Assembly: GCF_041886205.1 (NCBI RefSeq) | Contig: NZ_CP169029.1 | DNA length: 64,000 nt | Origin: Escherichia coli | GTDB lineage: Bacteria; Pseudomonadota; Gammaproteobacteria; Enterobacterales; Enterobacteriaceae | Direction: 5' to 3' (one strand) | In this document: positions 1 through 64,000 of the stretch, one piece after another | How the letters are laid out: every line of letters begins with the position of its first letter | How positions within the stretch are numbered: position 1 is the first letter of the stretch | Program-made: the position numbers and the translations under genes | Notes under the pieces: model-generated | Told to the model about the DNA's origin: nothing | Seen by the model: only the letters and a program-made list of their open reading frames with translations | The model's database searches: none

Positions 1-388
1 GAAAGCTGCACCGGAAAATGCGGTGGCGAACGCTTACGATATGGTCATCAATGGTTACGAAGTGGGCGGTGGTTCAGTACGTATCCATAATGGTGATATG
101 CAGCAGACGGTGTTTGGTATTCTGGGTATCAACGAAGAGGAACAGCGCGAGAAATTCGGCTTCCTGCTCGACGCCCTGAAATACGGTACTCCGCCGCATG
201 CAGGTCTGGCATTCGGTCTTGACCGTCTGACCATGCTGCTGACCGGCACCGACAATATCCGTGACGTTATCGCCTTCCCGAAAACCACGGCGGCAGCGTG
301 TCTGATGACTGAAGCACCGAGCTTTGCTAACCCGACTGCACTGGCTGAGCTGAGCATTCAGGTTGTGAAGAAGGCTGAGAATAACTGA
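1..388 (+). CDS. aspS: aspartate--tRNA ligase, C-terminal fragment (5' end outside window)
   Basis: ORF runs in from the window edge; C-terminal class II aaRS motifs ([12 protein letters not shown]); synteny upstream of nudB. Confidence 0.9.
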
Positions 389-505
389 TATGACTCAAAT
401 ACACGAAATCATTCGCGTTGCATCAAGGCGGCAACTGAGTGAACTCCCATGAGCATAGATAACTATGTGAATGGGATGAGCGAAGGCAGTCAACGAAGAG
501 GCAGC

Positions 506-958
506 GTGAAGGATAAAGTGTATAAGCGTCCCGTTTCGATCTTAGTGGTCATCTATGCACAAGATACGAAACGGGTGCTGATGTTGCAGCGGCGTGATGA
601 CCCCGATTTCTGGCAGTCGGTAACCGGCAGCGTGGAAGAGGGGGAAACCGCGCCGCAAGCTGCCATGCGCGAAGTAAAGGAAGAGGTCACCATTGATGTT
701 GTCGCTGAACAACTGACCTTAATTGACTGTCAGCGCACGGTAGAGTTTGAAATTTTTTCACATTTACGTCATCGCTATGCGCCGGGCGTGACGCGTAATA
801 CGGAATCATGGTTCTGTCTTGCGCTTCCGCACGAGCGGCAGATCGTTTTCACTGAACATCTGGCTTACAAGTGGCTTGATGCGCCTGCTGCGGCGGCGCT
901 CACTAAGTCCTGGAGCAACCGGCAGGCGATTGAACAGTTTGTAATTAACGCTGCCTGA
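506..958 (+). CDS. nudB: dihydroneopterin triphosphate diphosphatase (Nudix)
   Basis: Nudix box ([21 protein letters not shown]); start placed at in-frame GTG to give the ~150 aa protein; track ORF starts further upstream at 449. Confidence 0.88.
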
Positions 959-986
959 ACAGGCAGGGCTATCTGGAGATATTTTT

Positions 987-1727
987 ATGGCAGGTCATAG
1001 TAAATGGGCCAACACCAGACATCGTAAAGCTGCGCAGGATGCTAAGCGCGGTAAAATCTTCACTAAAATCATTCGTGAGCTGGTAACCGCGGCTAAGCTG
1101 GGCGGTGGCGATCCGGACGCTAACCCGCGTCTGCGTGCAGCGGTGGATAAAGCACTGTCTAACAACATGACCCGTGACACACTGAACCGCGCAATTGCAC
1201 GTGGTGTGGGCGGTGATGATGATGCAAACATGGAAACCATCATCTACGAAGGTTACGGTCCTGGCGGCACGGCAATCATGATTGAATGTCTGTCTGACAA
1301 CCGCAACCGTACCGTTGCTGAAGTGCGTCATGCATTCAGCAAATGTGGCGGTAACCTCGGTACTGATGGTTCCGTAGCCTATCTGTTCAGCAAAAAAGGC
1401 GTCATCTCCTTCGAGAAAGGCGATGAAGACACCATCATGGAAGCAGCACTGGAAGCAGGTGCTGAAGACGTTGTGACCTATGATGACGGCGCGATTGACG
1501 TCTACACTGCATGGGAAGAGATGGGTAAAGTGCGCGACGCTCTGGAAGCGGCAGGTCTGAAAGCAGACAGCGCGGAAGTTTCCATGATCCCGTCCACCAA
1601 AGCTGATATGGATGCAGAAACCGCACCGAAACTGATGCGTCTGATCGATATGCTGGAAGATTGCGACGACGTGCAGGAAGTTTACCATAACGGTGAAATC
1701 TCTGATGAGGTTGCAGCGACTCTCTGA
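987..1727 (+). CDS. yebC: YebC/PmpR family transcriptional regulator
   Basis: 246 aa ORF, conserved YebC N-terminus [14 protein letters not shown]; immediately upstream of ruvC. Confidence 0.95.
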
Positions 1728-1758
1728 TGAGGCCTGCTAAACAGCAAAACGGAGACGC

Positions 1759-2283
1759 GTGATGGCTATTATTCTCGGCATTGACCCGGGTTCGCGCGTG
1801 ACCGGCTATGGCGTCATCCGCCAGGTAGGCAGGCAACTGTCCTACCTGGGTAGCGGATGCATACGCACCAAAGTGGATGATTTACCGTCTCGTCTGAAAC
1901 TCATCTATGCGGGCGTGACGGAAATCATCACCCAGTTCCAGCCTGATTATTTCGCCATTGAACAAGTCTTTATGGCGAAGAACGCTGACTCAGCCCTGAA
2001 ACTGGGGCAGGCGCGCGGCGTGGCGATTGTGGCGGCGGTGAATCAGGAATTGCCGGTATTTGAATACGCGGCACGTCAGGTAAAGCAAACGGTGGTAGGT
2101 ATTGGTAGTGCCGAAAAAAGCCAGGTGCAGCATATGGTGCGCACCCTGCTGAAACTTCCCGCTAACCCGCAGGCGGACGCCGCCGATGCGTTAGCTATCG
2201 CGATTACCCATTGTCACGTCAGCCAGAATGCGATGCAGATGAGCGAATCGCGTTTGAACCTGGCACGCGGGCGACTGCGCTAA
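1759..2283 (+). CDS. ruvC: Holliday junction resolvase RuvC
   Basis: 174 aa ORF, RuvC N-terminus [17 protein letters not shown]; true start may be the second ATG at 1762. Confidence 0.95.
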
Positions 2284-2287
2284 ATTA

Positions 2288-2887
2288 TCACGCCTCGGTC
2301 AGTTCAGGCAGAGGCGTTTCTACTCCTTGCGCATGAATTAATTCCAGGCCCGGATGGAGCCACAAACTCGCTGGCGTAACTGTTTTACGATCCCACGGAA
2401 TTGAGCCTAAAAACCAGAACTTCCAGAAGGTGAGCTTTGCATTCGGATTGATATTTAACAGTTGTCCAAACGTCTCTATTTCACCCACCGGAATACATAG
2501 CGCCTCTTTATAAATATCAAAGACAAATTTTGAACAGAACTGGCGGAAAGATTCGTATTTAAAACCGGTGTGGTAAAGTTTGCGTAGCCGGGAGGGAACC
2601 TGTTCAACAATTCGTTGTTTTTGTTGTTCTGTCAGCCCAGCGTCTAATCGCTTTATAGCATAGCGTTGATTAGAAGAACGTTTAATAAAACGAGATAGCG
2701 TGGTGATGGTTGAAAGGGGGACCCGGCTTTCTGCAACCAGGAAGTCTTCACCGTTATGACCGATAATGATCCCGACGTGATTACTCCAACAATTTGATGC
2801 AGCTGATATTTGACCAAATAAGGCAGCACCTATACATGTAAAGGCGATATCTCCAATTTCATATTCAGCAGGGTAATTAATATTCAC
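2288..2887 (-). CDS. yebB: YebB (DUF830, permuted papain-like family) protein
   Basis: Track ORF 2288..2986; I place the start at an internal GTG to give ~199 aa as I recall for K-12 YebB; start uncertain. Confidence 0.75.
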
Positions 2888-3094
2888 GTTGTCATTCCAT
2901 TGAAATAGATACGAATATACGTAATAGCATAAAAAATTTATTTTTTCAGGAGGCGCAATGTATATTTTTATTACGCATTTTTTCACTGAATATGTAATAT
3001 TAAAATATTTGCTTCCAAAATAACCTGTAGAATAAATTATACTGTGCCATTTTTCAGATCATCGAGACACCTCGCAAGTTTTCTTCATCCTTCG

Positions 3095-3110
3095 CTGGAT
3101 ATCTATCCAG
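3095..3110 (+). promoter_or_regulatory. LexA (SOS) box upstream of ruvAB
   Basis: CTGGATATCTATCCAG fits CTG-N10-CAG about 50 bp upstream of ruvA; ruvAB is a known SOS operon. Confidence 0.7.
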
Positions 3111-3161
3111 CATTTTTTTATCATACAGCATTATCTTTGATTCATTACGCAGGAGCGTCAT

Positions 3162-3773
3162 GTGATAGGCAGACTCAGAGGCATCATCATTGAAAAACAA
3201 CCCCCGCTGGTGTTAATTGAAGTGGGCGGCGTAGGCTATGAAGTGCATATGCCGATGACCTGTTTTTATGAACTCCCTGAAGCGGGACAGGAAGCGATCG
3301 TTTTCACCCACTTTGTGGTGCGTGAAGACGCGCAGCTGCTGTACGGTTTTAACAATAAACAAGAGCGCACGTTGTTCAAAGAGTTGATCAAAACCAACGG
3401 CGTCGGCCCGAAGTTGGCGCTGGCGATCCTCTCCGGAATGTCAGCGCAGCAGTTCGTTAATGCCGTTGAGCGTGAAGAAGTGGGGGCGCTGGTGAAACTG
3501 CCGGGTATTGGCAAAAAAACCGCCGAACGCTTGATTGTTGAAATGAAAGACCGATTTAAAGGTCTGCATGGCGATCTCTTTACGCCAGCCGCCGATCTGG
3601 TGCTCACGTCGCCTGCCAGCCCGGCAACCAACGATGCTGAACAGGAAGCGGTTGCTGCGCTGGTGGCGCTGGGCTATAAACCACAAGAAGCCAGCCGCAT
3701 GGTGAGCAAAATCGCTCGCCCTGACGCCAGCAGTGAAACATTAATTCGCGAAGCCCTACGCGCCGCGTTATGA
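3162..3773 (+). CDS. ruvA: Holliday junction branch migration complex subunit RuvA
   Basis: 203 aa ORF with the RuvA sequence. Confidence 0.96.
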
Positions 3774-3778
3774 GGTAA

Positions 3779-4792
<1,014 letters not shown>

Positions 4793-4794
4793 GT

Positions 4795-4925
4795 CGGATT
4801 GGTCGCTCGCACCGCATCCGAAATTGGCAGTGTGCCTGATGCGACGCTATTCGCGTCTTATCCGGCCAGCCAGAGATAGCGAACCGTAGGTCGGATAAGG
4901 CGCTCGCGCCGCATCCGACAAATGT
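4795..4925. repeat. REP (repetitive extragenic palindromic) elements
   Basis: Two or more palindromic units of the GCCTGATGCGACGCT...GCGTCTTATCCGGCC type between the convergent ruvB and znuB. Confidence 0.7.
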
Positions 4926-4938
4926 GTTCAGCGATAGA

Positions 4939-5724
4939 TTAGCTGGCCTGCTTTTTCATCATACTGAGAATAAATAACAGTGCCGCACATAGCACCACCG
5001 ACGGACCAGCCGGCGTATCGTAAAATGCGGAAAAGGTTAAACCGCCAGTCACTGCCACCATCCCCACCAAAACAGCGACACCAGCCATCTGTTCCGGCGT
5101 ACGGGCAAAGCGACGCGCAGTAGCTGCAGGAATAATCAGCAACGAAGTAATAATCAACGCACCGACAAATTTCATCGCTACACCAATCGTCAATGCCGTC
5201 ACCAGCATCAACAACAATTTCACGCGCTGTAATTTCACACCATCAACAAACGCCAGATCCGGGCTAATCGTCATCGACAGCAAATTGCGCCATTGCCAGA
5301 ACAAAATAGCCACCACGATGACCACGCCAATGGCGATGGAGATGAGATCTTCCGGCGTCACTGCCAGCAAATCACCGAACAAGTAAGCCATCAAATCAAC
5401 ACGAATATTAGACATCAGACTAACGACCACCAGGCCCAGCGACAGGGCACTGTGCGCCATAATCCCTAATAACGTGTCGATCGCCAGCTGTGGACGCTTC
5501 TCCAGCCATACCAGACCGCCCGCCAGCAGCAGCGTAACGGCAATCACCGCATAGAATGGATTCACGTCCAGCAACAAACCAAACGCGACGCCAAGTAATG
5601 AGGCATGAGCCAGCGTATCACCGAAATAAGACATACGACGCCAGACTACAAACGAACCCAGCGGACCCGCGGCACAGGCGAGCATGATCCCGGCTAACCA
5701 ACCGGGAAATAATAATTCAATCAT
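4939..5724 (-). CDS. znuB: zinc ABC transporter permease
   Basis: 261 aa polytopic membrane ORF; 4 bp overlap with znuC. Confidence 0.95.
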
Positions 5725-6476
5725 GAGCGATCATTTCCCCGACGCAAAACAATTCGTCCCTGTAAATCGTGACGATGGTTATGATGATGGCGATAGATAC
5801 CCAGTTGTTCAGCACCATGAGGACCAAACATTGAAATAAACTCCGGATGCAGGGAAACAACTTCCGGTGTGCCGGAACAACAAATGTGGTGATTCAGGCA
5901 CAGCACTTCATCGGTTTTTGCCATCACCAGATGCAGATCGTGAGAAACCATTAAAACGCCACAATCCAGTTCACGACGCAGTTGGTCAATAAGGTCATAT
6001 AACGCCACCTGGCCATTTACATCCACGCCTTGAGTGGGTTCATCCAGCACTAATAATTGCGGGCGATTTAACAATGCTCGCGCTAACAGTACACGCTGCG
6101 TTTCGCCACCAGAGAGCTTTTGCATCGGTGCGTTAATCAGGTGCCCGGCATGGACACGTTTCAGTGCAGGCAAAATATCTTCTTTATGTGTACCAGGGCG
6201 TAAGCGTAAAAAACGGTTTACGGTCAGTGGCAACGTGGTGTCGAGATACAGCTTCTGCGGTACATAGCCGATGCGCAGTTTTCCGTTGCGCTTGATAACC
6301 CCTTCATCGGGTGTTACCAGCCCGAGCACTACCCGTACCAGTGTCGACTTACCTGCGCCATTTGGCCCAAGTAAAGTCAAAATTTTTCCAGGTTTAAGTT
6401 CCAGCGACACATCAGAGAGGACGCGGCGTTGGCCAAAAGAAACCGAGACATTTTCCAGGGAAACCAGACTTGTCAT
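5721..6476 (-). CDS. znuC: zinc ABC transporter ATP-binding protein
   Basis: 251 aa; Walker [10 protein letters not shown] and ABC signature LSGGETQR. Confidence 0.95.
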
Positions 6477-6502
6477 GTTAATTTTAGTCTTGCAGTAGTC
6501 AT

Positions 6503-6525
6503 GAAATGTTATAATATCACACTTC
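6503..6525. promoter_or_regulatory. Zur operator in the divergent znuA / znuCB promoter
   Basis: GAAATGTTATAATATCACACTTC, an AT-rich palindrome-like site between the divergent genes, matching the known Zur box. Confidence 0.65.
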
Positions 6526-6554
6526 TCATATTCATTACGATGATTGGTCGCATT

Positions 6555-7487
6555 ATGTTACATAAAAAAACGCTTCTTTTCGCAGCATTATCCGCCGCTC
6601 TCTGGGGAGGTGCAACACAGGCCGCAGATGCCGCCGTTGTCGCTTCGCTTAAACCCGTTGGGTTCATCGCTTCTGCCATTGCTGATGGGGTAACAGAAAC
6701 AGAGGTTTTACTTCCTGACGGCGCTTCAGAACATGATTATTCACTGCGCCCATCGGATGTAAAACGCTTACAGAACGCGGACTTAGTCGTTTGGGTTGGC
6801 CCGGAGATGGAAGCGTTTATGCAAAAACCGGTAAGCAAATTACCAGGAGCGAAGCAGGTAACGATTGCGCAGCTTGAAGATGTGAAACCGCTACTGATGA
6901 AAAGTATTCACGGCGATGATGATGATCACGACCACGCGGAAAAAAGTGACGAAGATCACCATCACGGCGATTTCAACATGCATCTTTGGCTTTCCCCAGA
7001 GATAGCGCGGGCTACAGCGGTTGCAATCCATGGAAAATTAGTGGAACTTATGCCGCAAAGTCGAGCCAAACTTGACGCCAACCTGAAGGATTTTGAGGCA
7101 CAATTAGCCTCAACCGAAACGCAGGTTGGTAACGAGCTCGCGCCGCTCAAGGGGAAAGGTTATTTCGTTTTTCACGATGCTTACGGCTATTTCGAAAAAC
7201 AGTTTGGACTGACACCGCTTGGTCATTTTACCGTTAACCCTGAGATTCAACCTGGCGCGCAGCGTTTACATGAAATAAGAACACAGTTGGTTGAGCAAAA
7301 AGCAACCTGCGTTTTTGCTGAGCCACAGTTCAGGCCAGCGGTCGTTGAGAGCGTCGCACGAGGGACATCCGTTCGTATGGGAACGTTGGATCCCCTGGGG
7401 ACGAATATCAAACTGGGTAAAACAAGCTATTCAGAATTCCTGAGTCAATTAGCCAACCAGTATGCGAGCTGCCTGAAAGGAGATTAA
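6555..7487 (+). CDS. znuA: zinc ABC transporter periplasmic binding protein
   Basis: Start set at [23 protein letters not shown] (signal peptide); His/Asp-rich loop; track ORF extends upstream across the promoter. Confidence 0.92.
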
Positions 7488-7502
7488 TGAGGAAGTGATT
7501 AC

Positions 7503-8825
7503 GTGCAACAGATAGCCCGCTCTGTCGCCCTGGCGTTTAATAATTTACCGCGACCACACCGCGTTATGTTGGGGTCGCTCACCGTTCTTACTCTGGCCGT
7601 CGCTGTCTGGCGGCCTTATGTTTATCACCGTGATGCCACGCCAATTGTCAAAACCATTGAGCTGGAACAGAACGAAATTCGTTCGCTCTTACCTGAAGCC
7701 AGTGAGCCGATTGATCAAGCTGCACAAGAAGATGAAGCCATTCCCCAGGACGAACTGGATGACAAAATCGCCGGTGAAGCGGGCGTGCATGAATATGTTG
7801 TTTCCACTGGCGATACGCTAAGCAGCATTCTCAATCAGTATGGTATTGATATGGGTGATATCACCCAACTGGCTGCGGCCGACAAAGAATTGCGTAACCT
7901 GAAAATCGGTCAACAACTCTCCTGGACATTAACCGCGGACGGCGAACTGCAGCGCCTCACCTGGGAAGTGTCTCGTCGTGAAACCCGAACCTATGACCGT
8001 ACTGCCGCTAACGGTTTTAAAATGACCAGCGAAATGCAGCAAGGAGAGTGGGTTAACAATCTGCTGAAAGGTACCGTCGGGGGAAGCTTTGTTGCCAGCG
8101 CCAGAAACGCCGGTTTAACCAGCGCCGAAGTGAGCGCAGTGATTAAAGCCATGCAGTGGCAAATGGATTTCCGCAAACTGAAAAAAGGCGATGAATTTGC
8201 GGTGTTAATGTCTCGAGAAATGCTTGATGGTAAACGTGAGCAAAGCCAGCTGCTGGGCGTACGTTTGCGTTCAGAAGGTAAAGATTATTACGCTATCCGC
8301 GCTGAAGATGGCAAATTCTACGATCGTAACGGTACTGGTCTGGCGAAAGGATTCTTGCGATTCCCGACGGCGAAACAGTTCCGTATCTCGTCTAACTTTA
8401 ACCCGCGTCGTACTAATCCGGTGACCGGTCGCGTTGCACCACACAGAGGTGTTGATTTCGCCATGCCGCAGGGTACGCCAGTGCTTTCAGTGGGTGACGG
8501 TGAAGTGGTGGTTGCCAAACGCAGTGGCGCAGCAGGTTATTATGTGGCTATTCGTCATGGTCGCAGCTACACCACGCGTTATATGCACTTGCGCAAGATT
8601 CTGGTGAAACCGGGACAGAAGGTGAAACGTGGCGACCGTATCGCGCTTTCCGGTAATACCGGACGTTCAACCGGGCCGCATCTGCACTATGAAGTATGGA
8701 TAAACCAGCAGGCCGTAAACCCGCTGACGGCAAAACTGCCGCGTACCGAAGGGCTGACCGGCTCCGATCGTCGCGAATTCCTGGCGCAGGCCAAAGAGAT
8801 TGTGCCGCAGCTACGGTTTGATTAA
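7503..8825 (+). CDS. mepM: murein DD-endopeptidase (LysM + M23 peptidase)
   Basis: 440 aa; M23 HxxxD/HxH motifs near the C-terminus; GTG start. Confidence 0.93.
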
Positions 8826-8841
8826 TTAACATCCATTCGCA

Positions 8842-8872
8842 GCCGGTACGCAGTCAGTACCGGCTTTTTTTA
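8842..8872 (+). terminator. intrinsic terminator after mepM
   Basis: GCCGGTAC-loop-GTACCGGC stem followed by a T-run. Confidence 0.6.
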
Positions 8873-8944
8873 TTTGGTGCGGGGCAAGTTGCGCCGCTAC
8901 ACTATCACCAGATTGATTTTTGCCTTATCCGAAACTGGAAAAGC

Positions 8945-9916
8945 ATGGAAACGAAAAAAAATAATAGCGAATACATTCCTGAGTTTGATAAATCCTTTCG
9001 CCACCCGCGCTACTGGGGAGCATGGCTGGGCGTAGCAGCGATGGCGGGTATCGCTTTAACGCCGCCAAAGTTCCGTGATCCCATTCTGGCACGGCTGGGA
9101 CGTTTTGCCGGACGACTGGGAAAAAGCTCACGCCGTCGTGCGTTAATCAATCTGTCGCTCTGCTTTCCAGAACGTAGTGAAGCTGAACGCGAAGCGATTG
9201 TTGATGAGATGTTTGCCACCGCGCCGCAAGCGATGGCAATGATGGCTGAGTTGGCAATACGCGGGCCGGAGAAAATTCAGCCGCGCGTTGACTGGCAAGG
9301 GCTGGAGATCATCGAAGAGATGCGGCGTAATAACGAGAAAGTTATCTTTCTGGTGCCGCACGGTTGGGCCGTCGATATTCCTGCCATGCTGATGGCCTCG
9401 CAAGGGCAGAAAATGGCAGCGATGTTCCATAATCAGGGCAACCCGGTTTTTGATTATGTCTGGAACACGGTGCGTCGTCGCTTTGGCGGTCGTCTGCATG
9501 CGAGAAATGACGGTATTAAACCATTCATCCAGTCGGTACGTCAGGGGTACTGGGGATATTATTTACCCGATCAGGATCATGGCCCAGAGCACAGCGAATT
9601 TGTGGATTTCTTTGCCACCTATAAAGCGACGTTGCCCGCGATTGGTCGTTTGATGAAAGTGTGCCGTGCGCGCGTTGTACCGCTGTTTCCGATTTATGAT
9701 GGCAAGACGCATCGTCTGACGATTCAGGTGCGCCCACCGATGGATGATCTGTTAGAGGCGGATGATCATACGATTGCGCGGCGGATGAATGAAGAAGTCG
9801 AGATTTTTGTTGGTCCGCGACCAGAACAATACACCTGGATACTAAAATTGCTGAAAACTCGCAAACCGGGCGAAATCCAGCCGTATAAGCGCAAAGATCT
9901 TTATCCCATCAAATAA
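8945..9916 (+). CDS. lpxM: lipid A myristoyl acyltransferase
   Basis: 323 aa ORF matching LpxM (MsbB); synteny. Confidence 0.95.
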
Positions 9917-9939
9917 AAAAGCCTCTCGCGAGGAGAGGC
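9914..9939 (-). terminator. stem-loop with flanking A/T runs, likely pykA terminator
   Basis: AAAAAAGCCTCTC-GCGAG-GAGAGGC; gives a T-run on the minus strand. Confidence 0.5.
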
Positions 9940-10009
9940 CTTCGCCTGATGATAAGTTCAAGTTTGCTTCAGAATATTCGAAATCTGTTGAACTATCATT
10001 GAACTGTAA

Positions 10010-10040
10010 GCCGGATGTGGAGTTTTCGCCGCATCCGGCA
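10010..10040. repeat. REP-like palindromic unit
   Basis: GCCGGATGTGGAGTTTTCGCCGCATCCGGC palindrome in the lpxM-pykA intergenic region. Confidence 0.5.
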
Positions 10041-10046
10041 ACGTAC

Positions 10047-11489
10047 TTACTCTACCGTTAAAATACGCGTGGTATTAGTAGAACCCACGGTACTCATCAC
10101 GTCGCCCTGGGTGACAATCACCAGGTCACCAGACATCAAGTAACCTTTATCGCGCAGCAGATTAACCGCTTCGCTGGCAGCTGCTACGCCGTCATTAGCG
10201 CTATCAAAGTGCACCGGCGTAACGCCACGATAGAGAGCAGTCAGGTTCAGCGTACGTTCATGGCGCGACATGGCGAAAATTGGTAGACCAGAGCTGATAC
10301 GGGAGGTCATCAGCGCGGTACGACCCGATTCGGTCATGGTAATGATCGCCGTAACGCCTTTCAGGTGGTTAGCTGCGTACATTGCTGACATGGCAATAGC
10401 TTCTTCCACATTGTCGAACTGAACGTCCAGACGGTGTTTAGAAACGTTGATGCTCGGGATTTTTTCCGCACCCAGGCAAACGCGCGCCATGGCTGCAACG
10501 GTTTCTGAAGGATACTGACCAGCGGCAGTTTCTGCAGACAGCATCACAGCGTCAGTACCATCCAGAACGGCGTTTGCTACGTCCATGACTTCTGCACGCG
10601 TCGGCATCGGGTTAGTAATCATTGACTCCATCATCTGGGTCGCCGTGATTACTGCGCGGTTAAGCTGACGCGCACGACGGATCAACGCTTTCTGAATGCC
10701 GACCAGTTCCGGATCGCCAATTTCCACACCAAGGTCGCCGCGTGCAACCATTACCACGTCAGAGGCGAGGATGATGTCATCCATTGCATCCTGGCTGCAA
10801 ACGGCTTCCGCACGTTCAACCTTGGCAACAATTTTCGCATCACATCCTGCATCGCGTGCCAGGCGACGGGCATAGTTCAGATCTTCGCCGCAGCGTGGGA
10901 AGGAGACAGCCAGGTAATCAACGCCAATCAACGCCGCAGTTTTAATGTCTGCTTTGTCTTTTTCGGTCAGCGCTTCAGCCGACAAACCGCCGCCAAGTTT
11001 GTTGATACCTTTATTGTTGGAGAGGGGGCCACCGACGGTGACTTCGGTGAACACTTTCATGCCCTGAACTTCCAGTACTTTTAACTGTACGCGACCATCG
11101 TCCAGCAGCAGGATGTCACCAGGCACGACGTCAGCAGGCAGGCCTTTGTAGTCGATACCGACTTTTTCTTTGTCGCCTTCACCTTTACCCAGGTTGGCGT
11201 CGAGCAGGAATTTATCCCCAATATTGAGGAAAACTTTGCCTTCTTTAAAGGTGGATACACGGATTTTGGGCCCCTGGAGGTCACCCAGAATAGCCACATG
11301 ACGCCCCAGTTTTGCGGCAATCTCACGAACTTTATCCGCGCGCATTTTGTGATCTTCAGGCGAGCCGTGAGAAAAGTTCATACGTACAACGTTGGCACCC
11401 GCCGCGATAACTTTTTCAAGGTTATTATCGCGATCTGTTGCTGGGCCTAACGTGGTAACGATTTTTGTTCTGCGAAGCCTTCTGGACAT
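10047..11489 (-). CDS. pykA: pyruvate kinase II
   Basis: Start set at [19 protein letters not shown] (480 aa); track ORF extends 47 codons upstream. Confidence 0.95.
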
Positions 11490-11616
11490 GTAATACTCCG
11501 TTGACTGAAACAACCAGGTGTTGCTTGAACATGAAATCCGAATGAAATAACGCCGCGATGGCGATAAATTAATCGCATTCGGATGTCGTATAAGATTAGG
11601 ACAGTGACAGTCGCTT

Positions 11617-12486
11617 TTAGCGATCGTCACTTAAATTAAGTAACTGCTTATCAAAACGCGATTCCTTCAGCGCTTCCTTGACCCGCTTCAAGTTATCTCT
11701 GAATTTTGCACCGCGTCGCAAAGTAAATCCTGTAGCCAGCACATCTATCACGGTCAGCTGTGCAAGTCGAGAAACCATGGGCATATAAATGTCAGTATCT
11801 TCCGGTACGTCGAGGGTAATTGCCAGCGTTGCTTCCCGGGCGAGCGGGGTACCCGCAGAGGTGAGGGCAATCACCATGGCGTCGTTTTCGCGTGCCAGCT
11901 GCGCCAGCTCGACCAGATTTTTTGTTCTTCCGGTGTGAGAAATCAGCACCACCACGTCTCCGTCGCTACAATTCATACAACTCATGCGTTGCAGCACAAT
12001 ATCATCGGAGTACACCACCGGAACATTAAAACGAAAGAACTTATTCATCGCATCGTGGGCAACGGCGGCTGAAGAGCCTAATCCGAAAAAGGCGATTTTT
12101 TTTGCCTGAGTGAGCAAGTCGACGGCGCGGTTGATGGCAGATTTATCCAGTGAATGACGGACATGATCGAGCGTTGCCATTGCGGACTCAAATATTTTCC
12201 CCGTGTATGATTCTACGCTGTCATCTTCATTGACGTTGCGATTAACATAGGGAGTGCCATTCGCCAGACTTTGTGCCAGATGAAGTTTAAAATCAGGAAA
12301 ACCGCGCGTGTCCATGCTGCGACAGAAACGATTCACCGTCGGTTCGCTAACATTGGCTTCCAGCGCCAGAGCAGCAATACTCGAATGGATCGCGTTATCG
12401 GGCGAAGCCAGAATGACCTCGGCAACTTTGCGCTCTGATTTGCTCAAATGTTCCAGCTGAGACTGGATTTTTTCCAGCATATTCAT
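11617..12486 (-). CDS. hexR: RpiR-family regulator HexR (HTH + SIS domain)
   Basis: 289 aa ORF; divergent from zwf as in the known regulon. Confidence 0.93.
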
Positions 12487-12823
12487 GATGTAAAGAGACT
12501 CACGGGTAATGACGATTTCCGCACTGAAAGAAATCGAAATGCAGTTTTGTCAGATATTACGCCTGTGTGCTGTGTTAATGACAAAAGCAGATAAAAAAGT
12601 TGTTATTTTTTTTCATAACATGATCAGTGTCAGATTTTTACCCAATGGAAAACGATGATTTTTTTATCAGTTTTGCCGCACTTTGCGCGCTTTTACCGTA
12701 ATCGCACGGGTGGATAAGCGTTTACAGTTTTCGCAAGCTCGTAAAAGCAGTACAGTGCACCGTAAGAAAATTACAAGTATACCCTGGCTTAAGTACCGGG
12801 TTAGTTAACTTAAGGAGAATGAC

Positions 12824-14299
12824 ATGGCGGTAACGCAAACAGCCCAGGCCTGTGACCTGGTCATTTTCGGCGCGAAAGGCGACCTTGCGCGTCGTAAATT
12901 GCTGCCTTCCCTGTATCAACTGGAAAAAGCCGGTCAGCTCAACCCGGACACCCGGATTATCGGCGTAGGGCGTGCTGACTGGGATAAAGCGGCATATACC
13001 AAAGTTGTCCGCGAGGCGCTCGAAACTTTCATGAAAGAAACCATTGATGAAGGTTTATGGGACACCCTGAGTGCACGTCTGGATTTTTGTAATCTCGATG
13101 TCAATGACACTGCTGCATTCAGCCGTCTCGGCGCGATGCTGGATCAAAAAAATCGTATCACCATTAACTACTTTGCCATGCCGCCCAGCACTTTTGGCGC
13201 AATTTGCAAAGGGCTTGGCGAGGCAAAACTGAATGCTAAACCGGCACGCGTAGTCATGGAGAAACCGCTGGGGACGTCGCTGGCGACCTCGCAGGAAATC
13301 AATGATCAGGTTGGCGAATACTTCGAGGAGTGCCAGGTTTACCGTATCGACCACTATCTTGGTAAAGAAACGGTGCTGAACCTGTTGGCGCTGCGTTTTG
13401 CTAACTCCCTGTTTGTGAATAACTGGGACAATCGCACCATTGATCATGTTGAGATTACCGTGGCAGAAGAAGTGGGGATCGAAGGGCGCTGGGGCTATTT
13501 TGATAAAGCCGGTCAGATGCGCGACATGATCCAGAACCACCTGCTGCAAATTCTTTGCATGATTGCGATGTCTCCGCCGTCTGACCTGAGCGCAGACAGC
13601 ATCCGCGATGAAAAAGTGAAAGTACTGAAGTCTCTGCGCCGCATCGACCGCTCCAACGTACGCGAAAAAACCGTACGCGGGCAATATACTGCGGGCTTCG
13701 CCCAGGGCAAAAAAGTGCCGGGATATCTGGAAGAAGAGGGCGCGAACAAGAGCAGCAATACAGAAACCTTCGTGGCGATCCGCGTCGACATTGATAACTG
13801 GCGCTGGGCCGGTGTGCCATTCTACCTGCGTACTGGTAAACGTCTGCCGACCAAATGTTCTGAAGTCGTGGTCTATTTCAAAACACCTGAACTGAATCTG
13901 TTTAAAGAGTCGTGGCAGGATCTGCCGCAGAATAAACTGACTATCCGTCTGCAACCTGATGAAGGCGTGGATATCCAGGTACTGAATAAAGTTCCTGGCC
14001 TTGACCACAAACATAACCTGCAAATCACCAAGCTGGATCTGAGCTATTCAGAAACCTTTAATCAGACGCATCTGGCGGATGCCTATGAACGTTTGCTGCT
14101 GGAAACCATGCGTGGTATTCAGGCACTGTTTGTACGTCGCGACGAAGTGGAAGAAGCCTGGAAATGGGTAGACTCCATTACTGAGGCGTGGGCGATGGAC
14201 AATGATGCGCCGAAACCGTATCAGGCCGGAACCTGGGGACCCGTTGCCTCGGTGGCGATGATTACCCGTGATGGTCGTTCCTGGAATGAGTTTGAGTAA
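12824..14299 (+). CDS. zwf: glucose-6-phosphate 1-dehydrogenase
   Basis: 491 aa; NADP-binding [11 protein letters not shown] and active-site RIDHYLGKE motifs. Confidence 0.97.
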
Positions 14300-14378
14300 T
14301 ATCTGCGCTTATCCTTTATGGTTATTTTACCGGTAACATGATCTTGCACAGATTGTAGAACAATTTTTACACTTTCAG

Positions 14379-14411
14379 GCCTCGTGCGGATTCACCCACG
14401 AGGCTTTTTTT
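14379..14411 (+). terminator. intrinsic terminator after zwf
   Basis: GCCTCGTG-loop-CACGAGGC followed by TTTTTTT. Confidence 0.7.
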
Positions 14412-14533
14412 ATTACACTGACTGAAACGTTTTTGCCCTATGAGCTCCGGTTACAGGCGTTTCACTCATAAATCCTCTGAATGAAACGCGTTGTGAATCA
14501 TCCTGCTCTGACAACTCAATTTCAGGAGCCTTT

Positions 14534-16345
14534 ATGAATCCACAATTGTTACGCGTAACAAATCGAATCATTGAACGTTCGCGCGAGACTCGCTCTGCTT
14601 ATCTCGCCCGGATAGAACAAGCGAAAACGTCGACCGTTCATCGTTCGCAGTTGGCATGCGGTAACCTGGCACACGGTTTCGCTGCCTGCCAGCCAGAAGA
14701 CAAAGCCTCTTTGAAAAGCATGTTGCGTAACAATATCGCCATCATCACCTCCTATAACGACATGCTCTCCGCTCACCAGCCTTATGAACACTATCCAGAA
14801 ATCATTCGTAAAGCCCTGCATGAAGCGAATGCGGTTGGTCAGGTTGCGGGCGGTGTTCCGGCGATGTGTGATGGTGTCACCCAGGGGCAGGATGGAATGG
14901 AATTGTCGCTGCTAAGCCGCGAAGTGATAGCGATGTCTGCGGCGGTCGGGCTGTCCCATAACATGTTTGATGGTGCTCTGTTCCTCGGGGTGTGCGACAA
15001 GATTGTCCCGGGTCTGACGATGGCAGCCCTGTCGTTTGGTCATTTGCCTGCGGTGTTTGTACCGTCTGGGCCGATGGCAAGCGGTTTGCCAAATAAAGAA
15101 AAAGTGCGTATTCGCCAGCTTTATGCCGAAGGTAAAGTGGACCGCATGGCCCTACTGGAGTCAGAAGCCGCGTCTTATCATGCGCCGGGAACATGTACTT
15201 TCTACGGTACTGCCAACACCAACCAGATGGTGGTGGAGTTTATGGGGATGCAGTTGCCAGGCTCTTCTTTTGTTCATCCGGACTCTCCGCTGCGCGATGC
15301 TTTGACCGCTGCCGCTGCGCGTCAGGTTACACGCATGACCGGTAATGGTAATGAATGGATGCCGATCGGTAAGATGATCGATGAGAAAGTGGTGGTGAAC
15401 GGTATTGTTGCACTGCTGGCGACCGGTGGTTCCACTAACCACACCATGCACCTGGTGGCGATGGCGCGCGCGGCCGGTATTCAGATTAACTGGGATGACT
15501 TCTCTGACCTTTCTGATGTTGTACCGCTGATGGCACGTCTCTACCCGAACGGTCCGGCCGATATTAACCACTTCCAGGCGGCAGGTGGCGTACCGGTTCT
15601 GGTGCGTGAACTGCTCAAAGCAGGTCTGCTGCATGAAGATGTCAATACGGTGGCAGGCTTTGGTCTGTCTCGTTATACGCTTGAACCATGGCTGAATAAT
15701 GGTGAACTGGACTGGCGGGAAGGGGCGGAAAAATCACTCGACGGCAATGTGATCGCTTCCTTCGAACAACCTTTCTCTCATCATGGTGGGACAAAAGTGT
15801 TAAGCGGTAACCTGGGCCGTGCGGTTATGAAAACCTCTGCCGTGCCGGTTGAGAACCAGGTGATTGAAGCGCCAGCGGTTGTTTTTGAAAGCCAGCATGA
15901 CGTTATGCCGGCCTTTGAAGCGGGTTTGCTGGACCGCGATTGTGTCGTTGTTGTCCGTCATCAGGGGCCAAAAGCGAACGGAATGCCAGAATTACATAAA
16001 CTCATGCCGCCACTTGGTGTATTATTGGACCGGTGTTTCAAAATTGCGTTAGTTACCGATGGACGACTCTCCGGCGCTTCAGGTAAAGTGCCGTCAGCTA
16101 TCCACGTAACACCAGAAGCCTACGATGGCGGGCTGCTGGCAAAAGTGCGCGACGGGGACATCATTCGTGTGAATGGACAGACAGGCGAACTGACGCTGCT
16201 GGTAGACGAAGCGGAACTGGCTGCTCGCGAACCGCACATTCCTGACCTGAGCGCGTCACGCGTGGGAACAGGACGTGAATTATTCAGCGCCTTGCGTGAA
16301 AAACTGTCCGGTGCCGAACAGGGCGCAACCTGTATCACTTTTTAA
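14534..16345 (+). CDS. edd: phosphogluconate dehydratase (Entner-Doudoroff)
   Basis: 603 aa ORF of the IlvD/Edd family; followed by eda. Confidence 0.97.
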
Positions 16346-16381
16346 GACGACAAATTTGTAATCAGGCGAGAGAAAACTCTG

Positions 16382-17023
16382 ATGAAAAACTGGAAAACAA
16401 GTGCAGAATCAATCCTGACCACCGGCCCGGTTGTACCGGTTATCGTGGTAAAAAAACTGGAACACGCGGTGCCGATGGCAAAAGCGTTGGTTGCTGGTGG
16501 GGTGCGCGTTCTGGAAGTGACTCTGCGTACCGAGTGTGCAGTTGACGCTATCCGTGCTATCGCCAAAGAAGTGCCTGAAGCGATTGTGGGTGCCGGTACG
16601 GTGCTGAATCCACAGCAGCTGGCAGAAGTCACTGAAGCGGGTGCACAGTTCGCAATTAGCCCGGGTCTGACCGAGCCGCTGCTGAAAGCTGCTACCGAAG
16701 GGACTATTCCTCTGATTCCGGGGATCAGCACTGTTTCCGAACTGATGCTGGGTATGGACTACGGTTTGAAAGAGTTCAAATTCTTCCCGGCTGAAGCTAA
16801 CGGCGGCGTGAAAGCCCTGCAGGCGATCGCGGGTCCGTTCTCCCAGGTCCGTTTCTGCCCGACGGGTGGTATTTCTCCGGCTAACTACCGTGACTACCTG
16901 GCGCTGAAAAGCGTGCTGTGCATCGGTGGTTCCTGGCTGGTTCCGGCAGATGCGCTGGAAGCGGGCGATTACGACCGCATTACTAAGCTGGCGCGTGAAG
17001 CTGTAGAAGGCGCTAAGCTGTAA
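16382..17023 (+). CDS. eda: KHG/KDPG aldolase
   Basis: 213 aa ORF with the Eda sequence. Confidence 0.97.
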
Positions 17024-17027
17024 AAGT

Positions 17028-17058
17028 CAAAATGCCCGATCGAGGATCGGGCATTTTT
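17028..17058. terminator. bidirectional terminator between eda and purT
   Basis: ATGCCCGATC-GAG-GATCGGGCAT hairpin flanked by A- and T-runs. Confidence 0.7.
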
Positions 17059-17078
17059 GTAGCGTTTTTTTGCCGGGT

Positions 17079-18257
17079 TTAACCCTGTACTTTTACCTGT
17101 CCGGCGGCGTGCTTCGCGCGTTCAATGGCGTCAACAACACTCTCAGCGGTCGCCAGCGCAACACCCAGACGACGGCTGCCATCAATTTCCGGCTTACCAA
17201 ATAAACGAATCTGCAAATCTGCGCCTACGGCATTCTGCACATTATCAAACGTGACATTCTGACTGGTCAGTTGTGGCAGAATAACGGCAGAAGCTGCAGG
17301 ACCATACTGACGGATCCCGCCAACCGGAAGTCCGAGGAAGGCACGTACATGCAGGGCAAACTCTGAGAGATCTTGAGAAATTAACGTCACCATCCCGGTA
17401 TCATGTGGACGAGGGGAGACCTCACTGAAAATCACCTCATCACCACAGACAAATAGCTCGACACCAAACAACCCATAACCGCCCAGTGCCAGCACCACTT
17501 TACGGGCAATCTCCTGCGCACGTTCAAGGGCAAGCGGGCTCATTTGCTGTGGTTGCCAGGATTCACGGTAGTCGCCATCTTCCTGGCGATGACCTACCGG
17601 TGCACAGAAATGGACGCCATCCACCGCGCTGACGGTTAGCAAGGTAATTTCGAAGTCAAACTTAACGACGCCTTCAACAATTACGCGGCCCGCTCCGGCG
17701 CGACCGCCTTGCTGAGCGTACTTCCATGCCTGAGCAAGTTGCTCTGCAGAACGAATAAACGTCTGCCCCTTGCCGGAAGAGCTCATCACCGGTTTTACAA
17801 TGCAGGGATAGCCAATGTCAGCAACCGCCTCGCGGAAAAGGCTTTCGCTATCGGCAAAACGATAAGTGGAAGTGGGCAGCTGCAGCTCTTCTGCCGCCAG
17901 GCGACGGATACCCTCGCGATTCATCGTTAATTTCGTTGCGCGAGCGCAGGGGACAACATTCAGTCCTTCCTCTTCAAGTTGGATCAGCATATCGGTGGCA
18001 ATAGCTTCGATCTCCGGCACGATATAATGTGGTTTTTCCAGTTCAACCACACGGCGTAATGCATCACCATCAAGCATATTAATGATATGGGAGCGATGCG
18101 CGACATGCATGGCTGGTGCGTCGGCATAGCGATCGACGGCAATCACCTCTACGCCGAGACGCTGACACTCGATTGCCACTTCTTTACCCAGTTCACCGGA
18201 GCCTAATAACATCACGCGAGTTGCTGCCGGACGCAGCGCAGTGCCTAATAACGTCAT
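17079..18257 (-). CDS. purT: formate-dependent GAR transformylase
   Basis: 392 aa ATP-grasp ORF matching PurT. Confidence 0.97.
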
Positions 18258-18294
18258 AACGAATATCCCCTGATTAATTCCGCGCGCAGTATAA

Positions 18295-18310
18295 ACGAAA
18301 ACGTTTGCGC
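18295..18310 (-). promoter_or_regulatory. PurR box upstream of purT
   Basis: ACGAAAACGTTTGCGC, close to the PurR palindrome ACGCAAACGTTTTCGT. Confidence 0.6.
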
Positions 18311-18355
18311 GTGTCTTTATTGCTGATGTTGATTTCTCAACCGAAAAGAAATATA

Positions 18356-18371
18356 CTGTATAAAATCACAG
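18356..18371 (+). promoter_or_regulatory. LexA (SOS) box upstream of yebG
   Basis: CTGTATAAAATCACAG, a near-consensus CTGT-N8-ACAG site about 20 bp upstream of yebG. Confidence 0.75.
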
Positions 18372-18390
18372 TTATTATGAGAGGCTGCAA

Positions 18391-18681
18391 ATGGCGGTTG
18401 AAGTTAAATACGTAGTCATTCGTGAGGGCGAAGAGAAAATGTCGTTTACCAGCAAAAAGGAAGCCGATGCTTATGATAAAATGCTTGATACGGCGGATCT
18501 GCTTGACACCTGGCTGACAAATTCTCCAGTGCAAATGGAAGACGAGCAACGTGAAGCCCTTTCGCTATGGCTGGCAGAACAAAAAGATGTGCTGAGCACC
18601 ATTCTGAAAACCGGCAAATTACCGTCCCCACAGGTCGTCGGTGCTGAATCCGAAGAGGAAGATGCCTCACACGCGGCCTGA
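18391..18681 (+). CDS. yebG: SOS-inducible protein YebG
   Basis: 96 aa ORF directly downstream of a LexA box. Confidence 0.9.
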   Translation: MAVEVKYVVIREGEEKMSFTSKKEADAYDKMLDTADLLDTWLTNSPVQMEDEQREALSLWLAEQKDVLSTILKTGKLPSPQVVGAESEEEDASHAA

Positions 18682-18699
18682 AGCAACTTGCGCTCCTGA

Positions 18700-19104
<405 letters not shown>

Positions 19105-19179
19105 TGGCTTCTGATAATTCGATTGACCGTTGGCGGATGCGGCGCGAGTGCCTTGTCCGCCCCAGAACGCACCACAATC

Positions 19180-19213
19180 GTAGGCCTGAGAAGACGCAAC
19201 AGCGTCGCATCGG
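19180..19213. repeat. REP element
   Basis: Minus-strand reading GCCCGATGCGACGCTGTTGCGTCTTCTCAGGCCTAC matches the REP consensus. Confidence 0.55.
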
Positions 19214-19430
19214 GCAATCAGCATCAAACAATGCCACTCAAAACGACAAACTACTTTCACCTAAAATACCCTTATCACCTGATATACAGTAAATACCTTA
19301 CCTGGCGCGAATTTCTTTGAATAACGGCCTACCGCCCCGCTTATTTGCGCATCTTTTGTCTCGATATACATTTTCTGACATCCTCATCCGCTATGCTACA
19401 GGCACTAAAAATGGTTATTGAGGAGCAAAT

Positions 19431-20090
19431 ATGGCTAACTGGTTAAATCAACTGCAATCCCTGCTTGGGCAAAGCAGTTCTTCTACCTCCTCGTCTGCGG
19501 ATCAGGGATTGGGCAAACTGTTAGTGCCAGGCGCATTAGGCGGACTGGCTGGGCTGCTGGTCGCAAATAAATCAGCACGTAAACTTCTTACGAAATATGG
19601 CACCAACGCGTTACTGGTTGGCGGCGGAGCGGTAGCGGGTACGGTGCTGTGGAATAAATACAAAGATAAAATTCGCGCGGCGCATCAGGACGAACCGCAG
19701 TTTGGCGCGCAAAGTACGCCGCTGGATGAGCGTACAGAACGTTTGATCCTTGCGCTGGTCTTTGCCGCTAAAAGTGATGGTCATATTGATGCCAAAGAAC
19801 GTGCGGCAATCGACCAGCAATTGCGTGAAGCCGGCGTGGAAGAGCAGGGGCGTGTACTCATTGAGCAGGCAATCGAACAACCGCTGGATCCACAACGCCT
19901 GGCTACCGGGGTCCGCAATGAAGAAGAGGCGCTGGAAATCTATTTCCTGAGTTGCGCGGCTATTGATATTGACCATTTTATGGAACGCAGTTACCTGAAT
20001 GCACTGGGTGACGCGCTGAAAATCCCCCAGGATGTTCGTGACGGCATTGAACGCGATCTCGAACAGCAAAAACGCACTTTGGCGGAATAA
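19431..20090 (+). CDS. yebE: inner membrane protein YebE (DUF533)
   Basis: 219 aa ORF; synteny between yebF and ptrB. Confidence 0.88.
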
Positions 20091-20271
20091 TTCCGCTCTC
20101 TGGATAGCCTGAAGTTGACTATTTCGGGCTATCCAGAATCGCACAGCCATTTGAACAGGCTGATTTTCTCTGTCTGCATAACATTCGATATCCGCGCCAT
20201 TACCTGTCATCATCTAAGCAATGACTCCCCTGTTTCGCTTGCATCCCCGGTGAGTTTTGCCACCCTTATAA

Positions 20272-23018
<2,747 letters not shown>

Positions 23019-23041
23019 GGCATGCTCCAGGCCGAAAAAGC

Positions 23042-23698
23042 CTAGCGTAATGGAATGATATCGCCTTGCCAACCCTGTGATGAACGCTGACCGACTAACA
23101 ATAATGAACCACGATCGGCGCGAACGATGAGACGACCATGTTCATCCCATAGTGCACTGTTACCACGGGCATTTGCCATCAGCACGGCAATGGAGTACTG
23201 ATGTGAAAAAAATTGTAAGCGGCGGGTAGATGCCAGTAGGTCGGGTTCCCCCAGACATTGCCCTGTCGTAAACAGTGAACAGGTCGGGTCCATATCCATA
23301 CCTTGCGGTTGTTCATCTACCACCGTGATGGTTCTGGAACGACGGCCCAGACATGCACCATGACTCTGATGGTAGATCCCCGGCGTTTTTCGCCACGGTG
23401 CGAACACCGCAATTCCACGAATAAAGCGATCGTTATATTCAACGGGAAGGCCGGCAATGATGGTCATTCGCCAGGTCGTTGCGGCATAACAAAGCGGGTC
23501 TAACAGTGAGAGATCGGGTGGGGCAGGAAGGGCACGTCGCGAATAATCACACCCCAGTAAAGAAAGCGATGGAAAAACTAACAGCTGACATTGTTGCCTG
23601 GCGGCGGCCCTCACAAACTCCAGATGATGAGCTACCTGTTCGGTGAGTGAGGTTTTACGAGGCTCATATTGCGCTGCTGCAACTTTCCAGAACGACAT
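23042..23698 (-). CDS. yobB: carbon-nitrogen hydrolase family protein YobB
   Basis: 218 aa ORF between exoX and holE. Confidence 0.85.
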   Translation of the reverse strand: MSFWKVAAAQYEPRKTSLTEQVAHHLEFVRAAARQQCQLLVFPSLSLLGCDYSRRALPAPPDLSLLDPLCYAATTWRMTIIAGLPVEYNDRFIRGIAVFAPWRKTPGIYHQSHGACLGRRSRTITVVDEQPQGMDMDPTCSLFTTGQCLGEPDLLASTRRLQFFSHQYSIAVLMANARGNSALWDEHGRLIVRADRGSLLLVGQRSSQGWQGDIIPLR

Positions 23699-23799
23699 AA
23701 TGACTTCCTTTTCAAAATGACTGCAAATTATGGGTGCAGTTTAGAAAATACTCATAATTTAGCAGGCGTTATGTAAGAAAGTGTAACTCTGTATAAGTT

Positions 23800-24030
23800 T
23801 TATTTAAGTTTGGGCTCGTAAGGTAAACGTGACAGATTGACCGAAGCCAAACGGTGGGCAATAAGCCGCTCGCGAAACCAGCTGCGCAAATGTTCAGGCT
23901 GTTCACGTTCAACCGCTTCAGCGATCACCGGCATATTGTAGCGTTCTTTAAATGCCACCCCGGCCGCCGCCAAATCGACATTCACTTTATCCATTTCTGT
24001 TTGATCCAGTTTAGCCAGATTCTTCAGCAT
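23800..24030 (-). CDS. holE: DNA polymerase III theta subunit
   Basis: Start set at [31 protein letters not shown] (76 aa). Confidence 0.9.
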
Positions 24031-24168
24031 TCTTAATCTCCTCATCATTCGCGGGCAAAAGTTACTAAGAGTGAGCCTGGATGGCAAGCCGGAATTGATG
24101 ATCCTCGACTCAGACATTAGACAAGGTTATGCTCTGTAAAAAAGTTATTACAAAAAGGAATAGATAAT

Positions 24169-24543
24169 ATGGCTTCAACTGCACGCTCCCTTCGCTACGC
24201 GCTGGCAATCATGACCACTTCGTTGGTGACACCTTCCGTCTGGGCACATGCGCATTTAATGCATCAGTATCCTGCGGCAAACGCGCAAGTGACAGCATCT
24301 CCGCAGGCAATCACTTTAAACTTCTCGGAAGGCGTTGAAACAGGATTCAGTGGTGCAAAAATCACGGGGCCAAAAAACGAAAATATTAAAACATTACCGG
24401 CGAAGCGAAATGAGCAGGACCAAAAGCAACTGATTGTTCCACTGGCCGATTCGCTGAAACCCGGAACCTACACCGTTGACTGGCATGTTGTTTCGGTGGA
24501 CGGGCATAAAACGAAAGGACACTACACCTTTAGCGTGAAATAA
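24169..24543 (+). CDS. yobA: CopC-family periplasmic copper-binding protein
   Basis: 124 aa, signal peptide, CopC-like; followed by the CopD-like yebZ. Confidence 0.9.
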   Translation: MASTARSLRYALAIMTTSLVTPSVWAHAHLMHQYPAANAQVTASPQAITLNFSEGVETGFSGAKITGPKNENIKTLPAKRNEQDQKQLIVPLADSLKPGTYTVDWHVVSVDGHKTKGHYTFSVK

Positions 24544-24546
24544 ATC

Positions 24547-25419
24547 ATGCTGGCGTTTACCTGGATCGCGCTGCGATTTATCCATTTCACCTCGCTGATG
24601 CTGGTTTTTGGCTTCGCAATGTACGGTGCCTGGCTGGCCCCCTTAACGATTCGTCGTTTGCTGGCGAAGCGTTTTCTGCGTTTACAACAGCACGCTGCCG
24701 TCTGGAGTTTGATCAGTGCCACTGCAATGCTCGCCGTTCAGGGCGGGTTGATGGGAACGGGATGGAAAGATGTATTTTCGCCAAACATTTGGCAGGCTGT
24801 TTTGCAAACGCAGTTTGGTGGCGTCTGGTTATGGCAAATTGTTCTCGCCCTCGTAACGTTGATCGTCGCCCTTATGCAACCGCGGAATATGCCACGTTTG
24901 CTGTTTATGCTCACTACCGCGCAATTTATTCTGCTGGCGGGAGTGGGGCATGCGACGCTGAATGAAGGGGTAACGGCGAAAATCCATCAGACTAATCACG
25001 CGATTCACCTGATTTGTGCGGCGGCGTGGTTTGGGGGATTACTGCCGGTGCTCTGGTGTATGCAACTCATCAAAGGCCGTTGGCGACACCAGGCTATTCA
25101 GGCGCTGATGCGTTTTTCCTGGTGCGGGCATTTTGCGGTGATCGGCGTACTGGCAAGCGGCGTGCTTAATGCATTGTTGATTACCGGATTTCCCCCCACG
25201 ATTACGACTTACTGGGGCCAACTCTTATTGCTCAAAGCCATCCTGGTGATGATTATGGTGGTCATTGCGCTGGCTAATCGTTATGTTCTTGTACCGCGCA
25301 TGAGGCAGGATGAAGATCGTGCGGCTCCCTGGTTTGTGTGGATGACTAAACTCGAATGGGCGATAGGTGCGGTAGTGCTGGTGATCATCAGCCTGCTTGC
25401 GACTCTCGAACCTTTTTGA
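24547..25419 (+). CDS. yebZ: CopD-family inner membrane protein
   Basis: 290 aa polytopic membrane ORF. Confidence 0.9.
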   Translation: MLAFTWIALRFIHFTSLMLVFGFAMYGAWLAPLTIRRLLAKRFLRLQQHAAVWSLISATAMLAVQGGLMGTGWKDVFSPNIWQAVLQTQFGGVWLWQIVLALVTLIVALMQPRNMPRLLFMLTTAQFILLAGVGHATLNEGVTAKIHQTNHAIHLICAAAWFGGLLPVLWCMQLIKGRWRHQAIQALMRFSWCGHFAVIGVLASGVLNALLITGFPPTITTYWGQLLLLKAILVMIMVVIALANRYVLVPRMRQDEDRAAPWFVWMTKLEWAIGAVVLVIISLLATLEPF

Positions 25420-25431
25420 TGGATTACGAAA

Positions 25432-25773
25432 ATGATGAAAAAAATTATTCTGGCGTTTCTGTTACTCACCAGTTCTGCAGCGGCGCTGGCTGCACCGCAG
25501 GTGATTACCGTCAGCCGTTTTGAAGTGGGTAAAGACAAATGGGCGTTTAATCGCGAAGAGGTGATGCTGACTTGCAGACCGGGTAATGCTTTGTATGTCA
25601 TTAACCCAAGTACCCTCGTGCAGTATCCTTTAAACGATATCGCACAGAAGGAAGTTGCCAGTGGGAAGACTAAAGCCCAACCCATTTCGGTGATTCAGAT
25701 TGATGATCCCAACAATCCCGGCGAAAAAATGAGTCTGGCACCGTTTATAGAACGAGCTGAAAAACTCTGTTAA
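25432..25773 (+). CDS. yebY: DUF2511 secreted protein YebY
   Basis: 113 aa with signal peptide; third gene of the yobA-yebZ-yebY cluster. Confidence 0.85.
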
Positions 25774-25802
25774 TTACCTAAAATAGCCTTTTGATTTCCA
25801 AT

Positions 25803-25845
25803 AAAAAAACCGCCTCAGTTCTTTCACCAGAACGGGCGGTTTTTA
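25803..25845. terminator. bidirectional terminator (yebY on plus, RyeA on minus)
   Basis: A-run, ACCGCC...GGCGGT stem, T-run. Confidence 0.55.
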
Positions 25846-26080
25846 ACATTTAAGCTGATGACCACCGCGCTTTTTATTGACCATTTTGCACGCAAACTGG
25901 AAAACCTGGCGTCGTCATCTATTCTTAAAGGGCAAGGCAACTAAGCCTGCATTAATGCCAACTTTTAGCGCACGGCTCTCTCCCAAGAGCCATTTCCCTG
26001 GACCGAATACAGGAATCGTGTTCGGTCTCTTTTTATCTGTTAAAAGCCAGAAGCATTTCCTTCGCTGACTTTATAGTCAA
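25806..26080 (-). ncRNA. ryeA: antisense sRNA RyeA (SraC), overlapping SdsR
   Basis: Known to be transcribed opposite SdsR at this locus; ends are inferred, not read from sequence. Confidence 0.45.
25932..26034 (+). ncRNA. sdsR: sRNA SdsR (RyeB)
   Basis: GCAAGGCAACTAAGCCTGCATTAATGCCAACTTTTAGCGCACGGCTCTCTCCCAAGAGCC...GGTCTCTTTTT matches the SdsR sequence I recall; sits in the yebY-pphA intergenic region as in K-12. Confidence 0.85.
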
Positions 26081-26165
26081 CCATAACACACACTCTACTG
26101 TCTGAGTCCAGCATTTTTTAACATTCTTGTTAAGATTATGTGATCTTTAGCGCGGGAGGAAAATA

Positions 26166-26825
26166 TTGATGAAACAGCCTGCGCCCGTTTATCAGAGAAT
26201 TGCGGGTCATCAATGGCGACATATCTGGCTTTCTGGCGATATACACGGTTGTCTTGAGCAGTTGCGCCGCAAATTATGGCATTGTCGTTTTGATCCGTGG
26301 CGAGATTTACTTATCTCAGTGGGAGACGTTATCGATCGTGGGCCGCAAAGTTTACGTTGTCTGCAGTTACTGGAACAACATTGGGTTCGTGCGGTAAGAG
26401 GCAATCATGAACAGATGGCGATGGATGCGCTGGCATCCCAGCAGATGTCTTTATGGTTGATGAATGGCGGCGACTGGTTTATTGCGCTGGCAGATAATCA
26501 ACAGAAACAAGCGAAAACGGCGCTGGGGAAATGTCAGCATTTGCCCTTTATTCTTGAAGTACACAGTCGCACCGGCAAGCATGTTATTGCTCATGCCGAT
26601 TATCCAGATGATGTTTATGAATGGCAAAAGGACGTCGATTTGCATCAGGTCTTGTGGAGCCGCTCGCGATTAAGTGAACGCCAAAAAGTGCAGGGAATTA
26701 CAGGTGCTGATCATTTCTGGTTTGGTCATACACCGTTGCGACATCGCGTGGATATTGGCAACCTGCATTATATTGATACCGGTGCTGTCTTTGGGGGCGA
26801 ACTGACTCTTGTGCAATTGCAATAA
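26166..26825 (+). CDS. pphA: serine/threonine protein phosphatase 1 (PPP family)
   Basis: 219 aa; metallophosphatase motifs GDIHG, GDVIDRG, GNHE. Confidence 0.92.
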   Translation: MMKQPAPVYQRIAGHQWRHIWLSGDIHGCLEQLRRKLWHCRFDPWRDLLISVGDVIDRGPQSLRCLQLLEQHWVRAVRGNHEQMAMDALASQQMSLWLMNGGDWFIALADNQQKQAKTALGKCQHLPFILEVHSRTGKHVIAHADYPDDVYEWQKDVDLHQVLWSRSRLSERQKVQGITGADHFWFGHTPLRHRVDIGNLHYIDTGAVFGGELTLVQLQ

Positions 26826-27017
26826 TTAAAAATCACCGTACTCCTGTGCAGGTCGCCAGAAACCATCTATAAAATCCTCAATCGGAAAACAACCGCCATG
26901 GCGGATCCGTTGATCGCTCATAGAATGAAGACACTGCTGTTCCGTGTTGTAGACATCCACAACAATATCTTCACAACCGCCATCCAGGTAGCAAACAAAA
27001 AGTACCAGCGCGAACAT
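26826..27017 (-). CDS. yebW: small protein YebW
   Basis: Start set at MFALVLFVCYLDGG (63 aa); track ORF extends upstream. Confidence 0.7.
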   Translation of the reverse strand: MFALVLFVCYLDGGCEDIVVDVYNTEQQCLHSMSDQRIRHGGCFPIEDFIDGFWRPAQEYGDF

Positions 27018-27121
27018 TTCATCCCCGAAGTGTGGTGCCGTACCGTTAAGTTTAGGAGAGATTTTACAACGGGGGAATAACCAGGACAAATAACCCGCCA
27101 TGCCGACGGGTTCTTTTTGGA

Positions 27122-27358
27122 TCAGGCAAGACGCATAATCCAGGCATCAGATTGTTGATCGTAACGGGTACGGTAAAGGACAGAGTGTTCGCCATTTAGC
27201 AGGGCAGGGATACTGGTTTCAGCATCCCAGGCATCCAGTTGCATACATAAATCGGGGTCAGATTTACAAGGAATGGTTAACGTTCGATCACCCGGCGATT
27301 CACCGTGTAATTCGCCGTCGTCGATTTCAAAAGCGCCTATGCGCACACTGGTTTTCAT
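27122..27358 (-). CDS. yebV: small protein YebV
   Basis: Start set at MKTSVRIGAFEIDDGE (78 aa). Confidence 0.78.
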   Translation of the reverse strand: MKTSVRIGAFEIDDGELHGESPGDRTLTIPCKSDPDLCMQLDAWDAETSIPALLNGEHSVLYRTRYDQQSDAWIMRLA

Positions 27359-27475
27359 CTTCGTGCTCTCCATTTAGCTGCCGATTGTGGTACGACCAGT
27401 CCGATCGCACCATTTTTCAGCCTAGTTGAGGCCGCCGAATGTGCCAGTCAAAAAGTGCGCTTTTTTTGTGCGCTG

Positions 27476-28915
27476 TCAGGCGTTACCGGTAAAAAGTTTC
27501 CCATCGCGCACCAGTTCACGCGGATAGCTGTTTTTCAATCGCGAACCAATCCGTTTGGCTAAACCAATCGGTTGATGCTGGAAAGTAACCAATACATCAT
27601 CCGCCACTGGCGCGGCTTGCGGGTAAACATCGCGCCCGCGATACCACTCCTCCGCTTCCTGCGGTGTCAGCTCGAATGCATTCATATTATCGGGTGAGGC
27701 AAGAGCAATAACCGCTTCATGCTGCCAGCGATAACCTTTGTTGTGCGTCTCGGCAAGTTTAATCCCCAACCGAGAAAATCGGACTTTACCGATCAGGGCT
27801 TCAATGCCCACCGGGAACAACCACAGTTCTTTGTCACGCTGCCAGAGGCGCAGGTTTTCATCCCAGTTTAAGCCAACACCTGCAGCCGCCTGCCGAATTT
27901 GTCCAGCTTCGCGATCTTTCACCGGGCTGAACGGAAAATTGCCCACTTTGTATGTTGGGGTGGGTAAGGCGGGAATGGCCTGAGTTTTACGCAGACGAGC
28001 AACGAAGAAGCCTTCGCAGTCGTAAATTTGTGGGAAAACATGCAAAAAGCCTTCTTCGGTCAGCGCTTTGTTTGCACCAGGGAAGAGCTCGCCAAGTGGT
28101 AAAAACTCTACTGCGTCAGGGTAAGTCTCTTTCAGCCACATGCAAACGGCTTCGTTTTCTTCCCTGTTTAAGGTACAGGTCGAGTAAACCAGCGTACCAC
28201 CAGGACGTAATGCATGAAAGGCGCTGTCGATAAGCTCCCGTTGTGTAGCTGCGATTTCCTGATTGCTTTCTGGTGACCAGTTTTTTAGCGCATCGGGATC
28301 TTTACGCACCACGCCTTCGCCAGAGCAGGGAGCGTCCAGCAAAATGGCATCGAACATTTCTGGCACTGCCACACCAAACACGCGGCCATCAAAATGTGTG
28401 AGCGCAACATTACTGATGCCACAGCGGCTGATATTGGCATGTAACACTTTTACCCGACTGGCGGAAAACTCATTGGCAAGGATTGCCCCTTCGTTATTCA
28501 TCCGCGCGGCAATTTGCGTCGTTTTGGAGCCAGGCGCAGCAGCGACATCCATCACCCGCTGTGGTGCATTACCGTCAGCAAACAAGGCAGCAACGGGCAA
28601 CATTGAACTGGCTTCCTGAATATAAAACAGGCCGCTTAAATGCTCGGCGGTACTACCCAATGGCAATGCATCTTCATTGTCGCGTTCAATCCAGAAACCT
28701 TCTTCACACCACGGAATTGGCGTAAGCGTCCAGCCATAAGGAGCGGTTAATTGCAGGAAATCAGCAACGGAGATTTTCAGCGTATTAACGCGAATGCTGC
28801 GGCGCAACGGGCGCTGACAGGCGGCAAGAAAATCATCAAAAGAGAGCGTCGAAGGCATCGCTTCGCGCATTTGCGTCAGAAAGGCGTCCGGGAAATAAAC
28901 GGTGTGTTGGGCCAC
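27476..28915 (-). CDS. rsmF: 16S rRNA m5C1407 methyltransferase
   Basis: About 479 aa SAM-dependent NOL1/NOP2/Sun-family ORF; GTG start after [10 protein letters not shown]. Confidence 0.93.
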
Positions 28916-28994
28916 GAGCATGTACCACTGGCAAAAAAACAGGCGCGCAGTTTAGCATAAACGCTCCGGCGCAGGCACGCCGGAGCAGTGGGCA

Positions 28995-31628
28995 TTATTT
29001 GGGAAGCGCAGTTCCCCATTCACGCCACTCTTTCGGTTCACTTTCCTGCAACAGGAAGTGTTTGCCTTCCTGGGCTTTCGGTGCCAGTGGCGTACCCGGA
29101 GGCGTGGCGAAGGCGATGCCGCCACGGATAAACTGGTTAAAGGTGCCGGTTTTCACTACGCCGCCCGTCAGACCAAAGTCCAGACTGTAACCCGATGCCA
29201 ACCAGAAGACGGAATTGTTACGCACCAGGTGTTGATAGCGTTTACTGATGCGCATCGCAATCATCACGCGATCTGACAATGTCCCCAGCGTCATTCCTGT
29301 AACCGTACCGACTTCCAGACCACGGAACAGCACAGGCGTACCGATGCCTAACGAACCGGCTTCCGGCGCTTCAACAATAATGCTTAAGCCATCCAGGTAA
29401 CGCGAATCAGTAATGGTGGCCTCTTGTAATTCAAAGTCGCGGCGAGGATTGCCCCGGCCTGGTTCGACGTTGATATACGGCTGGAGGATAGTATCAAGAT
29501 GCTCAACGCCAGCTGCCGAAATTTGCGGTGTGACCACTGAGAAGCGCGTACCACCGCGAGCAAAGGTCTGGACATATTCCGGATAGAGCACCGCCTTTGC
29601 CTGTACTTCATTGCGCGCGGTAATCAGATCCAGCGTCTGGATTTGCCCGATATCAATACCGAGATAGCGAATTGGCATCCCGACCGCCAGTTTTCCGGCA
29701 TCGAAAGCGTGAAGCGTAATCTGCCCACCAACCGCACGGGCCGCTGTTTCGGAAGCATACAGAATTCGTTTGTCGCCTTTACGCTGACTGGCGCTGGCAC
29801 CGCTGAGGTTATCGAAGCTAATGGCTCCCTTTAATGCTCTGGAGAGCGGGGATGCCTGTACGGTCAGGCCACTACCATTCAGCTGAACTTTCGCCCCGCC
29901 TTCTGCCCAGAACACGCTATTGCTGGTCAGAAGGTTGCGATACTCCGGCTTAATATGCAGATCGATATCAAACGCGTTAGCTCGCGGACGGACGGTAATA
30001 ACTTCACCAACTTCAAATTTACGGTAGAGCACTACCGATCCTGCCTGCACATCCGGCAGCGTCTCTGCACTCAAACTCACGGTTGTGGTGGGTAAATCGC
30101 TAAGGCTGTTCTCCAGCGCTTTTTCCAGATTGGCATACAGTGGATAGCTGGCTTTCATCTCGCCTTTATCGCCCGGCAGAATACGTATCCCGCCGTTAAT
30201 CCATTCTGAGGCGCTGGCACCGAGAAACTCAACGCCATCCAGCCCCACCTTCACGTCGACACGGCTGTTTACGACAAATTTGCTATCGCCTTTTACCAGT
30301 TCTCGATGCTGAGGCTCGATGGCGACGGTAAAGGTGACGCCTTTGCTGGTGAGTTTACGATCGATAACCTGGCCTACCTGCACGCCGTGAAGAATGAGCG
30401 GCTGACCCGCATCAATACCGTAACTTTCCGGCGCGGTCAGGGTCAGCGTCAGAACATCAGGTTCATGCAGCAGTGCTTTTTCGCCTGGCACAACAACGAA
30501 CTCTTTGCGTGGCTCGCCATCGCCGGGTACCAACTCGAAGGTTTTGCCAGTCAGCAGGGCGCTGAGATTGGCATCGCTAAGGGATAATTTCGGGTTGCGT
30601 AATTCGATGCGGGTATTTTCCCGTAACAGCGTAACGACGCTGGGATCAACGGTCATTTCCCCAGTGACTTTACCACCAGGATTTAAATCCAGTTTAGTCA
30701 GCTGTCCGACTTCCAGCCCCTGATACATTAACGGCGTCGAGTCGGCGGTTAATCCGGCCCCACTCGGCAGTTCCAGTTTTATTATTACGCCACGCTGGCT
30801 GTGGGCCAGATCTTCATACAGACCAAAGGTATCTTCCGCCTCGGCAGGTTTCGACTCTTCAGGTGAATCGAAGGCAATCGCACCGTTAACCAGTGCCGCC
30901 AGACTTTCCAGTTTCACCTTCGCGCCACTGATACTGACGTTGGCATCAACGCCGGAAACGTTCCAGAAACGGCTACCTTTTTTCACCAGGTCGGTAAAAC
31001 GCCGCTCGATCAGGACATCAATCACCACGCCTTGTTTATTGGGATTGATGGCATAGTCGTAGACTTTACCCACCGGGATCTTGCGGAAATAGACCAATGA
31101 ACCGCTGTTCAGCGAACCGAGATCGGGAGCTTGCAGGTGGATCATCAGATCGCCATTGTCCAGCCGATATTTCGGTTGGGTATCGAGTGCGACAAAGTGA
31201 TCCTGCTCTTTACCTTTACCCGGCATCATGCCGATATAGTTCCCACCGACGAGGGCGTCCAGCCCGGAGACACCTGCCAACGATGCTTTTGGCGTCACCA
31301 GCCAGAATTGAGTCTCTTCGCGCAGCGCATCTTTCATATCGGACTTGATGCTGACCTTGACTTCAATCTTACGAAGATCGTCGCTGAGGCTGATATCCTG
31401 CACTGTTCCGACTTCAACGCCCTGATAACGAACAGGCGTACGGCCCGGGACAATACCATCCGCCGACATAAAGTCGATGGTGACGGTATTACCCCGGTCC
31501 TGATAACTGTCCCAAATCAGCCAACCGGCAATCATTAGCGCGATGAAAGGCAGCAGCCAGAAAGGTGAGATACGGCGTTTATTTTTAATCTGCGCTTCAG
31601 TCGTCGAAGCGGGCGTTTCCTGACTCAT
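28995..31628 (-). CDS. letB: MCE-domain lipophilic envelope-spanning tunnel protein
   Basis: Start set at [19 protein letters not shown] (877 aa); multiple tandem MCE domains; overlaps letA. Confidence 0.93.
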
Positions 31629-32880
31629 GTGCATCCCAAAGTAAGCGGCTGTCCAGCCATTCCACAGCAAGAATAGTCAAAATTACCGCTGCGCCGAAAT
31701 AAAACGCAGCCGGTCCCATAGTAAAAGCGAGGATCTGATCGCGATTAATCAGCGACATGGTTAAAGATATGACAAACAGGTCGAGCATCGACCAGCGACC
31801 AATCCAGGTCACCATCCGCAGTAACAGAATGCGTGTGCGTAAACCTTGCTGGCATTTAAAATGAATGCTCAACAGTAAAGTGAACATGACGATCACTTTA
31901 GTAAACGGTACCAGAATACTGGCGATAAACACGATTCCCGCAACCGCAATGTTGCTACTTGCCAGCGACATAATTCCGGAAAGAATTGTATCTTCCTGCC
32001 GTCCTCCGTTCAGATAAATGATAGAAATAGGCAACAGGTTGGCAGGTAACAACAAAACGATTGACGCTAACAGCGCCGCCCAGCATTTTTGCAAACTATG
32101 ACGGCGACGCAGGCGTAGCGGGATATGGCAACGCGGGCAGCGACCACGCTGATCAGGATAGCCGGTAAAATGGCACCCAAGACAGACACGGAGTTTCTCG
32201 TCCCTACGCGTAGCGGGGCGCTGCGGATAAAATCGCTCCCACAGCTCCTCGACATTAAGATGTGACAACGTCACCGTCGTTAAAATCACCAACGCCACAA
32301 AAGAGAACAAGCCCACACCCGCCTGGATATGGGCATAATCCTGTACCTTTATAGAAGCAACGCCAATGCCGACCAGGTAGATATCCAGCATTACCCACTC
32401 TTTAAGTCGCTCAAGCATCAGCAGTACCGGGCGTAGATTCATTCCCAGTCGGTTACCAAACCATAAATAAGCTATGGAGGTCACCAGAATGAGGGGGGCA
32501 CCGATAACGCAGAAAAAGACCATCGACCCCGTTATCGCATCGCCCTGTTTGGTCATTTGCCAGATGCCTTGCATAACGTTGGCGTCAATACGAATGCCTA
32601 ACAGCCAGATATGCAACAGCGGTTCGCCCCAGGCAAACGGCATCAGCAACAGCATGGTGAAAGCCATTGCCGCCAGGCGCGTTAGCGACCAGTCGCGCCC
32701 GTCGCGAATTTTTGCCTGACAGCGCGGACAATAGGCACTCTGATGAGAATTTATCTCGGGCAGGCTAAACAGCATGTCACATTGCGGGCAACGTTGGTAA
32801 TCACCACGCGGCAGTTCCTCGCCGATTGACATCACTGTTATCTTTTTTGTCGGCGTAATCTGTGGTGTGTTAAGAGCCAT
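31597..32880 (-). CDS. letA: PqiA-family inner membrane protein
   Basis: 427 aa with CxxC pairs and duplicated PqiA-like membrane domains; 32 bp overlap with letB. Confidence 0.93.
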
Positions 32881-33009
32881 GACGTGCCAAATGTAATAAG
32901 AATTAACATTAATATTAACCCATGATTGGAATGATCTTGAGCATTAACGCATTTAATGCTTATTTTAATAGGCTGGCAGTTCCAGGTAAGACAACCAAGT
33001 GATTATATA

Positions 33010-33507
33010 ATGAACAAAACAGAATTTTACGCGGATTTAAATCGCGACTTTAACGCGCTGATGGCGGGAGAAACCAGTTTTCTGGCAACGCTTGCGAACA
33101 CCAGTGCGTTGTTATACGAGCGTCTCACTGACGTAAACTGGGCAGGTTTTTATTTGCTTGAGGACGATACACTGGTACTCGGACCATTTCAGGGCAAAAT
33201 TGCCTGTGTCCGGATACCCGTCGGGCGCGGGGTGTGCGGCACTGCGGTTGCCCGCAATCAAGTGCAGCGTATCGAGGATGTTCACGCGTTTGACGGGCAT
33301 ATTGCCTGTGATGCGGCGAGTAATTCTGAAATTGTTCTGCCGCTGGTGGTGAAAAATCAGATTATTGGTGTTCTTGACATCGATAGTACCGTCTTCGGTC
33401 GCTTTACAGACGAGGACGAGCAAGGCTTACGTCAGCTTGTGGCACAGCTTGAAAAAGTGCTTGCAACGACGGATTACAAAAAATTCTTTGCGAGCGTCGC
33501 AGGATAA
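33010..33507 (+). CDS. msrC: free methionine-(R)-sulfoxide reductase (GAF domain)
   Basis: Start set at MNKTEFYADLNRDF (165 aa). Confidence 0.9.
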   Translation: MNKTEFYADLNRDFNALMAGETSFLATLANTSALLYERLTDVNWAGFYLLEDDTLVLGPFQGKIACVRIPVGRGVCGTAVARNQVQRIEDVHAFDGHIACDAASNSEIVLPLVVKNQIIGVLDIDSTVFGRFTDEDEQGLRQLVAQLEKVLATTDYKKFFASVAG

Positions 33508-33603
33508 TCAACGGATAACGTAGCATTTACTGGTAGCGTCATTATAATGACGCCTGTTCATGCCTGCGCTTGTTGGCTACGTCCGTTGTAATCAGGAAAT
33601 TTC

Positions 33604-34302
33604 ATGGAAAATCAACCTAAGTTGAATAGCAGTAAAGAAGTAATCGCGTTTCTGGCCGAACGTTTTCCCCACTGTTTCAGTGCGGAAGGTGAAGCGCGTC
33701 CGCTGAAAATCGGTATTTTTCAGGATTTGGTCGATCGTGTTGCCGGGGAAATGAACCTGAGCAAAACGCAATTACGATCCGCTTTACGTCTCTACACTTC
33801 GAGCTGGCGTTATCTTTACGGTGTTAAACCCGGCGCAACGCGTGTCGATCTTGACGGCAACCCATGCGGTGAGCTGGACGAGCAACATGTAGAGCATGCT
33901 CGCAAGCAGCTTGAAGAAGCGAAAGCGCGTGTTCAGGCACAGCGTGCTGAACAGCAAGCGAAAAAACGCGAAGCTGCCGCAGCTGCTGGTGAGAAAGAAG
34001 ACGCACCGCGCCGCGAACGCAAGCCACGTCCGACCACGCCACGCCGCAAAGAAGGCGCTGAACGTAAACCTCGTGCGCAAAAGCCGGTAGAGAAAGCGCC
34101 AAAAACAGTAAAAGCACCTCGCGAAGAACAGCACACCCCGGTTTCTGACATTTCAGCTCTGACTGTCGGACAAGCCCTGAAGGTGAAAGCGGGTCAAAAC
34201 GCGATGGATGCCACCGTATTAGAAATCACCAAAGACGGCGTCCGCGTCCAGCTGAATTCGGGTATGTCTTTGATTGTGCGCGCAGAACACCTGGTGTTCT
34301 GA
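33604..34302 (+). CDS. proQ: RNA chaperone ProQ
   Basis: 232 aa; FinO-like N-terminus and Lys/Arg/Glu-rich linker. Confidence 0.95.
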
Positions 34303-34321
34303 AACGGAGGCCGGGCCAGGC

Positions 34322-36370
34322 ATGAACATGTTTTTTAGGCTTACCGCGTTAGCTGGCCTGCTTGCAATAGCAGGCCAGACCTTCGCTGTAGAAGATATCA
34401 CGCGTGCTGATCAAATTCCGGTATTAAAGGAAGAGACGCAGCATGCGACGGTAAGTGAGCGCGTAACGTCGCGCTTCACCCGTTCTCATTATCGCCAGTT
34501 CGACCTCGATCAGGCATTTTCGGCCAAAATCTTTGACCGCTACCTGAATCTGCTCGATTACAGCCACAATGTGCTGCTGGCAAGCGATGTTGAACAGTTC
34601 GCGAAAAAGAAAACCGAGTTAGGCGATGAATTGCGTTCAGGCAAACTCGACGTTTTCTACGATCTCTACAATCTGGCGCAAAAGCGCCGTTTTGAACGTT
34701 ACCAGTACGCTTTGTCGGTACTGGAAAAGCCGATGGATTTCACCGGCAACGACACTTATAACCTTGACCGCAGCAAAGCGCCCTGGCCGAAAAACGAGGC
34801 TGAGTTGAACGCGCTGTGGGACAGTAAAGTCAAATTCGACGAGTTAAGCCTGAAGCTGGCAGGAAAAACGGATAAAGAAATTCGTGAAACCCTGACACGC
34901 CGCTACAAATTTGCCATTCGTCGTCTGGCGCAAACCAACAGCGAAGATGTTTTCTCGCTGGCAATGACGGCGTTTGCGCGTGAAATCGACCCGCATACCA
35001 ACTATCTTTCCCCGCGTAATACCGAACAGTTCAACACTGAAATGAGTTTGTCGCTGGAAGGTATTGGCGCAGTGCTGCAAATGGATGATGACTACACCGT
35101 TATCAATTCGATGGTGGCAGGTGGTCCGGCAGCGAAGAGTAAAGCTATCAGCGTTGGTGACAAAATTGTCGGTGTTGGTCAAACAGGCAAGCCGATGGTT
35201 GACGTGATTGGCTGGCGTCTTGATGATGTGGTTGCCTTAATTAAAGGGCCGAAGGGCAGTAAAGTTCGTCTGGAAATTTTACCTGCTGGTAAAGGGACCA
35301 AGACCCGCACTGTAACATTGACCCGTGAACGTATTCGTCTCGAAGACCGCGCGGTTAAAATGTCGGTGAAGACCGTCGGTAAAGAGAAAGTCGGCGTGCT
35401 GGATATTCCGGGCTTCTATGTGGGTTTGACAGACGATGTCAAAGTTCAACTGCAGAAACTGGAAAAACAGAATGTCAGCAGTGTGATCATCGACCTGCGT
35501 AGCAATGGCGGTGGGGCGTTGACCGAAGCGGTATCGCTCTCCGGTCTGTTTATTCCTGCGGGTCCCATTGTTCAGGTCCGCGATAACAACGGCAAGGTTC
35601 GTGAAGACAGCGATACCGACGGGCAGGTGTTCTTTAAAGGCCCGCTGGTGGTACTGGTTGACCGTTTCAGTGCTTCGGCTTCAGAAATCTTTGCCGCGGC
35701 AATGCAGGATTACGGTCGTGCGCTGGTTGTTGGTGAACCGACGTTTGGTAAAGGCACCGTTCAGCAATACCGTTCATTGAACCGTATTTACGATCAGATG
35801 TTACGTCCTGAATGGCCAGCGCTGGGTTCTGTGCAGTACACGATCCAGAAATTCTATCGCGTTAACGGCGGCAGTACGCAACGTAAAGGCGTAACGCCAG
35901 ACATCATCATGCCGACGGGTAATGAAGAAACGGAAACGGGTGAGAAATTCGAAGATAACGCGCTGCCGTGGGATAGCATTGATGCCGCGACTTATGTGAA
36001 ATCAGGCGATTTAACGGCCTTTGGGCCGGAGCTGCTGAAGGAACATAATGCGCGTATCGCGAAAGATCCTGAGTTCCAGAACATCATGAAGGATATCGCG
36101 CGCTTCAACGCTATGAAGGACAAGCGCAATATCGTTTCTCTGAACTACGCTGTGCGTGAGAAAGAGAATAATGAAGATGATGCGACGCGTCTGGCGCGTT
36201 TGAACGAACGCTTTAAACGCGAAGGTAAACCGGAGTTGAAGAAGCTGGATGATCTACCGAAAGATTACCAGGAGCCGGATCCTTATCTGGATGAGACGGT
36301 GAATATCGCACTCGATCTGGCGAAGCTTGAAAAAGCCAGACCCGCGGAACAACCCGCTCCCGTCAAGTAA
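34322..36370 (+). CDS. prc: tail-specific protease (C-terminal processing peptidase)
   Basis: Start set at MNMFFRLTALAGLLAIAGQTFA (682 aa); directly downstream of proQ. Confidence 0.95.
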   Translation: MNMFFRLTALAGLLAIAGQTFAVEDITRADQIPVLKEETQHATVSERVTSRFTRSHYRQFDLDQAFSAKIFDRYLNLLDYSHNVLLASDVEQFAKKKTELGDELRSGKLDVFYDLYNLAQKRRFERYQYALSVLEKPMDFTGNDTYNLDRSKAPWPKNEAELNALWDSKVKFDELSLKLAGKTDKEIRETLTRRYKFAIRRLAQTNSEDVFSLAMTAFAREIDPHTNYLSPRNTEQFNTEMSLSLEGIGAVLQMDDDYTVINSMVAGGPAAKSKAISVGDKIVGVGQTGKPMVDVIGWRLDDVVALIKGPKGSKVRLEILPAGKGTKTRTVTLTRERIRLEDRAVKMSVKTVGKEKVGVLDIPGFYVGLTDDVKVQLQKLEKQNVSSVIIDLRSNGGGALTEAVSLSGLFIPAGPIVQVRDNNGKVREDSDTDGQVFFKGPLVVLVDRFSASASEIFAAAMQDYGRALVVGEPTFGKGTVQQYRSLNRIYDQMLRPEWPALGSVQYTIQKFYRVNGGSTQRKGVTPDIIMPTGNEETETGEKFEDNALPWDSIDAATYVKSGDLTAFGPELLKEHNARIAKDPEFQNIMKDIARFNAMKDKRNIVSLNYAVREKENNEDDATRLARLNERFKREGKPELKKLDDLPKDYQEPDPYLDETVNIALDLAKLEKARPAEQPAPVK

Positions 36371-36376
36371 TATCAA

Positions 36377-36406
36377 TCAGGCACAAGAAATTGTGCCTGA
36401 TTTTTT
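36377..36406 (+). terminator. intrinsic terminator after prc
   Basis: TCAGGCACAA-GAAA-TTGTGCCTGA followed by TTTTTT. Confidence 0.75.
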
Positions 36407-36561
36407 AACAGCGGCAAGATGCCGTAAATCAGATGCTACAAAATGTAAAGTTGTGTCTTTCTGGTGACTTACGCACTATCCAGACTTGAAAATAGTCGCG
36501 TAACCCATACGATGTGGGTATCGCATATTGCGTTTTGTTAAACTGAGGTAAAAAGAAAATT

Positions 36562-37443
36562 ATGATGCGAATCGCGCTCTTCCTGCTAACGAACCTGGCC
36601 GTAATGGTCGTTTTCGGGCTGGTACTGAGCCTGACAGGGATACAGTCGAGCAGCGTTCAGGGGCTGATGATCATGGCCTTGCTGTTCGGTTTTGGTGGTT
36701 CCTTCGTTTCGCTTCTGATGTCCAAATGGATGGCATTACGATCTGTTGGCGGGGAAGTGATCGAGCAACCGCGTAACGAAAGGGAACGTTGGCTGGTCAA
36801 TACTGTAGCAACCCAGGCTCGTCAGGCAGGGATCGCTATGCCGCAAGTGGCTATCTACCATGCGCCGGACATCAACGCTTTTGCAACCGGTGCGCGCCGT
36901 GATGCCTCTCTGGTTGCTGTCAGCACCGGTTTGCTGCAGAACATGAGCCCGGATGAAGCCGAGGCGGTAATTGCTCACGAAATCAGCCACATCGCCAATG
37001 GTGATATGGTTACCATGACGCTGATTCAGGGCGTGGTGAACACCTTCGTTATCTTTATTTCCCGTATTCTGGCGCAGCTTGCCGCGGGTTTTATGGGCGG
37101 AAATCGTGATGAAGGTGAAGAGAGCAACGGCAACCCGCTGATCTACTTTGCGGTTGCAACGGTTCTGGAACTGGTGTTTGGTATTCTGGCGAGCATTATC
37201 ACCATGTGGTTCTCGCGTCATCGTGAATTCCATGCTGATGCCGGTTCGGCAAAACTGGTTGGTCGCGAGAAAATGATTGCCGCGCTGCAGCGCCTGAAAA
37301 CCAGCTATGAACCGCAAGAAGCAACCAGCATGATGGCTTTCTGCATTAACGGTAAGTCGAAATCGCTCAGTGAGTTGTTCATGACTCACCCGCCGCTGGA
37401 TAAACGAATTGAAGCTCTGCGTACGGGTGAATACCTGAAGTAA
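36562..37443 (+). CDS. htpX: membrane zinc metalloprotease HtpX
   Basis: 293 aa; HEISH zinc motif. Confidence 0.96.
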
Positions 37444-37458
37444 TATGAAGTAAATACT

Positions 37459-37491
37459 AAAAAGCGCGTCCTGATCGACGCGCTTTTTTTA
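37459..37491. terminator. bidirectional terminator between htpX and yebQ
   Basis: AAAAAGCGCGTC-loop-GACGCGCTTTTTTT. Confidence 0.75.
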
Positions 37492-38862
37492 TGCCCTGGA
37501 TCGTGGCTGAGTGATACGTAAACCACTGACACAGGCAGCAATCACTGCCAGAATAGCCGCAGCCATCAGCGAAACGTGCGTACCATTATCACCGAACTGA
37601 TTTAGCATCAGCGCCACCAGTGCCGCGCCGCTACTCTGACCCAGTAGACGAGCCGTTCCTAACATGCCACTGGCTCCACCGCTACGTTCGCGAGGAGCGG
37701 AGGTAATAATGGTGTGGTTATTGGGTGACTGGAACAAGCCAAATCCAGCGCCACATAAGATCATCGGCCAGATAATATTGATATCCGCAGGTGACGCGGG
37801 CAGCAGAACCAGGGAAAAAAGCCCCGCAGCCATGATGAACAACCCTAGAGCACCCAGCAATCCTGCATGTACGCGTTCAATCAAATAGCCTGCCAACGGA
37901 GCCATCACCATCGTTGCTAACGGCCACGGTGTCAGAAGTAAACCTGTTTCGACTTCACTACGCCCGAGCAAGGTTTGCAGGTAAAAGGGCAGGGAAACCA
38001 TTGCCAGCATTTGTGCGCAGAAAGAGCAAACAGATGTGCAAATAGAAAGTGAAAACAGCGGGATACGCAGTAAATCCACCGGTAGCAGCGGTACGGGAAG
38101 AGAAAGCTGGCGGCGAATAAAGAAAATACCAACAACAACCATTACCACCAGTTCCGCAGCAATTAACGTCAGCGATTGCCCCTGAGCGAAACCACTCAAC
38201 GCAGTGATAAGCAGGCCGAAGGTTAACGCGTTCATCACGGCGCTGGGCAGGTCGAAACGGGGTTTACTGGCGCGAGAACCATTGGGTGGCAGAAAACGCA
38301 TCGCCAGAAGCAGGGCGATAATACCTAACGGTACGTTGATTAAAAATAACCATTTCCAGGATGCGATGGAGAGGATTGCTGCAGCAATTGTCGGCCCGGC
38401 AGCAGAAGAGACGGCAACAATAAACGAGTTTATGCCCATCCCTCTCCCCAGAAAACGTTGTGGATAGATCAGGCGGATAAGTGCGGTATTAACGCTCATC
38501 AACGCTGCACCGCCGAAACCTTGTATGACACGCGCAAGGGTGAGCATTTGCAGCGAATCAGAAAGGGCGCAGAACAGTGAAGACAACAGAAAAACGACCA
38601 GACCGCATTTATAAATACGTCGATAGCCAAACATATCGCCCAGAAACGAAAACGAGAGCAGGGAGATGACAATGGCGATTTGATAGGCGTTCACTACCCA
38701 GATGGAACTGGCTGGCGTGGCATGAAGGTCCGTGGCGATTGTTGGCAGGGCGACGTTGGCGATTGCGCCGTCAAGGACAGCCATCGAAATACCAATCACA
38801 ATGGTTAATATCGCACCGTATCGCTGGGGCAATGGCAGGCCGTCGGCCTGAACTTTTGGCAT
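37489..38862 (-). CDS. yebQ: MFS transporter YebQ
   Basis: Start set at MPKVQADGLPLPQRYGAILT (457 aa); 14-TM-like drug/H+ antiporter profile. Confidence 0.88.
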   Translation of the reverse strand: MPKVQADGLPLPQRYGAILTIVIGISMAVLDGAIANVALPTIATDLHATPASSIWVVNAYQIAIVISLLSFSFLGDMFGYRRIYKCGLVVFLLSSLFCALSDSLQMLTLARVIQGFGGAALMSVNTALIRLIYPQRFLGRGMGINSFIVAVSSAAGPTIAAAILSIASWKWLFLINVPLGIIALLLAMRFLPPNGSRASKPRFDLPSAVMNALTFGLLITALSGFAQGQSLTLIAAELVVMVVVGIFFIRRQLSLPVPLLPVDLLRIPLFSLSICTSVCSFCAQMLAMVSLPFYLQTLLGRSEVETGLLLTPWPLATMVMAPLAGYLIERVHAGLLGALGLFIMAAGLFSLVLLPASPADINIIWPMILCGAGFGLFQSPNNHTIITSAPRERSGGASGMLGTARLLGQSSGAALVALMLNQFGDNGTHVSLMAAAILAVIAACVSGLRITQPRSRA

Positions 38863-39038
38863 AGGAATTTTATATCTTTGGTGAATAATCAACAGGGGTA
38901 TGATTCTAGCACTGATATTCACGGTGGATGTCGCAGAATTGTAACTAACCGGCAAAAGATGGATTGCGACCACCCTGGTGCGAAATTATAATAAAAAACA
39001 GTTCTGATTTTTATAAAACACTCGCAATGAGGTGATAA

Positions 39039-39830
39039 ATGGCTAACGCAGATCTGGATAAACAGCCTGATTCTGTATCTTCCGTGCTAAAAGTTTTTGG
39101 CATTTTGCAGGCGCTGGGTGAAGAGCGCGAAATAGGGATAACCGAGCTGTCGCAGCGCGTCATGATGTCAAAAAGCACCGTTTATCGCTTTTTACAGACC
39201 ATGAAAACCTTAGGTTATGTGGCGCAGGAAGGGGAGTCGGAGAAATATTCCCTGACCCTGAAATTGTTTGAACTGGGCGCTCGCGCGTTACAAAACGTCG
39301 ATTTAATTCGTAGCGCAGATATCCAGATGCGTGAGATCTCCCGCCTGACCAAAGAAACTATCCACCTCGGCGCACTGGACGAAGACAGTATTGTTTACAT
39401 TCACAAAATTGACTCTATGTACAATTTGCGCATGTATTCACGGATTGGGCGTCGTAATCCGCTGTACAGCACCGCGATTGGTAAGGTACTGCTGGCATGG
39501 CGCGATCGCGATGAAGTGAAGCAAATTCTTGAGGGCGTGGAGTATAAACGCAGTACCGAGCGGACCATCACCAGTACAGAAGCGTTATTACCCGTTCTGG
39601 ACCAGGTGCGCGAGCAGGGGTATGGCGAAGATAACGAAGAGCAGGAAGAAGGGCTGCGATGCATTGCGGTACCGGTATTTGATCGCTTTGGCGTGGTCAT
39701 TGCCGGTTTGAGCATCTCCTTCCCGACGTTGCGTTTCTCTGAAGAGCGTTTACAGGAATATGTCGCAATGTTGCATACCGCAGCGCGCAAAATTTCTGCC
39801 CAAATGGGTTATCACGACTATCCGTTCTGA
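39039..39830 (+). CDS. kdgR: IclR-family regulator KdgR
   Basis: 263 aa ORF with N-terminal HTH and IclR effector domain. Confidence 0.95.
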   Translation: MANADLDKQPDSVSSVLKVFGILQALGEEREIGITELSQRVMMSKSTVYRFLQTMKTLGYVAQEGESEKYSLTLKLFELGARALQNVDLIRSADIQMREISRLTKETIHLGALDEDSIVYIHKIDSMYNLRMYSRIGRRNPLYSTAIGKVLLAWRDRDEVKQILEGVEYKRSTERTITSTEALLPVLDQVREQGYGEDNEEQEEGLRCIAVPVFDRFGVVIAGLSISFPTLRFSEERLQEYVAMLHTAARKISAQMGYHDYPF

Positions 39831-39839
39831 TGAGAGTAA

Positions 39840-39877
39840 GAACCTGTCGGAATATCAAACAGACAGGTTCTTTATTT
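39840..39877 (+). terminator. intrinsic terminator after kdgR
   Basis: GAACCTGTC-loop-GACAGGTTC followed by TTTATTT. Confidence 0.65.
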
Positions 39878-39972
39878 AGCATGAGAAAAATAAAGTTGAA
39901 GGTGCGTTATATTAAACGCGCTTGCTATAAGAATATTTTACTCATGAGTGAGAATCTGGTTATTTATTACCC

Positions 39973-40212
39973 TTAACCATTATCGACCACGATATTGCTT
40001 TTACGTAACAGTGGGCAATCTGTTATCCCCAAGAAACCACTTTTAGTGTGCAAGTATTGTACCGTGCTGGTGCCTCTGGCAGTCAGATAGGTACATTGCA
40101 AACCTAATCCTGCGGCATTCTCTTTGCTTCCAATCAAAACGCCATATCCGCTGAGTAATAATCCTATCCATACCAGTGCTATCAGCATAACTGTGCGAAT
40201 GATGAATCGCAT
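39973..40212 (-). CDS. yobH: small secreted/membrane protein YobH
   Basis: 79 aa ORF with N-terminal hydrophobic segment; synteny between kdgR and mgrB. Confidence 0.78.
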   Translation of the reverse strand: MRFIIRTVMLIALVWIGLLLSGYGVLIGSKENAAGLGLQCTYLTARGTSTVQYLHTKSGFLGITDCPLLRKSNIVVDNG

Positions 40213-40370
40213 TACAACCTCTTCTCTTTTTATGTTCGCTTAATCGTAGCGGCAATATGCGCTGAAGCAAGCTACTCATTCCGAAAAAGCACGAATATCG
40301 ACATAGTTAGGCGCTGTTTAACTAACGCATGCTAGTTTAATGACATAAGGTAGGTGAAGCGGAGATTGGA

Positions 40371-40514
40371 GTGAAAAAGTTTCGATGGGTCGTTCTGGTT
40401 GTCGTGGTGTTGGCTTGCTTGCTGCTTTGGGCGCAGGTATTCAACATGATGTGCGATCAGGATGTACAATTTTTCAGCGGAATTTGTGCCATTAACCAGT
40501 TTATCCCGTGGTGA
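40371..40514 (+). CDS. mgrB: PhoQ-inhibiting small membrane protein MgrB
   Basis: 47 aa ([47 protein letters not shown]) with GTG start; below the track length cutoff; GTTTA direct repeats upstream resemble PhoP half-sites. Confidence 0.85.
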
Positions 40515-40588
40515 TATCATTTTTTCAGCACTAGATTTTCTTCCTCTCCAGCAGTGGTAGAATAGCGCCTCTACTCAGAGGTGGTGAA

Positions 40589-40876
40589 ATGAACGAAGTT
40601 GTAAATTCAGGCGTGATGAACATTGCGTCTTTGGTTGTATCGGTGGTGGTTCTTCTTATCGGGCTCATCTTGTGGTTTTTTATCAATCGTGCCAGTTCTC
40701 GGACTAACGAACAGATTGAACTGCTTGAGGCGTTGCTGGATCAGCAAAAACGTCAAAATGCACTGTTACGTCGTTTGTGCGAAGCAAACGAACCTGAGAA
40801 AGCAGATAAAAAGACCGTTGAGAGTCAAAAATCGGTTGAAGACGAAGATATTATTCGTCTGGTCGCCGAACGATAA
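40589..40876 (+). CDS. yebO: small membrane protein YebO
   Basis: 95 aa ORF with one N-terminal TM segment. Confidence 0.85.
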   Translation: MNEVVNSGVMNIASLVVSVVVLLIGLILWFFINRASSRTNEQIELLEALLDQQKRQNALLRRLCEANEPEKADKKTVESQKSVEDEDIIRLVAER

Positions 40877-40890
40877 TCCTTCCTCAATCT

Positions 40891-40920
40891 TGAGTAACCC
40901 CGTCGTTGAAGGGTTACTCA
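40891..40920 (+). terminator. perfect 10 bp stem-loop after yebO (no clear T-run)
   Basis: TGAGTAACCC-10 nt loop-GGGTTACTCA. Confidence 0.4.
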
Positions 40921-41544
40921 ATTCATCCTGATTATACGCACTGCCATGGTGCAACTGCTTCAAATTAAAACTCTGGTCTGACTTCAAATAATTATCATAT
41001 TATTTATTTGCGTAACGGGATATCAGAAAAAGATATTTTCCTCATTAATTTATTAGGATGTTTACATCGGATTTGTGATTAAGCGTGGTATTATTTATTA
41101 GCGAAACGTTTCTCTCTTGATTTTTTGCTCATTCATCAATTTTTCTTATTTTAAATTTTCAATCCCTTTGGGGATTGACTTCTCTTTAGGGTAATTGATA
41201 GCCGTTAACTGACTGTTTTATGAGAAAAAGTGATATAACTTTTTATTCATTGCATAGCAAAAAATGTGATATTGCACGCACTATGTAATAACTTCTCCCA
41301 CTGGCCTGGAACAACTGAACTTATTGAACTATGTTAGAAACTACGCCAGTTTAAGTATCTGCCTGAACTGGCAAGGTTAAGCACAATGATATATCGGCGC
41401 GTATTCCGTTGCATAAGTGTGCAAAAAAAGTGGAAGACGTATCGAGATTTGTGCGTCTGATCGAGACATGTTTAAAAATGGCTTGCCATAATTAACGTTG
41501 TATGTGATAACAGATTTCGGGTTAAACGAGGTACAGTTCTGTTT

Positions 41545-41688
41545 ATGTGTGGCATTTTCAGTAAAGAAGTCCTGAGTAAACACGTTGACGTTGAATACCG
41601 CTTCTCTGCCGAGCCTTATATTGGTGCCTCATGCAGTAATGTGTCAGTTTTATCTATGTTATGCCTGCGGGCGAAGAAAACAATCTAA
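41545..41688 (+). CDS. yobF: small protein YobF
   Basis: 47 aa ([47 protein letters not shown]), 12 bp upstream of cspC; below the track length cutoff. Confidence 0.8.
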
Positions 41689-41700
41689 GGAATTTTTCAA

Positions 41701-41910
41701 ATGGCAAAGATTAAAGGTCAGGTTAAGTGGTTCAATGAGTCTAAAGGTTTTGGCTTCATTACTCCGGCTGATGGCAGCAAAGACGTGTTCGTACACTTCT
41801 CCGCTATCCAGGGTAATGGCTTCAAAACTCTGGCTGAAGGTCAGAACGTTGAGTTCGAAATTCAGGACGGCCAGAAAGGTCCGGCAGCTGTTAACGTAAC
41901 AGCTATCTGA
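41701..41910 (+). CDS. cspC: cold-shock-domain protein CspC
   Basis: 69 aa; RNP motifs KGFGFI and VFVHF. Confidence 0.96.
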
Positions 41911-41956
41911 TCGAATCCACTGATCTGAAGTGTGAATACGCTTCAATCTCGCTATA

Positions 41957-41982
41957 AAGCCTCGTCGAATGCGAGGCTTTTT
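41957..41982 (+). terminator. intrinsic terminator after cspC
   Basis: AAGCCTCG-loop-CGAGGCTT followed by TTTT. Confidence 0.75.
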
Positions 41983-42075
41983 ACTATGCTTTATCTTCGC
42001 TCCTGGCGTTCGGATATTTGCCCGCCGCGTGATTCGCGTTACACTTGCGGCCTTTAGTATCCTGCCGGAGTTGTC

Positions 42076-42885
42076 ATGTCTTTTTCCTGTCCACTTTGCC
42101 ATCAGCCTCTTTCGCGTGAAAAAAACAGCTATATCTGTCCCCAGCGACATCAGTTTGATATGGCGAAAGAAGGGTATGTCAATCTGCTGCCCGTTCAGCA
42201 TAAACGGTCTCGTGATCCGGGCGACAGCGCGGAAATGATGCAAGCACGCCGCGCATTCTTAGATGCCGGACATTATCAGCCGCTGCGTGATGCAATTGTC
42301 GCCCAACTGAGGGAACGGCTTGATGATAAGGCCACGGCGGTGCTAGATATTGGCTGTGGTGAAGGGTATTACACACACGCATTTGCCGATGCGTTGCCCG
42401 AAATCACCACGTTTGGTCTGGATGTTTCGAAGGTAGCGATAAAAGCGGCGGCGAAACGCTATCCGCAGGTCACTTTTTGTGTCGCTTCCAGCCACCGTTT
42501 GCCGTTTTCCGATACCAGTATGGACGCCATAATACGTATTTACGCGCCGTGTAAAGCAGAAGAATTAGCACGAGTAGTGAAGCCCGGCGGCTGGGTCATT
42601 ACTGCCACGCCGGGACCGCGACATTTGATGGAGCTGAAGGGGCTGATTTACAATGAAGTACATCTTCATGCACCTCATGCAGAACAACTGGAAGGTTTTA
42701 CATTACAGCAGAGTGCGGAGTTGTGTTATCCGATGCGTCTTCGCGGTGATGAAGCCGTCGCATTATTGCAGATGACGCCGTTTGCCTGGCGTGCGAAGCC
42801 AGAAGTCTGGCAAACACTGGCAGCAAAAGAAGTGTTCGACTGCCAGACGGACTTTAATATTCACCTCTGGCAGCGTTCTTATTAA
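42076..42885 (+). CDS. rlmA: 23S rRNA m1G745 methyltransferase
   Basis: 269 aa; N-terminal Cys4 zinc motif (CPLC...CPQRH) and SAM-binding DIGCGEG. Confidence 0.95.
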
Positions 42886-43448
42886 CCGTGGAAGTGCGTC
42901 CAGAGGATCTGGACGCCGATGCCGATCAGTACCAGCCCGCCGAGAATTTCCGCTTTTTTCCCAATAATTGAGCCGATAAAGCGACCAACCATCATCCCTA
43001 ATGTTGACATAATCAAGGTTGCACAACCAATGGCCAATGCGGTCGCGATAATGTTGACCTGCAGGAAAGCAAGACCAACACCCACAGCCATGGCATCCAG
43101 GCTGGTGGCAATCGCGGTGGTTACCAGTAGCCAGAAACCGTGTCGACGGCGCGGCTCTTCATCTTCATCATCTGCGCCACGAAAACCCTCAATAATCATT
43201 CGCCCGCCGAGGAATATCAGCAGCACAAACGCAATCCAGTGGTTCCATTCAAGGACAAACCGGCTGGCTAACATGCCCATTCCCCAGCCGATCAGCGGCG
43301 TCAGGGTTTCGACGGCACCAAAAATAAGGCCGGTTCGCAATGCTTCAGAAAATTTCGGTTTATGGAGGGTGGCACCTTTACCGATTGATGCAGCAAATGC
43401 ATCCATCGACATACCAAACGCAAGAAGAACAGTAGCAGTGATATTCAT
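42882..43448 (-). CDS. mntP: manganese efflux pump MntP
   Basis: Start set at [23 protein letters not shown] (188 aa); 4 bp convergent overlap with rlmA. Confidence 0.9.
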
Positions 43449-43660
43449 GACAATGTCCTGACCGGGGTATCCATAAAACACATCATCGCCCCCAGCAAAC
43501 ATGCATACATGAACAACAAGCCGCGATGGTTTTCGCGTTCATGCAGGCATAGCGATTGATGTGCATATGGTCTCGCCTGACTGAAAGTATTCAGTCCGTA
43601 CGTGCCACGTTTTGCAACGAGTATGTTGACACGTACATTTCCGGAATCTGGAAATCGGCT
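43449..43660 (-). promoter_or_regulatory. mntP 5' leader, expected site of the yybP-ykoY Mn2+ riboswitch
   Basis: Placed from published knowledge of the mntP leader; I did not fold it or match the motif by eye. Confidence 0.45.
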
Positions 43661-43811
43661 ACTCCCCAAATGAGGGCGCAACCTTAACATATTTTGAGAA
43701 TATAAAACAACTGTTGGAATATATTATTTCATTGCTTTATTGATAACGATTTTCATTTGGATTTATATATCAATGAAACGTTAAAATAAATAACAAATAA
43801 GGGAAGAGGTA

Positions 43812-43870
43812 ATATAGCCTAAGCTATGTCTGATTATTAAAAATACACTAAACATAGCTTTGGCTAAATT
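43812..43870. promoter_or_regulatory. putative MntR operator(s) upstream of mntP
   Basis: Two imperfect palindromes, ATATAGCCTAAGCTATGT and AAACATAGCTTTGGCTAAA, of the ACATAGC...GCTATGT type. Confidence 0.35.
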
Positions 43871-43876
43871 CATAAC

Positions 43877-44335
43877 TTATTGAGTTGAAACGAGAAGCTT
43901 ATAAATTTTTTCCAGATCGTCGATATTTCGAACGCGGATTAACAGCCGACGCTGTTCTAATTGCATCACCAACACGCCATCTTCCGACAAGTTCATCGCT
44001 TTGATTCGGCTATATTCAATCCAGACATTGGCGAAGAAAAAACCTTTTTGTTTAAAGATGATCTTCGGAACGCGGATCCAGAATATATAAAAACCCATCA
44101 GAGCCAGTGCGCTTAATAACCATGTCGTTATTAACGCACCATGATTCGTGACGTTGTTATAGATAAGAATGACAATCAATCCGACGAAGATAACGCTATC
44201 GATGCGACCACGCCGGAGCAAAGGAATTGCCAGCAGGGTGGGGCCGTTACGGCGGGGCATGATGAACTGATCGTAGATCGCGAAGGCCAGGAGTGCGGCG
44301 ATGAAAAGAATCAGTATCAGGTCCGTGATTGTCAT
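43877..44335 (-). CDS. yobD: UPF0266 inner membrane protein YobD
   Basis: 152 aa hydrophobic ORF downstream of manZ. Confidence 0.85.
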
Positions 44336-44347
44336 TAATCCTCCAGA

Positions 44348-44374
44348 TAAAAAAACGGGGCCAAAAGGCCCCGG
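44348..44374 (-). terminator. intrinsic terminator after manZ
   Basis: Minus-strand GGGGCC-TTTT-GGCCCC followed by a T-run. Confidence 0.65.
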
Positions 44375-44389
44375 TAGTGTACAACAGTC

Positions 44390-45250
44390 TTACAGTCCCA
44401 GCAGGCCGCAAGCGTAACCAGCGATACCGATGACGAAGAAACCAACGATGATCCACAGCGGGTTAACTTTTTTGCGCAGCAGCCACATACAAGCAAAGGT
44501 CAGCAGCAGTGGTACCAGGCCTGGCATTAACTGGTCCAGAATAGTCTGGACAGTGGTAACGTGTTCTTTGCCCGTCTGGTCAGTAATGCGAGAGACAACC
44601 AGCGGGATGTTGACATGCGTCCACTTGTTAACCAATGCCCCCATGACAAACAGGCCGAGGATAGACGCCCCTTCCGTCAGTTTTTGTAGGAAGCCACCAC
44701 CCATATCTTTAACGATATCGATACCTTTGGAGTAACCATACGCTACGCCGTAGTAACGGGTTGCCAGACGCACCAGGTTAAACAGGATGAAGAACAGCAG
44801 CGGACCTAACAGGCTGCCGCTCATCGCGATACCAGCACCCAGCGCTGCAAATACAGGACGTACGGTTCCCCAGAAGATCGGGTCGCCTACACCAGCCAGC
44901 GGCCCCATCAAACCGACTTTGATACCGTTGATAGCACCGTCATCGATCTCTGCGCCATTAGCACGCTGTTCTTCCAGCGCCAGGGTTACGCCGAGAATCG
45001 GTGCAGCCACGAACGGCTGGGTGTTAAAGAACTCCAGGTGACGGCGAATAGCTTGTTTACGAGCTTCGTTGTTCTCAGGGTAGAGGCGACGAATTGCCGG
45101 TACCATAGAGAAGCAGAAACCCAGTGCCTGCATACGTTCGAAGTTCCATGAACCCTGGAAGAGGTTAGAACGCAGGAATACGCCACGAATATCACTTTGA
45201 GTGAGTTTTTTCTCGGTGGTAGTTTGAGTTGTATCAACCATTTCGCTCAC
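44390..45250 (-). CDS. manZ: mannose PTS EIID component
   Basis: 286 aa ORF matching ManZ. Confidence 0.95.
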   Translation of the reverse strand: MSEMVDTTQTTTEKKLTQSDIRGVFLRSNLFQGSWNFERMQALGFCFSMVPAIRRLYPENNEARKQAIRRHLEFFNTQPFVAAPILGVTLALEEQRANGAEIDDGAINGIKVGLMGPLAGVGDPIFWGTVRPVFAALGAGIAMSGSLLGPLLFFILFNLVRLATRYYGVAYGYSKGIDIVKDMGGGFLQKLTEGASILGLFVMGALVNKWTHVNIPLVVSRITDQTGKEHVTTVQTILDQLMPGLVPLLLTFACMWLLRKKVNPLWIIVGFFVIGIAGYACGLLGL

Positions 45251-45253
45251 CTG

Positions 45254-46054
45254 TTAGTCCAGTTCGTTATCGAGATCGTTGTTACCAGCTGCCTGAGCAG
45301 GCGCACCGGCTACGCGGTTGTATTTCGGGCTAAGTTGGAGGTAGAGCACTGCCATAACAGTACCAATCACACCCAGAGCAACCAGGTTAAAGTTGGTGAA
45401 TGCTGCGGTTACGAAGCCGAGGTAGAAGAACGGCATCAGGTAGCCAGCACGCATCATGTTGATAACCATCGCATAACCAACCACCACGATCATGCCACCG
45501 GCGATATTCAGACCATTGGTCACCACTTCCGGAATCGCATTCAGCATGTTCTGTACTTCGCTGGTACCAACAGACAGCGCAACGATGACGGCCGGAATAG
45601 CCACACGCATTGCTTGCAGGAACAGAGAAGAAACGTGGATCCAGGAAATCGCTGTCAGGTTGCCGTTATCAGCAGCCTTATCCGCAGCGTGCTGGAAAGC
45701 AACGGTAATAGTACGAACGATGATGGTCAGTACCTGGCCCGCAGCGGCCAGAGGGATTGCCAGTGCGATACCTGCACCAATGCTCTGATGACCTGCGATA
45801 ACCAGAATGGTAGAAATGATAGAAGCCAGAGCGGCGTCAGGCGCAACTGCAGCACCGATGTTCATCCAGCCCAGCGCGATCATTTCCAGCGTACCACCGA
45901 TAATAATACCGGTTTTCATATCCCCAAGAACGATACCCACCAGGGTACACGCGATTAGCGGACGGTGAAACTGAAATTCATCGAGGATTGATCCCATACC
46001 TGCGATACAGGCTACGATAAATACCAGCACAATTTGAAGAGTGGTAATCTCCAT
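45254..46054 (-). CDS. manY: mannose PTS EIIC component
   Basis: 266 aa membrane ORF. Confidence 0.95.
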   Translation of the reverse strand: MEITTLQIVLVFIVACIAGMGSILDEFQFHRPLIACTLVGIVLGDMKTGIIIGGTLEMIALGWMNIGAAVAPDAALASIISTILVIAGHQSIGAGIALAIPLAAAGQVLTIIVRTITVAFQHAADKAADNGNLTAISWIHVSSLFLQAMRVAIPAVIVALSVGTSEVQNMLNAIPEVVTNGLNIAGGMIVVVGYAMVINMMRAGYLMPFFYLGFVTAAFTNFNLVALGVIGTVMAVLYLQLSPKYNRVAGAPAQAAGNNDLDNELD

Positions 46055-46116
46055 TGTACTTCTCCTGTTTACGTAAGACTTAAGTGTGAAAACTGAGTGA
46101 TAATCAACACAATACG

Positions 46117-47088
46117 TTACTTATCGATTTTGCTGATCAGATCCATCATTTTCAGTTTCGGATCGGTGGAAACCTTACGGACTTCCAGCTCAATACCGCG
46201 TGCATTCAGTTTTTTGAACGCCTCGATATCTTTTTCATCAACCGAAACCGCGTTATTCACCTGGGTTTTACCCTGACGGAATGCCATACCACCGACGTTA
46301 ACAGAGGTGATTTTCACGCCGCCTTCAACGAGACGCTCTACATCTGTTGGGTTGGTAAATAACAGCATTACACGTTCGCCAGCATATTTCGGGTTGTTGT
46401 AGACGCGAATCATTTTGGCAACATCAACTACGTGTGCTGTTACGCCTGGAGGTGCAACCTGGGTGAGCAGTGTCTTACGAACGGTATCCGCAGCCACTTC
46501 ATCACTAACAACAATAATACGGGAGACATTGGTTTCTTTGGTCCAGCGGGTGGCGACCTGACCGTGAATCAGACGGTCGTCGATACGCGCAAGGCCAATA
46601 ACCATGTAGTCGTTTGGTCCCATTGGTTTTGCCGGAGTTGGAGCCGCTTTTGGTGCTGCGGCAGCGGGTGCTGGCGCGGCTTTTTCAACCGGTTTGGCTT
46701 TCAGAGCTTTCACGCCTTCACGGCCTGTTTCTACTGCCAGCGCAACCAGTTCATCAAAGCTTGGGTCATCATCACGGGCCATTAACGTTTCCACGAGCAT
46801 TGGAATGTTAACGCCTGCAATGACTTCATAATGCTCTTTGTCGACGACAATGCGGCTGGCAGCATTGAACGGGCTGCCTCCCCATGTATCAACGAGAAAC
46901 AGCACGCCTTTAGTGGTGTCGAGTTTTGCCAACTGAGCGTTGTACTTTTCAATCAGCGTTTCGGCATTTTCACCTGGAACGAAATCGATCCAGCCGACGT
47001 TTTCCTGCTCGCCTAACAGCATTTCTGCCGTTTTAAGCAACTGCTCTGCAGCCCAACCATGTGTGCCTATAACAATAGCAATGGTCAC
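46117..47088 (-). CDS. manX: mannose PTS EIIAB component
   Basis: 323 aa with Ala/Pro-rich linker (PAPAAAAPKAAPTPAKP) between IIA and IIB domains. Confidence 0.95.
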   Translation of the reverse strand: MTIAIVIGTHGWAAEQLLKTAEMLLGEQENVGWIDFVPGENAETLIEKYNAQLAKLDTTKGVLFLVDTWGGSPFNAASRIVVDKEHYEVIAGVNIPMLVETLMARDDDPSFDELVALAVETGREGVKALKAKPVEKAAPAPAAAAPKAAPTPAKPMGPNDYMVIGLARIDDRLIHGQVATRWTKETNVSRIIVVSDEVAADTVRKTLLTQVAPPGVTAHVVDVAKMIRVYNNPKYAGERVMLLFTNPTDVERLVEGGVKITSVNVGGMAFRQGKTQVNNAVSVDEKDIEAFKKLNARGIELEVRKVSTDPKLKMMDLISKIDK

Positions 47089-47550
47089 TTGCTACCTCCT
47101 TTATTATCGTTAACACCTCAACGTGCCAGATGTATTTTTGAATCGTCGTCCACAATCGAATCGATTCAGATAAGGGCTACAACCAAAAACCCCTGCGTTT
47201 CGCGATTTATTTTAGATATCGAAAAAATTATTTTATGTGATGAAGATCCGTAATTTAACTTTCGATTAGCAGAAATTTCGAAAGGTAAAATATCCTTATC
47301 ACATTCGTTTGCAAAGGAAGGTAAATCTTTGCCAAATCAGAGGCGTCTCTGATATGTTTAACTCCCGTTTAACAACCATGGAGTATAGGGCAGTAGCCCG
47401 CAGTATGGATCGTCACCGACGTCATTTCAGCATCAGGCCTTTTAACGCCTGCCTTTCTGGCATTCTATGCCGCACCTTTCGTTTGCATTTTGTCGTTACG
47501 CCTGCATTATTTTTGGCGTCGAATAGCTATTCCTTAAGCAGGAGCTTGTC

Positions 47551-49107
47551 ATGGAATTCTTAATGGACCCCTCAATTTGGGCGGGGCTACTCACGCTTGT
47601 TGTTCTCGAAATTGTGCTGGGTATCGATAACCTGGTCTTCATCGCCATTCTTGCTGACAAACTGCCGCCAAAACAACGCGATAAAGCGCGTTTGCTGGGA
47701 TTATCACTGGCGCTGATTATGCGTCTGGGGCTGCTGTCGCTGATTTCATGGATGGTCACGCTGACCAAACCGCTATTTACCGTTATGGATTTCTCCTTCT
47801 CCGGACGCGACCTGATTATGTTGTTCGGGGGGATATTCTTGCTGTTCAAAGCAACAACCGAACTGCATGAACGGCTGGAAAACCGCGATCATGATTCCGG
47901 CCACGGTAAAGGCTACGCCAGTTTCTGGGTGGTCGTCACACAGATTGTCATCCTTGACGCCGTCTTCTCATTGGATGCGGTAATTACTGCAGTAGGGATG
48001 GTTAACCATCTGCCGGTGATGATGGCGGCGGTAGTGATTGCGATGGCGGTTATGCTGCTAGCATCGAAACCGCTGACGCGATTCGTTAACCAGCACCCCA
48101 CGGTGGTGGTGCTCTGTCTGAGCTTCCTGTTAATGATTGGTCTGAGTCTGGTGGCAGAAGGTTTCGGTTTCCACATTCCGAAAGGTTACCTGTATGCCGC
48201 GATTGGCTTTTCGATCATCATCGAAGTGTTTAACCAGATTGCGCGTCGCAACTTTATTCGTCATCAGTCGACTTTGCCGCTGCGAGCGCGTACTGCCGAT
48301 GCCATCCTGCGTTTGATGGGCGGGAAACGTCAGGCCAATGTCCAGCACGATGCCGATAACCCGATGCCGATGCCGATCCCGGAAGGTGCATTTGCCGAAG
48401 AAGAACGTTACATGATAAACGGCGTACTGACGCTGGCGTCGCGTTCTCTGCGCGGGATCATGACGCCGCGCGGTGAAATAAGCTGGGTTGACGCTAATCT
48501 CGGGGTCGATGAAATCCGCGAGCAACTGCTCTCTTCACCGCACAGTCTGTTCCCGGTATGTCGCGGTGAACTGGATGAAATCATCGGTATCGTACGTGCT
48601 AAAGAACTGCTGGTGGCGCTGGAGGAGGGCGTTGATGTGGCGGCGATTGCTTCGGCGTCTCCGGCGATTATCGTCCCGGAAACCCTCGATCCGATCAACC
48701 TGCTGGGCGTGCTGCGTCGTGCTCGCGGGAGCTTTGTTATCGTGACCAACGAGTTTGGTGTGGTACAAGGTCTGGTCACACCGCTGGATGTGCTGGAAGC
48801 GATAGCTGGTGAGTTCCCGGATGCTGACGAAACGCCAGAAATCATTACCGACGGTGACGGCTGGCTGGTAAAAGGCGGTACAGATTTGCATGCCTTGCAG
48901 CAGGCGCTTGATGTTGAGCACCTTGCCGATGACGATGATATCGCGACGGTCGCGGGCCTCGTGATCTCGGCAAATGGTCACATTCCCCGTGTGGGCGATG
49001 TGATTGATGTAGGGCCACTGCATATCACCATCATTGAAGCCAATGATTATCGTGTTGATCTGGTTCGCATTGTTAAAGAGCAACCGGCGCACGATGAAGA
49101 TGAGTAA
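47551..49107 (+). CDS. yoaE: TerC-family membrane protein with CBS and CorC/HlyC domains
   Basis: 518 aa ORF. Confidence 0.9.
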
Positions 49108-49110
49108 GCG

Positions 49111-50709
49111 TTAACGTAACGGCATAATGGGTGTGATATGTCCATTATGCCGGGCGGGCGGCGGTTGGCTGCCCGCCAGCCATTTAGGAAAATCACGTAG
49201 TGGCATCGGCTGTGCGTACAAATACCCTTGCAAAATATGGACGCCATGACGGCGCAAATATTTCGCCTGTTCTTGCGTTTCCACACCCTCCGCCACCAGT
49301 TCAATATTCAGTCTTTGCCCCAGTGCGATGATGATATCGGTCACCGTCGAGTTAACCGCGTCAGAACCTATAGCTGCGGTAAATGACTTATCAATTTTCA
49401 GCACGTCAGGACGTAATGTTTCAAGCCAGGAAAATGAACTGTTGCCGGTGCCGAAGTCATCAATCGCCAGTTTGACGTTTTTACGATGCAGCTCGCGGGC
49501 AATACGATAATCAACATCCAGTAAGGCATCGCGTTCGGTGATTTCGAGGATCAGTTGCTGAATCGGGTGAGCGCTAAACCAGTACTGATTGAGATCTTTT
49601 ATCAGCACACCACGGCGAAAATGGCTGGGTGCGACGTTAATGCCAACATGAAACTGACTACTCATTGGGAAAACATGGCGCTGACGAATGGTTTCTGCCA
49701 TCACATAGCGGGTCAGTGGCACAATTAAATGATGTTCTTCCGCGATAGGAATAAACACATCCGGTGAAATCCAGCCCTGACGCGGATTGTTCCAGCGCAG
49801 CAAAATCTCTACACCAATACATTGCTGGCTGCGCGCATTAAGCAAAGGCTGACAGAACAATTCGAACTCATGTTGCGCCAGGCCCAGATTGATTTCGCGG
49901 GAAAAGCTCATCCGGTAAGCGGTCGCCAGCCAGGCGATGTAGCCCACCAGTAAACTTAGCAGCACCGCCAGCGGTAATTGTGTTGGAAGATAGTGCCATG
50001 CCAGCGCCGTAGCCCCCGGACCATTAACGTTAATGGTAAAAGGAAAGCGTTGCGAAGAAACCTGATAGTTTTCATTGTCTTCAGGTTGCGGAAGGGAATC
50101 TACCAGCCCATTACCATAGAGCAAATGCCGTTTGTCCACCGTCAGGCTGGCGCTACTGATTTGCGGCAGTTGTGGCTCAAGGAGCATTGCCGTCAGTAAG
50201 TCGATGTTAATCATCTCCATGACCCCAGCATTGCTACTGCCCGCTGCAGGCGTCCATTGAATCAAAACCGGACTGCATTTAATCAGGGCACGGTCGATCG
50301 TCAGGCGTAAAAGTGGTTGCGGTGCAGGAAGTTCAGCCAGAATGTCCACGACGGGCACATTGCGATAACCAAAAATGCTGGAGCAATAAAGTGTGCCGTC
50401 TTGCACCAGGCCAATGGATCGCACAGTTTGGAGTTTTGCCGCCTGTTTACGTAATGGCAAATGGGCGACAGAGCAGGGCAGACCAATCAGCGGAAGCAAG
50501 ACTTCGCTACCTGCCTGTAGGGGAAGCAGTACTTTATCTAATTCCTCTACAGCGTGATTGGCGAATTGTACTACCCGTTGTTGATTTAAGTTACGCTGTG
50601 AAATAAATCGCACGCTCAGGGTCGAAGCGAGCGTAACGAGTGCGCAAATCGTACAAACAATCATTCGATTACGACGATAGGTTTTAATGATCCGTTGTGC
50701 TTTTTGCAT
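49111..50709 (-). CDS. pdeD: c-di-GMP phosphodiesterase (CSS-motif sensor + EAL)
   Basis: Start set at MQKAQRIIKTYRR (532 aa); EAL-domain ELTE motif (written EITERD in this protein). Confidence 0.85.
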   Translation of the reverse strand: MQKAQRIIKTYRRNRMIVCTICALVTLASTLSVRFISQRNLNQQRVVQFANHAVEELDKVLLPLQAGSEVLLPLIGLPCSVAHLPLRKQAAKLQTVRSIGLVQDGTLYCSSIFGYRNVPVVDILAELPAPQPLLRLTIDRALIKCSPVLIQWTPAAGSSNAGVMEMINIDLLTAMLLEPQLPQISSASLTVDKRHLLYGNGLVDSLPQPEDNENYQVSSQRFPFTINVNGPGATALAWHYLPTQLPLAVLLSLLVGYIAWLATAYRMSFSREINLGLAQHEFELFCQPLLNARSQQCIGVEILLRWNNPRQGWISPDVFIPIAEEHHLIVPLTRYVMAETIRQRHVFPMSSQFHVGINVAPSHFRRGVLIKDLNQYWFSAHPIQQLILEITERDALLDVDYRIARELHRKNVKLAIDDFGTGNSSFSWLETLRPDVLKIDKSFTAAIGSDAVNSTVTDIIIALGQRLNIELVAEGVETQEQAKYLRRHGVHILQGYLYAQPMPLRDFPKWLAGSQPPPARHNGHITPIMPLR

Positions 50710-50839
50710 GCGGGCCACCCTGTAAGCGTATGGCGACAAACGCCTGACGCAACAGTGGAAGTGTAGTGGGGAATATTACAGCAGACGAGAAAGCGGGTAT
50801 AAATTCGCCCATCCGTTGCAGATGGGCGAGTAAGAAGTA

Positions 50840-52204
50840 TTAGTCACACTGGACTTTGATTGCCAGACCACCGCGTGAGGTTTCGCGGTATTTGGCGTTC
50901 ATGTCCTTACCGGTTTCGTACATCGTTTCGATGACCTTATCCAGCGAGACGCGCGGTGCACTGGTGCGGCGCAGAGCCATCCGCGCGGCGTTAATCGCCT
51001 TCACAGAGGCAATGGCATTACGCTCAATGCACGGCACCTGAACCTGCCCTGCAACCGGGTCGCAGGTTAAACCAAGGTTGTGTTCCATGCCAATTTCCGC
51101 CGCCACGCAAACCTGTTCCGGGCTACCGCCCAGCAGTTCTGCAAGACCCGCAGCAGCCATTGAACAGGCAACACCCACTTCGCCCTGGCAACCAACTTCC
51201 GCACCGGAAATAGAGGCGTTCATTTTATACAATGCACCAATCGCGCCCGCTGCCATAAAGTAACGGGTATAGATGTCCGGGCTGACCGATTCAATAAAGT
51301 GGTCATAGTAAGCCAGCACTGCCGGAACGATACCGCAGGCACCGTTGGTTGGCGCAGTTACCACACGACCACCGGCGGCGTTTTCTTCGTTAACTGCCAG
51401 CGCAAACATGTTTACCCAGTCAATGACATTCATCGGATCGTTAGACAGTTTATCGCTGGAAACTAACATCCGGCGCAGGGCAGACGCACGACGTGGCACG
51501 CGCAGCGGGCCTGGCAGTACACCTTCGGTGTTCATCCCGCGATCGATACATGCCTGCATGGTTTGCCAGACATGCGCGAAATACTCGTCGATCTCTTTCT
51601 TGCTGTGCAGCGCCAGTTCGTTCTGCATAGCGAGACCAGACAGCGAATAGCCGGTTTCATTACAGTACGCGAGCAGTTCGGTGGCAGATTTGAACGGATA
51701 CGGCACGCTCACTTCGTTGGCAGCATCCTGACCAAAGTGTTCTTCATCGACGATAAAACCGCCGCCGATGGAATAATAAGTTTTGCTGTAGACGACTTCA
51801 TCGCCGTTATAGGCGTGGATTTGCATACCGTTTTCATGCAGCGGCAGGTTGCCGTTATGAAAACGCATCCCGTTGTCGCGCGGGAAATCCACTTCATGCC
51901 ATCCCTGTGCCAGCAGCAGACGTTCGCGCTCTTCTACGTCGCGAATAAAACCGGGAATACTGTCGATATCCACGGTGGCAGGTTCGTTACCTGCAAGACC
52001 CATAATAATGGCGATATCGGTGTGGTGGCCTTTACCCGTCAGCGACAGTGAACCATAAACGTCCACGGCAACGCGAGTAACGCTATCCAGTAAGCCTTTT
52101 TCGACCAGATCATCGACGAACTGTTTACCCGCCTTCATAGGCCCTACGGTATGGGAAGATGAGGGACCAATCCCCACCTTAAACATGTCGAATAGACTAA
52201 TCAC
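50840..52204 (-). CDS. sdaA: L-serine dehydratase 1
   Basis: 454 aa ORF matching SdaA. Confidence 0.95.
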
Positions 52205-52387
52205 GATAATACTCCTGATAAGGTGACTGGACTTCCAGTAACGAACTAATAACAGCGCATAGTGTAAGAGGGAACGCGGCGACTGGCTTAACTATTCACA
52301 TGAATTAAACTAATCAAAAACCGCGATTTAACTAATATTGCGATGATTGTCTCAAGTAGTGTTTTGTAGATGTAAAGATAAGTATAG

Positions 52388-64000: not shown

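Follow-up and report, generated by a model that had tools for sequence, protein, structure and literature searches.

The closest described systems are the sdsR/ryeA locus of Escherichia coli K-12 and its Salmonella counterpart sdsR/sraC, in which two overlapping small RNAs are encoded, one on each strand. SdsR associates with Hfq and represses targets in trans; those reported are tolC, yhcB, and mutS in E. coli and ompD in Salmonella (PMC6610125, PMC3333887). SdsR is missing from rpoS mutants, and in vitro E-sigma-S transcribes sdsR and E-sigma-70 transcribes ryeA (PMC6610125, PMC3333887). The sigma-S layout of sdsR promoters comprises a C at –13, an A/T-rich discriminator, and a 16-bp spacer (PMC3333887). 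In K-12, exchange of TATTCT for CTCGAG (primer PM_SdsRR) abolished SdsR, and the same replacement of ACCATA (primer PM_RyeAF; + strand, 26080..26085 in the DNA analysed here) abolished RyeA (PMC6610125). Regulation between the two RNAs is reciprocal in K-12, as demonstrated by mutual degradation and by the –10 mutants, and overexpression of either RNA accelerates decay of its partner (PMC6610125). The locus is also the top RNase III-cleaved double-stranded RNA cluster in stationary phase (PMC7373196).

Three further aspects of the described systems bear on what follows. In K-12, ryeA transcription reduces sdsR promoter output through transcriptional interference (PMC6610125), and most K-12 pphA mRNA comes from the sdsR promoter via read-through of the sdsR terminator (PMC6610125). 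The importance of RyeA is disputed: its effect on SdsR is ~1.5-fold, and SraC has been considered non-essential (PMC3333887). Finally, the locus has been labelled a toxin–antitoxin pair in which both partners are RNA (SdsR the toxin, RyeA the antitoxin; Choi et al.), with SdsR toxicity seen on overexpression and acting via yhcB repression (PMC6610125); this label is a literature claim and is not relied on here.

The window (the whole 64,000-nucleotide stretch that was analysed) is E. coli chromosome, collinear with K-12 MG1655 over 1..55083 at 99% identity, and curated MG1655 features were transferred to it by gapless mapping. The region considered here is almost certainly the canonical E. coli sdsR/ryeA (ryeB/sraC) bidirectional small-RNA locus, working as in the K-12 model. 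It is described biology with nothing novel, intact and essentially the K-12 allele. Its features are as follows.

25432..25773, + strand: yebY coding sequence from the list of open reading frames, mapping to MG1655 b1839; the upstream flank
25805..25844, both strands: two-way intrinsic terminator hairpin, ending yebY (+) and RyeA (–)
25898..25903, + strand: sdsR –35 box TGGAAA, read from the sequence, with a 16-bp spacer to the –10; identical to MG1655
25919..25928, + strand: sdsR sigma-S-type extended –10, with C(–13) at 25919, TATTCT at 25920..25925, then TAA
25931..26034, + strand: SdsR (RyeB) small RNA, 104 nt as annotated; 104/104 identical to MG1655 sdsR b4433
26000..26034, + strand: SdsR Rho-independent terminator, stem 26000..26028 of 11 pairs, then CUUUUU; from terminator scan and fold
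26012..26034: phage attachment site, the last 23 bp of sdsR; unoccupied in the window
26072..25801, – strand: RyeA (SraC), 272 nt, antisense over all of sdsR; 270/272 identical to MG1655 ryeA b4432
26080..26088, – strand: ryeA sigma-70 extended –10, TGT TATGGT, at –16..–8 relative to the start at 26072; identical to MG1655
26169..26825, + strand: pphA coding sequence, mapping to MG1655 b1838; the downstream flank

Compared with MG1655 (b4433/b4432), the flanking genes and their relative orientation are the same, and the –10 boxes, the start-site context, and both terminators are identical. Only three positions differ from K-12 across the intergenic spacer 25774..26165, none of them inside SdsR, either –10 box, or either terminator: 25852 (C>A) and 25867 (A>G) both fall in the 3′ tail of RyeA, beyond the stretch that overlaps SdsR, and 26113 (G>A on the + strand) corresponds to –41 of the ryeA promoter. 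The last of these sits just upstream of a CTGGAC/A-tract region conserved in other Enterobacteriaceae. The exact spacer sequence of the window recurs in many E. coli strains, and a 421-bp stretch around the locus is 100% identical in many complete E. coli genomes. The locus itself was found in 5425 of 5426 complete E. coli genomes, with SdsR at least 99% identical in 5208 of them. A preliminary description had placed the RNA pair between yebY and pphA, which the mapped positions of both genes bear out; its outer limits, 25806..26080, mark the right locus but fall 5 and 8 nt away from the annotated RyeA ends at 25801 and 26072. The mechanical list of open reading frames begins pphA at an upstream TTG, 26166.

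The same description had read SdsR on the plus strand at 25932..26034 with a terminator of its own, and both points hold. Primer extension and 5′ RACE placed the start of transcription at 25932 (PMC6610125), the second nucleotide of the annotated gene, and 26034 is the annotated end; mapped 3′ ends at +100..+102 correspond to 26031..26033 of the window (PMC6610125). SdsR thus lies directly downstream of yebY (yebY end 25773, SdsR start 25932). By both terminator scan and folding, the hairpin at 26000..26028 is intact and carries no disrupting substitution; the single U·G wobble in it, between 26008 and 26020, is a standard pair that K-12 has as well. Folding of the full RNA gives three hairpins (5′, middle, and terminator), at –34.8 kcal/mol with a z-score of –4.05 against shuffled sequences. 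Upstream, the promoter matches the sigma-S-type layout, with C at –13, TATTCT, an A/T discriminator, and a 16-bp spacer. A scan of the whole window with Rfam at the gathering threshold gave three matches, two of them at this locus, so that the covariance-model check suggested for the pair returned significant matches to both models. The SdsR_RyeB model (RF00111) matches 25935..26034 (+) over its full length (1–100) with 114.4 bits (GA 38, E=1.8e-21), and the SraC_RyeA model (RF00101) matches 26038..25894 (–) over its full length (1–145) with 175.1 bits (GA 37, E=2.9e-40). Given 100% sequence identity to its K-12 counterpart, we infer that SdsR would here depend on RpoS, be expressed in stationary phase, bind Hfq, and repress in trans.

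RyeA requires separate treatment, as the match to its Rfam model says little. That model spans little beyond the reverse complement of SdsR, and it also matches the Shewanella and Paraglaciecola copies of SdsR (described below), read on the reverse strand, at 47–53 bits, above gathering. A RyeA match is therefore near-automatic wherever SdsR exists, and we rejected it as independent evidence for RyeA. The independent evidence for RyeA is instead its intact –10 box, defined by experiment in K-12, together with the sequence around its 5′ end and the terminator it shares with yebY, none of which differs from K-12. The extended –10, TGTTATGGT at 26088..26080 (–), is separated by 7 nt from the RNA 5′ end (26072), and the minus-strand sequence running up to this position reads ...GTGTGTGTTATGGTTGACTAT|AAAGTCAGCG. 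Three start sites have been mapped for RyeA, the most downstream of which is 26072 (PMC6610125), and its 3′ ends at +261..+270 correspond to 25812..25803 (PMC6610125). The hairpin at 25805..25844 is stable whichever strand is folded, with –19.8 kcal/mol (z –6.3) for the plus strand and –20.2 kcal/mol (z –4.6) for the minus strand. With an A-run at one flank and a T-run at the other, it would terminate yebY too. On the minus strand it is followed by a U-run, giving a RyeA of ~270 nt that holds the full SdsR complement and folds stably, better than shuffled sequences. This placement (26072..25801 on the minus strand, 270/272 identical to K-12) agrees with the earlier statement that RyeA crosses SdsR on the opposite strand.

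A simple consensus promoter scan recovered neither known promoter, and its single match, at 25757..25784, fits no mapped start site. This miss is expected for a sigma-S promoter and for an extended –10 promoter with a weak –35; the sdsR and ryeA promoters were located through the published mutagenesis primers. Similarly, the terminator scan missed the two-way yebY/RyeA hairpin because of a bulge in its stem, and direct folding recovered it.

To place the locus in a wider context, a 23-base SdsR core pattern was searched in species-representative genomes, giving at least 120 loci. Those listed belong to Enterobacteriaceae, Yersinia, Serratia, Rahnella, Dickeya, Brenneria, Hafnia, Sodalis, and others. 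Among them, SdsR is almost invariant from ~+26 to the terminator, with the columns 25966..25979 and 25986..25994 invariant by construction, being fixed by the search pattern, and a –10 of the CTAYNCTTAA type is kept across genera. The proposed SdsR fold is likewise conserved: among 96 distinct Enterobacterales sequences listed, 93.3% of cells are paired, compared to 20–44% when the partners are slid by 1–3 columns. In the same 96 sequences, the terminator helix is paired in 100% of cells, and three of its pairs show compensatory changes. Such changes occur in the 5′ hairpin too, where 74% of cells are paired, a value lowered by MAFFT misaligning indels in this part; the middle helix is uninformative for covariation because the search pattern fixes it. 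Nearly all listed Enterobacterales loci with enough flank have a homologue of yebY as the gene immediately upstream of the SdsR core. Among the listed loci, Escherichia, some Citrobacter, and a few other genera are the only ones with pphA within ~300 nt downstream of sdsR. Both the yebY linkage and the restricted pphA linkage agree with Frohlich et al. 2012 (PMC3333887).

The antisense side was examined through leftward promoter motifs downstream of sdsR, which occur in 49 of the 114 listed loci with enough flank, compared to 13 of 2280 shuffles (0.6%). Two types were distinguished: type A, as in the window, is the reverse complement of AACCATAACA followed by GTCCAG and a T-run, and type B, as in Salmonella, is the reverse complement of TTATACCACA. 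From this frequency, antisense transcription across sdsR looks widespread in Enterobacteriaceae, with a mobile promoter, in agreement with reported variation of sraC promoter elements (PMC3333887). In many genera the sdsR 3′ end occurs again as a partial copy (..TATTCGGTCTTTT..) 60–100 nt downstream of sdsR, for example in E. albertii (L006), Salmonella arizonae (L068), Yersinia (L003 and L114), and Serratia (L075). Two or three repeats of the type CCGAAA(T/A) stand ahead of this copy, and a leftward –10 lies just beyond it. These second copies look like scars of old attachment-site insertions. The E. coli window is without this block, and only 38 nt separate the SdsR end from the RyeA start.

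SdsR homologues were also observed outside Enterobacterales, in the Alteromonadales genera Shewanella (L029 9565..9667, L052 9745..9643, L065 2041..2143, and L109 4204..4103) and Paraglaciecola (L096 11011..11110). These copies have in common a core of UAGCGCACGGCUCU-loop-AGAGCCAUU and a terminator with compensatory changes, and those of Shewanella carry a sigma-S-like –10, CTACACTAA; neither yebY nor copD adjoins the Alteromonadales copies. The idea that the Shewanella and Paraglaciecola copies fall outside the known family was rejected, as the Rfam SdsR model scores them at 62–87 bits. Among the listed papers that name both SdsR and Shewanella, the mentions appear, by title and abstract, to be incidental.

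What the analysis itself establishes is the identity of the locus, its coordinates, the intactness of its promoter boxes and terminators, and its conservation, including covariation. Dependence on sigma factors, reciprocal degradation, transcriptional interference, and the supply of pphA by read-through would carry over from the K-12 and Salmonella experiments, and we infer the following sequence of events for the window on that basis. A sigma-S-type promoter would start SdsR at 25932 and the intrinsic terminator would end it at ~26031..26034, yielding a putative Hfq-binding, stationary-phase, trans-acting repressor. On the other strand, the sigma-70 extended –10 (TGTTATGGT) would start RyeA at 26072..26074; its transcript would cross all of sdsR plus the sdsR promoter and stop at ~25803..25812, at the hairpin held in common with yebY. 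Since the two RNAs are perfectly complementary over ~100 nt, they are expected to form a duplex subject to RNase III cleavage, each thereby lowering the other. Converging ryeA transcription may also interfere with the sdsR promoter. Together, duplex decay, interference, and sigma-factor choice would confine RyeA to exponential growth and SdsR to stationary phase. Partial read-through of the sdsR terminator would supply pphA mRNA, placing pphA expression in stationary phase. The notion of a mutually antagonistic pair, as put forward in the preliminary description, is thus likely to apply here, given reciprocal regulation in K-12 (PMC6610125) and the identity to K-12 of SdsR, both –10 boxes, and both terminators. 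Two roles of the locus that the description had left out are documented, namely the sdsR promoter driving pphA by read-through and the sdsR 3′ end serving as an attachment site.

How much weight RyeA deserves in this model is a matter of biological importance and not of locus identity. It is possible, if on the unlikely side, that SdsR alone is under selection, with RyeA a weakly selected or incidental antisense transcript whose drifting promoter has been repeatedly displaced by sdsR 3′-end insertions. Conservation of sraC is limited to the sdsR overlap, the position of its promoter varies, and its deletion shifts SdsR by just the ~1.5-fold noted above (PMC3333887); a ryeA –10 mutation changed 17 and 5 genes, compared to 171 and 55 in an sdsR mutant (PMC6610125). 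The flanks downstream of sdsR differ widely between genera, 51 of the 114 listed loci have no recognisable leftward –10 motif, and the Rfam RyeA model matches any SdsR in reverse. Against these points, however, a specific motif of type A or B is present in 49 of the 114 listed loci at a frequency far above the 13 of 2280 in shuffles, mutation of the ryeA –10 in K-12 led to earlier appearance of SdsR and higher pphA (PMC6610125), and the SdsR/RyeA duplex is the most abundant RNase III double-stranded RNA cluster in stationary phase (PMC7373196). The opposite possibility, that RyeA has a function beyond titrating SdsR, such as a trans role or a peptide encoded in its 3′ tail (e.g. the 38-aa frame 25940..25824), appears extremely unlikely, and nothing in this analysis points to a separate RyeA function. 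If RyeA did have one, the two tail SNPs and the –41 promoter SNP might modulate it.

Two other readings would shift the identity of the region away from the canonical sdsR/ryeA pair. Most K-12 pphA transcription does start at the sdsR promoter and proceed by read-through (PMC6610125), so that the region might be considered primarily a pphA promoter and leader, with SdsR as a terminated 5′ fragment of the pphA mRNA. This is very unlikely: most listed loci whose downstream flank is long enough do not have pphA as the next gene after sdsR, yet SdsR is nearly invariant throughout the listed Enterobacterales loci and recognisable in Shewanella, and it has trans targets (PMC6610125, PMC3333887). With SdsR conserved and pphA not its direct downstream neighbour in most of these loci, the pphA link reads as a lineage-specific add-on, complementary to the sdsR/ryeA explanation. 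We give almost no credence to a small protein encoded in the spacer, by either a 63-aa frame at 25877..26068 (+, TTG start) or the 38-aa frame at 25940..25824 (–), although both exist mechanically. Curated K-12 has no coding sequence between yebY and pphA, even though the small proteins yoaL and yobI are annotated elsewhere in the window. In addition, the frame through the SdsR core is not kept in other genera (stop-to-stop median 43.5 aa, range 13–171, compared to 68 here), and the core is invariant at every position (by construction in the pattern-fixed columns), which is typical of RNA and not of codon-wise conservation. Coding potential of the mechanical frames across SdsR was therefore rejected, the frame being unconserved and K-12 having no curated coding sequence. 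The earlier remark that no protein-coding frame accounts for the region is in keeping with this, as the spacer 25774..26168 has no annotated coding sequence in K-12 or in a 100%-identical RefSeq strain.

The 3′ end of sdsR has a further role as an integration target. According to PMC7380047, which cites Balbontin 2008, the attB of the Salmonella phage PhiW104 is the last 23 bp of ryeB. The equivalent site is empty here, where the window is collinear with MG1655. Across E. coli, the yebY–pphA spacer is interrupted in ~237 of 5425 genomes. In one such strain, 98E11 (L125, 6286 onward), a prophage begins right after the equivalent of window position ~26035 and encodes a tyrosine integrase, an excisionase, ralR, and recET. 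In another, FDAARGOS_944 (L126, 5249..5946), an IS1A is inserted at the equivalent of ~25941, splitting the promoter and first ~10 nt from the remainder of sdsR and leaving SdsR nt 11–104 beside pphA. FDAARGOS_944 looks like a natural sdsR promoter knock-out strain.

These observations have practical value for annotation and little weight for discovery, the locus being a textbook enterobacterial core small-RNA locus. All 12 of the RefSeq E. coli matches listed have no feature under sdsR, and the only features under the full spacer in the RefSeq records listed are yebY and pphA; both ncRNA features are present only in the curated K-12 record. As a result, the 395-bp spacer looks empty in the gene track, although two RNAs, a phage attachment site, and the promoter from which pphA is mainly transcribed all lie within it. 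With the locus intact and unoccupied in this strain, the K-12 regulatory model can be carried over with confidence.

Elsewhere in the window, two features were observed in passing. The segment 55084..62554 (~7.5 kb) is missing from K-12 MG1655, which has ~270 bp between yoaC and yoaB, and comprises a chaperone-usher fimbrial operon with an usher, a chaperone, four fimbrial subunits, and an adhesin of the StfH/YfcO family. A query of 54900..62700 was at least 80% covered in 311 of 5426 complete E. coli genomes, with a best match of 99.4% identity. An Rfam match to the cspA thermoregulator model was also obtained at 41525..41985 (+), with 132.9 bits against a gathering score of 78. Collinearity with MG1655 places it in the yobF–cspC region, so that what is matched is the leader and coding sequence of a cspA paralogue and not cspA.

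Beyond K-12, the locus also closely resembles Salmonella SdsR/SraC (PMC3333887), which is likewise linked to yebY and has the sigma-S promoter with C at –13, the same seed-containing core, and the same terminator; its two RNAs are also expressed inversely. For Salmonella arizonae (L068), the alignment extends over all of SdsR. The differences lie on the antisense side and downstream: the sraC –10 of Salmonella and Shigella is ~35 bp further upstream, giving a longer RNA than here (PMC3333887), the downstream gene in Salmonella differs from the pphA of the window (PMC3333887), and the Salmonella-type flank carries the other leftward –10 (reverse complement of TTATACCACA) together with the second partial copy of the sdsR 3′ end. 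More distantly, the pair resembles cis-encoded antagonist small RNAs and type I toxin–antitoxin systems in its fully complementary overlap, duplex formation, and RNase III cleavage. Unlike the toxin of a type I system, however, the SdsR ‘toxin’ is a trans-acting regulatory small RNA and not the mRNA of a toxic peptide.

Follow-up and report, generated by a model that had tools for sequence, protein, structure and literature searches.

The intergenic region between yebO and yobF in Escherichia coli is probably a two-promoter control region of yobF-cspC

Results

Gene order and composition of the gap

The window analysed here, a 64,000-nucleotide stretch (64 kb) of an E. coli chromosome (contig NZ_CP169029.1), carries on its plus strand mgrB (40371-40514), yebO (40589-40876), a gap, yobF (41545-41688), cspC (41701-41910) and rlmA, in this order, and Pfam matched YebO, DUF2527/YobF and, in cspC, the cold-shock domain. 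The gap between yebO and yobF is 668 bp long (40877-41544) and has an overall GC content of 0.355. The initial annotation had described about 615 bp without a credible ORF between the two genes, and we likewise found the gap and no credible gene within it. Its starting point at 40930 is sensible because the first approximately 49 bp of the gap are taken up by the terminator hairpin of yebO (mgrB-yebO), a perfect 11-bp inverted repeat on the plus strand at 40890..40921 (TTGAGTAACCC-N10-GGGTTACTCAA). In the Term-seq data of Adams et al. (2021), the primary 3' end of yebO lies at about 40925 (K-12 1908212/3(-)) in all three conditions. In the K-12 RefSeq record the gene order is identical, the gap is 669 bp long, 1 bp longer than in the window strain, and no features are annotated in it. 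The stretch was found in 5,423 of the 5,426 complete E. coli genomes, at an identity of 95-100%.

The stretch had also been called AT-rich, correctly so, as the GC content is 0.27-0.32 across 40950-41300. This spacer core is mostly unconserved filler, and outside the conserved islands described below its identity to other genera is 0.26-0.29. The yobF spacer is flagged 'HNS' in the table of the RpoD genomic SELEX study (PMC3946193).

Conservation across Enterobacteriaceae

Using RlmA as an anchor, 80 loci were fetched across Enterobacteriaceae; 73 gaps were compared and 68 gaps were aligned. The order yobH-mgrB-yebO-gap-yobF-cspC is general across the loci. The gap, in most genera 570-760 bp long, reaches about 1,535 bp where yebO is directly followed by a 330-aa MBL-fold gene; about 525 bp of non-coding DNA still precede yobF there. 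The MBL-fold gene fills the corresponding position in Lelliottia, Leclercia, Kosakonia and others. The idea that the E. coli gap is a decayed remnant of it was rejected, as tblastn found no trace in the window; weak candidate matches, of the C-terminal 15-25 codons only, were obtained in three short-gap Enterobacter species.

Conservation beyond E. coli was found, in the form of islands that stand out from a background identity of about 0.27. The strongest comprises the proximal promoter P1, the 35 bp upstream of it and the 26-nt leader (41447-41544, mean identity 0.90 across 67 gaps). The others are an operator look-alike (41096-41116, 0.74), the block adjoining it (41117-41158, 0.51), the distal promoter P2 (41306-41345, 0.62) and a palindrome that we call site B (41406-41426, 0.61). 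The P2 motif TTGAGCTATGGTAAAAAAG begins 219-224 nt before the ATG of yobF in nearly all genera and the site B motif GCATAAnTGTGC starts exactly 134 nt before it in most genera, the sequence between these two motifs being free to vary.

Start sites and promoters

Published start sites and 3' ends were placed on the window by means of the flanking sequences printed in the tables, and the region does contain transcript ends, namely 5' ends (41343 and 41519) and a 3' end (41420). The two 5' ends come from Kim et al. (2012), who give yobF starts 26 nt and 202 nt 5' of the ATG (PMC3415461). The proximal start, P1, falls on 41519 (249 reads, 26-nt leader; PMC3415461); it was found independently by 454 sequencing and 5' RACE, and the start at -26 is also the one quoted in a sigma-S ChIP-seq study. 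The distal start, P2, falls on 41343 (K-12 1905817(-), 107 reads, 202-nt UTR; PMC3415461), and the same table holds no start site between 41343 and the yebO start region. The EcoCyc/RegulonDB entries yobFp1 and yobFp2 agree with these positions, -26 (P1) and -202 (P2) relative to the yobF ATG, and a 2026 paper cites the promoters of the operon as yobFp1, yobFp2 and cspCp8.

The P1 block (41447..41544, plus strand) consists of TTGCCA at 41483-41488, a 17-nt spacer, GATAAC at 41506-41511, the start site at 41519 and the 26-nt leader with its Shine-Dalgarno sequence. The hexamers are those given in the RpoD genomic SELEX paper (PMC3946193), which reports more than one RpoD peak for the yobF spacer. 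P2 (41307..41335, plus strand) reads TGGAAC-17-TATGTT, and its consensus in other genera is CTGGAcG..TTGAGCTATGGTAAAAAAG. Both promoters have a hexamer spacing of 17 nt and 7 nt from the -10 element to the start site, and both promoters are conserved across genera. At 41341, two bases 5' of the P2 start, the window strain has C where K-12 has A.

The C at position -13 gives P2 a sigma-S-like appearance, which agrees with the preference of E-sigma-S for the yebO-yobF intergenic probe in an in-vitro array. It is likely from these two observations that P2 is sigma-S-preferred, P1 and P2 being unseparated in the array data. The array signal, 'IG1905616_1906284-f', could mean a minus-strand transcript. 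The 'antisense of cspC' probe gives an equal ratio, however, and we therefore tentatively read both signals as sense P2/P1 transcript, arising via the labelling chemistry.

Two further promoter candidates were set aside. A consensus scan called GAGACA-18-CATAAT at 41463-41492, which has no matching start site in the published tables and was consequently not counted as a promoter. A sigma-54 promoter or NtrC site behind a published RpoN/NtrC SELEX peak was sought by eye, and no GG-N10-GC is present at P1 or P2. The GGTGCA of the conserved block near the operator look-alike is an NtrC-like half-site only.

The P2 leader and the RNA end at 41420

The region had been proposed to be one long regulatory leader of yobF-cspC. 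This holds for its last 202 nt when transcription starts at P2, or for its last 26 nt when it starts at P1, and does not hold for the whole 615 nt. The P2 leader (41343..41544, plus strand) is 202 nt long and has a 5' hairpin at 41345-41372. A similar arrangement is seen in Salmonella 4/74, for which Tn5 insertions in the 5' UTR of yobF-cspC have been described 172 and 181 nt downstream of the annotated primary start site, so that the UTR is at least 182 nt long. Placed on the S. enterica locus of our set, this geometry fits a P2 leader of about 203 nt. The length of the leader is constant across genera while the sequence from +5 to +65 is variable. The full P2 leader folds with a z of -1.17. 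Among the orthologous leaders the mean is -0.95 and 5'-proximal hairpins are frequent; no common structure was found among them, and as the hairpin positions vary, no covariation test is possible. CyaR and OxyS have been reported to pair near the Shine-Dalgarno sequence of yobF.

Rfam RF01766 (cspA thermoregulator) matches 41525-41985 with 132.9 bits against a gathering score of 78. The likeness is carried by the cold-shock-domain coding sequence: the match starts 20 nt before yobF and its 5' part aligns poorly. Upstream of 41525, Rfam gave nothing beyond a chance-level match to a palindrome discussed below.

Term-seq also contains an orphan 3' end at 41420 (K-12 1907716(-)), present in the LB OD 2.0 sheet only, where it has 264,852 reads compared to 46,490 for the yebO terminator, about 5.7 times as many. 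No further 3' end is listed on either strand for K-12 1907600-1908199 (window 40938-41199 and 41237-41536). The 41420 end falls within the 3' arm of a weak hairpin, with an A-run after it. Taken together with the P2 start, it implies a putative 78-nt leader fragment (41343..41420, plus strand), the two ends of which come from different studies. The RNA that ends at 41420 is likely to have started at P2.

The initial annotation had suggested that the stretch could hide a small RNA, and this fragment is the sole candidate that we found. It is improbable, in our view, that the 78-nt RNA is a trans-acting sRNA that acts on other mRNAs in stationary phase. On one strand a mapped start and a mapped 3' end are indeed 78 nt from each other, the reads are abundant in relation to the yebO terminator, and the 5' stem-loop at 41345-41372 could stabilise such an RNA. 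However, the body of the fragment (41346-41405) is unconserved with an identity of 0.31, its fold is no better than that of shuffles (z = -0.39), Rfam gives no match, and the 41420 end is followed by GCAAAAAAAG and not by a Rho-independent terminator. In the accessible portion of its text, the Term-seq paper does not take this end further. The fragment resembles the 5'-UTR-derived RNAs of Adams et al. (2021), for example ChiZ and IspZ, in having a condition-specific 3' end within a 5' UTR, 3' of a start site. It differs from them in being putative, in lacking a terminator and a conserved body, and in having no known sRNA pairing site nearby.

Open reading frames in the gap

The only ORF previously listed here, on the minus strand at 41377..41583, had been dismissed as an artefact, and we agree. 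It exists (68 aa, GTG start), has no Pfam family and overlaps both the yobF start and P1. Its apparent conservation is explained by this overlap with the conserved promoter and leader DNA of yobF; in one compared locus (L027) the N-terminal 'conservation' ends where the conservation of the promoter DNA ends.

The suggestion that the stretch could hide a small protein was not borne out, as no conserved small ORF was found, and we give hardly any credence to the two possible candidates, a 22-aa ORF at 41220-41288 and a 24-aa ORF at 41386-41460. Both have ATG starts, and the latter lies within the transcribed P2 leader with a weak AAGG 9 nt upstream. The 41220 ORF, however, is without a Shine-Dalgarno site and is closed by a stop at its third codon in the other Escherichia species (ATGAGATAA), whereas the ATG at 41386 is missing in the other Escherichia species and in other genera. 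The sequence surrounding both is unconserved, and K-12 RefSeq annotates nothing there.

The palindrome at 41159-41178

A perfect palindrome, CAATCCC-TTTG-GGGATTG, had been singled out in the AT-rich tract. It is exact at 41160-41177 and extends to an 8-bp stem at 41159..41178 (TCAATCCC-TTTG-GGGATTGA). Such a palindrome is not rarer than expected by chance: of the dinucleotide shuffles of the gap, 30% have one or more perfect 7-bp stems with a loop of 3-8 nt, and the 64-kb window contains 60 such stems. Within E. coli no part of the gap varies more than the 61 bp surrounding the palindrome, where about one third of the genomes are at least 99% identical and 1,856 of 5,413 fall below 95%. All five genomes sampled from the classes below 95% carry CAATACC-TTTG-G(A/C)GATTG or worse (for example CAATACC..GCGATTG), in which at least two pairs are lost, uncompensated. 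The palindrome is missing from two other Escherichia species and from all other genera compared, where unrelated sequence is found, and the cross-gap identity of the segment is 0.27.

A function of the palindrome, whether as an intrinsic terminator, as a hairpin stabilising the 5' end of an unmapped transcript or as a protein-binding site, thus appears very improbable to us. The local fold has a z of -2.44, the stem lies directly 3' of the conserved promoter-like block, and with its T-rich tail CTTCTCTTTA it was called as a terminator, by the lenient scan only, with 4 GC pairs in the 8-bp stem. Against this, Term-seq shows no 3' end at 41159-41199 on either strand in LB 0.4, LB 2.0 or M63, the start-site map (PMC3415461) has no start nearby, the palindrome lies outside every mapped transcript, stems this good arise by chance, and the stem is disrupted without compensation or absent in the comparisons given above. 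As a CRISPR repeat the palindrome was rejected as well: its sole Rfam match, CRISPR-DR25, with E = 0.4 and 22.1 bits, stays below the gathering score of 36, and the repeat is present in a single copy only, without an array. We consider the palindrome a chance, strain-variable feature that is probably non-functional.

An operator look-alike and its adjacent block

Upstream of the palindrome, at 41100..41115, lies a LacI-family operator-like palindrome of the RbsR type, AGCGAAACGTTTCTCT, which is identical in 15 of 16 positions to the rbsD operator AGCGAAACGTTTCGCT as read from K-12, and which is the sole match to that operator within 3 mismatches in the 64-kb window. Both it and the RbsR operator of rbsDACBK are 16-bp palindromes centred on CG, and they share 13 contiguous bases (AGCGAAACGTTTC). 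The look-alike differs in having a degenerate right half-site (GTTTCTCT; in other genera GTTTTTAT) and in its position, as the rbsD operator sits just upstream of the rbsD start codon and the look-alike is 236 bp upstream of the nearest mapped start site (P2). About 63 loci, each of about 10.8 kb, have the core CGAAACGTTT exactly once, always approximately 390-465 bp ahead of yobF; it was not found in Klebsiella, Raoultella, Siccibacter or Intestinirhabdus. An alternative identity for the look-alike would be a Cra site (TGAAAC type).

Next to the look-alike, at 41121..41158 (plus strand), is the degenerate E. coli copy of a block that other genera conserve (GTCAT..TTTCATTATTTTGGTGCA, 45 nt after the operator start) and in which it is promoter-like on the plus strand there (TTGAGG-17-CATTAT). 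In the three Escherichia species compared the block has decayed, and its motif, exact in 29 gaps, is undetected within 4 mismatches in the window. On the plus strand the best promoter score falls repeatedly, in 18 loci, at +48 from the operator; a minus-strand candidate overlapping the operator, ATGACA-17-TATAAA, scores equally in some genera, leaving the orientation of the promoter ambiguous. A reading of the block as a Pho box was rejected, as it does not stand at the right distance from any -10 element and the E. coli sequence agrees at only 12 of 18 positions. The Kosakonia block, CTGTCAT-N4-CTTTCAT, matches 15 of 18 positions of the Pho-box consensus, which we treat as a lead only.

It is possible, though we think it doubtful, that 40926-41300 is a working regulatory input, either as a LacI-family site with a third promoter or as a distal site acting on P2. 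The invariance of the operator core in about 63 loci within otherwise unalignable DNA, its close identity to the rbsD operator and the fixed distance of 43-46 nt between operator and block would all fit such a role, and TTGAnG-17-CATTAT is the commonest best promoter match. The multiple RpoD SELEX peaks in the spacer (PMC3946193) and the recovery of rbsR and cspC mutants from one Salmonella succinate screen point in the same direction. However, no E. coli start site has been mapped in the upstream half, the block has decayed in the three Escherichia species, the operator is absent from the four genera named above, its distance from the P2 start would be unusual for direct repression and the orientation of the promoter is ambiguous in some genera. 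A search of the accessible literature found no paper linking RbsR or CytR to yobF-cspC, and RbsR SELEX is reported to give only 5 peaks.

Paired palindromes and their likeness to deoP2

Two further palindromes accompany P2. Site B (41411..41422) reads GCATAAGTGTGC and, with its flanks, GTTGCATA-AG-TGTGCAAA; in 49 loci it has the form GCAT-N4-(A/G)TGC and starts 132-134 nt ahead of the ATG, and this pattern is found off-site just 3 times in 66 kb of gaps. Site A is GCAT-N4-ATGC in other genera, 292-304 nt before the ATG in 22 loci, and is degenerate in E. coli, where the remnant TTGCATAGCAA is followed, within 41250..41280, by TGTGAtattgcACGCA, centred at -70.5 from the P2 start. TGTGAtattgcACGCA is a putative CRP-like site, which is better matched in Citrobacter than in E. 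coli. In most genera site A lies at about -92.5 from the P2 start, and site B lies at +74 from P2, which is -102.5 from P1, the distance from one site to the other being about 167 bp. These conserved palindromes are putative protein-binding sites.

Some features recall deoP2, the CytR/CRP-regulated promoter. Site B has TTGCA/TGCAA half-sites, its cross-genus consensus CGCATAACTGTG is identical in 10 of 12 positions to CGCATTACAGTG in K-12 deoP2, and the CRP-like site adjoins site A. CGCATTACAGTG lies in the CytR operator region of deoP2. In contrast to deoP2, where the half-sites are separated by N7, the spacing at site B is N4, and no tandem CRP sites bracket site B. The assignments of the sites to RbsR, CytR and CRP should be taken as leads and not as findings, as they come partly from likeness to consensus sequences.

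Discussion

It is likely, with a probability that we put at roughly 85%, that the gap between yebO and yobF is a compound two-promoter control region of yobF-cspC, and neither one long leader nor the place of a hidden gene. According to this interpretation, the mgrB-yebO transcript ends at the hairpin at about 40925, followed by approximately 380 bp of AT-rich DNA that belong to an H-NS-flagged spacer and are mostly unconstrained. This tract bears an old conserved module, the RbsR-type operator look-alike at 41100-41115 and then the promoter-like block that has decayed in Escherichia. P2, with its sigma-S-like -10 region, starts transcription at 41343 and gives the 202-nt leader. In stationary phase some of the RNA ends at 41420, inside the GCAT-N4-GTGC palindrome, most likely by processing or trimming of the P2 leader. 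P1 starts at 41519 and gives the 26-nt leader, near whose Shine-Dalgarno sequence CyaR and OxyS reportedly pair. Low-level transcripts could still exist, for example from near 41160 or on the minus strand.

The two-promoter control region is largely already known, and the small novelty of the present analysis is the RbsR-like operator, the paired palindromes and the RNA end at +78 from P2. A more far-reaching interpretation, which we regard as unlikely, is that anciently conserved, so far unrecognised sites in the spacer feed transcription-factor signals to the RNA chaperone CspC, namely the RbsR-type operator about 445-465 bp ahead of yobF and the pair of GCAT-N4-(A/G)TGC sites in a fixed helical register, with their CytR-like half-sites and, in Escherichia and Citrobacter, a CRP-like neighbour. 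If this were true, LacI-family repressors would wire yobF-cspC to the ribose and nucleoside status of the cell, and the succinate-growth phenotype shared by rbsR and cspC mutants of Salmonella could be explained. The 3' end at +78 within site B could then be a trace of the P2 leader being attenuated or processed in a regulated manner.

The result is mainly a negative one in that neither the palindrome nor the AT-rich tract is a hidden gene. As a global RNA chaperone, CspC affects the RpoS-linked stress response, the expression of PhoP-activated virulence genes in Salmonella, the use of succinate and fitness during colony ageing, and adaptive mutations recurrently hit the yobF-cspC locus. Knowledge of the two promoters, the 202-nt leader and the conserved site-like elements may therefore aid in reading mutations and IS insertions upstream of yobF.

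Transcription of the genes flanking the yebO-yobF gap can be followed from published K-12 data placed on the coordinates of the window. Besides the mgrB start site (around 40345, 26 nt before mgrB), yebO has a mapped start site of its own at around 40570, 19 nt before its ATG (PMC3415461), and therefore yebO is not merely a passenger of the mgrB transcript; the Term-seq tables (Adams et al. 2021) also contain 3' ends internal to yebO. On the other side of the gap, the published tables place a strong 3' end inside yobF at 41657 (K-12 1907479), 44 nt before cspC, and three weak start sites assigned to cspC, also inside yobF, at 41572, 41582 and 41589. Together, these ends suggest that the yobF and cspC cistrons are handled separately.

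The leader that starts at P2, the distal yobF-cspC promoter, keeps its length among most genera, as the distance from P2 to the yobF ATG varies by only about 3 nt. Its first ~65 nt (41343-41410 and the orthologous leaders) are constant in length and essentially unconserved in sequence. Downstream, cspC and rlmA are separated by 165 bp in Escherichia, whereas the distance is about 2 kb in Citrobacter, Enterobacter, Klebsiella and others (loci L004-L020 and many more), and these genera carry additional gene content between the two genes.

In Lelliottia, Leclercia, Kosakonia, Siccibacter, Phytobacter and some Enterobacter, a gene for an MBL-fold hydrolase-like protein of 328-331 aa is found directly 3' of yebO (positions 1111-2106 of locus L027; further loci L021, L029, L032-L036, L039, L040, L042, L043, L051, L064, L068, L069, L071, L072, L077, L080 and L081). 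In three Enterobacter species with a short gap, tblastn gave weak matches to the C-terminal 15-25 codons of this gene (E-values 0.025 in L025, 0.85 in L023 and 2.0 in L028), and these matches would fit a lineage-specific deletion. No remnant of the gene was seen in E. coli in a tblastn search against the window.

In the gap of Klebsiella spallanzanii (L059) there is an insertion of ~125 bp at roughly positions 60-190 after yebO, containing GTCCCCAGGAGCATAGATAACTATGTGACTGGGGTGAGCGAGCG, which we take to resemble an ERIC repeat element. Among E. coli genomes searched with the gap stretch, 13 lack most of it, and one strain, O125ac C 236-04A, has an IS1 insertion inside the gap (NZ_CP109924.1 2187771-2189228). 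According to published work, IS1 and IS5 hits in yobF-cspC are adaptive in ageing colonies.

A 20-nt direct repeat of 90% identity joins 40998-41017 (TATTATTTATTTGCGTAACG) with 41089-41108 (TATTATTTATTAGCGAAACG), and thus the left half of the RbsR-type operator look-alike (41100-41115) occurs in E. coli a second time, in degenerate form, 91 bp upstream. In K-12, the known rbsD operator is preceded at a distance of ~75 bp by a second LacI-type box (GTAAAACGTTTCGAGG, positions 345-360 of the rbsD region, L082). One strain, E. coli CRE1493 (L084), has a natural G-to-A change at the equivalent of 41108 in the otherwise invariant operator core (CGAAACATTT), and this variant would serve as a ready-made test allele.

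Follow-up and report, generated by a model that had tools for sequence, protein, structure and literature searches.

Sequence and conservation evidence for a two-tier manganese-responsive control region of the Escherichia coli exporter gene mntP

Background

The closest described counterpart of the locus analysed here is the mntP (yebN) gene of Escherichia coli K-12, whose promoter and 5' UTR were reportedly described by Waters et al. 2011 and Dambach et al. 2015. The primary mapping of the mntP MntR sites and of the start site is also said to come from these two studies.

The induction of mntP was shown to depend on mntR (PMC11647493), and Mn-MntR represses both mntH and mntS (PMC11647493, PMC8632737). 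Fur action at the mntP promoter has been reported (PMC8632737, PMC11647493), as has the repression of this promoter by H-NS (PMC8632737). The response of the mntP leader to Mn2+ was documented by ITC and lacZ fusions (PMC9603457; also PMC12153347, PMC11647493). The leader is a platform for Rho-dependent termination, and activation by MntR and the action of Rho are independent of each other (PMC11647493). Co-transcriptional probing placed a 'riboswitching point' at the transcript of ~205 nt and detected no clear Mn-dependent change at the ribosome binding site (PMC12153347).

Several related systems offer a basis for comparison. The yybP-ykoY aptamers of L. lactis yoaB and X. oryzae, known from crystal structures, share with mntP the four-way junction, the L1 sequences GGGGAGUAG and GAGAC and the L3 sequence ACAUAC, and switches of this type also share the P1.1 switch helix and the position upstream of a Mn exporter gene; the mntP platform is translational and Rho-linked, unlike an intrinsic terminator. 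The E. coli alx riboswitch belongs to the same yybP-ykoY family, exerts translational control and responds to Mn, but it lacks P2 (three-way junction), carries UCAUUAC as L3 and responds to alkaline pH, whereas mntP has P2 and an L3 of its own type (PMC12153347). The mntH and mntS operators contain the same ATAGC-N4-GCTAT palindrome as mntP, in two copies also at mntS; these sites lie at or beside the core promoter and repress, whereas at mntP the sites activate from positions ~150 and ~190 bp upstream of +1. Bacillus subtilis mneP (Huang et al. 2017, as presented in PMC8632737) has several upstream MntR boxes and is activated only at high Mn; as far as that account goes, it differs from mntP in the operator sequence and in having three boxes, no riboswitch and no H-NS.

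Results

Genomic context of mntP

The window, i.e. the whole stretch of 64,000 nt analysed, comes from the E. coli chromosome and contains the gene order rlmA / mntP / yobD / manZ; in the K-12 records the order is manZ, yobD, mntP, rlmA, cspC. A segment of 701 bases around the locus was matched in 5418 of 5426 complete E. coli genomes (at least 80 % of the length, 95-100 % identity), the annotated features beneath these matches being mntP and yobD, and the strain background of the window gave a 100 % match to e.g. NZ_AP027978. The gap between mntP and yobD, put at about 430 bp in a previous reading based on the letters alone (hereafter the sequence-only reading), spans 428 bp (43449-43876).

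Between 42800 and 44400 the window differs from MG1655 in three bases. One of them lies within the leader, at 43524 (+150; G on the minus strand of the window, A in K-12), inside a variable hairpin, and adjoins a 12-nt insertion found in E. coli. The operators, the aptamer, the Shine-Dalgarno sequence (SD) and the start codon are identical in the window and K-12, so the two represent the same locus with no difference of substance. The possibility that yobI is a small annotated gene in the leader was rejected, as no feature is annotated between yobD and mntP in NC_000913.3. Elsewhere in the window, at 25894-26038 and 41525-41985, the Rfam search at the gathering threshold recovered known elements, namely the antisense pair of sRNAs SraC/RyeA and SdsR/RyeB and, ahead of a cspC-type gene, a thermoregulator leader of the cspA type. 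The features of the mntP region are collected in Table 1.

Table 1. Coordinates of genes, operators, promoter elements and leader RNA elements in the mntP region (window numbering)
Feature	Position	Strand	Remarks
mntP CDS	42882..43448	-	188 aa, Mn2+ exporter; ATG 43448-43446; Pfam PF02659 Mntp, 187 bits; RefSeq mntP
81-codon ORF, not a gene	43445..43690	-	ATG 43690, 17 nt upstream of +1; spans the leader
Shine-Dalgarno AGGA	43456..43459	-	+215..+218; 7 nt before ATG; GGTCAGGAC conserved across orthologues
CCCCGGU element	43461..43467	-	+207..+213; beside SD; predicted to pair with L1 UUGGGG (Mn-free) or with internal ACUGGGG
Anti-P1.1 strand GUUUUAUGG	43471..43479	-	+195..+203; predicted to compete for the 3' half of P1.1 (MFE and consensus folds)
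Expression-platform helix	43480..43562	-	5' strand 43562-43552; 3' strand 43489-43480; 9/9 pairs double-changed, 98 % of cells paired
yybP-ykoY Mn2+ riboswitch aptamer	43563..43673	-	+1..+111; RF00080; within the mntP leader
P1.1	43673-43666 with 43570-43563	-	switch helix
L1	GGAGUA 43665-43660 and GAGA 43574-43571	-	
P1.2	43659-43657 with 43577-43575	-	
P2	43655-43637	-	
P3.1	43636-43630 with 43604-43598	-	
L3	43629-43620	-	
P3.2	43619-43608	-	
P4	43596-43579	-	
Putative transcription start +1	43673	-	225-nt leader
Putative core promoter	43681..43710	-	-35 TTGTTT 43710-43705; 18-nt spacer; TGn and -10 TAAGGT, 43689-43681
Conserved island TTGTTTTATATTCTCAAAATATGTTAAGGTTGCGCC	43710-43676	-	80-100 % identity, 77 sequences
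AT-rich tract	43690..43810	.	19-24 % G+C; from operators to core promoter; presumed H-NS silencing target
Conserved island CCAAATGAAAATCGTTATCAAT	about 43760-43739	-	holds the 14/19 Fur-box match
Candidate Fur box CCAAATGAAAATCGTTATC	43742..43760	-	-69..-87; 14/19 to consensus; 90-100 % conserved block
Conserved island GTTATTTATTTTAACGTTT	43793-43775	-	between operators and Fur-like box, in the AT-rich tract
Proximal MntR operator AATATAGCCTAAGCTATGTC	43811..43830	.	centre -147.5; 25.7 bits, best in the window
Distal MntR operator AACATAGCTTTGGCTAAATT	43851..43870	.	centre -187.5; 24.7 bits, second in the window
yobD (DUF986) CDS	43877..44335	-	Pfam PF06173; RefSeq annotation

MntR sites far upstream of the start codon

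The sequence-only reading had noticed two imperfect palindromes of the ACATAGC...GCTATGT type far upstream of mntP and had taken them as fitting MntR-dependent activation. Both are present, 366-422 bp upstream of the mntP ATG, and the proximal core ATAGCCTAAGCTAT (43814-43827) is in fact an exact ATAGC-N4-GCTAT, the distal core ATAGCTTTGGCTAA (43854-43867) carrying one mismatch. A loose version of the palindrome allowing at most one mismatch is not rare (5 matches in the window vs 1.5 expected), and for this reason the other MntR-controlled promoters, mntH and mntS, were fetched to construct a weight matrix. The 20-bp matrix was trained only on three palindromes from these promoters of the same genome, taken in both orientations: AAACATAGCCTTTGCTATGTTT of mntH and GATATAGCACAGGCTATATT and TATATAGCTATTGCTAAAAC of mntS, which we take to be the MntR operators of Patzer and Hantke 2001 and Waters 2011. 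When the ~64,000 positions of the 64 kb were scored, the two mntP sites ranked first and second and the third site reached 10.6 bits; the best score in 200 shuffles, 20.6 bits, stayed below both. The palindromes, which it had been proposed to compare with characterised MntR sites, therefore match the mntH and mntS operators, and this match supports the reading in terms of MntR-dependent activation, itself already published. A full-text literature search for the operator sequence returned primers only.

A scan for MntP in the genomes of 100,044 species gave 80 loci of Enterobacteriaceae (81-99 % protein identity). Sufficient upstream sequence was available for 76 of them, and together with the window they made a set of 77 upstream regions. 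The proximal operator was kept in 77/77, almost always as a perfect palindrome, and its distance of 157-162 bp from the L1 motif was fixed. The distal operator was kept in most regions, 40-45 bp further upstream, with one half-site degenerate in Escherichia and a perfect palindrome in most other genera. The half-sites of the operators were 90-100 % conserved across the 77 sequences and the 4-nt spacers 10-50 %. Per-base conservation in the same set revealed five conserved islands, two of which coincided with the operators. The operator centres are too distant from the start for direct polymerase contact, and their placement is consistent with the published anti-silencing model.

Promoter and upstream tract

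In the numbering of the probing study the conserved L1 adenosine is A11 and the first A of the L3 sequence ACAUACU is A48 (PMC12153347). Position 43673 is the sole start that puts adenines at both places (43663 and 43626, respectively), so +1 was assigned to it; the leader length and the placement of the -35 hexamer and of the -10 hexamer (43686-43681, with TGn preceding) follow from this assignment. A consensus promoter scan did not pick up this core promoter. It gave two promoter-like matches, neither at the documented start, and such matches were no more numerous than in shuffles.

A search with the 19-bp Fur consensus GATAATGATAATCATTATC allowing up to 3 mismatches found no site. The 14/19 match in the conserved island is not distinctive, since six such sites occur in the window and the candidate equals the five others; it was retained as a Fur candidate on account of its conservation, not of the strength of the match. 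The G+C content of 19-24 % across 43700-43850 fits the reported silencing by H-NS.

The aptamer in the mntP leader

A cmscan search of 42000-45500 gave one credible match, to RF00080 (Manganese, yybP-ykoY), at 43675-43579 on the minus strand (41.6 bits, E 4.4e-9). A Mn2+ riboswitch had been expected in the leader, and an Rfam search for the yybP-ykoY model on the minus strand had been suggested; the aptamer was indeed found within the stretch named, at 43673..43563, though with a score under the RF00080 gathering score of 45, and accordingly a search at the curated gathering threshold gave no riboswitch match in the window. Had the absence of a hit at the default threshold been taken literally as a refutation, as the sequence-only reading proposed, the judgement would have misfired. 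The low score probably also explains why neither of the two RefSeq K-12 records checked has a riboswitch feature annotated.

The Rfam alignment covers the 5' two-thirds of the aptamer only and does not reach the 3' strands of P1.2, L1 and P1.1. In ten orthologous leaders RF00080 was the sole family in all ten, with 40-57 bits, four of them exceeding the cut-off. We read the sub-threshold score as a limitation of the model, with its terminator-type 3' part, rather than as non-membership: the translational, Rho-linked platform of mntP, set against the terminator-like 3' part with a U-tract in the Rfam model, probably explains both the low score and the partial alignment.

The metal-site loops are all present: L1 GGGGAGUAG at 43667-43659, GAGAC at 43574-43570 and L3 (A)CAUAC at 43626-43621. 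In a whole-leader alignment of 76 sequences GGGGAGUAG, GAGAC and UGG were invariant, and so was L3 except for one A-to-G change in two sequences. The four-way junction was then written out by homology to the solved aptamers and its pairs were counted in this alignment. In total, 96.8 % of cells were paired, compared with 26-46 % when the partners were slid, and 29 of 50 pairs were double-changed; shuffling gave 14.2 ± 1.8 such pairs, and none of 500 shuffles reached the observed count. Compensatory changes were found in P1.1, P1.2, P2, P3.1, P3.2, P4 (7/7) and the expression-platform helix.

From the aptamer to the Shine-Dalgarno sequence

The expression-platform helix encloses the variable hairpin and a conserved G-run, GCUGGGG (43496-43490). 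In comparison with E. albertii and the cryptic Escherichia clades, E. coli carries in the variable hairpin the 12-nt insertion CGCGAAAACCAT (about 43526-43537), inside which the terminator scan found one weak terminator-like hairpin.

A Mn-free architecture was given both by the MFE structure calculated for the E. coli leader and by the RNAalifold consensus, in which alignment columns 10-15 are paired with 260-266 (L1 with the CCCCGG element). In this predicted fold P1.2, P2, P3 and P4 are retained, AUGG at +200..+203 is base-paired with CCAU, the 3' half of P1.1, and the G-run of L1 (+7..+10) pairs with CCCC at +207..+210, five nt from the SD. The prediction matches the riboswitching point reported for the ~205-nt transcript. 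When SD accessibility with P1.1 enforced was compared with that in the free fold by constrained folding in ViennaRNA, no clear or meaningful difference emerged.

A further conserved helix was observed, formed by ACUGGGG (43496-43490, +178..184) and CCCCGGU (43467-43461, +207..213) and abutting the SD. Two of its pairs are double-changed (A-U to G-C and C-G to U-A) in four sequences of the Cedecea/Buttiauxella group. It could be that this helix competes with L1 for the C-run and so links the state of the aptamer with ribosome access.

Mirror symmetry of the operator pair

Beyond their own palindromy, the two operators were observed to be mirror images of each other. The identity of the distal spacer with the reverse-complemented proximal spacer was 2.21/4, against a null of 1.34 ± 0.13 that in none of 5000 shuffles reached this value (kinship ignored), and the direct spacer identity was 0.83 vs 1.28 for the null (kinship likewise ignored). 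Each operator has one extended half-site, ATAGCC; with kinship again ignored, 31 of 53 distinct spacer pairs had these half-sites head-to-head or tail-to-tail, and only 3 pairs had them head-to-tail. As the relatedness of the genomes is left in these statistics, the mirror pattern is a lead only. The pattern may point to MntR assembling into a larger complex of two-fold symmetry, or to a hairpin or cruciform that has an additional function at the yobD 3' end; the yobD stop codon (43877-43879) is 6 nt away from the distal operator.

Discussion

We are highly confident that the region upstream of mntP constitutes a two-tier Mn-responsive control region of this exporter gene. The sequence elements, the match to the other MntR operators, the membership of the leader in the RNA family, the covariation and the conservation were observed in this work; the action of MntR, Fur and H-NS, the binding of Mn2+, the translational mode and the involvement of Rho are taken from the literature (PMC11647493, PMC12153347, PMC8632737, PMC9603457). 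What we infer on this basis is which hexamers exactly serve as -10 and -35, where the Fur box lies and how the SD is gated.

In the first tier, a weak sigma-70 promoter with its start at 43673 would lie downstream of a very AT-rich tract silenced by H-NS. Rising Mn2+ would bring Mn-MntR dimers onto the two palindromic operators, whose centres lie at -147.5 and -187.5, and MntR, together with Fur at the conserved box near -78, would relieve the silencing and allow more initiation. In the second tier, nucleotides +1 to +111 of the 225-nt leader would act as a four-way-junction yybP-ykoY aptamer, in which Mn2+ bound between L1 and L3 would lock the switch helix P1.1. When Mn2+ is absent, the strand +195..+203 is predicted to invade the 3' half of P1.1, and the freed G-run of L1 may then pair with CCCC at +207..+210 directly beside the SD, so that translation would be poorly initiated and the untranslated leader exposed to Rho-dependent termination.

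Three other readings of the same DNA were weighed against the two-tier model. The 60-bp inverted repeat at 43811-43870 might act in RNA, where it would form a hairpin at the 3' end of the yobD message and serve as a terminator or stabiliser, replacing the operators or adding to them. The RNA of yobD read-through does fold into a long hairpin across the operators (-24.3 kcal/mol, z = -4.8), the arms of the repeat are 89 % complementary, the terminator scan found no other terminator-like site between yobD and the mntP promoter, and the complementarity of spacers and inner flanks between the two sites exceeds that in cross-species shuffles (e.g. 0.74 vs 0.47 and 0.90 vs 0.76). However, each of the sites is itself a palindrome and the mntH and mntS promoters share the motif; moreover, the informative spacer positions are only 46-74 % complementary, far under what a selected helix would show, the outer flanks show no coupling, the stem is not directly followed by a U-run, and MntR-dependent activation of mntP is published (PMC11647493). 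We regard a hairpin role in either form as improbable, and an RNA hairpin as the sole function of the repeat is very unlikely. The Rfam matches to mir-282 and mir-4662 at 43800-43881, far under the gathering cut-offs, were dismissed as artefacts of the inverted repeat.

The remaining two readings concern the leader, where the two-tier model assumes an RNA sensor. Control could instead operate through a translated leader ORF, be it the 81-aa ORF, a 27-aa Cys-rich one (43483-43566) or a short one overlapping mntP, and it speaks for the last of these that a 13-codon ORF of E. coli ends in an ATGA overlapping the mntP start, an overlap present in 33 of 77 orthologues. The 81-aa ORF, however, begins upstream of +1 and its product has no Pfam match. 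Among 18 loci listed, a reading frame that begins upstream of +1 and continues across the leader occurs only in Escherichia and in one Citrobacter amalonaticus, being absent or broken in other Citrobacter, Cedecea, Pluralibacter, Kluyvera and Buttiauxella; on the grounds of start, conservation and Pfam it is not a gene, as the sequence-only reading, which had met it in the ORF list at 43445..43690 (minus), suspected. The 27-aa ORF falls within a segment missing from many genera and deleted in Enterobacter and Kosakonia, the frames and lengths of leader ORFs vary between genera, which rules them out as conserved uORFs, and substitutions in the leader follow the pattern of paired RNA and not that of codons; none of these ORFs is a gene. 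Control by a translated ORF therefore has only a very slight probability. Lower still, and practically negligible, is the chance that the sub-threshold Rfam match is fortuitous or a decayed relic in a leader that is merely a long untranslated Rho target. Such a reading can appeal to the score under the gathering cut-off and to the documented Rho termination in the leader (PMC11647493), but it is contradicted by the covariation, with compensatory changes in all helices, by the invariant metal-binding loops, by the E-value of 4.4e-9 and the ten orthologues of the same family, four of them over the cut-off, and by the published Mn-dependent reporter, ITC and probing data (PMC12153347, PMC9603457).

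Conclusions

The control architecture of mntP is already known in detail, and its confirmation adds no new biology. We consider it doubtful that the operators co-varying as a mirror pair and the covarying helix at the SD side competing with L1 are details that go beyond the published descriptions. Both the mirror-symmetric operators and the SD-side helix bear on the question, raised by the latest probing study, of how the aptamer communicates with the ribosome binding site. For annotation, the lesson is that threshold-based pipelines leave the experimentally validated riboswitch of E. coli mntP unannotated. The locus itself is a textbook case of layered metal homeostasis, with a single exporter gene under the control of a transcription factor, a riboswitch and Rho alike.

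Follow-up and report, generated by a model that had tools for sequence, protein, structure and literature searches.

The window analyzed here, a 64,000-nt stretch of DNA from Escherichia coli, contains two convergent genes, yoaE (also named mgpA) and pdeD (yoaD), whose stop codons lie 3 nt apart. The yoaE stop codon (TAA) occupies 49105–49107 and the pdeD stop codon occupies 49111–49113 (TTA on the plus strand, TAA on the minus strand). These ends agree with those given in a preliminary description of the locus, in which yoaE ended at 49107 and minus-strand pdeD at 49111, and with RefSeq, in which E. coli loci of identical or nearly identical sequence are annotated in this way. A 501-nt stretch around the site matches 5420 of 5426 complete E. 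coli genomes with 95–100% identity, and the matching genomes are annotated as yoaE/pdeD at this site, as in the window. The features of the locus are as follows.

47551–49107, plus strand: coding sequence of yoaE (mgpA), 518 aa, a cation-transport protein with TerC, CBS and CorC_HlyC domains (list of open reading frames, translation, Pfam and RefSeq).
49111–50709, minus strand: coding sequence of pdeD (yoaD), 532 aa, a c-di-GMP phosphodiesterase with CSS-motif and EAL domains (translation, Pfam and RefSeq).
49114–49173, minus strand: codons of the PdeD tail, residues 513–532, peptide GSQPPPARHNGHITPIMPLR, beyond the EAL domain (translation and AlphaFold2).
49120–49152, plus strand: hairpin 1, the inverted repeat reported previously, with 11 perfect base pairs between 49120–49130 and 49142–49152 (sequence, folding and covariation).
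49153–49177, plus strand: hairpin 2, GGCGGGCGGC/GCTGCCCGCC, a GC-rich 10-bp stem with one G·U pair and a 5-nt loop (folding and conservation).
49220–49340, plus strand: candidate Rho-utilization region, 32–33% C and 17–18% G, GC skew −0.3, untranslated and antisense to pdeD (function suggested by composition).
49355–49363, plus strand: approximate position of the peak Rho score, corresponding to MG1655 1899777 on the minus strand of that genome; low resolution, from 800-nt score windows (PMC7815308).

Hairpin 1 starts 12 nt past the yoaE stop codon. The inverted repeat described earlier at about 49121–49152, GGCATAATGG/CCATTATGCC at 49121–49130 and 49142–49151, is present and gains one further C–G pair at 49120/49152, which gives arms of 11 bp (CGGCATAATGG at 49120–49130 and CCATTATGCCG at 49142–49152; 11 of 11 positions, or 100%, complementary) around an 11-nt loop. 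When the plus strand is folded as RNA, three G·U pairs and one U–A pair are added, extending the stem to 15 bp with a 3-nt loop, and the fold has an energy of −18.7 kcal/mol (z −3.8). Hairpin 2, which was absent from the preliminary description, directly abuts hairpin 1 and folds on the plus strand with −24.1 kcal/mol; it has an alternative, longer register (49147–49162/49168–49183) that overlaps the 3′ arm of hairpin 1. The two-hairpin module has a length of 58 nt in E. coli; its counterpart in S. enterica subsp. arizonae measures about 57 nt. A 111-nt region of the E. coli sequence containing both hairpins has a z of −4.7 on the plus strand.

The hairpin 1 repeat exceeds chance: the 64-kb window has eight inverted repeats with perfectly matched arms of 11 bp or more and a loop of 3–20 nt, compared with 0.24 expected from shuffled sequences. 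Of the remaining seven, several look like terminators, with a flanking A-run and T-run. A scan with 4227 Rfam covariance models returned only sub-threshold chance matches at the locus, the best of which reached 18 bits against a gathering score of 74 (a miRNA model). The hairpins resemble REP/BIME elements, which stabilize the 3′ ends of mRNAs, in being GC-rich palindromes at the 3′ end of a gene that could block 3′ exonucleases. They differ in lacking the REP consensus and in being coding rather than extragenic, and they are single-copy, each of 5422 E. coli genomes containing the sequence at a single place; an assignment to REP/BIME or to another mobile repeat was therefore rejected.

The ends of pdeD and yoaE are so close (3 nt) that the hairpins overprint the final 20 codons of pdeD. 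As the preliminary description had stated, the repeat is embedded in the end of pdeD: hairpin 1 lies inside the last 14 codons, spanning R520 to P531, and is in phase with them, CGG-CAT-AAT-GG (R-H-N-G) standing opposite CC-ATT-ATG-CCG (P-I-M-P). Hairpin 2 codes AGS opposite PPPA of PdeD. The tail codons hold both hairpins except for the outermost pairs of the 3′ arm of hairpin 2 (49174–49177, in the codons of Ala511 and Leu510). The Pfam EAL domain ends at residue 501 of 532, and in an AlphaFold2 model of PdeD (31 orthologues) the last helix comprises residues 504–511 and the pLDDT values over the last three blocks are 62, 34 and 30, so that the 20-residue tail is predicted to be disordered. 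Nearly all of both hairpins would therefore be encoded in a disordered region past the EAL domain.

The comparative set consisted of 80 Enterobacteriaceae loci with YoaE, almost all of which have pdeD convergent with yoaE. A recognizable tail, W-L-A-G-S-x-P-P-P-A-R-H-N-G-H-x-x-P-x-M-P-L-R, is present in 59 of the 80 species, in genera that include Escherichia, Citrobacter, Salmonella, Enterobacter, Lelliottia, Leclercia, Kosakonia, Phytobacter, Cedecea and Buttiauxella, and most of the tail-bearing genera keep the convergent arrangement with a gap of 0–6 nt between the stop codons. When about 160 windows were tiled on the antisense strand of pdeD, the 66-nt window on the tail ranked first in stability in 56 of the 59 species, with a median z of −5.3. 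Compared with 200 synonymous recodings of the peptide that it encodes, the natural tail sequence is also the better folded one in nearly every species (z about −2 to −5).

Covariation was examined in a MAFFT alignment, not fitted to any structure, of 23 Escherichia/Citrobacter/Salmonella-type sequences. In this alignment, 93.9% of the cells pair, compared with 36–55% when the partners are slid, and eight pairs have changed on both sides in a compensatory manner. The covariation score is 0.219 compared with 0.160 in shuffled alignments, and none of 500 shuffles reaches it. The arms of the hairpin thus co-vary in this clade, a behavior that had been proposed as a check on the structure. Among aligned tails, length differs only by multiples of 3 (insertions of 3-nt codons), always within the two loops. 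Judged from sequence comparison, the three tests, of window stability, of recoding and of covariation, show selection on the nucleotide sequence. The dual constraint suggested in the preliminary description, on coding sequence and on RNA structure, is supported by the covariation of the arms in the close clade, by the poorer folding of synonymous recodings and by the restriction of length changes to codon units in loops.

Across all 59 species, covariation in fixed columns is weak or absent. In the more distant set of Enterobacter, Lelliottia and Cedecea, the fixed-register covariation score was not above that of shuffles, hairpin 1 being 63.5% paired, and RNAalifold returned no usable consensus for all 59 sequences. 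The GC-rich hairpin 2 takes different registers in different clades, and because of these shifts and the lack of an RNAalifold consensus, counts for each clade and folding of each sequence were used instead. The distant species keep strong hairpins at the same place, some with other sequences, such as GAAGGCCGGG/CCCGGTCTTC in Cedecea.

An explanation by constraint on the protein only, in which the PdeD tail would function as a peptide motif, with the palindrome an incidental feature, would account for the maintenance of the reading frame and for the conservation of the tail with some synonymous variation: the last Arg has an amino-acid identity of 0.88 and a codon identity of 0.43, and the prolines are invariant although their codons vary. 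This explanation is nevertheless highly improbable, given that synonymous recodings of the peptide fold far less well than the natural sequences, that compensatory double changes occur, and that amino-acid identity averages about 0.45 over loop codons compared with about 0.76 over stem codons (averages of per-codon values) in a tail that is predicted to be disordered. Further evidence comes from a 4-nt deletion at the junction of the hairpins, found in two sampled E. coli genomes from the band of 90–95% identity (277 of 5422 records), which frameshifts the PdeD tail and adds 33 residues. In the predicted fold of this allele, hairpin 1 is intact and hairpin 2 has 7 bp. Because the deletion allele loses the tail frame yet keeps both hairpins, the peptide is dispensable in nature, whereas the RNA structures persist. 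Synonymous-codon identity, which is 0.56 in the tail and barely exceeds the 0.50 of the EAL domain, did not discriminate and was discarded as a test of constraint. The conserved tail peptide (PPPARHNGH..P.MP) is proposed to be, for the most part, a by-product of the RNA fold.

A G·U pair on the plus strand corresponds to a C·A mismatch on the minus strand. In the stems of Escherichia, Citrobacter and Salmonella, the ratio of G·U to A·C on the plus strand is 39:1 for hairpin 1 and 30:3 for hairpin 2 (69:4 in total), compared with approximately 2:1 that base composition alone would give according to our estimate. The pairing is therefore maintained in yoaE-sense RNA rather than in pdeD mRNA or in DNA. 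Many, or at least several, of the changes that form G·U pairs alter the PdeD amino acid, for example from R to Q or from M to I. In two species, Intestinirhabdus alba (L040) and a second one (L069), pdeD has been lost and sdaA lies directly after yoaE; both retain a hairpin-1-like GGCAT(A/C)(G/A)CGG... stem after yoaE, which in L069 has an A-run upstream and a T-rich tail. In tail-less Klebsiella-type species, a gap of 33–90 nt holds a canonical hairpin and T-run oriented for yoaE. The attribution of the structure to the yoaE transcript in the preliminary description is thus supported by the G·U and A·C counts, by the species without pdeD and by the terminators of tail-less species. The difference in folding energy between the plus and minus strands (mean 5.6 kcal/mol; 53 of 67 species) was rejected as a test of the strand and replaced by the G·U and A·C counts, because recoded controls show nearly the same bias, which is largely compositional.

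The 11 perfect pairs of hairpin 1 can also form in minus-strand RNA of E. coli (−16.9 kcal/mol, z −5.2), and a moderately U-rich UUACGUUAA follows there (UUUCGUUAA in Citrobacter). Bidirectional terminators between convergent genes are reportedly common in E. coli, as Ju et al. are said to have described in 2019. The structure might accordingly serve the pdeD mRNA, or both transcripts as a bidirectional 3′ element, but this appears quite improbable, because the 69:4 ratio leaves many stems with C·A mismatches on the minus strand and because the hairpins lie upstream of the stop codon on the pdeD mRNA, where every ribosome would unwind them. Moreover, the replacement terminators of tail-less species face yoaE only, and the hairpin is retained in species without pdeD.

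On the plus strand, hairpin 1 is followed by GGGCGGG (GGGCGGGC) and hairpin 2 by AGCCAUUUAGG. No U-rich tract (about 5 or more U in 8 nt) lies directly after either stem, and a scan for the terminator consensus gave no call at the site. Intrinsic termination of yoaE at the hairpin, a possibility raised in the preliminary description, is therefore not borne out by the sequence that follows the stems. A Rho termination region has been reported on the yoaE-sense strand at MG1655 1899777 and classed as antisense to pdeD (Adams et al., 2021; PMC7815308, supplementary file 2). This position corresponds to about 49359 in the window (the mapping was verified), approximately 250 nt past the yoaE stop codon and 180 nt past hairpin 2. 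Coverage changes across it from 51 upstream to 9 downstream without bicyclomycin and from 103 to 100 with bicyclomycin; the Rho score of 5.5 (p 1.2e-6) was calculated in 800-nt windows with low read counts (PMC7815308). Bicyclomycin also provokes spurious antisense transcription. The preliminary description had named read-through past 49160 as an observation that would speak against termination at the hairpin, and such read-through, to about 49359, is found in these published data (PMC7815308).

Intrinsic (Rho-independent) termination, in which one or both hairpins would stop RNA polymerase at about 49152–49185, is unlikely for the same reasons: the sequences after the hairpins contain no U-tract, and the nearly equal coverage of 103 and 100 around 49359 in the presence of bicyclomycin argues against appreciable Rho-independent termination at the hairpins. 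Features that agree with it are the stable, GC-containing hairpins 12 nt past the stop codon, the weak CAUUU after hairpin 2, the hairpin-1-like stem of L069 with its A-run and T-rich tail, and the canonical terminators at the same position and on the same strand in tail-less species. Likewise, the hairpins resemble intrinsic and bidirectional terminators in their location right after a stop codon between convergent genes and in their size and energy, and orthologous loci that do not have the pdeD tail carry a true hairpin with a U-tract at the same spot. Unlike such terminators, they have no U-tract on either strand and no flanking A-tract, and the published data indicate Rho-dependent read-through. 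Of the preliminary description as a whole, the yoaE-sense structure and the dual constraint are supported, and intrinsic termination is not supported, in view of the missing U-tract and the Rho-dependent read-through.

Rho-dependent transcripts at steady state have been found to end just past stable stem-loops without U-tracts, some of them located inside downstream coding regions (Dar and Sorek, 2018; PMC6061677). These stem-loops are followed by an enrichment of C over G and shield the transcripts from PNPase and RNase II (PMC6061677). Because the U-tract is absent and the Rho region lies about 250 nt past the stop codon, 3′ stem-loops of this kind, which block exonucleases, are a likelier explanation of the hairpins than an intrinsic terminator. 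The hairpins share with the protective stem-loops (PMC6061677) their stability, the absence of a U-tract and of an upstream A-tract, the position just past a gene and inside the coding sequence of the next one, the excess of C over G downstream (33% C and 17% G on the plus strand at 49220–49300) and a region of Rho-dependent read-through further downstream. They differ from them in that two hairpins occur in tandem instead of one, in that they occupy the last codons of a convergent gene and are kept across many genera, and in that the 3′ end and its dependence on exonucleases are here presumed from this likeness.

On balance, it seems somewhat probable that the tandem stem-loops constitute the structured 3′ end of a Rho-terminated yoaE mRNA, which is trimmed by exonucleases and stabilized, but not terminated, by the hairpins. 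RNA polymerase would pass both hairpins because neither has a U-tract after it. Rho would then load on the untranslated, C-rich RNA at about 49220–49340 and terminate transcription near 49360. Finally, 3′-to-5′ exonucleases would shorten the transcript until the hairpins block them at their base; the mature 3′ end would thereby be set and protected, and the two-hairpin module of about 58 nt could persist as a small stable fragment.

Some observations do not favor this Rho-terminated, trimmed 3′ end. The curated table of Term-seq 3′ ends contains none at MG1655 1899700–1900099 (Adams et al., 2021; PMC7815308), and the SMRT-Cappable-seq supplements contain no entry with a mapped yoaE 3′ end. Because yoaE is weakly expressed, the lack of a Term-seq end at the hairpins is regarded as uninformative rather than contrary. 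The low resolution and low read counts of the Rho score, the spurious antisense transcription under bicyclomycin, the largely compositional difference in folding energy between the strands, the covariation in the distant set that is not significant and the lack of an RNAalifold consensus over the 59 species also stand on this side, together with one E. coli allele and the negative Northern blots that are described below.

The small fragment expected from such trimming would be the E. coli counterpart of StyR-291, an npcRNA candidate of Salmonella Typhi that was obtained as a 61-nt cDNA clone of the antisense class and for which a homologue was scored as present in E. coli K-12 (Chinni et al., 2010; PMC2943607). 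The cDNA (FJ746409) comes from the yoaE/pdeD place, and its 61 nt compare with 58 nt for the two-hairpin module; in the source, StyR-291 is catalogued only as an antisense cDNA clone without a proposed structure or function (PMC2943607), and its overlap with the hairpins is presumed from the described location and from this length. An independent promoter for a small RNA was considered and rejected, as no promoter-like site was found in 48600–49700. StyR-291 is therefore probably a decay-resistant 3′ end of the yoaE/mgpA transcript and not an independent sRNA gene.

The cloning of this cDNA in S. Typhi, with the scored E. coli homologue, also agrees with a role as a cis-antisense RNA, in which the yoaE 3′ region or the fragment of about 60 nt would pair with the 3′ end of the pdeD mRNA and alter its stability or translation. 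The complementarity to pdeD is complete by construction, and the convergent arrangement with a 0–6-nt gap is kept in most tail-bearing genera. Such pairing would couple cation export to c-di-GMP turnover, and it would be compatible, as an added role, with a structured 3′ end of a Rho-terminated transcript. It is rather improbable, however, because Northern blots for StyR-291 were negative in both S. Typhi and E. coli (PMC2943607) and the presence of StyR-291 on a complementing plasmid left the tested mgpA phenotype unchanged (PMC12421838). In addition, the conservation of intramolecular pairing with G·U wobbles points to selection on the fold rather than on intermolecular pairing, and the hairpin is kept in species that have no pdeD. 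A broader, speculative proposal is likewise quite unlikely: that the 20-residue tail, instead of being a feature of the protein, is an imprint of yoaE RNA hairpins maintained in many Enterobacteriaceae genera, and that a stable fragment acts as a cis-antisense link between the cation exporter YoaE/MgpA and the expression of the c-di-GMP phosphodiesterase.

For this site, "structured 3′ end of a Rho-terminated yoaE transcript" is a better label than "terminator". The type of element is already known, and current understanding of termination is unchanged by these hairpins; what appears unusual is that an RNA structure on the antisense strand shapes the C-terminal peptide of a convergent gene and preserves it across many genera. 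A single stretch of DNA serves two genes on opposite strands, providing an RNA structure for yoaE and codons for pdeD, and the RNA structure appears to dictate much of the tail peptide. The PdeD tail and the calls of "frameshifted pseudogene" in some E. coli genomes should be read accordingly in annotation, and recoding or allele replacement at the 3′ end of pdeD may alter the stability of the yoaE mRNA.

Variation within E. coli is limited. Over a 78-nt segment, the sequence of the window is shared exactly by 641 genomes; most of the others differ from it at 1–3 sites. Among nine sampled strains, the stems are invariant except for one allele, the minor allele T49128C of AR13438 (I to V), which creates a C·A mismatch on the plus strand and would form a G·U pair on the minus strand. 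Position 49132, a synonymous Thr site in the loop, is occupied by T, C or G in these strains.

Directly adjoining hairpin 1, the inverted repeat (49120-49130 and 49142-49152) in the last codons of pdeD, is a second GC-rich element, which contains the codons for PPP in the tail of PdeD.

49153-49177: hairpin 2, GC-rich

In an alternative, longer register of hairpin 2, positions 49147-49162 and 49168-49183 are 81% complementary; hairpin 1 would then have to compete for its own 3′ arm.

Two deletion alleles affect this region in E. coli. In strain NDM_11.16372 (locus L002, 401-474), a 4-nt deletion removes CGGG at the junction of the two hairpins (approximately window 49150-49157); both hairpins are retained, the PdeD tail is frameshifted, and PGAP labels this pdeD a frameshifted pseudogene. 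Of 5422 genomes, 277 fall into the band of 90-95% identity, and both sampled carriers of the allele are among them. In a single genome, ESBLEC_HM24 (locus L003, around 400-410), a deletion of about 130 bp (approximately window 48995-49132) fuses yoaE, at about codon 484, with the hairpin 1 loop, with loss of both the yoaE and pdeD stop codons and of the 5′ arm of hairpin 1. The endpoints of this deletion appear to be short GTGTGGG/GTGAT-like repeats.

The 3′ end of pdeD also varies among genera. In Klebsiella pneumoniae (locus L047, 2527-2590), the PPPARHNGH tail is replaced by a repetitive acidic C-terminus, ESESESESEGESETTE, after which an intergenic GC hairpin follows. In the Trabulsiella and Pluralibacter loci (L056, L065 and L070), pdeD continues beyond the yoaE stop codon and extends 22 nt into yoaE, and the convergent genes therefore truly overlap; PdeD there ends in an SSSSS tail, which lies opposite the codons of the acidic YoaE C-terminus (DEDE/EEE).

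Besides hairpin 1, the window contains seven inverted repeats that pair perfectly over 11 bp or more. Several have an A-run on one side and a T-run on the other, as bidirectional intrinsic terminators do:

17029-17057: perfect inverted repeat
20099-20137: perfect inverted repeat, long loop (17 nt)
36375-36402: perfect inverted repeat
37459-37488: perfect inverted repeat
39838-39872: perfect inverted repeat
40890-40921: perfect inverted repeat
54643-54675: perfect inverted repeat

At the other end of pdeD, a strong Rho termination region has been reported in the pdeD sense at MG1655 1898443 (plus strand there; score 9.6, p = 3.6e-21; Adams et al., 2021, PMC7815308). This position corresponds to window ~50693, 16 nt inside the pdeD ORF. 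The region suggests premature termination of sdaA read-through, or of pdeD itself. Upstream, the start of yoaE is overlapped by a small leader ORF, which has been suggested to raise the translation of mgpA (yoaE) (2025 MgpA paper, PMC12421838).

~47405-47563 (L001, a yoaE comparison locus, 1006-1164): yoaL, small leader ORF
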